Positions 1 to 64,000 of a DNA stretch of 64,000 nucleotides are shown here, in pieces. Under the pieces are notes generated by a model, which saw nothing but the letters and a program-made list of their open reading frames with translations, did no database searches and was not told where the DNA came from. A program made the translations under genes and the position numbers. Position 1 is the first letter of the stretch; the number at the start of each line of letters is the position of its first letter. The stretch is from Tubulanus polymorphus. Its lineage: Eukaryota; Animalia; Nemertea. The DNA lies in NCBI RefSeq assembly GCF_964204645.1, contig NC_134025.1, positions 1,922,001 through 1,986,000 on the forward strand. The letters run 5' to 3'.

Positions 1-33
1 AAAATAAAATCACTCAAAATAAGCCTCGTGTAC

Positions 34-3000
34 CTGCACATGTGGTCAGTGAGATCTTCGAAATATTCTTTTTCTTTTATATCCCCATAAAACTGTTCAG
101 CAATGTCTTTAGTGAGTTCAGTTTCTTTCTTAGCCGCGACTCTAAATCCGGCTTCTTTTATTCTAGAGATGATCTCATCTGAAACAAGTTTAAATCGTCA
201 GTTGATTCTTCGATCTTCAAACTCAACTGTTCGTTAACAATTTTACCTTTAGTTTGATAACCATCTGGTTTGACTACTGCCACGGTTTGTTGCATTGGGA
301 AGAAATAATCTAATTCTATTTTAGCGGCTTCCTCGGAATCAGAACCGTGTAACTGATTAATAGGTACATCATCTATTGCAAATTGAGCCCTTAAACTGAA
401 AATATTGAAAAACATTTTTTACAGTAATCGTTAGCTAAGCTAACTAGTGTATATTTCAGTAAAATAGACCGTGGAGAATAGATTTAGATAGAATTAAAAT
501 TCACTACGTACACAAATAGGAAATATAAAGATTTTGTTTTCTTTGTAATAGAATTGTATATAGTGGGTTTCATTAATGTATATTTTACCTATCAGGTGCA
601 TTCTCTTTAGCTACATCAACTTCTTTAGGTCCTAACATATCTCTCCAAGCCGTGATAGCATCTTCTCGCGCTAAACCTAGAGCCATTAGAGGTCCACTAA
701 AACACACGGAATATCAAATACTAATTATATGAATTGATCTGATGAAAGATTTAGAGCGGTCTCTCTGTAAATCCAACCTTGTCATTCTCGCGACTAATTC
801 TTCAAAGTAAGGCTGTTCTTTATGTTCTTTATAGAACTCTTCAGCTTGTTCTTGCGTTAACTGTATTTCCTTCTGTATAGCAACTTCGAATCCAGCTTCT
901 TGAATCTTTTCCATTATCGAATCTATAAATGTACGATGCGATATTTTCAAATACTTGAAACTGTGAATTCTAGGAGTTCACGTACAGCAAAAGAGTTTCA
1001 AGCAACTGATTTCATTCCATCAACAGAAAAGAATAGACATTTTACCAACTTTTAACTCTATACGAACTCTGACCAAAAAAACTAAGTTTTTACTACATGG
1101 AAGCCCCAACCTAAATTTTGAATCAAATAGCAAATTAACCAAAACCGTAGCAAAGTTTGTCACAGCCAATCATACCACCATTTAGAGCTGCAATTAGCAG
1201 GTACCCGGATACTTTCCCTTTCTTCTTTTTTTTCTCACCTTTTTATTTGGTATGACATCTATGTACATTAATTATTTTCATAATTTTCATCAATACTTGC
1301 ATATAATGCATTTTAAACGCGGTTTGTAAGTTCATTTTGTAAGTCTTGTACTAATGTATATCATGGAAATAAATTTATTGCTAAAAAAAAAACAGAGCAA
1401 GGCTAAAATTACCTTTGTTTTCGCGTAGTGCATCCGGTCGAATGAGAGCAAGTGTCCTTTGTACTTTCGGTTTAGCAGATTTTTTAACGGTTGGCAATGC
1501 GAAATTGGGGAAGAAAAATGCAAGTTCTCTGTGATGAAAAAAGAAAGAAAATAAACCAATGCCGGTAGAAAGTGATGAGATTGATTCTTATCTTATTCTA
1601 TAAATCTATTTTGAGTATGAAATCAAATTTGATCGCCGAGCAATGCCTGAAGAGGGGTGTAGCTCTTGAAAGTGTTTGTGATAATAAATTCATTCACTAA
1701 TTAGAAAATGAGACTTTCACCGCGTTCGCTTCAATGGAATTTCAAATTTGAATTTTCAAATTTCTTACTTGTTAACGGTATCTTCGGAATCTGCTCCGTG
1801 AACCGCATTCACGTAATTATCCGTTCCGAATTTCGCGCGTAAACTATCGGGCGCGGTTTCTTTAGCTTCTTCGACGTTCTTCGGACCGAGAAGATCTCTG
1901 AAATCTTGTATCACATTTTCACCCGTTTCTCCTTTTGTTAACACTAATACATGACTCGGTCCGCTTATCATCAATTCAACTACGCTCTCGTAATAATCCT
2001 ACAAACACGTGAAAATCAGCTCGTAATTTTACATTTTAAATTTAACTAATACAGAGTGGTCATTTTCCTCATTCCTAAGTTTTCTATGTTTTATCACGAA
2101 ATCCCCCGAACGAATCTGCAGCAGGTCAATGGAGAAATTTCTGGGTTTAAGATTTTACAATCTATTCATCTTTCTTGAATCACGTATTGATAAAAAAATG
2201 CTTGGTCAGACAATAGCATGTCCCAAATTCTCTGAGTTTTGCAAGTTAAAATTTGTCCAAATTAATTTGTCAAATTTCCTAAATTCTTTTCTAGATTTTT
2301 CTAATTCTCAGATTTTCCAGGTCAGTGACCGCCCTGCATGGAATGTATAAGTGGATCGAGGATAAACCTACCTCTCCTGCCAGGTTAGAATAAAAATCTC
2401 GAGCTTCTTCGTCGGTGAGTTGTCGCTCTTCATGAGCTAAAACTTCTATTCCTCGTTCAGCCAACTGAAATATTCAAAAACAATCTATAGTATAAAGTAA
2501 TAAATCAAAATGATAAAACTAGACGAGAGAAATCCCACAATAACGAAGCCAAGATCGAAAAATTCTATATCAGAATGATTGTATTTGAGGAGCGACAGTT
2601 CGGCTAACAAGTGTTAGCCATCATCAGCTGTTAGCCGAAACGTCGCTCCTCAAATATAATCATTCTGATATAGAATTTTTTGATAAAACTAGACTAGTGT
2701 TTGCCAACAAGTTGCCCTGTATACTGTAGTATAACATACCTCAGCTAATATATCATCAACTCTACCGGCAGATACAGCATCAGGTTTAATCAGAGCTACT
2801 GTCACTTCTTTAGCCACTATAAAACAATCAATTCAACATCATGATCAGTATCTTAGAGAACTATGACTATATTCTTTAACTTCATCCGTGTTTATCAGAC
2901 CAGCTGTCTCTAATTTTTGTAGTTTTTACCAAAAACTAATTTTGACATCAAAAATAATAGTTAAATCATAAATGAACCAGAAATTGTTCTGATTTTGAGA

Positions 3001-5086
3001 GTAGTTTCAGGGTTCAATTACTCCTGAACGTAATGTGTTATATACTTTCAGGAGTAATTGAACCCTGAAACTACTCTCAAATATCATATGTTTCTTGTCT
3101 ATGTTTCTTGGAACATATGTAAAAAGAGCATAAAAAGGAGAGAAAACAATAAACAAATAATCATTGTGATGAAATAAACTCTAAACTAACAATGAGAACG
3201 GTTTTGGAGTCTACAACTGACTTACAGTCGTCCTCCTGCTCCTCATCAGCTATTGGAGGAGTGCCAAGATTGACTAGTTCATCACCGAAATGTAGAGCTA
3301 CACGAAGCATAGTAGAATGATTAGACAAGCAGAAATTGAAATAAGACACAAAATCAGCCATTAACAGAAGAGATCATCTGGTTATTGTAGCAGTCATACT
3401 GTTAAATGAAGTGAGTTTGAACAGGGTTCATAACATTCGGTCATTCTGGAATTTGAACAATTGTCACACACAGAAAAATACCTGTGACTACTGTTTGAAA
3501 AATACAATAAATGACTGTCCAAAAATTGAAGAAAGAGTTTCAAAAGAATTTCTCAAAATTATGAGTGATATACGGTTATTGGAGTTAAGGGGATTTTAAG
3601 GAGTCGTAGTATGAATCCTGTTGAAGCAGAAATTCTTATAGAATCGTGAAGTTTTTAAAGAGTTTCACAGAAAAATGTTGGGTCATAAGTTAAAAGCAAA
3701 TCATCAATTGAGATCGATTGAATTAATCGGAATGATGAATAATAAATACTAACCAGTTTCCTCATCCTTTTCATTCTCTTCTTCATCTGCTTTTCCTTTC
3801 TCTTCATATAAATGTTGTAGAACAGGATCACGAATCTACAATTGTTGGATACAAGTTTGACTCAAAATGATGAAATATCTTCATTTTCTGACAGTTTCAG
3901 GATTTTGATTCTTAAGCCATTGTAATTAGTTCTCTAATGAAAGATAGCACCGTCGAACACAATTAAATATTTAGTAACTAATGATACACCGCACTGCGGT
4001 GTAGATGCACTATAGCAGTATATTACCTGTTACTCGACACATTGGAATTTTTTGTAATTTTCAAATTATCTCCAGCTTTTTCAGTCTTATTTTGCCTACA
4101 ATCTTATTTTATCTACCGGTATATACGTGTATACTGAGGAAGATGACTGTAAAGTTATACCTCTTTTCTTTCAGCTTCACCGTCCAGCACTTTGTGTTCG
4201 TACGCAAGTTGATCTGTGATCGTTCTCATAAGTAACGGGGAATTTGCACCTCTTATAACGGCTACTAGTGATCCACCCTAAAATATCAGAGATAGAAAAC
4301 TCAAAACAAAGAGAATCATCAGTGAATTGATGCAGTTGTCAATCTGCCGTCTGTACACCCAGCCCCTCAGACAATCTGCTCTCTGTACACCAGGCCCCTC
4401 AGACAATCTGCTGTCTGTATGCCCAGCCCCTCAGACAATCAGCTGTCTGTACGCCCAGCCCCTCAGACAATCAGCTGTCTGTACGCCCAGCCCCTCAGAC
4501 AATCTGCTGTCTGTACGCCCAGCCCCTCAGACAATCTGCTGTCTGTACACCAGGCCCCTCAGACAATCTGCTGTCTGTACGCCCAGCCCCTCAGACAATC
4601 TGCTATCTATCTGCACTCCCGGCATCCAATCAGAGAAGATCGAAGTTACTTTGTTACTTACGGCATAAAAGAGAAAACAAGGTTCACATTTGCCTCTATA
4701 ATGTTCTAATGCATCTATTGAATCGGCTTTTGCCTGAAATATAAATAACAGATTTATTTCTCAATTCAGAGAAATCAGTTATAAATACTTCAATCAAAAT
4801 ATGAATCATACCACAGCAAATCTCAGCAGATCATCACCGACTTCATTCTTTAATCTCTTGAAGTTTCCGACAATTCCTTTACAAGGACCGGACCATTCTT
4901 GATACACATCGATTACTGCAACACAAACCCATACAGTAGTTTATAATCAGAAGAGCTGTTAGTTACACTAAATAAAGAGAAAGCCCTCTTCTTACCGATT
5001 AATCCTTCTTTAGTAAGAGTTTCTTCCCATTCTTCTTGTGTTTCAAGTTCTTGTTGAAGAGCTACTTCTTGCTTTTTGCGAGCCAT
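34..5086 (-). CDS. NME8: Thioredoxin domain-containing protein 3 / NME8-NME9 family (Trx domain + at least 3 NDP-kinase-like domains; outer-arm dynein-associated type), multi-exon, 3' end outside the window
   Basis: GT-AG exons spliced by eye: 4996-5086 (MARKKQEVALQQELETQEEWEETLTKEGLI), 4812-4915 (VIDVYQEWSGPCKGIVGNFKRLKNEVGDDLLRFAV), 4662-4733 (AKADSIDALEHYRGKCEPCFLFYA), 4161-4277 (GGSLVAVIRGANSPLL...), 3754-3835, 3226-3297, 2740-2816 (EVTVALIKPDAV), ~2372-2464, ~1769-1998 (SGPSHVLVL...SLRAKFGTDNYVNAVHGADS), ~1412-1527 (ELAFFFP...QRTLALIRPDA), ~778-923, ~589-696, ~248-397 (NQLHGSDS...QQTVAVVKPDG), 34-181. Trx plus repeated NDK motifs match NME8/TXNDC3; NME8 versus NME9 orthology is not resolved. 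Confidence 0.9.
2052..2336. mobile_element. Non-autonomous TIR element (hAT-like MITE), intronic
   Basis: Ends CAGAGTGGTCA ... TGACCGCCCTG are imperfect inverted repeats around AAATTYC-rich internal repeats. No TSD confirmed. Confidence 0.5.
2525..2680. mobile_element. Penelope-like (PLE) remnant: inverted duplication carrying a minimal hammerhead-type motif
   Basis: Near-perfect inverted arms at ~2560-2608 and ~2630-2679. Minus strand 2589-2627 reads CTGATGA-T-GGCTAAC-ACTT-GTTAGCC-GAACTGTC-GCTCC; plus strand has GTTAGCC-GAAACGTC-GCTCC. The insert is flanked by the direct repeat TGATAAAACTAGAC (2511-2524 and 2681-2694). Confidence 0.65.
2995..3080. repeat. Perfect ~34-bp inverted repeat (hairpin) in an NME8 intron
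   Basis: TTGAGAGTAGTTTCAGGGTTCAATTACTCCTGAA ... TTCAGGAGTAATTGAACCCTGAAACTACTCTCAA with an 18-nt spacer. Confidence 0.9.
3226..3297 (-). CDS. NME8: 72-nt symmetric (phase 1-1) exon in the acidic linker of the NME8-like gene; candidate cassette exon
   Basis: Minus strand reads gtgtag|CTCTACATTTC...GAGGACGACT|gtaagt. In frame it encodes ALHFGDELVNLGTPPIADEEQEDD, and the flanking exons join in frame with or without it. Confidence 0.7.
4340..4605. repeat. 30-bp minisatellite, about 8.5 copies, intronic
   Basis: Unit CCCAGCCCCTCAGACAATCTGCTGTCTGTA and variants. It explains the repetitive ORFs 4327..4668 and 4419..4709. Confidence 0.95.
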
Positions 5087-5338
5087 TTCTCTTGATGATG
5101 ATCACCTCCAGAACTCCCTGAGAATGAAACAAATTAATTAATCCACCACAGATCACTAAGACACTATCATCAGTGTTGTCACTGTCAATATTAGTGTTGT
5201 AGCAGCAGGAATCAATTCAAAATCTTCTAAAATTCTGATGATGAACAGTGACCAGACCAGTAGTGCAGTAGTGTCATGAGTGACTTGAGGAGTGACTGAA
5301 TGAATGAGAAAGTGTGAAGAAGTCTGACTGACTTTTTC

Positions 5339-5544
5339 GGTAAAAGTGCAGATCCGCACTTCTCGTGATTGACGCAATCTGCTGAATGACAGAATCCAGG
5401 CTAAAATCTTTCTAGTGGAGATATCTTAAAATTAACCAATGGCAATGTACCGAATTGCTGATGAAATTTTGAATCTGAAACAATGATATTTAATGTAATT
5501 GATTGAACCGTTTACGCGGAGAGGTGCGGATCTGCACTTTTACC
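5339..5544. mobile_element. MITE with GGTAA-starting TIRs and an 8-bp TSD (Merlin-like), just upstream of the NME8 start codon
   Basis: TIR GGTAAAAGTGCAGATCCGCAC / GTGCGGATCTGCACTTTTACC; ACTTTTTC is duplicated at 5331-5338 and 5545-5552. Confidence 0.85.
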
Positions 5545-5751
5545 ACTTTTTCTCTTTTTTTTGGTTCTGTTCTGGATGCACTGACTGACTGACTGATGAT
5601 AGATTTACAGTTATCTCATGCGATAAATTTAATATTATTCTAAGAGTAGGTAAAAGCTACAAACCGGTGTTACTGTTGGATGATAGACTGTATTTTTATT
5701 TTTCTATACTAGAAAAATAGAATTTAGCCTGAAGTAGTATTGGTTACTGTA

Positions 5752-5764
5752 GTTGCTAAGCAGC
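5752..5764. promoter_or_regulatory. Candidate RFX X-box upstream of the ciliary NME8-like gene
   Basis: GTTGCTAAGCAGC is one mismatch from the X-box-type palindrome GTTGCTAAGCAAC and lies about 670 bp upstream of the ATG. RFX control of ciliary genes is established; function of this site is inferred. Confidence 0.45.
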
Positions 5765-7089
5765 GAAGTCACTTTGCCAATACCTAAAGTTTGGTAGCCA
5801 GTGTAGGGTTTCTCCAAGTGCGGCCTGCTCCGAGAATCGGATAGCCCCAGGATCACCTTTACAAATTCGTTTCAGCTCTCTTAGAGGCTCAATTTATATC
5901 AAACTGAAAGTCGCCTTGATTCGAGTCCGATAACGCGACAGGATTTTTAAAGAATCTCTCAATTTAGTTCTCTTTGCTCGATTGTGCTCCTCTTCGAAAA
6001 CTCGTGAAAGACGCCGTCTTAAACCTGAGTAGAAATAAACAATATCACAAAAAGCAGAATGTGATATTTATGTTTCTCGTCTGGTCACAACAAAATTCGA
6101 CGCCAAAACTGCGTTTCAAGATCGAGAAAGAAATTAAATTGTCGAAAAGTTAATATTTATTTCTCAATGAAAATCCCAAAAACCACAATGATAAAATTCA
6201 AATAAATTGGATTGCTTTCGAAGTTAATTTATTTACGGTACCATATACAGTAACTCCAACGAAATCAAACGAGATTGAGCTAGCAAAGAATATTAAAAAA
6301 AAAACAGTTGATAGAAATATTGGTAATAATCAATCCACCTGTCATAAGGAAATTGGAGTACACAATACCAGTTTTCAACTAACGAGTGAATTTAACAGGT
6401 CAAGAAAACAACCTTAGGAAGCTGTGGCACTACGGTACTTAACAAGTTAATTTCAAAGGTTACAATACATCTTTTTCTCACGTAGGCCTACGTACGCAGG
6501 AGGGGTGGCTCCGAACGTATGCTTGTACAGGGGGAGGGGAGGGGGTTAAAAAAATCGGAATTTTATGCGTACGTTATTAATGAATGGTTCCTTTTAATGA
6601 AATTATCTTCATGACGCAGGGGCTACTCTTCAGTCACCAAGAGGTGTCTGTAAATACTCGCAGAACACTGCCATTATGGACCATTGTGAACTCAGGCAAT
6701 TACTATCTGCTCTCAAATCTTTGGTACCACTTTTAAGTCGCACCGGACTGGTCAGTAGTCCTTAAAAATCTTAAGATACATTTAAATGATTTCCAATTGC
6801 AGAAATTGGTTTCCAAACAAATGTTAAAAAGCATAGCCAGTATGCACAGAACTGTAGGTGCTACTTACACTTCTTGGCGAAGTCATGATTTTTAAGACAT
6901 CGTTCTTTGAAATCCAAAAACGAAAATATTACGCATAACAACTTTTTATCGCATCTAAAGTCTACGGTTTATTAAAGTCTAAAAATCCACATATTTTCGC
7001 ACATACAACTTTTTAAAATCCTGGCTACTTAAAACGCTTAGGCTAAACACATTATTTTCACGCCAAGGAAATATAAAATGAAACACTAT

Positions 7090-7330
7090 TTCTAAGATTG
7101 ATTAATAGAAGACTAAAAGACCATTTCATCCAATCATGGCAGGCTGATATGGAGAACAGGTTTATATGTAATTATCACAAAACATTCAAAGCTATGCTTA
7201 ACTAAGTATAAAAATTATCTGAACTTAAGTTCACAATGTTGATATTATATCCCAGTTTAGACGTAACTATGAGTCGAAACCAGGCGGTGGACGCGATCAT
7301 TTAAACAGCGTCACCAACCTAACTTAACTA
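7090..7330 (+). mobile_element. Degenerate 3' fragment of a non-LTR retrotransposon
   Basis: Reads RRLKDHFIQSWQADMEN...KTFK...VETRRW with frameshifts, resembling the region just before the C-terminal Cys/His motif of RTEX/CR1-type LINEs. It ends near AACTTAACTA, like the tail of the copy at 43.5 kb. Confidence 0.45.
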
Positions 7331-7699
7331 ATCTTTCTGGGAGCAAAAATCAAAATCATGCACCGTAGATTTTATGAGACCGAGAAGGAACTTTCAGTCA
7401 GATTACAAAACAGAATGACTCCTTTGTTTACAGATTTGTCGCCACGAAAACAGTTCGCCCAATCAATTAAAAGTATAAGGATGCGATTCTATTGAGATAT
7501 TCAAATGTAGATAGTTCCTTCCAGGCCACAGAACCCTAATTATCCTTACTTCAATTTCATTAAACAAATCATTACAAGTAGGCTGTAATCTGGTAAATTA
7601 TGTGAACTAAATTTTGTGACTAGACCAGTTTGTATAAGTGTGATGTGTAAAAATAAATCAGTACTTTTCTATACTTTGAAGTCAACTATTGTCTCTGTT

Positions 7700-7925
7700 G
7701 CTTCTTAGTGTTGTTTATAAGATTCACTAGCTGCTCCTCAGTCAGTGTTTGTAAGATTCGCTAGCTGCTCCTGAGTCAGTGTTTATAAGATCCTTATATA
7801 TCCTGAGTCAAAGTTACACTATTGTCTCTGCTGCTCCTGAATCAGTGTTTTTAAGTTGCGCTATTGTCCATGCTGCTCCTCGAGTGATGAGCTGTTGAGT
7901 GTCCATTACTGCTGCTCCTGAAGTG
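7700..7925. repeat. Degenerate ~35-bp tandem repeat
   Basis: Recurrent GCTGCTCCTGAGTCAGTGTTTATAAGA-like units. Confidence 0.7.
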
Positions 7926-8214
7926 TTAGTAGAAATCCATCATTTGTTGAAGAAATCCATCGTTGGGCGATAACTTGCTGCTGCTGGCTACACAACTTCT
8001 CATCTGGATGTCTGCAGTTTTCATCAGCATCAGTAGTTGTCTACTTCTGGTTGTTGTTTACCAATTGACGATCATTATTTCCAGGATAGAGTTTAGCTGA
8101 AATAAGAAACAAAGAACATCCTTTGAGGCAGACGATCCTAACAAGCATTGATGATGATTTACACGTTAATGATTTCTGGTCGGTAGGAACTAGATAGCTA
8201 ATGTATCTCATGCT

Positions 8215-8860
8215 GGGCCTTTCCAGATTCAAGTTTAGCTGAAACGAGTAAAAGAACGACATTTCTGTAGTCACACAATCCTTTGATTAATTGAAATTGA
8301 CATGTGTATCAACTTAACTCTCTTAAAATTGCAGAGCATCCTTTTTTTCATCGTCCTATGGTGTCTCTGTCATCTTCTTAATCATGGTGATGGGCCTGTT
8401 CAGATTAAGTTTACCTGAAATAGTAAAAAAAGATATTTCTGTAGTCAGACAATTCTTTGATTAATTGTAATTGACATGTGTATCAACTTAACTTTCTTAA
8501 AATTGCCGAGTATCCTTTTTTCCATCGTCCTATGGTGTCTTCGTCATCTGCTTAATCATGGTGATGGGCCTGTTCAGATAAAGTTTACCTGAAATAGTAA
8601 AAAAAGACATTTCTGTAGTCAGACAATTCATTGATTAATTGTAATTGACATGTGTATCAACTTAACTTTCTTAAATATGCCGAGAATCCTTTTTTCATCG
8701 TCCTAAGGTGTCTCTGTCATCTTCTTAATCATGGTGATTGGCCTGTTCAGATTAAGTTTACCTGAAATAGTAAAAAAAGACATTTCTGAAGTCACACAAT
8801 TCTTTGATTAATTGTAATTGACATGTGTATCAACTTAACTTTCTCAAGATTGCCGAGTTC
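8215..8860. repeat. ~174-bp tandem repeat, about 3.7 copies
   Basis: The anchor C(T/A)TTGATTAATTG...TTGACATGTGTATCAACTTAAC recurs at 8281, 8455, 8629 and 8802. Confidence 0.95.
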
Positions 8861-8969
8861 AGTATCTTCATGTTGTAGATTCTTTCTTCGTCATCTTTTT
8901 TCTTCTACATCGTCGTCTTCTGGGGAGTCCTGAAATGAAAAAAAAAGAACAGAGATGAAAACCTGGTAC

Positions 8970-9741
8970 GGAACAAAACAAATGTCCGAAAGCGTCGGCT
9001 CTCCTTCGCCGGTCATGTGCGGAGGATGCCAGAAAAAGAGTCAGCCAGGGATTCGCTGCCCTCTACATGCCCTCACACAGAACGCGAAAAACCAAGACGA
9101 CAACCGCTTCAAAATCACCATCTAACTACAGGATGTGCTGAGCGACGTCAGTAACTGACAAACCTATCAGATTGCACAACACTAAAATAGCGCAGTACAA
9201 CCAGATTGACCGAATCGAGATTCAAGATCTCAACTAGCACTCAAAGGCGTGACAAGAGACTTCATCCACTGCCCGAGGTTGTCACAAGGACACAATGAAA
9301 CTAGCACTCACACGCCGACAAGAGACTTCATCTCTGACCGAGGTTGTCACAAGGACACAATGAAAACTAGCACTCAAACTAGAAATCAAAGGGCGAGACA
9401 GTAGAATCATCTCTCAGCCGACTCAGAATACCAGAAACAAAGGGCGTGACAGTAGAATCATCCCTCATCCGAGCGGTCACAAGGACCAATGAATACAAGT
9501 GGCGTGACAGTCCAGTATAACCACCCCATTTTAACCCTGGGTAACCCAACAGATATGCCCATCATTGACATCACTCAGCACACTCTGCGGTGAGATGTTG
9601 AAGTGAAGCAGTTGTCGTGTTGGTTTTCGTGTTCCATGCGAGGGCATGTAGAGGGCAGCATTTCCTGACCGACTCTTTTTCTGGTATCCTCTGCACGTGA
9701 CCGGACGGAGAGCCGATGCTTTCGGACATTAGTTTTGTTCC
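8970..9741. repeat. Diverged ~180-bp inverted repeat (8970-9152 vs 9564-9741) enclosing ~66-bp tandem units
   Basis: GGAACAAAAC.AATGTCCGAAAGC.TCGGCTCTCC...GCTGCCCTCTACATGCCCTC...GTGCTGAG occurs on + at 8970 and on - at 9741. The spacer has AACTAGCACTCA...GGTTGTCACAAGGACACAATGA twice plus diverged copies. Confidence 0.9.
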
Positions 9742-10560
9742 ATAGAACGTTGAAAATCGACAGAGAAATCGGCCCTGAAAAATTAAACGGGTTAATCGCT
9801 GAAAAATAGAACGGATTAATAAACACAGAACTGCACAGGACAGCACAGAAACGAACAGTATCACGTAAAACATAAAGACGTCGTTCCTCATGAAGGAACC
9901 AGCTTGTAGAGCGCAGCGTAATCGCGAAGAAGAACGCCAGGAGGAGAATCCACGTCAGCATAGTGTCTACACGGTGTGAAGAGCCTGAGGTGAATGACTG
10001 GCCTAGCGATTCTACTTACTGTCGACCGGTGGCGTATTTCAATATTGACCAATCGGCAGCTGCGCTGTTGTCCCTTACCTTTGAATGGTTTATATTGCAG
10101 TTTGTGTAACGTTCCGCGCTGATACACATGCGGGTCGATCGTGACGTCACCCCTGTATACATCCAGTATATAGACCGGGCAGGTACCATTGAAATATAGT
10201 GATCTAGACTATAGAAATTTCTCTGAACATTTCGAAGTTACCGCATGATAAAACACTGCACGACGTCACCTCTATACACTCGGCATATGGTAATGGTATG
10301 GAATTCCTGTAGGGACATGCCAGTTGCTAGAGTTGCTAAAAAAATCGTGGACAATCAAAAATAAATAGACTTTAGTTGCTAGAGTTTTTTGGTGGATCCT
10401 CGCTTGCCACTGACTGTCAGACCGTGACTGAAATTTTTAATTTTGTATTTTGCCCTGAGATTTGATAATGTCTGTTTTGTATGGAAGACCTGAGGGACAT
10501 GCTTGTATGTTGCAAATTGCCAATTGCACATTTTTTAATCCGCCAGGGCCGGGCGCCAAA

Positions 10561-10855
10561 GGCACCGTCCTGAAGTGAGCACTGGATTCAAATTTATTTC
10601 ATCACTCGATTCAAATTTATTATAAATTTTTTAGTGGTTTTTAATGTGTATTTTTTGCACTGAGAAATATTCGAGAGCTACAGTCCAGTATATAGTTGTT
10701 GCCCGGTGCAAGGGCTCCTTGGGGGTCTAATTGACGCCCAAAGACCCCAAAACATCAACAATAATGTTTAGAAATTAATAAGAAATTTGAATCGAGTGAT
10801 GAAATAAATTTGTATCGAGTGATACCGAATTCAGTGCTCACTTCACGACGGTGCC
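10561..10855. mobile_element. MITE with long TIRs and a 3-bp AAA duplication (PIF/Harbinger-like)
   Basis: GGCACCGTCCTGAAGTGAGCACTGGATTC / GAATTCAGTGCTCACTTCACGACGGTGCC, plus internal inverted AAATTTATTTCATCACTCGATTCAAATTT; AAA on both flanks. Confidence 0.85.
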
Positions 10856-11474
10856 AAAGGCACCTCATGTTTTAATATTTACCATTTACCCAGCGCCAGA
10901 CTCGGTGCTGCCAGAACCCCATCTAAAAGTACTAGCTTTATTCTTTTTTCAGATACTAGAGCCTACTCCAGACTTGAGTCAATGAACCGAAACCAGTAAA
11001 ACTGGTATTTTTATAAATATAATTTTAAATCACGCTAAACTACTTCTTAAGATCCAGAGTCAATGAAACCAAAAGAAGTGAACTTCAGGGGTCTAACGAT
11101 TCGACCTGTCTATTGGCTCCCGCGTGCGCAGACATGACCAAAATACTGAGTCGCCTACACGCTTGAGTCCTATTGAAATTACAGTGCCGACTCGACCGAC
11201 AATCGGAATAATTTTATATTTATTTATAAAGTGCATTTCTATAAAACATAATCATTGCACTTAAATATATCTAAATACATCTAACCATAAGACTTTTTTT
11301 TACATTTATGTAATCATATCTCCATATTTTATTGACTCAACCATCGGAACGCTGCTACCGGCGCCAACCCGTTAGCATGGCCGCGTTTGATAGGTTGGAT
11401 ATTCTCGGAACCTCCCTTTCTCTATTTCTAACGCAAATAATTACAGCCACGACGTAACATCTTTCTGAATTAAG

Positions 11475-14400
11475 ATGGCTGATATAAAAGAGTCTGCTTC
11501 AGACGCTGATGCGCTGAATATCGGTGTATCTACCACTGATATAGACGACATTTTAGGCATTGATGAAGTAATTCTATGGTTTTGTGAATATATTTTTTCC
11601 AGTGTATACCAGAAACCCTTGATAACCCACCCTTACTCGTGGAAGACCTTGGCTTGTACAATGTACTAAAAGTAAAAGTAAAACTAAAAAAAGAGCGTCC
11701 CTCCCTTCCCTTTTTTGGCCTTTGCTTTGCCTTTGGTTTGCTTTTAGTTGCTCATAGGCGTCCCCAGGAATTTTCATAGGGGGTTTGATTGAGCATCAAT
11801 CCAGCATCCATGCACAATGTCGAGTGTTTGGTGGGCCTCCCCCAAAAAACCTCTTGAACATTTGAGGCTTTAGAGACGTTTTCCAGGCTCTAAATGGATC
11901 ATTTAGAGTTAAAAGACTAGTCAAATTGGCAAGAAAGATCTTGAACATTGATTACATAGTATCTTGAGAAGTTAGCAAAGAAGGGGGTGGGTCCACTACC
12001 CCCGCACCCCCCTTGGGGACGCCTATGTTGCTAGCCTACCTACCCAGACCCCGGCCTTCCCTTCTCCTTACTTTTTGTCGAAAATGAATATTTTGAGTTG
12101 ACTGTTGAGTATTTCTGTTACAGTCACAATTTGAGACTGCAGTCTCTGTATGTCACTCCTCAGCTGCTCCTCAGCCCCATTCCTTCCGCTCTCTGGAATG
12201 GATGGACCCACCCTCTGCCCTGGTCTGAAATGTGAAACGAAAACCAATGTGGCTTCATCATGCTCCCTTGAACAAAAATTTAGCGTTAGGCCTTAATGAT
12301 GATTTTATTTTCGTTTCGAATTGTTAGTTTCGTATTTTCAATTTAGTTGGAATTAGATGATGAAGAATTCGATCTACCGACTGTTGGAACTCCTCCAACT
12401 TTAGAAAGTATTCTAAATGAGGTCAGTTTATATTCAACAACAATAAATACAGATAATCGGAGGAGTTGGATATTCTGTAAACTCTGATGATATATTTTAT
12501 TTTGTAGCCGGATAATGATTTGCTGAGCGACGATGAACTATCAGCGATTCCAGCTCAAGTATTCCAGGAGGACGACGCGTCTTCGATGTCCAGTCAAGAA
12601 GGAATTCTGTCTGATAAACCGAAGAAGGGGTAAAATACGAACGCTCGAATGAAAACTAAAAGGCAGTTATTTTACCGGATCCGGTCACCGACTTCTGAAC
12701 GCTATTATGCCCCATATCGTCTCTAATTGGCTGATTTACTCCGTGCATGCGCAGAGTTTGAGAAAATAGAGCGGATCGAGCGAGACTCGAACCCGGGACA
12801 GTAAATTTAGCGCAGCATCATACCACTAGACCACCGAGCTCGCTGACAGTCGGTCGAATGTTTTAACTACATATAGCCTCACCTTACCCTAACCCTATCC
12901 CTAGTTGTGAAACGGAACCCTCTGGACCCTCTTGACACTAACCCTATCGAAACCCTAACCCCAATAAAATGATCTTATAGTTACTTAATATATGGATCCT
13001 GCAAAATAGCGTTCAGAAGTCCGCGACCAGATCTGGCTAAATAATCACTTGCCAACTAAAAATTCATTTTAATTTTCGATGATTTTACAGCGAATCTGTC
13101 TTGATTCATTTTTTTAGGAGTAAAAACGCGGCTAAATACGAGAAACATGGATCAATAGTTCGTCACGTTTCACTGAAGGGGATTTCAAGACAACTCATGT
13201 CAGCCGCAGTATGTATAAATATCACAAGCACTACGTCTCATATTCAATAGATATTCACTTGTATCGTCGATTGTGTTATTATATTCTAGGATCGCGTCGA
13301 TGCTGGTATGCCTACTACTATGGTAAGTGATCAGGCTCCGATGCACGGGTCAGGGATGCTACTGCTTCCCTCTAAATTCTGCTTAGATTTTCCATCTCTC
13401 TTTATTCACGGTTTCTCATGAAAACCTGTTTTATTTGTAGGCCGTTTCCACATTGATCGCTATCGGCACTTCGCATGGATTAGTCTTAGTATTTGGTGAG
13501 TATATCCTCTATTATTTGTCTATAGTTTATTAGAATATGAATGATTATTTTACTGTTAATTGCGTCGTTCTCTGATGTTAGATCCTAAGCAGGCGTTAAA
13601 GTGGTGTTTAGGAAGTACTGCCGTAGGTGCTCAGTATGGTTCCGTATCTGCTCTTAGTTTCAATAAGGACTGCACGCGGTTACTGTGTGGATTTGCTCGA
13701 GGACAGGTGATGATGATGATGATGATAATGAGGATGATAGTTTACTGGGCGGTGTTATTATTATGTTTTTTAAACGTTTGTTATCGTTTATTTTAGATAA
13801 CGATGTGGGATATTACGAATGGAAAACTTCTGAGAACAATAACAGACGCTCATCCTCCCGGAACAGCCGTATTACACATCAAAGTGAGTTTTGAATAGCG
13901 TCGATTGATTTCTGATTTCATCCCATTTTTAGATCTGTCAGTGAATTGAATTCATTTTATATTTTTGATTAGTTTACGGATGATTTAACAATAGCTACGT
14001 GTAATGATAGCGGTGGTTCTGTGTTCGAATTAGAGTTCAAGTAAGTGATTTTTCTATACAGTATGCTGTACTAGTCTTCGATTATCAGATGCCCCGCATG
14101 ACGAACTGACCTGGAAATCCCGGAATACTCGGGAATCAGAAAAATCGGGGAAAACTCATGGAATTTGACAAATCTTACCAAAAACCTGGAAAACTCACGG
14201 AATCAGAAAAATCGAGTTAAGATCAGGAAAACCTGGAAAACTCAGGGAATTGGAATAATGCTTCTTTTAAAATATGTGATTCAAAGAAAAATTGAATGAA
14301 TTGTAATATTCTAAACCTAATCTCGGGGAATTTTGTGTTTCAATCACATGGGAAAAACTCAGGGAAAAAAAGTGGCCACCCTGTCACCCATCGTCACTGC

Positions 14401-17400
14401 AACTGCCCCAGAATTCAAGCTTTTCCTCAAAGAAGATTTATTGATGAGATGCAGTCTATCGTATTTATGTTTATGTCTGATTGATTGTAGGCGTTTAATC
14501 GGCGTTCGAACCTGTGAATCTCGGTGTTTATTTTCGGGAAGTCGCGGTGAAGTTTGCGTCATTGAACCTCTACACATGAATTATCAGATTAAAGATCATC
14601 CGATGAAAGATGTTTTGGTTCTCGCGATGGGAACTTTATCGAAGGTTCTCGTCGTTACTTTGAGACCGAAACTGAAAGTCATGTTTATGCATCCATTAAA
14701 GGTAATATTGATTATAAATCGATGAAAGAATCCTGAAATTTTGAAATGATCATTCGGTAAAAACCCTTTCAATTGAATTGGAAGACAACGATCCTATGAA
14801 AATTGAATATTACAGAATTATTTATATTTCAGGGAGACCCTACAACATTGCCGATACTAGCGTGGCAGTTTGTTATTATACAAGTGTCTGATAGCGACCG
14901 GGTTATTGATCCTGTCCTAGCTTTCGGACGCGATCGTACGATCTATTTCTATCAAGTCGTTTGTAAATCCGCTGATGATATTACGTTCTGTTGTTTACAA
15001 AAGATGACTTTGAATTATACTCTATTAGCGATTGAGGTAAATTAACTCAATATTCTGATATCACCTACCGATATATCGTCATCTATTTTACTAATGTTGT
15101 TGTTTATTGATTGTGATTACAGTGGATGAACACAAAAACATTGATTACACTGGACACCTCAGAAAAATTACATATAATCGATGTGCGAACAGATGAGGAA
15201 CTTGCTGTAAGTATTTCTGACTGTTTCTTCAAGATTCACGCACTGTTTTCATGTATGTAATGTTTTGCTATGAAATATCTGTAGGAAATTGATGTCAGTT
15301 ATGTACAACTCGGTTATGCGTCGAGTATATTCAAGTCACTTGCCACAGGTGGAAACGTCAGTAAAGCTCTGGTAAGTGATTTTGATCCTCATGTCATAAG
15401 GTAAGATAAAAAACTGTTTGAATCTACTGAATATAATGCGATATTTTCAGGCATTAGCCGGTGAAAGAGCGTGCTATAATTCAGTTGTATGTAATGAAGG
15501 TCAGTTTTTATTACTGGGTGTGAAATCAGTTCATGTGATGACATTAAGAACGTGGGAAGAGGTTTGTATCTTATAACGGGCTCCTGAGTTCGCGTGCTAT
15601 ATACGAGCACGATTCACTGAGTTGATGCTGTTTTTTTATTCTAACAGAGAATCGATGTACTCGTTAAAGCTGACCGGTATCAGGATGCCTTACAGCTCGC
15701 TTACTCGTTTTACGACGGTAGCGCTAAAGCTGTTATTGGTTTACTCGGAGGACGAACGAAACGAAGAAGTACCGTGTCTGCCAAGGTAACGAACGGATGT
15801 ACCGAGAGAATCCGAGAATAGAAATTTATTTACCCGGTAGTTTGGATTCAGGAAGAAGAATTGGATGTAACAAGATAACGGGGCTACACTTATCATACAT
15901 GAAGTTTAGCTTCGTCATTATAAATGTCATCTATAATTATTGATGTGATGTATGTTTTATCATAAATGCCTTAGATCATTACTCGAGCTTTGAATCGGTC
16001 AATATTTGTGTTTGAAAAATAAGATAAAATCCCGCTATTTACAGATTAAAAGAATTTAAAAACCAGAATTTATCTATTAAATCTAAAATATTTAAAAGAC
16101 ACGACGTTTCGATCTCACCCTAGAGATCATCGTCAGGATTTTATCTTATTATCCGTTCACCACGTTTGAGTGTGGTCATCGTTCTATTTGTGTTTGAAGT
16201 TTAGCTATTTCTAATAATGAATCACGTACATGAATATTGTTTGTATATTGTAGATGATGGACCTGCTGTATAACTATGTAGATTTATCAATGACCACAAA
16301 TTTACCGGAACGAGGAAAACTAGAAGAATTAGAGGAATATTATCAGAATGTTGTTCCAGTTTGCGTTGATTACTGTTTATCACTCGGTAAAATGTACGTA
16401 TCACTAACAACCCCTCACCTTTTTTCAATTTTCCCAAATGGAAATGAACACATATGGTTATGCAACAGTCAACATTTTAGCGGTGACTGGTTGATAAAGG
16501 TGATTTTCAAGGGAAATTGCTGAAGAAAGTTGCCTTTGGCAAATGCAATATGTGAAATGTAATGAATTTCCCAAGTATTTCCCTGATTTGAGGAAAATAT
16601 TTCAAATTCCCAAATATTTCCAAACTGGGAATTATTATTTCAAAATTCCCGAGTTTTTCCCAATTTCCCTGTTCTGTGTGAACCTTGTTTATCAGGCTCA
16701 TTTCATAAACTGGTTAAGTTTAGATTTTTGCAGACAGTTACAAACAGTTCAATGTTCTGACATAACTCTGGATTCTGACTCTACCTACGGTGATCATAAC
16801 TATGAGTTTCATCCTATATTCAACGTTAATTTAGATCTCTATTTTGTTGAAAAGTCAGGGAATTTTTTGTTTCTTGGTTTTCTAGCTGATAAAAAGTGGT
16901 ACAAGGAACCACTAAAAAAAAGGCCCACTCGGGATATCTTATAATTGGATCAGGGAATTTTTGGTCATTGGGCAAATATCAGAGAATTTTGGATTCTCTG
17001 ATGAGTAACAATGTGTATATTGTATTTGATAGGAGTGTATTGTTTGGTCGGATCTATGAACGGTTCAGTATGGATCAACTCGCTAAAGGTGTTTTCCTCG
17101 AATGTTTAGAACCGTTTATTCTAAACGATAAACTGATTTCAATCACTCCGTCGGTGATGAAGGATTTCATCAATCATTACGAAGCTAAAGGAATGTTACA
17201 GAACGTTGAAGCTTGTATCGTTCATCTGGATATTGCTAGTTTAGATATTCATCAGGTAACAAACATCTATCCATCTATTCTATAGAATACTTGATATACC
17301 ATAACTGTGTAAATCACTTCAAATTTTCATAGTTTCTCCTCAAAAACTCCTCAAATTCTCCGATGATGGAAAAGTATGAACAGTGTTAGGACGATAACCA

Positions 17401-20400
17401 CACTCAAACGTGGTGAACGGATAATAAGATAAAAACAAGAATTTATTTATTCAATCTAAAATATATAGAATACACGACGTTTCGATCTCAGAGATAATCG
17501 TCAGGTGATCAGAGATCACGAGAGAGATCGCAGGCGTTACAGATCATCGACACCTGACGATGATCTCTGATCTCTATATATTTTAGATTGAATAAATAAA
17601 TTCTTGTTTTTAAATTCTTTTCATCTGTAGATAGTGGGTTTTTATCTTATGAACAGTGTTGTTGTCTATTAATCAGTTGCTGAGATATGTCTAATGGCTG
17701 ATGTCTAATGGCTGATGTCTAATGGCTGATGTCTAATGGCTGATGTCTAATGTACATGTTTCTTCAGGTTGTTGTATTATGTTGGGGTCATGGATTATAC
17801 GACGCCATCATATACGTGTACAATAAAGGAATGCAGGATTACGTGACGGCGTTAGAAGAATTACTGCATATTCTGTGTAGAGCAGTAGTAACTGGAAAAC
17901 AGCTCACTGGTACGTAGAGAAATAAAAATGTTTTTTTTTTGCCGTACTATAAAAACTGATTTCTTATATTTGTAAATTATTTTCAGATGATCAAATTCGA
18001 CTAGGAAACAAACTATTAGTTTATATCAGGTATCTATTGTCACCATGTTTTACAGCTTTGTCATCTGGTGCGATATTACATAAAAACTGATTTTATTTCA
18101 CGATTGTCTTTTTGTTTACAGTTGTTGTTTGGCCGGAAGAGCGTACCCACTCGGTGATATTCCTGCTGAACTTGTTTCCAATGTAAAAGAAGATGTATTC
18201 CGCTCTATAACAGCTCTTCACACGAAGGAACCTGCGGCAGGTATCGATATTCGTACTTGTATTCGTCGTAGATATCACGTATTAATAGAATTCACTCGAT
18301 ACCGATTCAGTTCATTGTATTTTCAGATGAAGAAATTTATCCATATTTACGAACTTTATTGAGATTCGATACTCGTGAGTTTCTCAATGTACTGGCGTTA
18401 GCATTCGAGGAACCTGAGTTTAATTCCGAAGATGGGTAAATATATAGATCGATTAGAATTATGTTATTTACCTCGTTATAACTACTATCTTCATTTTAGA
18501 ATGAAACTTGCTTAAGTCGTCATAATTGTGATGATCATTACGTTGACTTGTGGAAATGAAAACATAGTGAATCGATTTGGAAATACAAGTTGGGACTTGA
18601 ATATAGTGACGACTTAAGTGATGTGATGAATTAACTGACTGTACATGTACATTGTTATTGAAGGATCCGACAGCGTCAAAGAGTTGTAGATATTCTACTG
18701 CAGGTTATGGTAGAAAGTGTTGGATTTTCGGTAAGTCAATTCTCAAGAGTTGAATGTTGTTTTATACGTGAACCGGTAAGAACTGATTTGATATTCGGAA
18801 TATTTTCAGCCGACTCAAGTTGGAATATTGTTTACATTCCTCGCGCGTCAAATGGCTCGACACGAGAACACAATCCACGTGAACAGAGTCTTGTTTGAAC
18901 AGGTAATAAACTGAATTATATGAAGTTTTTTGGGCCCAGTGTCACGAAAAAGTGTAAGCCTAACACGGTTAAGTTTGAATTGTTGTCCTGAAGTAACCGA
19001 TAGCGATTACACCAAAAATTTGAGTGAAACTGGGCCCAGGTGATATTTTCGACTGCTTTGATGACGTATTTTCTTCGTTTTTGTAGGTGCTTGAATTTCT
19101 GTCTAATCCTGATGACGAATCTCGACATGAAGAAAGACAACAAGCGTTGATGGAATTGTTAAACGTTGGTCAGATTCAGTTTGATGAAGATCGTTTACTA
19201 TTACTCGCGGAAAAAGCTCAATTGTAAGCAAGTAAATCGCTTGGAAATTCGCTTGGACTCATGCATCAGATTTTAATCGTTAAATTATTAAAACGTTGTT
19301 TATTTTTGTAACTATTAGTTATCGTGTTTGTGAACATTTGTACGAGAAAAGAAGACAATTTGATAAAATTCTCGCATGTTATTGGAGCGATGCATCACGG
19401 AAGGTTTGTTTGATAATGAATGAATGGTTTTATCATCAGTTTGATACTGATATCAGGTTCAGTTCGATACTGGTATCAGTTACTAATTTCTGTATTGTTT
19501 CCAGCATCAAGCATTCGCGTACATTGAAAAGATTATAATAAGTCGTAATTTCACCGAAGATGAGAAAAATGACGTAAAGAAAGAAGCATTGAAACATCTG
19601 CCTGTAAGTTAATTACTTGATTCTAATGTTGTTATAGTATTTCACATATTTTGGTTAATACAGTCCAACTTGCTTAAGCCGTTATTGCATCACGGAAGTG
19701 TCACTATTTGTTAGTCCTAATTTGTATATCCAATTAGATGTACTAAATTTAAGTCCTCATTTGGATTAAATTTGTCATCATGCTGAACGTCCCAACTATG
19801 ACAGCTTAAGCAAGTTCCACTGTGTTTCACTCTACAATTAAAACTGGAGTCAAAATCAGTGAACTATGAACTGTATTTTGATTTTTCTTGTATATTTGAT
19901 ATAGGAATTGATTCAAATCGACAGCAAGAAGGCGGCTGAATTAACTATTATCGGATTCGCTAATGCACTCAGCGATATCATTAAGAAACTATCCGACGAT
20001 TCAAAGATGCTTTATGAGTTTCTGAAAGGAGTTTTTGAATATAAGTCAGTCATTGAAAATTTACAGTTATTTGTAATCGTGAATGTGTTATAATTAAAGC
20101 TGTTTTTCTGTTTTATTTGTTTTAGAGAAGCGAATGAAAGCGCTATTTATTCCGATCGTCAGATCATCGTTGAACCAGGGATTCATGAGTTTTATATCGG
20201 TTTAATGTGTCAACACGAACCAAATACTGTTTATAATTACATCATGCGTGCAGATAATTACAGAATAGATGAAACACTGGCTGTAAGTTTAAACTGAACT
20301 ATTGGTTATAATAAACTGTAGTAAACCAGAAGCCAGTTGCGTAGTCATGGCTTAGATTTAAGACCAGTCTATGACCAACTTAGGTCGATAGCGGAGCTAA

Positions 20401-23400
20401 CAACTTAACATCAGTCGTAAAGTTTGAGGTCGCTTTTTAAGACCACTATTTGACTTATTGTTTTAATCACATTTTGACCGAGAACTATTGAACTGGGTCC
20501 TGATCTCATACAATACATATCTATAATTATAGATTTGTCAGAAGTATCAACTGTCTGAACCGACTGCTTTCCTCTTAGAGAAATCTGGTAAAATTCAACC
20601 AGCATTTGACATCATGTTGCAGGTAATTTGATTTAATTTCCTCTGAAGTTCGTATTTATGAATCGTGAAGCTTTATTCTCCTTCTCAATCATCTGGAATA
20701 TTGTAGACTGTACACAGTAAAATACAAGAGCTTACAGATATCTTACAAGTTACGAAACAACAGTTAAACCAGGAACAAAGTAAGTACAGCGTCTATCCTC
20801 GTACCTGTAGACCTGGCTCATACTATAAACTAACAGCAACTAGATCTAAAATGAAAACAAATCTTACTTTTTTCTCAGTTTTCAAAGTTAAGAAATGTAA
20901 GTCATTTCTCAGTATATATATGTAGATTGTTATTTCGCTACTGCTTTTTGCTGCATTCTAGACTCTTGGATCCCGTGATGGTTTTCTGTTTTTATTTCTA
21001 CTCCCGTTTTATGAATTACGTGGATTCATTTTTATCGCTGTTGTTGTGAATACGAGCATGTATTTTCAATTAATCGTATTCATTTGTAGCGTATTTCAAA
21101 GCGTGTAACTTTTGTTTTGAATTATTCGTCGTTGCTACAATATTCAGTATATATTGTGCGTGATATATTTCAGCTATTGCCGGGTGCATGAAAAAGATTG
21201 AAATTGCCCTTTTCAATATCATCCATTTGAGTCAAAGAAGTTCACCTAGACTAGATGAGAGCGGTAGAGAGGTAGGGATTTACATACTCGCTTTCATTTC
21301 ATCTAGCTCCTCTTTGTACTGTATGGATTAGGCTAAACAAAAACGATACCTTGTTTCTCCGCAGCGGCCGGGTCATTTTTGTAAAATATGATAAAATTTA
21401 TAAACAGTTCATTTCTATAGCGGCCGGGTCTGTTACGGTAAAATTGATCACGATTTTTAAAAAAGTAATGTATAGGGTAGATAGGCGGCCGGCCGGGTCA
21501 ACATTTAAGCTCAGCAGAGCGGAGAAACAAGGTATCAATTTTTTTTAGCCTTATATATGTATATATTTCAGGCATTGTGGTTCCCATTGCTGGATTTAAT
21601 GATGACTTCTCAAAGGAAACTGAAGGAAGAAATTAGTAAACAATTCTGGGAAGGTAAATGAAATACTTGCGCATACTGTATAGCTTGATCCATTCTAAAT
21701 TGGAACGGACTAAATATTGAATATTCTAAATAATATAATGTAAACATAGCTTATGCTAAAGAAATGATACCTTGTTTCTCCTAATCAGGTCATTTTGTGA
21801 ACTGCAATAAAATTTGTAGTTTTAGTTCATTTGTATAACTGCTGAGTCTGTTATTGTTAGCTTAATCATCATTTATGAGAAAGATATGTAGGCCTACATG
21901 GTAGATTGGCGGCTGGCCGGGTCAACTTTTAAGCTCGGCAGATATGAGAAACAAAGTAAAAATTTTTAGCCTGACATTATCTTTTTCTTTAACTTGTTAT
22001 AATTGTAGATTTTAAAGGTTTAACGGGGCAGGTTCTCAATAGTATGATGGGATTCATAGCTTTACCTGCGATACTACAAAAAATCATTCAGGATCCGACG
22101 TATAGTTCCGGAAAATTCGGTGATATTCGAGAACTCATTCTCGGAATGCTCGATACTTATAACTATGAAAAAGTGAGTGCTTCGTCGAGCATTTTCTCGT
22201 ATATTCGGAATATTTCACGCAGATTTTCGTTGATATCTACTTAATTTCAGACGTTATTGAATACATGTAATAATCTGTTAAACTACGATCTACATCTTCA
22301 ACTGGCCAGTTTACATCGAGCTGCTAACAGAGGTTTCGTTCCGCGCGGTGAATTCTGCAGTCTTTGCGGTAAAACGTTCGGAATTGCGGTCAGTGCTGCA
22401 ACTATTATTGTATTCAGGTAATGAATCTGATTTATGAGTTTATGGTTTTGAGTGTTTACCTTTCGAGCGACGGAACGTAACTTCATACAGCAAGTTTTTC
22501 TAAGGGATAATGATGAAATTTTTACTAGAGGAAATTGCATTAAATTTTAGAAATTGCTGAGTATTATTTACTATGAAACTCGTTTTGCTAAAGGATCACC
22601 CCTCTTCCTAAATCCTCGGGGGAACTGACTTTGGATTCTGGAAAAAGTATTTACTTATGACTTACAGAAGTGCTTACCGGTATTAGTTTTGTGTCAGGCT
22701 TACTGCTGCGGATTCAACACGGGGATATTTTTCTATTTTCAGATGTGGACATAGTTATCATACTCAATGTCTTCACGGAACTGAATCGCGTCATGTTATA
22801 AATGGAGAAGAACATTGGGCGTGTTATTTATGCAGTAATACGAAGGAGGGCAGAGGTTTATTGGCTGGAACTCGATTACAATGGCACATGAAAAAACCAG
22901 AATCGCCAAAATTACTGAAAACGATGAAAAGGAATCAGGTGATTAGAATGATCTTAGAATTATTAATTTTTGTTACATCATCATTAGATAAAAGTGAAAT
23001 AAAATTGAAGAAAAACCCACAATATGAAGATAAACTAACACAGTATTTGACATTTTGACTCAATTCTGAGCCATTATCAAAACTGAAAAAAATGTTTTGA
23101 AAATTGCTCACAGAATTGACTCGAAATATCAAACGCTCTCTTAGTTTTTCCTACACATTGTGGGTTTGTCTTCAATTGAATTAGACGTTCACTTGTCTAT
23201 GGAAACCAAAAATGTATCTTTATCTAATTCTAGGCTGTAATGAATGAAGAACAGATTTTAGCTATAGAAAACCTACGTAAAACTCAGAAGACTCCATCAC
23301 GGGTAAATATTCTCTCGAAATATTCAAAATCACCGGTACAAAACATGTACAACATGTACTCATAGAATAGTTTGTATTTTCAGCTCGCTGTTCTGGATCA

Positions 23401-23539
23401 ATTAACTAAGAAAGATCGCGGTTCTGGAAGAGCTGTTAATCCATTCATGCATGAAACTAATGATTCTTCTAACGGTGGAATATTTCAGCGTGAAAACTTT
23501 CAGTTACAGTTAAACGCTCCGCCTTACAATGTTACATGA
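11475..23539 (+). CDS. VPS8: Vacuolar protein sorting-associated protein 8 (CORVET subunit): WD40 propeller, clathrin-repeat-like solenoid, C-terminal RING-H2; about 37 exons
   Basis: Continuous GT-AG exon chain from the ATG at 11475 (exon starts ~11475, 12347, 12508, 13118, 13290, 13441, 13582, 13797, 13973, 14491, 14833, 15123, 15285, 15451, 15648, 16254, 17033, 17768, 17987, 18122, 18327, 18664, 18810, 19087, 19319, 19505, 19905, 20126, 20533, 20707, 21174, 21572, 22009, 22251, 22743, 23233, 23384) to TGA at 23539. Motifs include PPTLESILNE, IAIGTSHGLVLVF, FLECLEPFILND, LGNKLLVYISCCLAGRAYP, TAFLLEKSG, ALWFPLLD and the RING CSLC...CGHSYHTQC...CYLC. Confidence 0.95.
11753..12027. mobile_element. 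MITE with CATAGGCGTCCCC TIRs and a 5-bp TSD in VPS8 intron 1
   Basis: CATAGGCGTCCCCAGG ... CCTTGGGGACGCCTATG; TTGCT at 11748-11752 and 12028-12032. Confidence 0.85.
12662..13053. mobile_element. TIR element with an 8-bp TSD carrying a tRNA-derived Pol III segment and telomere-like CCCTAA repeats
   Basis: TIRs GGCAGTTATTTTACCGGATCCGGTCACCGACTTCTGAACGCTATT / AATAGCGTTCAGAAGTCCGCGACCAGATCTGGCTAAATAATCACTTGCC; TSD AACTAAAA (12654-12661 and 13054-13061). Minus-strand A box TGGTCTAGTGG and B box GGTTCGAGTC at ~12780-12840; CCCTAACCC runs at 12881-12962. Confidence 0.8.
14095..14382. mobile_element. Partial hAT-like MITE with GGAAAACTCAGGGAA internal repeats
   Basis: Repeated GGAAAACTCA(G/C/T)GGAA units ending in GTGGCCACCCTG. 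Related CAGGGAA/TTCCCTG-rich remnants occur at ~16410-16690 and ~16850-17000. Confidence 0.6.
16098..16137 (-). ncRNA. Minimal type-I hammerhead ribozyme core from a Penelope-like remnant, antisense in a VPS8 intron
   Basis: Minus strand: C-CTGACGA-T-GATCTC-TAGGGT-GAGATC-GAAAC-GTC-GTGTC, i.e. CUGANGA core, 6-bp stem II, GAAA and a GUC cleavage triplet. The 5' stem-I strand is truncated here but is seen as GACAC in the copy at 17549. Confidence 0.65.
17391..17611. mobile_element. Penelope-like remnant with inverted terminal segments and partial hammerhead copies
   Basis: 17431-17468 and 17573-17611 are inverted repeats. A hammerhead-like copy lies on - at 17472-17507 and a 5' half GACAC-CTGACGA-TGATCTC on + at 17549-17567. 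17391-17432 is the reverse complement of 16141-16182. Confidence 0.7.
17687..17752. repeat. 14-bp tandem repeat, about 4.7 copies
   Basis: (ATGTCTAATGGCTG)n just upstream of a VPS8 acceptor. Confidence 0.95.
18932..19037. mobile_element. Short MITE with GGGCCCAGT TIRs (Harbinger-like)
   Basis: GGGCCCAGTGTCAC ... GTGAAACTGGGCCC; TSD unclear. A related degenerate element lies at ~20330-20500. Confidence 0.65.
19659..19823. mobile_element. Tc1/mariner-type MITE
   Basis: TACAGTCCAACTTGCTTAAGC ... GCTTAAGCAAGTTCCACTGTG; a related degenerate copy lies at ~18505-18620. Confidence 0.65.
21328..21553. mobile_element. MITE family copy 1 (AGGCTAAA...TTTAGCCT ends)
   Basis: TTAGGCTAAACAAAAACGATACCTTGTTTCTCCG ... 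CGGAGAAACAAGGTATCAATTTTTTTTAGCCTTA. Confidence 0.8.
21751..21972. mobile_element. MITE family copy 2 (diverged), in the next intron
   Basis: Aligns along its length with 21328-21553 (GATACCTTGTTTCTC, GGCCGGGTCAAC.TTTAAGCTC, TTTAGCC). Confidence 0.75.
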
Positions 23540-26500
23540 ACCCAAGATCGGGTTATTACTCGCCTAATTCATTATTGCTGTATTGTATAGATATATTTTT
23601 AGTTGTGTTTATAATATATCAAATATATAATGATATCTAGTCATCTTTTAAATTGTCTTCGTGTGTTATTGTTGTTTAATTGCGGATTCTCGCCGTCCTT
23701 ACGTCTATGCTTCAGAGGATCTCAATCGACGGTGCTGCCACTGATTAATATTGATATACGGCCACTAGAGACATCAAACCACCGCCGCCGCCGCTGAGTC
23801 TCTAACCGTCGAGGCCATCAAGTGTAGTTGGTGGTTGCGTCACCATTTATGGATTCGGCTTGAATCGTGTGCGGAGGTGACTTATGGCTACCTCCTCTCG
23901 CCAGGCACTAGAAAACCACCGCGGCTATATTCCTCTTTCTTTATTTCTACAATAGATATACGTAGAATATTTTTTAAACAAAATACGAATTCATCAAGTC
24001 CATGAAAATATACAGGATTCAAATGATTTGAGTCCCCGGGGCACACACCCGGCGTGCTCGGTTCTTTCACGGCTGTTTTTTAATTGTCTTGTGCCCATAA
24101 AACTCAGCGTTTTGACACTCCACGTAGGTGCGTCCCGGGATCGGACTCAGACCCACTGTCTCCGTATTTTTCAAAAAGCTGATAAAAGACTGACACAGAG
24201 ACAGTGATGAGTTATTTCGGAGATGGACGATTGTCTCGTCGGTGAAAAGATGAATTCATCCAAAACAACCGACGATGACGATCGAGTGCGGGTACATTCT
24301 AACACTGGCACGCGCCAAACCCCTATAATATACCCTAACCACGTACACAATCGTTAGTATCCTCAAACTTAAAGAATGGTCCCGGGTGTCTGTGCACTTT
24401 TATGAAATCAAAACAGTGACCGTAATGAGAATAACGCGGCGCGTGTGTAACGTGGTCTCGATCACGTGGCACTCTTGAGAGGACTGTCCATGAAATCCTC
24501 CGTGTTGACGTCACCGATATTTTCAAAATCTCTGGTGAATCGTTAGAATCAATTCAAGTTTTTTTTTCTTTTTTCATTAAAACAAAAAGAGATTCCCCAT
24601 ATTATATGAGTGTAATTGATATCGATACCGAAATACCTATCTAAATTTATTCATCTCAAATAAAAAAAGTCTCTATATTTGATATATTTTTTCGTTAAGA
24701 ATATAATTTATGTCGATGATTTACGGCGCCTTTTGAAATTCAGATGTTCTTGGGATTGAGATCGGGTGCGCCGTTCGCGTGGCTGGCCTTTAATCCCGCT
24801 AATGAAAAGAATTATTTTGACACGCAAACAACGAAGTGTATAATAGCAACTGTAGGAGACTCACAGGTGATTCTCACTGAGCGACATCCCGTGTCTTTTC
24901 ATATCGTCAATTGTCACACCCACTGTCGTGCGATTGGATTGTTTGACTAATATATTCTAAGTTGAATGCCCACCACTAGACGGCGTGGATCGGTTTGATA
25001 CAGATGTCGTAGCACTTAATGCGGGACGCATTCATCATCGACGTTTTGAATTCTCAACTGGACTATTTATTTTAAGTCTAATCTTCATAAACGACTTGTT
25101 CAACAGTTTTAAGACATTTAAAGGATTTAGATAAAATCAATCCGATATCAATCAACACCATCGATTCAAATCGCTTGTTTAGGTAAGTTAATCAACTTTA
25201 TCTTTGACAACTGACTTATGATAGATATTTTCAAAATTTTCAAATATTTCTATGTTATTCACCGAGTCACTCGATAAATTATTGTTGATGCTCATGTAGA
25301 ATATCGAAGATGTCTTTACACTTTTACTGATCTTAGATATAGTAGAATTAATGTATAGATTGTTTAGATGTTATATGTGTTCTATGACATTGTGGATCTT
25401 TATATGGAATTCTGTTAGGCGATTGTTCCATTCTGACACTCGTATATTTTTTAGAAATTTTCGAAAGGTTTTCACTATCACGTACCAACCTCAACGGTTC
25501 TGCCGTGTGAATAGAGAAGATGGCTCTGTAGATATCACTATATGTTCATGTCATGTCGACTAAGAAGGAAATAGACGAGTCTTTATTATAGAATCATGAA
25601 CTTGTGATAAATGTAATAGAAAGAATCTGGGGCAGGTCCTCGAAAACAGTCAGTTCTCATATTATCATATACACAATATGTACTTCAAGTATAAACTGAA
25701 CGGGCTGGGTTTTCTTCTTCCGGTTCGGTTTCTCTGTATTATAATAAGAAAGTCACGAGATCCTAAAAGGATGCAGATATAAAGAATTAGGTTGAATGTC
25801 AGCAGATCTTGAGAAACACAAACAATCTTTATACAAAACGTCTGCTTCGGGTCGTAAAAACTCAAGTTTTCTTGAGTCACTCGATACTTTTTGACGCCGT
25901 TTGACGCGGGCTATCAGTAAAGAATCTTACCAGGAGTGGGTGAAGTTTACGTTAGAAACAGATGTTTGAGAAGTTATTTCCTTCCTGTCTCTTCGAGAAA
26001 ACTGCACGTTTTTTCCCCGATACAAACGTCATGTTTAACATATGCCTCGCGGCCAAAAACACAAGGATTAGTTTCCCTTCTCAGAGTTATACAAATATGA
26101 ACGTATTTTTTAAAATCTAATTAGTGGATCTGTTTTCAAGTGTTGATCACGATATTGATTATTTTCAGTCCTAATTAGGTTAACCTGCATGACGTCATTG
26201 AAATGACGCGCAAACACACAATGACATCTCTATGAAATGAAAAAATTTTGATTATCAATTATTTTCCAAACTTGAAGTTGCGAAGATCGCCGATAAAAAG
26301 ACCACCCACATGGGTTGAAAAAATTGTCATCCCGAAAATCGTGATATATCTCAAAAACTTTTGTTGATTGGTGGATTCGGTGTTTTTACCGACTCAATTA
26401 ACGCTTTTCATGAGACGGATCGTCCATGGCTTACAGACGAACGCTCAAAGATGTTATTGGTGTCGTGCCTATCCGGCTTCCTCTTCAAGATTGATCAAGT

Positions 26501-28880
26501 CTTTTTAAAGTTGACACGCGACGTTTATTGAGAAAACCCCCATCTTCTTTATGACAGTACTCGATCCTTCGCTAATATTAGCAAACCGCATCGAGCATAT
26601 GCTAGTTATAAGGGTTTTTGATGGCTGGCCACGTGTCTTTTAGTCCCATCATCTCATCACGGATAGGGCCGTGTGGCTCTGACATGGACAATGATATTGG
26701 ACCTCTTCTAGTCGATGTCGACACGCGTGCCGCTATTTGAAAGAACCTGCATAGTTCAAACTAGCTTCTGAAATAACTCAATCATATTATGCCGCGTACA
26801 CATTTTTATAAGGGCGCATTGAGTCAGAACGCATCATATTATTCTATTATTGAAATATCTGACAGGGGAAATCGAGACAGGAATCTTTAGAAAGGAGGGG
26901 TAATTGCTAGGACATTGTATCCGTAATCTTCATATTCACGTAGACACGCGGTTCTTTGTATTTTGCTCACTTCGAGGTATTTACGGGTCGTCAGAGATCA
27001 TGAAATACGAGTCGCTCGATATACATATATTTTTTCTAAGCGTTTCGGGAATGAACAACAGTCAAATAATAACTCGCGAACAATGTGTTTGATCGTTCTA
27101 AAATCGTTGTCGTAAATTGTGCGACGTATAGCTAGCTGTAATTATCACTGGTCGTTAAATTTTTTAAGATGCGGCTTTACGCATCTCCGTAAAAGGTAAA
27201 ATGGTCTCATCGACTTCCGCGAAAAATTCCCCTCGTTCGCAGACTCCGCAGACGATCAATGACAGGTTGCGTGTGTCACGTGACTCATTCACGCGTATAT
27301 GGCGGGTGATTATACTATAACGCCAAACTTAGCTCATCAAACGAAACTCGTCATTCTGCTAAATTTCTTAATTCGTATTCTGTGACATGCTCAGCGGTTT
27401 TCTCCGTATCCATAGAATTGTCGGCTTAAACTCATGTGAAATTAGAGTGTCCTGCCTTATCAACGCTGCAGTCTAATAGAGCGTTAATGGTCAGATAAAG
27501 AAGTCGTGCCGACTAAAGAAAAGTCGTGAAACTCGAGAATTGCATTTAAATTATTCTTAGCGCTCAAAGGCACTTCTCTACAATAAGCGGTCTTATCGCG
27601 ACTAACCATGTGTACCTAAATTGTTGGCTGAAGATCGCGATTCCTGCCGTATCAAGGAATCTTATACACCACCTAGTCCAATAAATTAATTCTAGGGTTT
27701 AATCGCACCTGAGGGCTAGACGACAGAGTCTGCAAGATAAAGACGCGATCAAGGAAAAATGAACGGTCACCGGTAGAGAGAACGTCAGGCTGTAATTAAT
27801 CGGATGAAAGAAATAACTGACAGCAAACCGATTTATAAAAATGTTTCCGTTGCTGATAATTCTTCGAGTTAATTACGTACATGGATGCGAATTAAATCGT
27901 GTAACGGCAAGAAAAAGTTATTGATGATAATCCGATTAGTCTATTATAACGACTGTTTATACGTATCGATATACGAGAATAATATATATCGTTTAGAATT
28001 TGACAATCGTTTCTCTGCGGTCCTATATCAATTTAAAAACCACAACAGCTAAATCGAATTCGGAGTTTGTATTCTCAAGGAAATAAACTCACAATAGACA
28101 TTCGTGTCTTATTATTTTGAAACATCTGCGATCTGGGCACATCTTGGTCATCTTCTATTGAAGTCAGAAATGTTCGTTCATTCATTTAAATGACATATCA
28201 CGGAAGAGACATTGTCCGCACATCTTCGCCGAGGTGTGACCTGTTGGACTCGGCTTAAGGCGATATGTCGCATTTCTTCAATTCAACTCCTGAACCGCGG
28301 CAGCTGGTTGACTCAGACTATTCTCTGCGCCTCAGCACCATAAAACAATAATAAGTCAGTGTTATGTAATAAAGCCACGCGTAATTAGCATTGTTCATAT
28401 CGTATAATAACAGTTTATACCGTTTTATTATTGGCAGAAGACCCCCACACGTTTCTTTACAATTTATGATACCAAAACCCCATAGACTTTCACCGCCGTC
28501 CCCGCAGTTGGAGGGTTAATCCGCTATTGTTTCCGTTTAACCGACCACCTGACTTCCCCTCTAAAGAAAGGAGGGAAGCATGTGTTTCCTAATCGACGAT
28601 GCAAATAATCCTTTCTAATTAATTCGCGGTGTCGACCCCTATTGTCGTATTGGCAATTTCGAGATGAGATGTTTCTATTAAAAGCCCAATTTGTCTTTTG
28701 TTTAAGAACACGGTGCTTACTTTCACTAATGATAACAACCGAATATAACCACACGAAACTCACATCAGACATATCGAACTGGGGGTTCCAATTCGAAAAA
28801 GTGTGACGTTCTTCTACCATCAACAACGGCTTACATTTCGCGAAACTAAAACGTGAATAACATAACCCAATAACCCTTTC

Positions 28881-28949
28881 AGTTGAGGGACTCGAACCCG
28901 CAACCTCGGGCACTCAGACCTTGTGTCTAACCACTAGCCCCATCGAACT
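28881..28949 (-). pseudogene. tRNA-derived sequence (SINE head or tRNA pseudogene)
   Basis: Minus strand AGTTCGATGGGGCTAGTGGTTAGACAC...GCGGGTTCGAGTCCCTCAACT has A and B boxes, but the stems pair poorly. Confidence 0.6.
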
Positions 28950-31127
28950 GTGGAGCTCTTAGTTTGAAAGTTTGTATCGTTGTGGGTGACCAGTCAGCCG
29001 ACGGTCACGTGTGAATTGCACTATTCACACTAAAAGCCTCCGATTACAATAATTCTTAATAAATAACTGATTTAATATGTATAAAGCTGAATTCGATCCA
29101 AAAACTGTTACATTTCTATTCACTGGCGAAATATCCCCTGCAGCCTTTCATCCTCGACGCGGCGCAGCCACTCTTTATAAACTCTAGTAAAAGGTGATTA
29201 GGATATAAGGCCTTTATGTCAACACTGTCCTTTAATGACTTCTTGTAAGAAACGGCGTGGAAAAATATTTACGCGGCCGCTTACTCGTTTTATTAAGTAG
29301 ACTCAATTAATTTTTAAAGAAGAAAGATGTCGATTAAGTAAATGCTAATCTTGTCGTTTTGTAAAGCCTCTTGATGGATTAATTTGTCGAAATTATTGAC
29401 TTTACACTCGAGAAAAGTCTTCTCGAGATAAAAGCGAATCGGGTTCGCGAATATTCGTGCACGATTCTCATCTACGGTATTACGCGACGAAACAAAAATG
29501 ATTTATAAGAAATAAAGGGATATCAAATAAAGCAGATTTGTAATATCGGAGTATGGATTTTCTTTTGTTCTTTTCTTATAGATCGGTTTATTGTGTACAA
29601 GCGCAATATTCTCACACCAAGAAATATCGCGAATTGTCACACATATATACATATTGCATAGCGCATCGCAAAAAAAATTCGAATAAAGCAATGTTATGAG
29701 ATGGGGGTTGCGCCGAGGTTGGAGGCATGGCATTATAGGGGTAGAGCGTCAGGTGTACGATTAAACGCGACAGTAGATGCATCTATCATCAGCGGGATAT
29801 AAAAATTCGCCGCGCTTTTATTGTTTGAAACGGTGTTTGTTGAGAGTTATCAATGCGAAACGGAGACCCGACCAACGGTTCGCCCGCGCACGTGTCAGTG
29901 TTGGTTCTTCGCACACGACCCGACCGCACAATTCTCCACAATCCAAGAAATGGTTTATGGTCTACAAGATATAGTTACCATATTAAGAAAAAGAGAAGAC
30001 CGTTGTCTCATGTGCCGTGGGCATTTGAACATCCGTCGCCACCGCAATACAATTATATTATACGGCGCTGCATTTTGAATACGGGTTGAGTGGGCCAATA
30101 AGCATATCGTGTCGATGTACACTTGACTGCACTTGTATTTGGCCAAGATTCGTATCTTTCTGATGGCGATTGTTTGAAACGTCGCCAAAGAACAAATACT
30201 CTCGTCAAGAAGAGTTTTCGCAGATGCTGAATTCAATCCTCACCTGCATTCGTATTTCAAGACGTCGATCTTTTGTCCAGTATTCACATAGAACGAGGAC
30301 TTCAAAGACTCGCTAATATAAATGTGGTAAGATGCACATACATTGCATACGTTAGGAATCTTTATAGAACCGACGTGTATTTATTTATACACAGTTTAGT
30401 AAAGAGATTGTGTGAAAAATCTAAGGTGTGATACACATGTGATAATCATTGTTCTCTTAAATCTTCTTGAGATGTTCCGCGTATTAATAATGAATAATTT
30501 ATGTTGCTATGTCCTCGGGTTTGTCGCACGTTAAGCGAATTACTTACTGAACTGCTTTCTATAAACAATCTTCGTCTGTCGCGGACTCGTATACTCGACA
30601 CTTACGACTATTTCTATGTTGGGATTATTGCAACTTCGGTAAGAATACATAAATAAGGATAGTTGAATAGCTGCCCGAAGTGAACAGATATTGTAGGATT
30701 ATTTGGTGCTAGTCGGGTGTAGGTTTCTTTTACATTATTCATATAAATATATTTGAATTTGTATTCTGTATATTTAAAATCCTCATGCGAATAAATTCTG
30801 TTGCGCTCTATAATCCGGAATACGATCTACATAAATCGTGTTCTTAGTGATTCCTGTCTTGTACGACAAGCTGTTGCAATGAAAGAATTTGCAGATTTTA
30901 CGTGTTCGGTAAATGTTCCTAATATGACGGGTTCATACATTATTCATTTACGAAACAAAAGTTGTCAGATGAAATGCGGGCTGATCTCGGGCTGGGTGAA
31001 ATATATACGATGTTTCGAATTGATCCAAATTGCCTAATAACGGATTGTACCTTTGTCTATTTTTCTAGGTATGCTAATAAGCTGAAGTTTGTTCAACGAG
31101 TCGAGAGAGAGTTCCAAAAATAAAACC

Positions 31128-33134
31128 ATGTCAGCGGCTGTTGTAGAGAATAGTGGCAACCTCTGTCAACCGATAGAAGAAAGATCACAGGACGTGGAAA
31201 GTGAGGAGGAAAGTAGAGAATTTGAAAGTATGAATTCGTCGACTGTTAACGGCGAAGATGATAGAACCGAAGATCTCGAAGAGGAGCAAATCGATCCCGG
31301 ATCGGATAAAGATGAAGATGATAGATTCATCAGATCGAATTCGTTTAATTCTCGTATTAACGGCGAGGCGATCGACGAACATTTATTAGCTAGTTACAAA
31401 CTTTCTCCCGATACGAATAAACTATTGCGAGATATTATTCAGAATCGTGAACGTAAACTACACGCGATGAGGCTGGCAAACGGGCAGTCGCCATTACAGA
31501 TCAACGGTGACCATAATGCCATGATAAACCAACTGCTGCAGGAGCGAGAAATCTACCGAAATGGAGAACTGAATTTAGATATGTCTTTAGTTTCTCAAGG
31601 TATTTCTAATAACTCTGACGACAGCGATAACGAAATGGATAAAAATCAAAACAAAAGATCGTGTTCTTCGCCGTTGATTAGTCCCGGGGGTAGTTCGAGC
31701 GGGCAGCTCAGCCCCAGCGACCCGGAGGCCGTGAAAGTAAAACGCGCTCGCGTTGAGAATATCGTTACTGGTATGAGAATGTCACCGTCGACTCAACCGA
31801 AATCCGAATCGGGAAATCCTCCTTTAGAAAAACGCAGCAATAAACGTAAACAATATCAACCTCAACAACATGACGTCAGATTCAACGAGGATGACGAACC
31901 GAGTGCAAAACGTGGCCGAGTCGAAAAAGACAATTTGAAAGATCAGTTGAAACAAATGCAGCAGCAATTGGTCGAAATGCAACAAAAATATATTCAATTG
32001 TTCGAAAAGACATCCGCAGCCGGTTTGGACACTGTCGATTCTTGTGTCAATGTTGACAGTTTTAATAAAACTAGTCAATGTGTCGGCGAAAATGCGAAGG
32101 AGACAAACAATAATAATACGAAATTAGGCGAAAAGTCGAAATCCCCAAGTTTGCCGTTCATAAATCTCGAAAATAAAGATATGGAACCCAGCCATTTTAT
32201 CGATCAGGTGTGTAAACTAGTCAAAGAACAGGAAGTTAAAATCAGTAAACCATCCGCTAATGCGCTGCCATCAAAAACTAGCATCGAGGACCTCGCGAAA
32301 TCCATAAAATCTGAAATCAGGGACGTAATCAGTAATACTGTTGATTCTGTGGTAAGCAAATTTCTACAAGAAAATAAACTAAAACTGAAGGAAGCGATGA
32401 CACCGGAACCACCTGTAGTTCAAGAGAAACTCAACACGACGCCAACTCCGATACCTCAAATGCCACGAGTCAGCACACCTAATAAAGCTGAACAGAAACC
32501 TCCTAAAACTAAAGTTACCGATAAAACACCTTTCAGAATACCTGACCTGGCCATATCGAATGGTTTCCACGATCCAGCATTCCATCCACTTCCCGCTCAT
32601 CATCCATTCCATCCATTCCCGCTGTTTGGACCGGCTCTTCATCACCACCACGCCATGTTCCACGCACCTAAGAAAGAACCCGAACAGACCGAAGCGTTGC
32701 CGCTGATCGTCAACACTCCTAAGAAGAAGCGCACGAAAGTCACCGATACTCGTTTATCACCGCGAGCAGCGAGAGCGTTATTACATGAAAATCAAATGGA
32801 AGCTGAGAAAATGATGATGCATCCACTGACCCACGATGGATATCCACTTATTCCCGTATCATTACCGACATCAGTTGCCATTCCAAACCCTGGTTTACAA
32901 CATTCTGATATCATGGCAATGCATAATAACCCTGAACATCATTCCGCCTTCCACGATGTGTCCCGTTCGCCTCCTATGGACCACTTTTCGCCTAATGGTC
33001 GACTATCGCCGCCAGATAGCATGCCGATGTCTATACCTGCCATGATGAGAAAAGATCATAGAGCTGACAGTCTGTACGGTGGTGACAGATCGAGAAGTGA
33101 AACTCCCACTTATGAAGCAAGTATGGCACATATC
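31128..33134 (+). CDS. pros: prospero/Prox homeobox protein, coding exon 1 (669 codons)
   Basis: Long ORF with an ATG in good context (AAAACCATG, 31128), downstream of an acceptor at 31068. Prox motifs KRARVENIVTGM, KRKQYQPQQ, a coiled coil and EQTEALPLIV.TPKKKRTKVTDTRLSPR. It ends at the U12 donor ATATCCTTT. Confidence 0.95.
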
Positions 33135-36100
33135 ATATCCTTTTCAAAAATGTAAATCAATATTTCATATGCAAAAATTCCCAATTTTCTGGGAAATAGA
33201 TCCAGTCAGCGACAGTTACCTTCAGTAGCTTCATCCCCAAAAAAAAACCTTTTAAAACCTTGTGTCATTTGCCAATTAGTGCCGATGCTCGAAGCGAGTA
33301 AGCATTTTTCAATGGTATCACTGTATTCAAGAAGACGCTTATTGTAATACCTGGTAAATCAACACTCTTAGATAAACGATACTTCTGATATATTTCATAA
33401 ATGGGTGGCGACCATATCTTCATCCTCAACGTCATTTTTTGCAAAAAAGCATACTCATTCAAATCACGTGACTGCGAAATTCTATATATAGCCCTACAGT
33501 CTTAGTAAGAGAGATTGAAATCAATTTATTGATGTCCAAAGATCACGCTCTTGTTAACAGTTTCTTCTGGCTTATGAAGTTGGACAAAAGGACAACATCT
33601 GTGGTCAGAGACAATAAACCTATTGAAAATAGCTAATAAACTAAAACTATGAAAGATGCGTCTAAGCATCATCTGTAAATGTAAGAGGCAGGGTGTAAAT
33701 CTATTGTCAGAACGATGAGAATGGAACAAAGATGATGCCCTCGCGATGACGTGTGTCGTACATAAAATAATATGACCCGCCGCGAAATAAAGACAAGATG
33801 AGTGTGTTAGGGGCAATTGAATATCGAATTTTGAATGCTGAAGTCTTCGGAACACCTACTATCCTCTGCTTTGTTAAGCATCGGAAAGTGAGCGGAATTT
33901 CTCGTTAACAAAGCTTAGCTCCAACATCGTAGAGAAAGTTATCGACAATAGTATACAAGATACTATTCACTTTCATAATTACAACATACATTGTTCGTCG
34001 GGTCTAGATGTTGATTTGACTCGTGCGCATTTTTTCTTTAAGGATTGGTCATCATTGATCGTTCTTTGTTAGCGTCTAAAGCGTTCAGGTGTGCTATTTT
34101 AAGGGGTGGCGTTTGTTATTTTTTTTCTCGGGCACCGTTCAAACACACGACAATGACAATGGTTTCAACGATCATTTTTATATCACGTGAACTAGATGTT
34201 ATAAATTGGCTCTCATCCCTTTGAAAATTAAATATTTCTGCGAAGCAAGCCGTAAATCTTGAAAACAAATGTAATTCCCTCTTGAGATCTGAGATTCGTT
34301 TACATTTAAGATTTGGTCTCGATGATTCTTAAAAGCTTCCTGAAAATGTCGTTGATGTGTAAGAAACTGGTTCAACTGCTATCGGCGGTTCCATTAGAAA
34401 ACCTACTCTGTAAAACGATACTCATAGTCGTGAACGTGAAATGTCTGAAGGCAATCGATCTCAGTAAATACGTGAAAAAGACTTCAGTTTCTTATTTAGA
34501 AAATAATCATATACCGTATACTGTAAAATTATCGATCGTAGAAGTTCTCGTTACATAATTCATCGAGACGAGAAAAAAAAACCCAGAGAAAAATACCAAA
34601 GTGGAAGTCATTACCTTTAATGAGTGGGTTTGATGCATTATGAATTACTTTAAAAGAGGAAACTAGACAAAAATGATGTTAGTTAAGCACTGAAAGCGTC
34701 GTTGCTCAAGACACTTGAGGTTTCAGTCCACCAAATTCACCACCCTACACATCTATTTTGAGGTTAATTGGAAAAGTGGGCTGCTTCTTTTTAGGAAAAT
34801 TCTCAGAGCTACCTCTCATTAAAACTAGAAAATCAATTTGAATCATCAGATAGAACGGTAACTTGCCATTCATTATTGCACTTAAAGATTATTCGCCACA
34901 TCTCACAAAAATATGGATTAATAATGAAATTCTTTTAATTATGCATGGATACGTTTAGTCATCGATAGACTGTAGGTAGAAATTCAAAAACTGATATAAA
35001 AATTCGAATGTAAAGAGCTCGTATTTCGTGTTTATTGAAACCTTCCAGTTTTCTTCCTTTGTTACACTGACTGTTACTTATTCTATCGGCTTGAAAGGTA
35101 TTGAATTTTGATCGAGCCCTCAGGCTTTTGCGACATTAATCTTGAATTGTGTTTACTATAAAAGAAAACCTTACTTCAAAAAATAGGTATTAGTTACCAT
35201 TTCGGCTTTGTGTTACAAGAGAAGGCGATCGAGATATATTCCAATATCTGAAATTAGCCCGCGGTTCCACCCATCAATATAGTCATCTTTAGGTAATATA
35301 CGAGCCGGAAAATCAATGTAAATGGAAGGCTCTTGAAATCTTTTAAAGAAGTTCTGCGTATACTTCAAATATCAATCACGTATCATCAAGTGTAGGAGAT
35401 CAAATGGAACCTGAAGAAAATTCTAGAAAAGCAGCTTCATCTGAATAGAAATAACATATACACGTATCGTTTTACACGAGCAGATCAGGTTTTACACTTA
35501 GAAAAAAGATACATCATCTATTATTACTGCTTACATTTCGTCGCAAATGTCCATCGTTTTATTCACTATATTGATAGTTTCTAAGTAAGGACATATTTCT
35601 TTTCAGAAATCCTATGACAACCTGTCGCAAATTTCACTTGAAACCAGACATGAAAAAATCTTTATTTCAAAAAATCAACTTCTGTTCTCGTGTCGAACAT
35701 TCGTAGCACATGTCGAATCGTAATTGAGAGTCTGAATTCACTGACTTTTCTGGTAAATTATTTCGATGTAAAGTAACAATATGCTTTCTAATTTGCTGGC
35801 AGAACCGCGTGCGTGCATCATCAATCAATCAACCGCCCTCTAAACTAATAATAGTAAAGGAAAATATGAAAAGCTTGCAGGTACATAGTTGGTTATTGAT
35901 AATTCTGACAGATGTTTTGCTTGAAAATATAACTGCAACAAATCTTTTCAAACTCTATTGAACGCATAAGCTGCTAAATGGTCGGAACAATGCATTTAAT
36001 GAACAAATTTCTTATTATACACACTACTTAGCTATTTTTATGTTCTATGAAATGCGAACATTAGGGAAACCTGTGCACAGGTTTAACTGCATAAATTTAA

Positions 36101-37533
36101 CGAAGATGGATTCATGTCGGACTAATTAGTGTAACCTTCTATTATATATATACAAATGACTTTGAAAATCTGAAAAATGAAATACAATGAACAAGTGCAG
36201 GTCTATGATATACACGCATGGCGTTTTGAATAGAAAATCCTTTTAGTGTAATATGAAATATAACAACAAAAAACTAAAAGCCAAGTCACAAGATACACCA
36301 CAATATACCCACATCTTGTCGTCATAGAATTTTTTTTTTCAAAAATTGGGCCAAATACAATGAAGCTTCTACATTTGATTGGGCAATTTGAATTGATGAT
36401 TACAAGTCAAACAATAGTTATACAATTTGCAATATACTATGATAATCCTCTACAAAAAGGAACTTGTACGTATATACATATATCATGAAATGTATCATTT
36501 ATATTCGATCTTGGAGTTGAAATGGAGTTATGAATTTAACTAGTGGCTGTAGATGAGAACAGGTGTCATTGATTTAACTATTTCTCATCGGACATATCAA
36601 ACAAATAATAAGGAGAGGTTTATCTCGTATCTGCCATATTCAAAATTTCTAAATTCGATAAGAATGACTTATCGAGAACTGAAGTTTTAAGTTATAATCA
36701 TTTGACCACCTGTGGAATTTCTCTTGAAAGCAACATCTGGTCTTTTAGAGCGATGTTTGATGTGTAAATGAGGGGAAGGAAATCAGTTTTAGATATTCTA
36801 AATTCGATTATAGATCAAACACGGAAAGTTCTTGGGAACATTTAGGTTCATCGCGTTTGTATTAAGCACGCTTTACACAAATTTAATAATCATAATGATT
36901 GGTGTCGTGTAGTCGTGTGTCAGCTTGCCCGGGAACCAAATCATTTACTTTGAATATCTTAATCTTCACAGCGGTTAATAAAACCAAATTTGTTATCAAT
37001 ACATCGGCGTCAAAGGAAACCTTTCCGAGTTAATTGTTGATCGCTTTTCTAATAGCTTTTTCCAATCTCTGGAGTCATGTAGTTCTGTGGCTTTGTGCCA
37101 GTCCCGATGCCATTTCCTTGTGTTAAGAAAATAACAAAGTCAAGATATTGAACTTAGCGAAAATTGCTTAGCACGAGACACTGTAATGCATAATTAGTGA
37201 CTTGCAGTCGCCATCAGGAAGTTCTATCCATAAACCAATAACCAATTATTGTTTGCTTACAATTTATTTCATCGTTGCGACAGTATAGCTAAGGAAATTG
37301 ACAGGGAGCCCGACGGACTTTGCATGCACCTTCACACAAAAACAATGTCACAATCGATGGACATTTTAGTCGATGGCAACTAAACATAAAACGCATAAAT
37401 ATCTAATTAAACGCCAAGACGCGACTAAATTGATTAAATGTAAACTCACGTGAAAGCAATGTACATATTTAAACGCTTTAAATCTATCTAAGAATGATCG
37501 AGTATTTTTAGTTTTAACCTTAACCGATCTTAC
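33135..37533 (+). other. pros: U12-type (minor spliceosome) AT-AC intron of prospero, 4399 nt, with a nested GT-AG pair at 33152-37511
   Basis: 5' site ATATCCTTT (33135-33143), branch site CCTTAAC (37518-37524), 3' TAC ending at 37533. The phase-0 join gives ...[21 protein letters not shown]. Confidence 0.95.
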
Positions 37534-37688
37534 ACCAGCACTCTAACGCCGATGCACCTGAGGAAAGCGAAACTGATGTTCTTCTTCGTGCGATATCCGA
37601 GTTCCGCTATTTTGAAGGTCTACTTTCCGGACATCAAATTCAACAAAAACAACACGGCTCAGCTTGTCAAGTGGTTCAGCAACTTCAG
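37534..37688 (+). CDS. pros: prospero coding exon 2 (Prospero-type homeodomain)
   Basis: [51 protein letters not shown](R), followed by the donor AG|GTAAGA. Not present in the ORF track. Confidence 0.97.
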
Positions 37689-40600
37689 GTAAGATCATTT
37701 CTACATTTTATGTTTTTCAAAATCTTAATTATGATGTACATATTGTCAATGGTTTTTAGCTTAGCTTCAAAGCAACTGTGCTCTTATCTTACATCGAACG
37801 TAATCATTAATCGATAGGGTTCCTGCAGAAATATATATACATATATTTTCATTTCGGTTTCAAACGATAGATGTGCCTGACGTGCGTGTGCTTTGTCATA
37901 AATCTCAGACACCTCCCAGGTTCTGCAGCTCTTAGCAGTGTCAAGCTTGCTTTAAGCAAAAAAGGGAATTGCCTAATTGCTTTCGAACGATTAAGGTGAA
38001 GAGTTGTCTAATGCCTTGAGTGGGAAACAAAAGACCGATTCGGTCCCCAAGTGACAGTTTCAATCAACTAAGAGATGTTACTGCGCATATTACTGAACAT
38101 TTTACTTAATGCATGCATCAAAGAAAGCGCAGATAATTGTACGATGGTTAAATGTGTGTTAAGGGCTCGTTTTTTTTACTAGCTTCTCGCGTCTCATTAG
38201 CGTACACCATTCTACAGCTGCTGTCCTTCCTTAGTAAGCTCCTACTTTTACGGAATCAGCCAATCAGACGGCTAGGTGTTGCCACTTGCGACGTCAAGTC
38301 GTGCATTACTGCGACAGAAAGCGACTCTTGTTGATTACTAACAAGTTTCATAAGACTATAAAGAGCGCTTACAGTGACTCAATAATGTATAAGGAAATTT
38401 ATAGAAGCATTATAGGATTTTTAAAACATAAAACACAGACTTCTATTTGTGCAGTTGAGTAAATTTGCCAGGCAATTTTCTAGATGTCATGATTAGTGCT
38501 AGTAAGATATAGAAATAAAAGAAGCCAGGCTATAATTCCACCTGACTGGCGGTAACTATTGGCAAACAAAGGACGTTGAAGCGAAAAGAAATGCGACCGC
38601 CATCCGGTCTTTTGTTTGTTTAGCTGAAATTATAGATTACCAACATTTTCACAGTTCAATAACTAATGCATTAAAAGGAAGCGAGAGATTTAACATTTTG
38701 GAGAATAAAACACAGACCTGGATTGAACAGTTATCACTAGGAAGACAAATGATAAATGCGTCAACTCGTGATTCTAATCTTTAGGTCAAAAAGTATATCA
38801 AAGTAATTTGCTCGCTCGCGTAAACAACAATATCAGCTTTATAAAAATCTGAATACATGGAGCAAATACAGCACTTCCTAAACTTTGTTATTCATTGTTA
38901 GACGCAATTCAACAATATCATGCAAATGATGATCATATTTCATCAGATGTTTTGATAAATTTACATCTGCACAGATGCAGTTCAAGGCGAAAGCTACAAA
39001 ATGTATTTTCCATTGTACTTCATTAATGATAAAGTGGCAAAACTGGTAATGAGTACAAGACATAAAAATGGTTGGCGCACTGCGCCCTTCATCAAACATG
39101 ATAAGTGTGTAACATTTCAATTAAACATCATCGGATAATACCTAGCTAATCACCGTTATCCTAATGAGCTAACAAAAGACCGCGTTTCTTAATGGTCCTC
39201 AGTCGGTTCGTAATAAGATAAAATGCAATAAATAGGTTTATTTTAGACCCGTGATCTGTCATAAACTGTCATCTTGTGTCGCATGTAATCATTAAACAAA
39301 CGAAAGCATCACAAAACAGTTGGTTTGAAGTATAAATCACTATTTACTTTGGTGATGGACTATTCTTCTTCATTCAAATAAAGTGATATTAAGGACAGCG
39401 TGGTATAGAGGTACATTAAGATCTCCTCAAGTGATTTTGTAGAGCTTTCAATAGTTTTTGAAACCGGAAAACAGAACTGCGTTAAAATATCCGGGATATT
39501 CTCTGAGAAGTGAGCAATATGGTGAAATAGACATGTGTTGTGGAGATTCATCAAGGTCTTTTATTACACAGCTATAGATCGCACGTCATGGGACACTGAT
39601 ACATGAGCTGTTACACTCTAAATATTCCAGTGTCCCTGATTTATTTCATTATGAAAAATTATAATTTCTCCTCGCTAACTATGAATCATACTATGATAGA
39701 AATTTCTTAATGATGATTGTATAATTTTAGTATCAGTATTATTCGGTATAGAATTACTGCTATATCATTACGAGTAATAAATTAATCATTGACTCATTTC
39801 TTGATTGGTTTCTCAAGCCAATATACGCATAATATTCATATATTTATGATGTGAGAGAAGGTCGTTAATGAGCTAGTTGCCATGTCATGAGGCTACTTAA
39901 CAGCGGCGAGTGACCGCCGATACCGAGCCAGTGTCTGTCTCTCCCCACTCTCTCTCGTTGTAAGGCGCATGGAGAGAAACCTTCGTTTAGTTCCCATCGG
40001 AGAAGACAATTAACCTAATGTTTAATAGTAATATAGCAGCGCGCAGGGTAAAGCACACTACACGATCAACCGCATCCGTTATTGTCACACTGGAAATCTC
40101 TACATTGTTTAAGATCCTATTAAACTTTCATACAATCGGTTAAGGGAGTCATGCTATTAAGTCAGTTGACTTGCTACTGGAAATGGCTTCAATACAATCG
40201 TATTTACCGCAGACTTTCGTCAGTTTGTTCAGGTCAGCGTCCAGAATAAAAGGTTTAGACGTTGATCGACGAAAGGTGGTCAATATATGCCTCATAGTCG
40301 TCCACGTCGCTGCCTTTCTATTGTACTATGTTTGTCATTGTATCTGTAATAAAGATAATGTCGTGATCCCAACAGCACAATAGATCAAATACTAATGATT
40401 ATTCTCAGTTTTATGTCTGGTTAAACGTTAATGACCTCGTATTTACTAATTGTTCCAGTCAATTATTCAGCACACGATACTATAATATTCTTCCCCGATT
40501 CCTTAACTAACTTCGAATCACGATACGCTCGTACGTACAACCTTTTCAAACCACGGCTGATACGAGTGGTGTGTAGGTATATCTGAATCCATATCACAAG

Positions 40601-43169
40601 TTAGGACAATCTTTTAAGAGATGCATAGAAGAGGGATTAAAATAAACAGATGTTTTAAAGGGTGTTGAATATGCATGCAACTGTAATCGTGAACATTACG
40701 TGTATTAGGGATTATCATCATCTTTGACACTAATAGAAACATGAGTTTCATATTCAATATCAATCCGACGACACGAAATGAAAAACACAACACTTTCAAA
40801 AGATATCTATAACTTTTGAGTGTCATCTATCGGATTTTCTATTCGAGAGTACCACTCATTTTACATTTCATGCTGGTTATTCAAATGGTTTAATTCTTAA
40901 TTCTATTTCTCAGTTCTATAATCTCTTACGGATGTTTTTTGGTATTTCACTTTTCTAACCTGTCGGTCTGGTGGCTCTATAGATATGAGACATACTGCGA
41001 GTTCTGCGAATTAATGAAGGCGAATTGAAATTGACAATAGACATTTTAATAAAATCTACTCTGAAAGCCGCTGTATATCAAATTGAAGCACAGCCGCAAG
41101 AAATATTTCAATATGAATTTGATAAAATAAAGAACTTTATAATTTCCTTAATAATGCCCGACAGACTCTTCGTCAAAGTGACAATGAGTTATGGATAGTT
41201 TAATTTAATGCTAAGTTGGAGTATAAGATACACATTGAATAGATTTTATAAGAATCGCATGCGATATGGTATTATATGATGCTTTTGATGTAATCGCCCT
41301 CATATCCATAACAAAACATAGATTTATCAGCCCGATTCTCGGATCACAAGGAAGTTTACATACCTATTCCGGCTAATGTTCATATCCTTTTAAAAATAGA
41401 ATTTTCGAAACAACAGTTTTTATATCAATGATGGAAAACTAGAAGATTTTTGCTCTAGTTGGAAGGTGTTTTTGAATGAGTTTTGTAGAGTATTGTCTTG
41501 TGCGTGTCAATGAACATATGGAGCTCGGAAAAACGAGTAGCTAACAAGTAGTGAACGAACGCCTCGGGGAATAAAAACTACTGCTTTTTATAACATACGT
41601 AAATCTCCCTTTGTTGACTGTTTCATCAAAAAGATCCTCGAGTTGCATTCATTATATGGCAAAAACTACGTTTAAAATCGCATGTACTAACTAAGTACGT
41701 AGAAGTTTAATAAATTTTTAAAAGAAATAGTAATAAGTTGATGAACTGAAATTTATGTTGTTTTTGTGTCGGCTGGTGACAAGTTCAGGTTGTATGTAGC
41801 TGGCGCATATTACGCCTTCCAGGATGAAGTCTTGTGTAAGCAGAGATCCGTTTATTGCCACTTATAAAACATGCCTGTAAAATTAACTTGTCACCGAGGA
41901 AAAGACGAAATAACATCTTGTCCGATGACAAATTGTCGGCGATGTGTACACATCGGTCAAGGTTTCATATTTTCGACTTGCGGATTGCTCATTACTGCGT
42001 TGACAGCATCAATTACTGATATTAAAGGAGATAACCAGTAAATATCTGCTAAGGTTTTGTGATTTGACAACTTACTGAAAACTTGTTATGACATTGTTAA
42101 TTGGCGAATGATTGCCGCCTGGTTGAGACGTGATGCTTCAGGCTTACGAGACGTTCTGTATGAACCGTATCTATTACTTTGGGACACTATTATAATCATC
42201 AAATAAGCTCTACTGAGTCTGAAGAATCCACCGCCAATGGCAAAATTTAATTTTGTAATATAAAACTAGGCTCGATTCCGAGCTACTTAAAGTTGATAAT
42301 ATAATAGTATATGACAGTACGAGCAAGTCCAATCTGACTTACATTATAATCTCAAATTACAACTTGAGAATTGATATTCAATTAATCGTGATTATAATTG
42401 GGATGATACATTGACTCTTTAGTATCCGTGAACTGTTGCCTCGACGGTATCGAGGCTTCGGAAGCGTGCCAGACCCGAGTCATATCCCAATTGTATATTC
42501 AGAAGAAATATTAGCTCGCGTTTTGTATTCATATTGTCCATTTACCTGTAAGGAACGTTACAATGAATGCTTAAGACTCCGTAAATAATGGGCAACACCC
42601 AAATCCATCTCCAAAGTTTAGAACTTATAATAAAGAGATTGAATTGTCTGCTGATTTCAAAATAGTATCAATTTACCGATCTAATTGAAGTACAGCAGCA
42701 TCACCGCGCTCGTATAGCCCGAGGTTGTTCTCAGGGTGTGCGATTCTAATTATCATCGCTTATTGTCGGCACAGTGTTGCATCCTTCGATACACGCCAAC
42801 TTACTACGCATTTGAAGATGTTCACCCAGCAGGAAATCTCCTTTTCACGCGACAAGGCATAGAGCAATTTACATTTCTTAATTATTAATTATATCATTAA
42901 CTAGTTACAAAGCTATGGGAAAATAACAATATGGTAGACACAGTAACGCAACTTCTATCTATAAGTACCTCGTGGTTGCAATAATTCACTAAAACTGAAA
43001 CAGCTGGCTAAATATCAACTTTATTCATTCTTTGGTTTAATATTGATAGGTTTTATGACTGAATGTTTAAAATAATAACCATATAGTAAGGATACTAACA
43101 ACAAGTCATCGAGGCAGTAAATTGCGTCTCTCCCCGACGAGCAGGTGATACTGCAACTATGAATTCGAA

Positions 43170-43583
43170 GTAGATTTAGATGCTCAGCTCACAGGCTACC
43201 GGTGGAAGTTGGGCGGTGGCGTGGAATTGCCCGTGCCAATAGGCTGTGCCAAAAGTGTGATTTAGGGGCGGTGGGGGATGAATATCACTTTTTACTCGTC
43301 TGCCCGTATTTCCAGGAATCCAGAGCTAGATATATCCCGGAGCGTTATTGGAGATTCCCCAATAACGTAAAGTTGTATGATTTGTTTAACTCAAATTGCC
43401 AAACTCTTAAAAAATTGGCGTTGTATATACGCAAATGTTTAATACATTTCTAATGTTAAATGTTGCAATGTCTATTGTAAATTAATTTTGTGCTCTGTGC
43501 AATTGTATAATTGTGGAGTAAATAAACTTAACTTAACTTATCACTTAACTTAACTTAACTTAACTTAACTTAACTTAACTTAA
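43170..43583 (+). mobile_element. 5'-truncated non-LTR retrotransposon (RTEX/CR1-like 3' end) with an (ACTTA)n tail
   Basis: RFRCSAHRLPVEVGRW...RLCQKCDLGAVGDEYHFLLVCPYFQESRARYIP Cys/His motif, stop at 43453, AATAAA at 43521, then (ACTTA)n. Confidence 0.9.
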
Positions 43584-46403
43584 GTCAGTATCCCGTGGAC
43601 AGAATGTCCCTTCACATTAGATTCGGGATTATGATTTTAGATTGTCTATTCTATGCTAATAAGCAAGTAAATAATTAGTCAGACAGCTGCGATGAAGATA
43701 TAGATAATATGTCATAATAATAGCGAGCTAGCTCACAGGTTAATCGTCGCAATATTCCCAGGAAACAGATGTCGCTACAGCAAGAAACTCGGCTTAAAAT
43801 TCGAATTCTACATAAATACAACGAAATTTATTCTATTTCGAAAATCATTTGCATACGAATTTTTCGATGTAAGTGTAAATGAATAGCAATTCAAGATATA
43901 AATTTAAGTACATCCCCTGCGTGGATACTTAATATCATCTATTACAGCAATAATAGTCAAATACAGCGTGTTTGTGGTATATTTGAATTGATGCTGATTT
44001 ACATTTATGGGCTGAATCGATATGTTTCTTAAAGAAATATAAATCTGCCGTAAAATCAGACCACACCTCAGCGATCAATTCTAATTTCTTGAGCGTTTTA
44101 GAGAAATGTGATATATCTCTAACGATCACTTAATATACGCCTTCAAAATTGATGACAGGCCCTGCAGACTTGTTGGTTTTACTGTACATCGTGTTCGCTT
44201 CGTTGAGTCGATCTTTTCATGTGTGCAGCAGTTTAAAGCCTTCTAGGCTTCAATCGTAGTTCATTTTTTCTCGGCAGCAAAAATCAATGACCCCATAAAA
44301 CTCCTGGATAGAATCTTCGTCTGGCTTCAAAAGTGATCCCAGAGGGGCCCCAGAGGTTCGCTCACTCTTCTAAGGCTCTTTAAAGTTTCATACACAATAA
44401 AAATTCGACCTTAATACGCACTGTAGTCAGAACATTAATCATAGCATCTAGAATTTCAGTAATAATTCTTTATGAAATGGGCCCCGATTATGCAGAAAAT
44501 ATGAATTATTATTTGATATACATGCGTTAGTCTGAACCTACCTTTATATTAACATACATAAAGGTAATTAAGGTTAATAGTGTAGGTAACATCTTGGTAG
44601 TTTATAACATAAGGGGACATGAATTCGCGAGCTGAACCACCTGTGTATTTAGAGAAATGGAAATAAAATAGATGCAGATTAATATCTATCATTCTAAACA
44701 AGCTGCTTTCTTGTAAAATGAATGGCAATTTCAATTCTGATTCATTACCATCCAAGTCATTCGTATTAAGCCATTTTCAAGCGCAAATCTACGAAACATT
44801 CCGATTGAGCGCATTATGCATTTCCATGGTAATGTTCAATTAGAGCTTATGTCACTAATCATCTCAGCGGTCAAGAACTGGAACTACGATCACTTGACAA
44901 GAAATCCAATAACGGTCAGAGCGCACCTGATGGATTTAATTTCATCCTATAAATTGCCGTCTTCTTAAACTTACAATAGCTGTAGACAAAGGTCGGTTGG
45001 AGAGGTCAATATTAGGTTTCAAGTAATGGTCAATTATGAATATTCAATAAAGTTTTATGAGGAAATCTTACTGTTCTCGGCGCGCGCGTTCGCCAAACCT
45101 TTAGTTATCGGTGAAAGGATATTTATATCCTTTCATGATAGAAATGAAAAGCTCCACACGCAGCCAGGCTAACACAGAGGTTTATTCTATCTATGAGCCA
45201 CGTGCCCATATTCCTAACTGAATATTGGAAATTAGGTGCAATTACAAGTGCCAGCAACTGGCGAAGAATAAACAATCGAAATTCAAATTATGTTGAAAGA
45301 GTGTAAATTTGAAGATGTAAGTATTTGTTATCTTGGATAGACCGAGTTGATTTTGGATCATTTCAAAGATGTGGAAGTTGGTTCAGCAGTTTTCATTAAA
45401 GTTGCACCTGTTGCGACGATCAAACACTAGAAAAACGCCCTGTTATCAAAAAGAAATCGAAATGAACAAAAAGCATCGAGTCACTCGTAAAATCAATAAT
45501 TTCTTTATTTTTTTGTATTCATTTTCCCCGGTTTGATAGAGTCGGGTAACCACACTTGAAGAGTATAGTGTCTACTTTATACCCATATGTTTAAAACTAA
45601 AGTAAGAAACGGCTATTGTTCAAATGTTGACTATTACAAACAAATCATCCACTTCCCGTATAGGATCCAGTTCCACGTTTTACTATTTTTCTTTTGTTAG
45701 AAAAATCGGAAATTTCTCTCACATCCGTGGAACTGGTGGTGAACTTTTAGATTTTGGCGCGGAGGACACCGGTCACAATCGATGTAATTTCTGTGGCAGC
45801 AGCCGCCATCGCGCGTAGCGTGAGCCATTGATTCAGAGTGTGAAAATAAAAAGTACCGGTGCTTTTCACGAACGAGACTTCCCCTCAGAACGGAAAGCCA
45901 TGAATAAACGCGCTTACAAAAGGATGTCGTCTTTCTCTTCAGTGATAAAAATCATGAACAGGATGCACGAATATCCCGATCATTCATCGGAGAATTTATA
46001 GTCATAATTTTCTCCTGTCGATTATGATCGCAGCAGCTCTCAAGAAGAAAAGTGATTAGCATGTAAAAACGCCAACAGAAAAGACACGACGATAAACGAA
46101 GACAATGAACTGCACTCGATACAAACAATGGCTACAGAATTCACAAAATACTCCCTATCTCTTCCATCTAGACAATGAATACATAAAACATCTCGTCTGT
46201 TTCTATAAAACCATATGGTTAATAAGATATGAAAAAGAACAATCAGAAATGCACGTGGGTGACTCCAAGTATACGGGCTTATTCATCTATCTCTCGCGGT
46301 GATATCCGCAAAAAATGATACTAAAACTTCATTTCAATTTACATTCGAATTCTTTGTTGTCGTCTCTTACATTTTTTATCGCCGGAATCAGACTCGGACA
46401 CGA

Positions 46404-46406
<3 letters not shown>

Positions 46407-46438
<32 letters not shown>
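46407..46438. repeat. (GA)n microsatellite
   Basis: About 16 GA units. Confidence 0.95.
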
Positions 46439-46440
<2 letters not shown>

Positions 46441-49400
46441 CATTGCTTTGATTATCTTGGACGGGATATATTTATACGGATAGTTTTGTCGACTAATTTG
46501 CTTCGGATTAAGTCGACTTCAAGAAGAAGCTCTTGTAAATCCTTTATAATGAATGCATCTTTCATATTCCTACCGTCCAGCGCAATTTCCAAGTTAATTT
46601 TGTAGCTGGCATTGCAATTTATTGTACTGACAGGCTCGTTGCAAAAGTGAACGAAAACTTAAGCTACTTAAGCTTTGCTATTAAGTCGTTGCTGGATTGA
46701 TGCAGTGAATAATTACCCTTCACCGATATTTGATGGTCTCACGGTGGCTTTCGGGTACGTTTTAAATAGCCTATCGTTATCTCACATCTCGTCAAGAAAG
46801 CATAAGATAATTACGACGTGAACACATCACGACGTAAATCTGACAGATTAAAAACCACGGTTTACCAGGGAAGTATAGTTCACACACGAGGCATCAGCTC
46901 GGATTCGTTGTATTCTAGTTCATTTTGCCCCAATTATTCATTTTATATGCATAAAATACCCCCGAATATTCAATTCAAATAGAATTCGCATTTTATGCGA
47001 GTAATCTCGATCTGCATATAGGCGCCAATCCCTATTTCTAGATTTATTTCTTTTCTCAAGGCATTCGTTCTATCGAGGAAAGTTTGAGAGGAAACCCGCG
47101 TGTATGCGTGGTCTTTTGTTGTGGCATTCTACATTCTGAAGGATCGAGTCTCAATGAGTTACAGGCTCTCAATCACCGTGAACTGTCTTCTGGCGATGTC
47201 TCAGACAATATAACCGGCTTCCCGAATTGACAGTAAGAAGCGTAGCTACTTCAACGATCAATGATACTTCAAGACAGTACTATCGTTTACAAGACGGCCT
47301 TAATGAATCTTAATGTCAAAAGCACGGTGTAGGTTTACTTAGGTGAAGACTCACATAAAATAACATCAGAGGTAGAATCTTGTGTAAGTGTCAATCTACC
47401 TGAAGCAAACAGATTGTGTAGACACCTCTCAACCTTACTTCCTACAGCGTACCAATTACCGGTTACTGATTCTAAGACCACTTCATCGACGAACGACAGG
47501 AAAACTCATATCTTTCCAACACGACTTTCATCTTTCCTTCGAGCAGTGACAAATACTTTACACGATACACTGATTTCCTGTAGAACGTCAATTCAGATCA
47601 AAGGAACTTTTGACATAAGGCACCAGTGACCATTTTTTTTGACCTGTTCAAATTTTGATGAAGAACCATCACCACATCAAACAAACATATTAAACCAAAA
47701 GCAAGCTCGAAGCATGCAGTGGTTGGAAAGTGCTTCCGTTTTATATTTCCACGTTTCTCTATAACGGCCATCGTCAAAAGATAGTTTATACGGTTACTAC
47801 TAATACCAGGAAGGGTAACGTTGCCTCTTGAGAGTGCTTTATAACAACTCAAGATTAATGATCAAAGCCATCAACATATCATCCATTTTCCTTGATGGGT
47901 CGGCGCCCTTTCTCTTCGTATTTCCCCTTAGATTCCCCAAATTACATCAACCAAGCGGAGGCCACTTTATATAATCATATTAGGCAAGATATCCTGACGT
48001 GTTGAAACTACACATAGATACATTAGATCGACTTGAATAATAAATAAAGCACTAATCTTTGTTGAAAGATATTATATATAGCGGATCTGAACTAATGGAT
48101 ATAAGTCTCCAGATAGTTGGAAGATTTTAATAACGACGTACAAAGAGCTGAATGAAAATATCATCGTTGTTCACCCGAGGGAGACGCGTTATAGATCTTC
48201 CCGCATCCTCCCACTTTACTTTTCAACCGTTAATTTGTAGAGTCGTTTGAATGCGATGTTGCCCCGCAGTCAGAAATGAAACCAATGATTAATGACAACA
48301 TTCAGCAATGAATTGCTAATTCTGACATTCTGTGAAATTCAACTGCGGACATCTGTTTTGACGGACGGTTTTGATAGCTCTTTAAGGTGTTTAACTTCAT
48401 GGTGTAGTCGATCGAGTATTTGACATATGGTATTAAACAGTAAAGGTTAAGATGATTTTGTGCTGATGGCATTAAATGTCGCCAGAGTTTGAAATGAATA
48501 GTAATGATAAGTAGTATGAATGAAAACGAAACAATAGTCTTTATAAATGGTCGAGAAATGTCGCATCGTTTTTGCTAGACTGTTGTAGCACACGCGGGCT
48601 GTGTTTCGTGCCATCTGCTTTGGGAAACACTCGAACTATCGCACAGGAGACAGTTCGAAATGTCTGATATTGGAGAACTTCATGCAGCGCACACGTATAT
48701 GTGACATCTGATGTGGATATCTATATAACTGTACCACACAAGAATTAAATGCAACCGCAACTTAACACCTTTTTTCTATTCAGTCTAAAACGTGATTTTG
48801 ATTCTTTTTGAAATGGAGATTATTTTCATTGTGATGTCTTTATATCGGATGACCGTGTCATTTTTTTAATTGATCTTAATATCGGATATCCGTGAACGCA
48901 ACATATGGCCTTTGTGTAGTCGATTGTGTAGATAGTTTATGCATAATCTAGGAAATAATGATTTAATTTCTAGACATAATGTTTATCTAATCAAATAGTC
49001 GTTGAATAGAAAAAAATAAATTTTCCTGTTGATGATCTTTTCTACATTGAAACATCAATGTTTTTTTAAACCGCGTGTCATTTGTTTTCTAAACAATCGA
49101 TTCTTGGATTTTTTTAACAGGATAACAAACAGTCGATATTTTTGTCATCATATATTATGTATTTCAACGATTTCCTAATTCTACAGTTGAAAAATGTCCG
49201 CGCGACCTACCACGAGGTGTACTGCACATGCGCATTACCCGAAGCGGTTTTGAATAAAAGGGTGTGGAATTTAAATGGCAAAAAAGACGCTTTGGTGATT
49301 CGCGTGTAAACTGATATTTAGAATAATTTGAAGATAAAGATTTCCCGCTGCCGCTTTTTAGTGACAAAGATAGTTTCACTATTACTGGTCATCACTGTTG

Positions 49401-52400
49401 GCCATTCTAGTGCAACTCACTATTCGTTCACGGTTGACATTAGTTACTGCTCGCATTTTCTAGCACTATAAAACGGATAATTTGTTGTCAGTCGACGATA
49501 TTTATGCCAGGCCTTATCGTCCAGATCTCGCTTTGATGACCGACATTAATGTAACCTTTGCATGCATCTCAAGTTTTGTTCCTTAATTTTTAAATGTCTC
49601 TCGGAAATGGACAAGACATTTCTCAATAAAGCAGTTATTACCTTTTCGCTACATTACTCAGGTGATTACGACGGTAACTCACCTAATTCATTTTGCCGAA
49701 ATTTACTGAAGATTCCTTGCAAATGGATAACTTAAGTGACATCGGCCATAAATGTAATGGAGTTTTATTGCTATTCGCGATTATAGTGGTCGTGGACGAC
49801 TTTAGCTGTACGAGACAAACATAAAACAGTTTTCATGAGACTAATTCCTCACTAAATTTGTTAGAAACAATACCGTTTATGGTCCCCAGTATATTCCGGG
49901 AGAATCGACGCGGCTTTAATCCATCGGTGGTTTGCTAATTTCTACATGAACATTAAGTCTATCAGCCATCTTAATCTATCATGCCAACTTTCATTTCCCC
50001 GAAGATCAAGAGTCAGATACGTGAATCCATCATTTCCAGTCGACATCAAAGATGGTTTAATATATCGAACATTAGGTTTAATGACAACTCGACCGAAGCC
50101 TGGTATTATATACAATCAGCTGATACTGATCCATCATTTAACACTCTTGTTTTATAACTTTCCTAAGAACATTTGCAGTAATTCAACGCAAGTGATTTGT
50201 GTTCATCAAGAACAATATCAATTTATCATTATTCGTATGATATGAAATATGAAGTATTCTATATCTGTGTGTGTGTGTTTTATATGTATAAACATTTATC
50301 ACAATAATACAGCGATGAATTTAATTATCATTAGTTGAACAAAGATAAATTTCAAATTTGCCAGCCGCTTAATTAATCGTAGATATTGATTTCGTACCGA
50401 GTTACATTTTGAACGATGTTGAAATATCTACCGAACGCTTTAATCTTTGCCTCATCGCACGAATGTCGAAAAAGACGTCAATTATGTATGGGATGCATAC
50501 ACGTCATCGGGAGCCATCAGCGGTTTTACAAAACGGTCTGAAGATTTCTCGAGTAAACCAACTTTCTATTCACGAACCATGTATAATTAATGATTTGGTT
50601 AAAACAAGACTTCTATTGATGACACTTAACGGAAAGCGATGCGGCAATGGAGACAGTTATTGCTATCTGTGGTTGTCAGTTGGATGGATACTAACAGGAT
50701 GCTTTGTTATCGGCTAAATTTGACAGTTGATTTAAGCATCGTAAACTACACCGAATATCATTTCAATATCTGACTGTTTGTTAAATCTCTATCGGTTCTA
50801 AGCCGTTTCACTGATATCGTAAAACATGCGAAATATTGAACAAAATATCAGTTTTTCGATGAAATTAAGATTCTTGAATTTGGCTTCATACCATTGTCTA
50901 ATACCGGACGGTATCGTGCGTTTTGGATGTGATAAAAACAAAGTGTCCACGAAATGAACTTCTGACATTTTTGTCTATAAAGCCTCTTATAGAAAACTGG
51001 TTCATAAATTCTATGAGGAGTGCTCAGATATTTCCAAAGAAATTCAAGTATGTACGCATGATAAGAATACCGAGGCCCAGGTGATTCTTCTAGAAATTTT
51101 CAAGCCAAAAGAACTTCTTGTCGGGCACTCGAAAATATGTAGTTTGTCAGTAAGGAGGCACTATCGGGTCATAGCAATGTTTGATCTGAAGGAAAGAATT
51201 GTCTCAGCTCGGATGGCCGACCCATAGGTCTTAGTTGCACTTAACCCATTTCTTTTCAATCATACAAGTATAACAAACATTATCTGCGCCCACTTATCAT
51301 CTAAGATAGATATTGCAAAATTCAAAGTGGCTGGCTCAATAGTGTGAAACACAATAGACATCCTTGGTCAAACATTAGGTTTTTGATTGAGAGAGTACAC
51401 TAAGACACATTTTTATTCCCAAGAATTTTCGTTCAACCGTTTTTACTCGAAAAGATCTTTCTTTCTCTGTGAAAATCGTACATATATAAATGTTGGGTAC
51501 AGTCGATTAAGTGAGTCATATTTAGATATAGATATATCGGTCGTAAATGAATTAAACCGCATACATATTTTCAAATACACATAACTTATAACAACATTAG
51601 ACAAATATCTCTCATGAAGTATATCGCCAAACATCAGATGTTTAAGCAGACCACGAGTACCTGCATATTTTCAAGATATAATCAATGAGGGAATATGTAT
51701 ATCTATATCTATATATTATAGAAAATAAATTCATGTATAGATAATTTATGTTGACGCGGCCGGGAAGAAACGAGTGCTGCCGGTAATTTAGAGAACTGGG
51801 ACACTCGCGTGAATCATTCAATTATTGATCGACTATATATAAGTTGCTTTTCCCATCAAACTATCAATTCATGGCTAAAATCTATCGCACTTGCCATCTA
51901 TTCATCGATTCATTATCCATCCTTTTCACGCATCTTGCGGTTTTTATCCGTGAAAAATTACATCACTGCATTAATGCATTCAATTAATAAGGAAATGCCA
52001 GCGTTTTTTTTTTTGATGCGGCAAAGTTAATTTTATCAGAAAACACTCGACTGTTGATGCGTGTTCTCGAGCAAGGAAACACTTCCTCTTTATCTATAGA
52101 CATTAATGAAGGCAACAGCAGTAACATAGACGAGACAATTTAGATTTCAATAGTGACGCCATCTCCGTTGTTAGATTACACCTAGAATGATAATGTATAG
52201 CTTTTAGTGACCGATTCTAGCAAGTATACATAGCGATAAAAGGAATCGGGCAAACACATAATGGCTTATGATTGGATGTTGAATGATAGGATGTTCCTCG
52301 GAGTGCTGCAAATCAAAAGACCGTATTCACTCATGTAAATCCATTAGCAATCAACCATAGACACAAAGCAGTACTTCAGTCGTCATTTTTCACTTTGACA

Positions 52401-53167
52401 GTTTGTGTTTTATTTATAAATGCTCTATCCCCGATCGGAGATTGTTGTTGACTTTGCTTAGTTGAAATTCTCAGTTGATATCATGCGCAATCTCAGCGTC
52501 AGCAATTAACGTATTATTCGCACCTGTCAATAGTTGATGCAGTAATATCCATTAGACGATGGACACGCATCAAATCTACAATTAAATCATTAATATTCAC
52601 AACCAACATTTACTTACTGCCTTGATAAATACTTTTATCATTCTCAGATTTTCTCGTTTCGGAGGAAATGTAAAAGTTAGCCGATTCAGCGAACTCATTA
52701 CGTTCGGTTGAATGCAATTTATTAAACGGTGATCGTAAATTCAATGTTACTTTAATTATTCAAATAAACCATCCACGGATTACCATTGAATCGTATAATT
52801 TTCTACGATAATTACGCAGAACTAGGAACAAAAAATATCCGATCATAAAAAAACTCAATAAGGCCATCAATTTGTGTTATGATCCATCAGCTTAATGATG
52901 AGACTGCTTCTTTGAACGGTTTAATCGTAAATGGATATTGAGTAATACACTTAACCACCGCTGCAAATATTTGCAAATGCTGGAAATATACTTTAGAAAA
53001 TTAATGACTTTTTAACTGGGGTCCTAATATGAATAGATAGTTTTGAAGTAGAAAGAGAATAATGAATAATTTGTTCTTAGCTTTAAACATGTTTTATATT
53101 CACATTTGCTGTGATCGATTCGCCGAATGCAAAAAAATAATGTATTTGTATCTATTGTATTTTTTAG

Positions 53168-53312
53168 GGAATTTTATTATATACAAATGGAGAAATACGC
53201 TCGTCAAGCGATCGCTGAAGGTGTCAAATCAGCCGAAGATCTGATCGTTACTACCGATTGTGAACTGTATCGTGTTCTAAACCTTCACTACAACAGAAAT
53301 AACCAAATTGAG
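53168..53312 (+). CDS. pros: prospero coding exon 3 (end of the homeodomain, start of the Prospero domain)
   Basis: tttttag|[49 protein letters not shown]|gtaaga; phase matches exon 2. Confidence 0.97.
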
Positions 53313-55530
53313 GTAAGAATCAATTCATTTGCTTCATCTATGGTTGTTTTTAGAAATTCAATACGATTGATCAATCGCATTAGGGTCTATAAGTAACCTA
53401 TCACTTTAACAGTTATATCGCCATGCTTCATTCGGTTAAAATCGATTACTCGTGTTAGACATTTGTCTATATTGTCAAAGCTCTGCCAATAAATCTTGAC
53501 AACTTTTTTCCACGTAATATCCAGTTGATGACCGATTATTTGATGAATATAAATTCATAGTTATAACTCGTGGGCACTTGGCAATTTTCTTATAGATCTA
53601 TTATCCTCGACATCCTGTGATCTATTCGTCGTTCAGATTACAACTGATTTTGTCATTGTTATAAATTCACAGACGTCCAATTTCCCAGCAATCATTCATA
53701 AAAAAAGACCTAAAGAAGACAGCGTTTATTAACGGCATGAATAATAAGCGTTCTTACAGGACTGAGACGACATGACATGCTCGATAAATACAGCTGAGCC
53801 TTAATAAACTCTTTCAAGCTTAAATACGGTTTACACGGATATATTCTACTATTCGGTGTCTTTAGTAGAGTATAATGTATAGTTAAATGATCGGAAATCT
53901 TCAGCACGATTCAAAATAATCCGCAAGGAAATATTATAGATTTCCATCGCTTTCAATAAGCGATTTTGTCGACTAGAAAATGGTGGGAAAGCCTGCCATA
54001 ATTTGCATCTGTTCTCAGCGTCCAGGTGATCGGGCTCGAGTGTCTGACATCAATTAGAATATCGCAACGGGACCGCGACAAGACATCGTATAAAATCTGA
54101 ACCATTGGCAAAGCAAACTAAAACGCGTTATGTGAGATCTCAACAAGTGTTTTTAACGGGGGAAACATTTGTTGCGTCCTTGATATCGAAACTTCGAATT
54201 CAATTCTATAATTACCCGTATATCGTTGCTTTGTTAATAACATATTGTATATTAGTGACCAACACGCGAGAGTTGAAGGAATCTTTGTGTCATGTTGTAG
54301 CTATTTTCAGTACATCATTGGTCATATGCTCGAAAGCTATTATCGCAATTTGGCAGAAAACGTTTTCCTTGTTTGTATTCAGGATAATTACTGTTCTAGT
54401 TTGAATGTTCTTTCCAATCTAGAGATGTAATTATCATTTTCTATTCTTTGACCATCACAATAACCACACACACATATATAGTTACAGCCTACATACACTA
54501 CTTATAACTGATAATGTATCAGTGATTATTCTCTACGACAAAATTGCACACAATCTTTTGCGCAATTAGCTCTGACTACTTAATGTTCTAACCCTCATGT
54601 CCTCTTGTGAACCAATTTACCTCCTAACCCTGTCAAATTTTCTCCAGAAAAGCTAATTTCCTTTAATTGATGACATTTAGCAAATTCTTTCCTCCACGAA
54701 AAACCGTTCTCAAACCATTTCTGGCGCTCAACACAAACAGCCTAATTCTATAATGAGCCACTCAGAAGCTATAAACCTTGTAGTAATTACACATAATAAC
54801 CAAGAAAGGATGCCACCATCAGACTATTAGCCAACACGGCTATAACCATAAAGGAAATAACACATTAACAATTCTTCACATTTTTATATATGAATAGTCG
54901 CGCAATTTGCAGTAATTTCTTGCGCGTTTTTCCCGTAATATTTCAAATGTCATATGATTCCTTTATAAAGTGAACGCTATACTAGATGATTTATCAGTGA
55001 CTCCCACCACCGCTCGCCTGCCATCGCAGATAGTTTCTCAATATTTCATTTCCTTTTATATTACCGCTTGCTTCCTATTCGTATTCTACTGAGACACAAT
55101 TTACTGAGATTAAGAGCCATTACTCTGCGCTGGAAACGCGTTCGGTTTTAGTTTTTGTTTCGATGGAGATTATATCATTAGTCGGAGAGATTTGTCGTAT
55201 CTTCCCAGAATCTAATTACTATCCATGTAAAGAATACACAAGAGAAATAAAAAGGAGTAGACTTTGTTTTTCATTAGATTATTTTATTATCTAAAAGTAA
55301 ACGAACGACGAGATGATGATTTTGATGATTGCAACGTTTTTAAAGTACGAGAGTTACATCGAAGCGATACTAACACGGAAAACATCGTTTTTATTCCGGA
55401 TTTTCTTGCGATATTGCTATAGAGAAACTAAGTGCGCAGGTGCACTCTCTCTCTTTCACTTTCTACTTAGCTGTTGACATACATATTTTATGAATACTTA
55501 CAGATGTTCTTTCATTGCTGTATTTTGTAG

Positions 55531-55716
55531 GTTCCCGATTCCTTCCGATCTGTCGTTCAGTCAACGTTACGAGAATTCTTCAGGTCAATCGTCGCCGGTA
55601 AAGACGCCGAACAATCGTGGAAGAAATCCATCTACAAAGTGATCGCCAGGATGGACGACCCGATGCCGGAATTCTTCAAGTCGGCCAACTGGATGGAACA
55701 ATCAGGGGAACAATAG
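55531..55716 (+). CDS. pros: prospero last coding exon (Prospero domain C-terminus)
   Basis: ttgtag|[61 protein letters not shown]. The full U12-spliced protein is 830 aa. Confidence 0.97.
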
Positions 55717-57460
55717 AAACCGATGAACCGATATCATTATGCAAGATTCACTGTAAAATACTTGTTTATTTGTTAAAAAATCGAGAAATTGTAGTTACCG
55801 CAATATAAACTTCAGTGCTACACAAACTATATATATATATACATATTATTAAATTGAACATTCCGGATTGGAATTCAGATTTTAACTATTTTTGTTAATC
55901 CAGCTATAGTGTGTATGTAAATAATCGTGTATATTATACTATACTCTTTATAACTATCAATAAGCATTACGTAGTTGGCTTATTTTTCTAAAGTGATTAT
56001 TAGAAATGTAAATATTAAGCTTATATATGATATGTAGGACAAAGGTTAAATATTATCATTATCATTATTATTATTAATTCATTGTCTGTGGGATTTTATT
56101 GCTTTAGTTACACGTCGCTAGTGTAACGGTTTATCATGAACTTAGTGTTGTTCATCTGAAGATAGTTTTTTCTTTTCTCGAAATAGATTTATTCATTTCT
56201 TTTCTTTCATAAATCTATCATCAATTCAATGTTCTATCATTCTATATCTCTAGGTGTATATATTATAATCAAGATTGTCAAATAATAGAAAACTGTTTAC
56301 ATGGAACATTTTTTTCGCGTCGCATAAAATACGTAATTGGATTCAACCGTGGCACGAATTGAAGCAAGACGCGCGCGGTAGTTATTTGTAAATATAGATA
56401 TTAAAAAGTGACGAAGTTCTCTTGTGTAGAATTTGTACAGAATACTAAAATATTTATTTATCTCGAAGATCTTTATAGATGAGAATATATTATTCAATTG
56501 AAAGGTGCAGTATTTTTTTCAACGAAAATTAGAGAAAAAAAAAACAGAGTTGGGCATTTAGCTAAGAATAAGATGGTACGTGTTTTTAAACAGCATTTAT
56601 TTTCTTCTAGTCATAGCTAAAATAGATTCAGATTGTGTTCAGAATTCAAAATATAATTCATCCCCCTGCAGCCAGTATATGAGAAAAAAGAATCCGCATA
56701 AAGGCTCTAGATTTTGTGATAAGATTTTCATTCGTACCGATGTTTAGATTTCCAGCCAGTAATGGAATCGTTTAAATTTAATTTTTCATCATAGAATCGA
56801 AGAAGAATATTCCCATTAGTCGGCTGCCAGTAATGATACTTCATTAAACTTCTCCCAATCTTACGTGTTCAAGTGAACTGCTGTTCGTTCTATTTTGTTG
56901 AGTGAATTCAGAAATTAGTTTTCAGGTTGTAGCTACAGAAATTGGGATCTATGATTTTTTTCTTTTCATACGTCGAAGAAAAGCCCTTTGCATTTAAAGC
57001 TACTTTCGTTTCTTTGTATGTGTTTTAAATTTGGAATTAAGTGCAGGATTCAGTTCCACTTGTGAGTTAACATTTTATCCCAGAGTCAAAAAACATTAGA
57101 AATGACCTAATTTACTCACAGTTAACTTTAACTTACAACTGTGGAATCGGGTCCAGAATTATATTTTATCTACCGACCCAATGTCCTTGTCAGATACACT
57201 TTAACCGTGGTCGGCTGCTATACCGAGAAAAATCTGTTCGATGAATCTAAAATCCAAGCACAAATAGTAAATTCATAGATAGCAGATTCGATCACAATAC
57301 GTTATCTAACCGTTTATGAAGGGAGATTCTGTCTTCCAGTGGGTTAAGTAGCTTTTTAAATTGTCTGTATAGATGTAACATCACTGCCCAACTTGTTTTC
57401 TTATGTTTATACCTTGTGTTTTCTTGAAGCATAATAAAAAAGAATTAAGTAAAATTATCT
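55717..57460 (+). other. pros: Probable long AU-rich prospero 3' UTR
   Basis: AT-rich sequence after the stop codon, with AATAAA at ~57432 followed by T-rich sequence. The true end is uncertain. Confidence 0.45.
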
Positions 57461-60400
57461 GTTTATACATTTCATTTCTATCTGGACACTTCTGATATCG
57501 TTTTTCCTGGTTCACTCCCAGGCACTGACGAGGAAGAGACCAAACATACGAATTGAATAGAAATGGAATTCAATTTTTGTATAGTTTATACTGGTGACAC
57601 GTCAATGGTGACTTGCAATGAACGAAAACAACCGATCAGCTCGAACATTACGCCGGAAATGTGAGGTTAAATCATATGCGAAAATATCGATTGTCAAAGG
57701 AATACTTATGAATATTGAGATCGGTTTCGTCTCTCAAAAGACAGCATCAAAAACATTGTTTCAACGAAACCATTGAAATTGTAGAACTAATTCTTTTGCA
57801 TATAATGATGTATAATGGCGGTTCTTTTGGGTGGTTGTTATTTTTGCTCAAGGCCATTCAGAAAAGAACGAAAACACAAAATATTGAACAGTCATTCAAA
57901 ACTTATTTACCATATCTATTTTCATTTTTTATTTTCTTCAGGGTTTTGTTTTTTCGCGAGTTGTTGTTTTGTGGGTTAGTTATTTATTTTTTTTTTTATA
58001 TGTTGCCGAACTGTGACTGTTTAAGGGTATAAATGTCTCTGTGAATTATTGATCGTCGCAAACAAAAACAAATATATTTTAAAGAAATTCAATTGGTTTC
58101 ACATCGCTTTCACTATAACCTTAATTATAAAAGATATCATTTATCGAAATATTATCTTTCGAGGAGAAATTGTTTTAGATTTAGAAATCAATCTAATGGA
58201 CCTCCGTAAAAGACCAGAAATAAAAACGATTTCAACCGAAGAGTAAGATATCAGCGCGTGTATGGGTGTGCCACTCCCTCAAGTTTAAGCAAAAGTTATC
58301 GACAAAGCTCACTCTACCTCCTACGTCTAGAAGGCAAAAGATTTGGTTACAATAAAAACAACCCTCATTACATCAGGTTTATCTTTAGAGATCTTTATGA
58401 AATCGAAAAAAATGTATATATATATCTAGCATTATTAGCAGTTATGCGAAACTTTTAGGCGTGGGAAATATTGAAAATAGTCTAGATGACAATTCATCAA
58501 GAACACGAACATCTGAAGGATACATTTATTCAGTATTCTTGACTGCAGTCTACGGGTTGGTGTAGTTCGTACTAGACAGAAATTCGGGCAGATTGAAAAT
58601 CGTTAATATATTACATTATGATCGACCATGTAACTGCTAGTGATCACATCGATTGTCTTCGTTCGTGTTGCTGTGGACACAGCTGCGTTTGAAGGCCCAC
58701 AGGTAGTCCTGGCAAATAGTCGACTATTTCTCCAACCACTTCACTCATAAAATCGATTCTTCGCTGAATTTAAAGACATATGTCAAATGAAGAAAACTAC
58801 CATATGTTGCTGCTAAACGCGATATCAAGTGATGCTCCTTTTCACACGTTACTTTCTCTTGTTGTGCATGAAATTGATTTTAGATCAGGATTTCATATTA
58901 AGCGTACAACTCGCGTACATACAACGGGTTCTGTTGGCTGTTTACGAGAAAAGACAATTTTTCAAAAACGTCAGCGAAACACAACAACACGACTATACAC
59001 ACAATACATGTAAATACAACTTCTCGCATATGATACAGTATTTACTAAATGCGTCATTCAGAGACGAAGAAAATATACCATGCTAATTCTATGCCATTTT
59101 TCTATTCATTTATCGATGACTCACGTAAGTTTTGAAAGTATTGCCTTATCATTATCATCATTAACCACTAAATACGGTAAGATTCAGACAAACCAAATTC
59201 TAGAAAGTCAATTCAGTGAAAAGATACGTATGAAATTGAAACGAGTAGAGCTGATCAGGAGTGTTCGAAGAGTTTTTCTAAAATGATAACGTAAGATTAG
59301 CAGGTGGTTCTATCATGGATTTCGTGTCTGATTACATGAAAACAAGCATGTATATCATTACTAACTATTTTGATGATATTTTTTGAAGTGTGGAAAGTTC
59401 TTGTGTCGTATGAAACACGCTTTATATCGACTGTCGTATACGTATGACTGTAGTATGACACGTTACAGTAAAAGTGTAATCAGGTGTTCCCTCATATCGT
59501 TTCTTACATGGTCAATTTACTTAACTGTTCGCGGTTTGTCATGCAAATGAAAATTGAAATTCAACAGACATGAGTCTTAGAACTATTGTTTAATATCTTG
59601 ATCGATACAGAACAGTCAGTGAGCATCTGTTCAAGCAGAATGAAATATTACGAGCTGCAAACCACTTCACAGAAATATGAAATGGACTGATTTTTATGAA
59701 TACACATTTGATAGTATAATTTCTTATAACCTCTGAGTCAGATGCAACAGTTTAGCTATGGAACCAAGTAGGCTAAACATTAGTCTGACTACTTTCACCC
59801 AGTCCTGGCTGTGTCCACAGTCGCTCTACGATGTTTTTTTAAAAAATGTATCCAACTGTGGTAACATGAGACAGGTTCTTGGTGAAGTCCGACTGTGCGA
59901 ATGACCACACGAAATGCACTTTACTCAGTACCAGTAATTGATTAAGGAGCAACAAACTGCGTCCGTTGGAAGTCGTGAGTTAAGATCTGAGTCCAAACAT
60001 TAGAAATTGAATTATTTCAACTCAGAATTAACCCTTCCCACGGACTCTTTATTTAAGAGTCGATGCTCTAACTCACACATGGCAGAAGATGATTCCAAGA
60101 GTCCAAATATGTGATACAAATATAAGTATATAAGAGAAAATTGGACAATTAACTAGAGTCATTGAGCCATATAAACGTATAAGAAAATGTTTGGATGATT
60201 GGAATCTACACCGCGATATCTGTTGTATACAATATATGCTCATGAATTCCTATTCGTTCATAGACACTCAGCAATAGATTTCATCATTTCCAATAAAAAG
60301 ATTTCACATTTCACATAAAAGGAGAATAGATAATAGTCAACGAGTCTATGATCTGTTAACTTCCTCAAGTCATATTTTTCATAAAAAAGAAATAGCAAAC

Positions 60401-61801
60401 AAAACGATCATTACCATTGGGCACCATCCCAATTTCTGCGAACAAGGATATATTACATTTCACCTTCTTTCAAACCGCATCAACCGCAATTTCATTTCAT
60501 TGCATTTCATTAGAAAAATTGATCAATTTAATGAATTATTTTTTGGGTTGGGAAATTTCAGTTAATTTCCTGGAACCTATTCTCAGTCCGAGTAGGGAAG
60601 AGCCAGTATAAAAGACTGTTTTATCAGTCAAATAATCGAGAAACACCTGTCGTTTAGGAAGAGTATTTACTTATTGTCTCGAAACTTATCTCTTCAGCTT
60701 ACATATAAACACTGATAGCCATCTGTCTTCTTCCCTCGGTTACCTTACATATACAGAATACACATACTTAAATATACATGACTGATCTATGAAGAGTCTT
60801 TCATCGCGATAAAAATATCCGCTCGATTCTGCAATAAATGTTAAAATATCAAATAAACATTCGAGCCAAAAATGGCTAATCGTGAATAAATAAGCGTCGT
60901 GATCAGAATTGTCTCTCATTCTACGAACCATTATCTCTGAGTGGTAATACCAGGCGTAGACAGATGCAATTTGAATAAGTAACAAATGGCAACGAAGTGT
61001 ATCGATTCTTGCTGCAGTCGTTCAGGTTTATTATACTTCAATAACTTTCAAGAGAGAAAACCAACTGTACGAGTTTCAGCAGGCTTTATAGAAAATCACT
61101 GTCTTCACGCAAACACTTAAACAACCAACATAATATTCACAGCTTCTCAAAGGCTCACGCATCAATTTCCTCTCGATGAAAGCAATGCAAATAGAATCTT
61201 CTCTCGCGTCGCTTTATACGGCGGTAATACCATCTTTACCGCATCCGCCGACAAGTGGCTACTTAGTCATTCATGAAAAATAAGACGGGTGCCGCTCCAG
61301 ATCTCATTTTCCCCTTAATTACCCCAATAGTGGTTTCCATGTCATCTTAGACATCGCTAAGAGCTACTTTACGCAGCAGTACTAAGTCAAAATCAATTTA
61401 TTAATCATCAGCGCTAAATGAGACAATGGGGAAAGAAGTTGTTAGCGCTGATCGCGAGCTCAGAGAGAACTGTATCAATCACTTAAACAACGCCGCCGCG
61501 TGATGAGACGAGAGAAAATATTTCGCTAAACATCTCCATTAAGTCTACACTTGTTTCTCTAGAGGCTATTAATCTGCAATTATAAGATGGCAGCACTTAA
61601 GCTTAAGTGCACTGAGACCACAAATTGGTAGCTAAAGACTTATATGCACTCTTATAAGCGTACGTACATACACCATGGAAAACAACAAATTGAAAAGCGT
61701 TTTATCCCCAACTGTCTGCTTAATGGTGTGGGAGGCATATTCAAAGACATTTAGGAATGATTTTTGTTAGATAATGTCTTTTGCACACAGCCTGCTGAGA
61801 A

Positions 61802-61957
<156 letters not shown>

Positions 61958-64000
61958 ATGTATGATTTAGGTATTGTATAAAAAGTTACAGCTACGTATA
62001 CGTGTTTCTTGTAAAGCATTGTTCGTCCATTAATTTACCTTATCAAATAAAGCATTTTTACGAGCAGAATTTTTGTCACGTTGTGTATATAAGTTATCAT
62101 TTAATCAATGACGGTGGATTTTTAAAAACAGTCTATTGTACCGTTTCCGACATTAGATCTCTTCGTGTGATGTGTCGATGAAAACGTTGTCTTTTGTTCA
62201 AGAATGTTCCTTAATGGAAACATCGATACATCTTACAACCACTTACCATCAAATACCGACATTCGTACCATTAAGAAAATTGATATTAACGCTAGTGTGA
62301 AATGAGCTTTGTTTTATAGGTAGTTTATCTGATTTCTTAATGGCGTGTTCATCCGACAACACGACATTATCATATCGATGTAAAGTATGTCTTTGTCAGT
62401 CGCAGGGATCTCAGGTTTGTGTCATCAACAGGAAAATACGATACAAATCCAAAACGGTCTCAGATAATTGATTCGCGTGATAAATTCAAATAGTTCAACG
62501 TCGCTCCAAACAACAGTTACTCTGCTGGATTGGACTATAATGTATTAAGTTTTTTTTGTTGTTTTTCGAATAAAGGACATTTCAAGAGGCTTTTTAAATC
62601 TGATGTACCTGCTGAGCCTAGATACAAAAAATCACAGCTAGTGAATATGAGAATATATCAATTGTTTTAAAGAGTAGAATATGATTCAGCTGATTATATA
62701 AAACGGGGAGATCTCAAAGCAGTTATATATCAGCTGATTACTCCGTTCGTCCGCGTCAAGTATATTGTATCAGGGACTCTAGGTGGTTGGTTGGATCAGG
62801 GGGTCTGGTGGTTGGGGGTCGGTTGGTTGTATCTTACAGCTGCTCTTCTGAAAACATGTTGAATACGAGTCTTTATATATTGTACGCAATAGAACTCATA
62901 CGATATCGAGCACCAAACTTGAAACTCACGTTTTTAATGATTGGATTTTCGAACTTCTAATATATCTCACAGATGCGGAATATTTTTGTCAGACTACTAC
63001 AGGCAGGCCGTATAGACGACATACAGATATCGAAATCCTATGAAAAGTGATCTTTTATTATACCGATATGAAATTTCAAACATTATATCGATTGTGTTTA
63101 GAAATACAGTAAGATGTACGGCTCTTGAAGCATATATTTCAAGTGGTCAGACGCAGATGCTATCTCATATAAGGACTTTCACCAATTATATTCATAAGTA
63201 TTTTTATCGATATACGCACCTATACGTTCACATGTAAAATCAAGGAGGCTCTAACTGAGCTATTGTCTCGTGTGTAAAATCAAATAGATGAAATAGTGTA
63301 GCGACAACAAACGTTTTCTCCATTTATCTTTTTCTCTGGATGGTAAATGAATAAAAGTCGACATGTCGTCAAATATTGCTCTGTAACTATTGTAATTGCA
63401 GATCACTGTTCTCCACCCATCAAACCTATCATTAACTTTTCTTTACAGCAGGCAATTCGTATAGAAGTTTCTTATGTTTCAAATTCTATTTAGCTGTAGG
63501 ATATTTGAATTCGTCATTGTTTGAAAGTCGAGCTTCCTTATAGTTGTTGGAGTTATGCCTATGATCGCCTGAAGACAAGAATCTTTTCCGCGTTTACGAA
63601 GTGATTTTTTTCGCAGTAGGACCCACCCTAGTTTCAAAGCATTTTGTGGCAGCATTTTACTTGAATGCGAAGGAGTAAAAAATTTCGAGAGGGAGTTTTG
63701 TTTTTCTAGACGTAATATCCCTCGCGGTTTTTATCATATCTCGGATCAAAAACTACCCTTTGATACTGTTACATGTATGCTGGCTGAGTCCTGTACATGT
63801 TTACAAAGGTGAATTCATGACACTCAATAATACTGATAAAGCGTGGATCTATCTAATCAAAGAATCTATCATTACATTACTTGACAATTTATATTGTTTT
63901 TCTAAGGTTATATTGACTAGAGAATGCCACAGATCGAAGATGAAAACTAATATCCCCAAGGCATCCGTGATCTATGACTTTAATGAAATGTTATAGCACG

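Follow-up and report, generated by a model that had tools for sequence, protein, structure and literature searches.

The prospero intron of the ribbon worm Tubulanus polymorphus is removed at AT-AC ends, and U2-type alternatives at the same position seem to occur in protostomes other than insects

Drosophila prospero contains a twintron from which two products, pros-S and pros-L, are made, differing by an insert of 29 aa; as described in PMC3291851, PMC3564746 and PMC8329584, both forms are expressed, under regulation by an enhancer that binds hnRNP A1. The intron in front of the homeodomain is of the U12 type in both fly prospero and human PROX1 (PMC2831892), and it is one of two minor introns common to all insect and vertebrate genomes analysed in PMC3291851. 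According to that study, which covers 20 insect genomes and an outgroup that was mainly human, the twintron of prospero "is limited to insects only"; its main text never mentions Daphnia, Ixodes or molluscs. Shifted (interlocked) twintrons are described from dipteran ZRSR2/Urp and account for one third of vertebrate cases (PMC3564746). Cryptic U2 sites at minor introns are usable when minor splicing fails and have been proposed as a route of U12-to-U2 conversion (PMC8329584 and PMC3584512). Open-access full text yielded no report of U2-type second forms of prospero outside insects, and subscription papers or the supplements of PMC3291851 and PMC10639083 may contain them.

The window analysed here is a stretch of 64,000 nucleotides from the genome of Tubulanus polymorphus, a palaeonemertean ribbon worm, and the features of its prospero locus are collected in Table 1. 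An open frame at 31086-33155 matched the database protein P0001 (prospero homeobox protein 1-like, Tubulanus polymorphus, 830 aa) with 100% identity over its full length; because this match is a ribbon worm protein, the locus is a non-insect one, as the initial annotation had supposed. Coding exon lengths add up to 830 codons, in agreement with P0001, and the homeodomain exon matched structures of fly Prospero and human PROX1.

Table 1. Features of the Tubulanus polymorphus prospero locus (positions within the window).
Feature	Position	Strand	Remarks
Upstream non-coding prospero exon, 3' end	25150-25182	+	X1 contig loose end; start not mapped
Donor GT behind upstream non-coding exon	25183	+	Adjoins exon end 25182
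Large prospero coding exon	31069-33134	+	ATG at 31128, 669 codons
U12-type AT-AC intron, 4399 nt, phase 0	33135-37533	+	Signals, X1/X5 joints, junction equal to that of P0001
U12 5' splice site ATATCCTTT	33135-33143	+	Translates as ISF; shared by 20 related loci at the orthologous position
Candidate U2 donor, GT 33152-33153	33149-33157	+	T at -1, A at +5; 6.2 bits
Candidate nested U2 acceptor, AG 37510-37511	37503-37511	+	Short T run; 4.4 bits
U12 branch site CCTTAAC	37518-37524	+	9 nt upstream of intron end
U12 3' splice site AC	37532-37533	+	Sequence and contig joint
AG within homeodomain exon	37537-37538	+	In frame with the 33152 GT; 0.1 bits, weak
Homeodomain exon	37534-37688	+	Sequence, contigs, structure matches
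Coding exon, homeodomain end and Prospero domain start	53168-53312	+	Contig loose end behind 37689
Final coding exon, including stop	55531-55716	+	Exon sum 830 aa

At the exon boundary the 5' end of the intron agreed with the U12 motif RTATCCTTT, the branch site lay close to the AC end without a long pyrimidine tract, and the frame spliced from 33134 to 37534 stayed open into the homeodomain. The locus was compared with assembled contigs from four of six listed sequencing runs (X1, X2, X3 and X5). The sole joint among them was a skip of 4399 bases whose cut can be placed with a slack of two bases, AT..AC being among the placements, with a depth of 147.9 in X1 and 5.2 in X5, which come from two separate studies; contigs of X2 and X3 crossed both intron ends unspliced. 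The run type was unrecorded, and we infer that X1 and X5 are RNA because their contigs have joints and loose ends that continue into neighbouring exons. The intron is removed from transcripts at its AT-AC ends, and the earlier description of an outer intron with all three minor-spliceosome signals and an in-frame splice was borne out by both the sequence and the contig joints. Given its U12 signals, it is likely removed by the minor spliceosome, in which U11/U12 would recognise both ATATCCTTT and the CCTTAAC branch site, so that 33134 is joined to 37534. The position of the U12 intron was kept in the 20 related loci for which both intron ends were available. Drosophila prospero and human PROX1 have in common with Tubulanus the gene, the intron position before the homeodomain, the AT-AC ends, the donor and the branch site (PMC2831892 and PMC3291851). 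The joined homeodomain start is also the same in Tubulanus, which differs in the 4.4 kb length of the intron and is, in this respect, a new species record only. The Tubulanus intron is the ancestral U12 intron of prospero/Prox.

The initial annotation had further proposed a U2 intron nested within this U12 intron. A GT 17 nt into the intron and an AG ending 22 nt before its end are indeed present, and the 17 + 22 = 39 nt outside them are in frame, stop-free and equivalent to 13 extra residues; the predicted lengths of 843 and 830 aa also stand, because 830 aa agrees with P0001, to which the 13-residue insert would be added. No other GT lies closer downstream of the U12 donor, and unspliced RNA would first meet an in-frame stop at the TAA of this GT (33153-33155), six codons into the intron. 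Two further AGs are in frame with it, one 31 nt short of the intron end and one, with a stop-free join, 5 nt into the homeodomain exon; neither had been noted earlier, so the 22-nt pairing is not unique. The exonic AG occupies the position inferred for the acceptor of a second form in oysters (see below), and joins that mix U12 and U2 ends are out of frame. None of the 40 displayed differences (41 in total) between contigs and window fell within the 39 candidate coding bases, which is uninformative because the intron changes at a rate of about one per 100 bases. Like the Drosophila twintron, the Tubulanus locus has an in-frame GT-AG pair inside a U12 intron whose use would turn both the U12 donor and the branch site into coding sequence; unlike it, the insert would be 13 aa, the U12 form alone was seen and the donor class is one found unused. 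Both the oyster form and the option joining 33152 to 37538 resemble the shifted twintrons of ZRSR2/Urp in that each U2 site lies downstream of its U12 counterpart, but the oyster form is known from protein alone and 33152/37538 in Tubulanus is a candidate. The weak GT and AG near the U12 ends are also like the cryptic U2 sites described at minor introns, as candidate sites only.

To score these sites, a simple U1 match count (7/9 for the candidate donor) was replaced by a species matrix and a test of positions -1 and +5. The matrix was built from 25 VPS8 introns on which the spliced alignments of three homologs (with 34, 36 and 37 introns) agreed. At 6.2 bits the candidate donor outscored 11 of the 25 real donors, the candidate acceptor at 4.4 bits outscored three of 25 real acceptors and so falls in the weakest fifth, and the exonic AG at 37537-37538 (0.1 bits) outscored two. 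Nine VPS8 donors had a G at +5 only, nine at -1 only and seven at both; none had neither, a dependence between the two positions with a Fisher p of 0.008. The candidate donor has neither G, a class used by 0/25 VPS8 donors in what is a small sample from one gene, and all three U2 donors of prospero itself carry the -1G. The matrix overrates the 33152 donor, since it ignores this dependence. GTAAAT donors, to which the annotation had appealed, do occur in VPS8 (3/25 introns), but all three carry the -1G where the candidate has T, and they were ruled out as support for the 33152 GT.

We estimated the chance level of such a pair with a null model in which the U12 signals were fixed and the flanks were drawn from prospero introns (20,000 trials). 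Any nested, in-frame, stop-free GT..YAG pair arose in 8, 25 and 33% of trials for widths of 30, 60 and 100 nt. Pairs equal in position-matrix score to the candidate pair arose in 0.03-0.2% of random flanks, pairs 2 bits weaker in 0.2-1.7%, and pairs only as good as the weakest real sites in 2-11%. The thresholds were post hoc and the matrix ignores the -1/+5 dependence, so that the smaller percentages exaggerate the rarity of the pair. The candidate pair surpasses what chance typically yields, at thresholds chosen after the site had been seen.

The resemblance of the insert to that of flies, which the annotation had described as beginning with ISFxK, proved largely circular: ISF is what the U12 donor encodes, and in most relatives examined the read-through product ends with it. 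Higher-fly inserts start with ISFLK (P0166, P0273) and bivalve read-throughs start likewise, and ISF(x)K was discarded as evidence of insert homology because the U12 donor dictates ISF. In Tubulanus the insert ends with the branch site and YAC translated in frame. In several molluscs the last residue of the read-through protein is K, Q, L, G or M, and a GTAA donor could be concealed there.

A homeodomain-exon scan found 156 relatives, from which 80 loci were retained, 62 of them distinct. Genomic loci with a U12 branch site and a homeodomain not of the insect type formed a set of 47 (30 with AC ends and 17 with AG ends), which are not independent because most look, by similarity grouping, like paralogs of one annelid-like group; two were arthropod-like, one was clam-like and no nemertean was included. 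An in-frame stop lay within the last 21 nt of the intron in 28 of the 47 loci, often within the branch site itself, and therefore forbids a long form of the fly type at those loci. A stop-free AG 16-60 nt upstream was found in 13/47 loci and reached at least 2.4 bits in three of the 47. Among the 20 loci with both intron ends, four had a nested pair with its AG upstream of the branch site and in one (L064) a nested pair with different offsets came within 2 bits of the candidate pair, or bettered it, at both ends; the 17/22 offsets occurred in 0/20. Conservation of the nested GT and AG, for which the annotation had suggested an alignment of related loci, failed in annelid-like and mollusc relatives. 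Three copepod-like loci (L038, L039 and L055) had a strong AG 23 nt upstream of where the homeodomain starts but neither an AC end nor a branch site, a sequence pattern consistent with a completed U12-to-U2 conversion.

Proteins spanning the junction gave a wider view. Database isoform models of this kind would rest on transcripts, and Logan is listed as a sequencing-run source for some of them. Of 224 junction-spanning proteins retrieved, 60 were placed among the spiralians from their source name, cluster or similarity; the motif filter removed one, leaving 59, of which 53 were plain, three were odd models named "hypothetical protein" and three were oyster forms with 14 residues gained and two lost. 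Among the 23 spiralian proteins with a Logan source, 22 were plain, one was an oyster form and none was nested. These counts draw on at most 15 members per cluster, for Crassostrea 15 of 200, and rare forms may be missed. The models from Pinctada (P0020), Sinanodonta (P0029) and Tegillarca (P0367) were set aside as isoform evidence, being "hypothetical protein" entries without a sequencing-run source. The oyster forms were P0041 from Crassostrea angulata (819 aa; NCBI and Logan, six contigs), P0334, which is isoform X1 of C. virginica beside a plain X2, and P0336 from Magallana, likewise +14/-2 residues. In the oyster form, genomic read-through continues for 14 residues and the protein resumes at the third residue of the homeodomain exon; this fits a shifted U2 intron running from a GT 41 nt into the intron to an AG five bases into the exon, both ends being deduced from protein. 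In the spiders Stegodyphus dumicola (X1 and X2 of 982 and 974 aa) and Parasteatoda (977 and 969 aa), the isoforms differ by the identical eight residues ISFLPSMH. The decapods Penaeus and Cherax have plain, 9-residue and 33- or 41/42-residue forms, and Homarus, Procambarus and Macrobrachium have inserts at this junction too. All seven scorpion proteins retrieved were plain.

For Tubulanus we consider it probable that the minor spliceosome makes essentially all productive prospero mRNA and that this yields one protein of 830 residues; both inner sites, GT and AG, are probably cryptic and weak, giving little or no second protein. Recognition of the inner GT by U1/U6 is predicted to be poor because it lacks the G at -1 or +5 that is found in every mapped neighbouring donor. 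Contigs of the four runs (differences listed from 1 in 100) held no GT-AG joint from 33151, which is little proof because contigs drop rare forms. When the junctions that the annotation proposed to count in reads were sought in contigs, 33134^37534 was found and 33151^37512 was not. The database holds one Tubulanus prospero isoform of 830 aa, in a cluster of one, and likewise one plain form for Lineus. A nested U2 intron was not seen in Tubulanus, where the AT-AC joint is the only one in contigs, a single isoform is recorded and the donor class is at 0/25, and use of any U2 alternative at this intron is rather unlikely. A true nested twintron like that of flies, in which the major spliceosome would use 33152/37511 in some cells or stages and add the 13 residues, is, by our estimate, an unlikely explanation: the pair is in frame and stop-free, starts at the first GT after the U12 donor, has the top-scoring inner donor among non-insect loci with both ends and is rare under the matrix nulls, and insects and decapods have annotated inserts of the nested type, but the contigs lack the joint, the donor class is unused, the acceptor is weak, the ISF start and LN..Y end are dictated by U12 signals, and the sole nested-looking protein among the 59 from spiralians is the Pinctada "hypothetical protein", whose homeodomain is partly missing.

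A shifted arrangement as deduced for oysters, running from the 33152 GT to the exonic AG at 37538 with the U12 branch site used, is very unlikely in Tubulanus. Its join would be in frame and stop-free; the protein would be four residues longer on balance but would lack the first two that the homeodomain exon encodes; the +14/-2 forms of Crassostrea and Magallana sit at this junction beside plain forms, and the exonic AG is present in 45/47 related loci. That AG, however, follows from a serine codon and scores 0.1 bits, the donor is the same weak one, no such joint was found in contigs, and the proteins retrieved from Ostrea, Saccostrea, mussels, scallops and clams were all plain. Least credible, and in our judgement highly improbable, is that the inner GT serves as an unproductive outlet, with slow minor splicing leading to retention or out-of-frame U2 joining, a protein cut short ahead of the homeodomain and hence less Prospero output. 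Unspliced prospero RNA would meet a stop after six codons, mixed joins would shift the frame, intronic contigs of X1 have depths of 3.5-15 against an exon depth of 148, and retention and cryptic U2 use at minor introns have been reviewed (PMC8329584 and PMC8199999). Intronic coverage of this kind may nevertheless come from ordinary pre-mRNA or DNA, the depth of contigs is a crude guide, and contigs held no joint derived from 33151.

On database isoforms, U2 alternatives at the prospero intron seem to occur outside insects. The suggestion in the initial annotation that the switch is an ancient protostome feature survives in part: the switch seems not to be restricted to insects, with forms in spiders, decapods and oysters, but a single ancient origin is not upheld by 53/59 plain spiralian proteins and stops in 28/47 loci. 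The comparison favours repeated recruitment over one ancestral switch, because the geometries vary from group to group and the nested form is missing or forbidden in most spiralians. For these other animals we hold it likely that, across protostomes, this minor intron of prospero is a hot spot at which U2 splicing has repeatedly been recruited to in-frame sites around the U12 ends. With the same confidence, we read its geometries as nested in insects and decapods, placed after the branch site in spiders, shifted into the exon in oysters and fixed in copepods, and each recruitment would likely remodel the start of the homeodomain. That Tubulanus is a further live case, through the GT at 33152, is a tentative and rather unlikely extension.

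By itself the Tubulanus window is an ordinary record of an ancient minor intron, and the isoforms elsewhere matter more: those of two spider families, five decapod genera and Crassostrea contradict the "insects only" statement. If they are confirmed by reads, this one intron would display more than one stage of the path that is proposed to lead from U12 through twintrons to U2 splicing, and repeated selection for variable homeodomain starts in a regulator of neural fate would become testable.

Outside arthropods, the strongest evidence for a prospero twintron comes from Crassostrea/Magallana oysters, in which protein comparison revealed a second form (P0041, P0334 and P0336) that differs by +14/-2 residues at the U12 junction. 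P0041 was also recovered from Logan, the source of sequencing-run contigs, and comparing C. virginica with C. angulata shows the extension to be partially conserved. Judged from protein sequence, this form fits a shifted U2 intron, with both U2 sites downstream of the U12 sites. Within arthropods, both spiders (P0074/P0075, P0219/P0345) and decapods (P0288-P0318) have annotated isoforms with and without inserts that begin at the U12 donor. The spider insert comprises eight residues, identical across two spider families, and the decapod set combines a single donor with two acceptors. Two arthropod-like genes, grouped with protein P0167, carry very short U12 introns that are stop-free and divisible by three in length, so that retention would yield an in-frame long form; shuffled sequences were stop-free by chance in 23% (L018) and 33% (L079) of cases.

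Annelid-like loci encoded a second prospero paralog with the same intron but of the GT-AG subtype (GTATCCTT...CAG), a subtype switch of the prospero U12 intron, and the GT-AG acceptor side occurred at 17 of the 47 distinct genomic loci with a U12 branch site and a non-insect-type homeodomain. VSF read-throughs, in which translation runs from the exon into the unspliced intron (P0004, P0006, P0013), suggest that this subtype also occurs in other spiralians. In three copepod-like loci neither an AC end nor a branch site was found before the homeodomain match, and a strong U2 acceptor lay 23 nt upstream. Coding remnants in copepod-like genes resemble translated U12 signals. Together these features may mark a finished U12-to-U2 conversion. 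Glycine runs plus Y immediately ahead of the homeodomain in tick and mite proteins may represent another such conversion.

Introns of the VPS8-like gene, named in the initial annotation and matched by homologs without a name, served as the splice-site reference for the window. A second perfect U12-donor motif was also present; by rough estimate, about one match per window of this size is expected by chance.

Features of the window and of related loci
Feature	Location	Strand	Detail
VPS8-like gene	window, about 11480-23540	+	intron-rich; 34-37 introns by spliced alignment
tRNA-like fragment	window, about 12770-12850	-	within a VPS8 intron; by eye
Imperfect tandem copies	window, about 8270-8830		several; unit roughly 180 nt; by eye
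Fifth codon after U12 donor	window, 33147-33149		lysine
Second U12-donor motif	window, 41382-41391		within U2 intron following prospero homeodomain exon
Short U12 intron, arthropod-like	L018:9920-10000		81 nt
Short U12 intron, arthropod-like	L079:9839-10000		162 nt
GT-AG subtype U12 examples	L035:178, L042:3676		with their acceptors
Copepod-like set	L038, L039, L055		just before match; cDNA-like L007, L010, L022, L065; protein P0160

Translated past its U12 donor, the window has lysine at codon five, and among the sequences compared, which included read-through proteins, so do a limpet, higher flies and a number of bivalves. This recurrent lysine may reflect an extended A-rich donor context or, alternatively, may be a trace of coding use.
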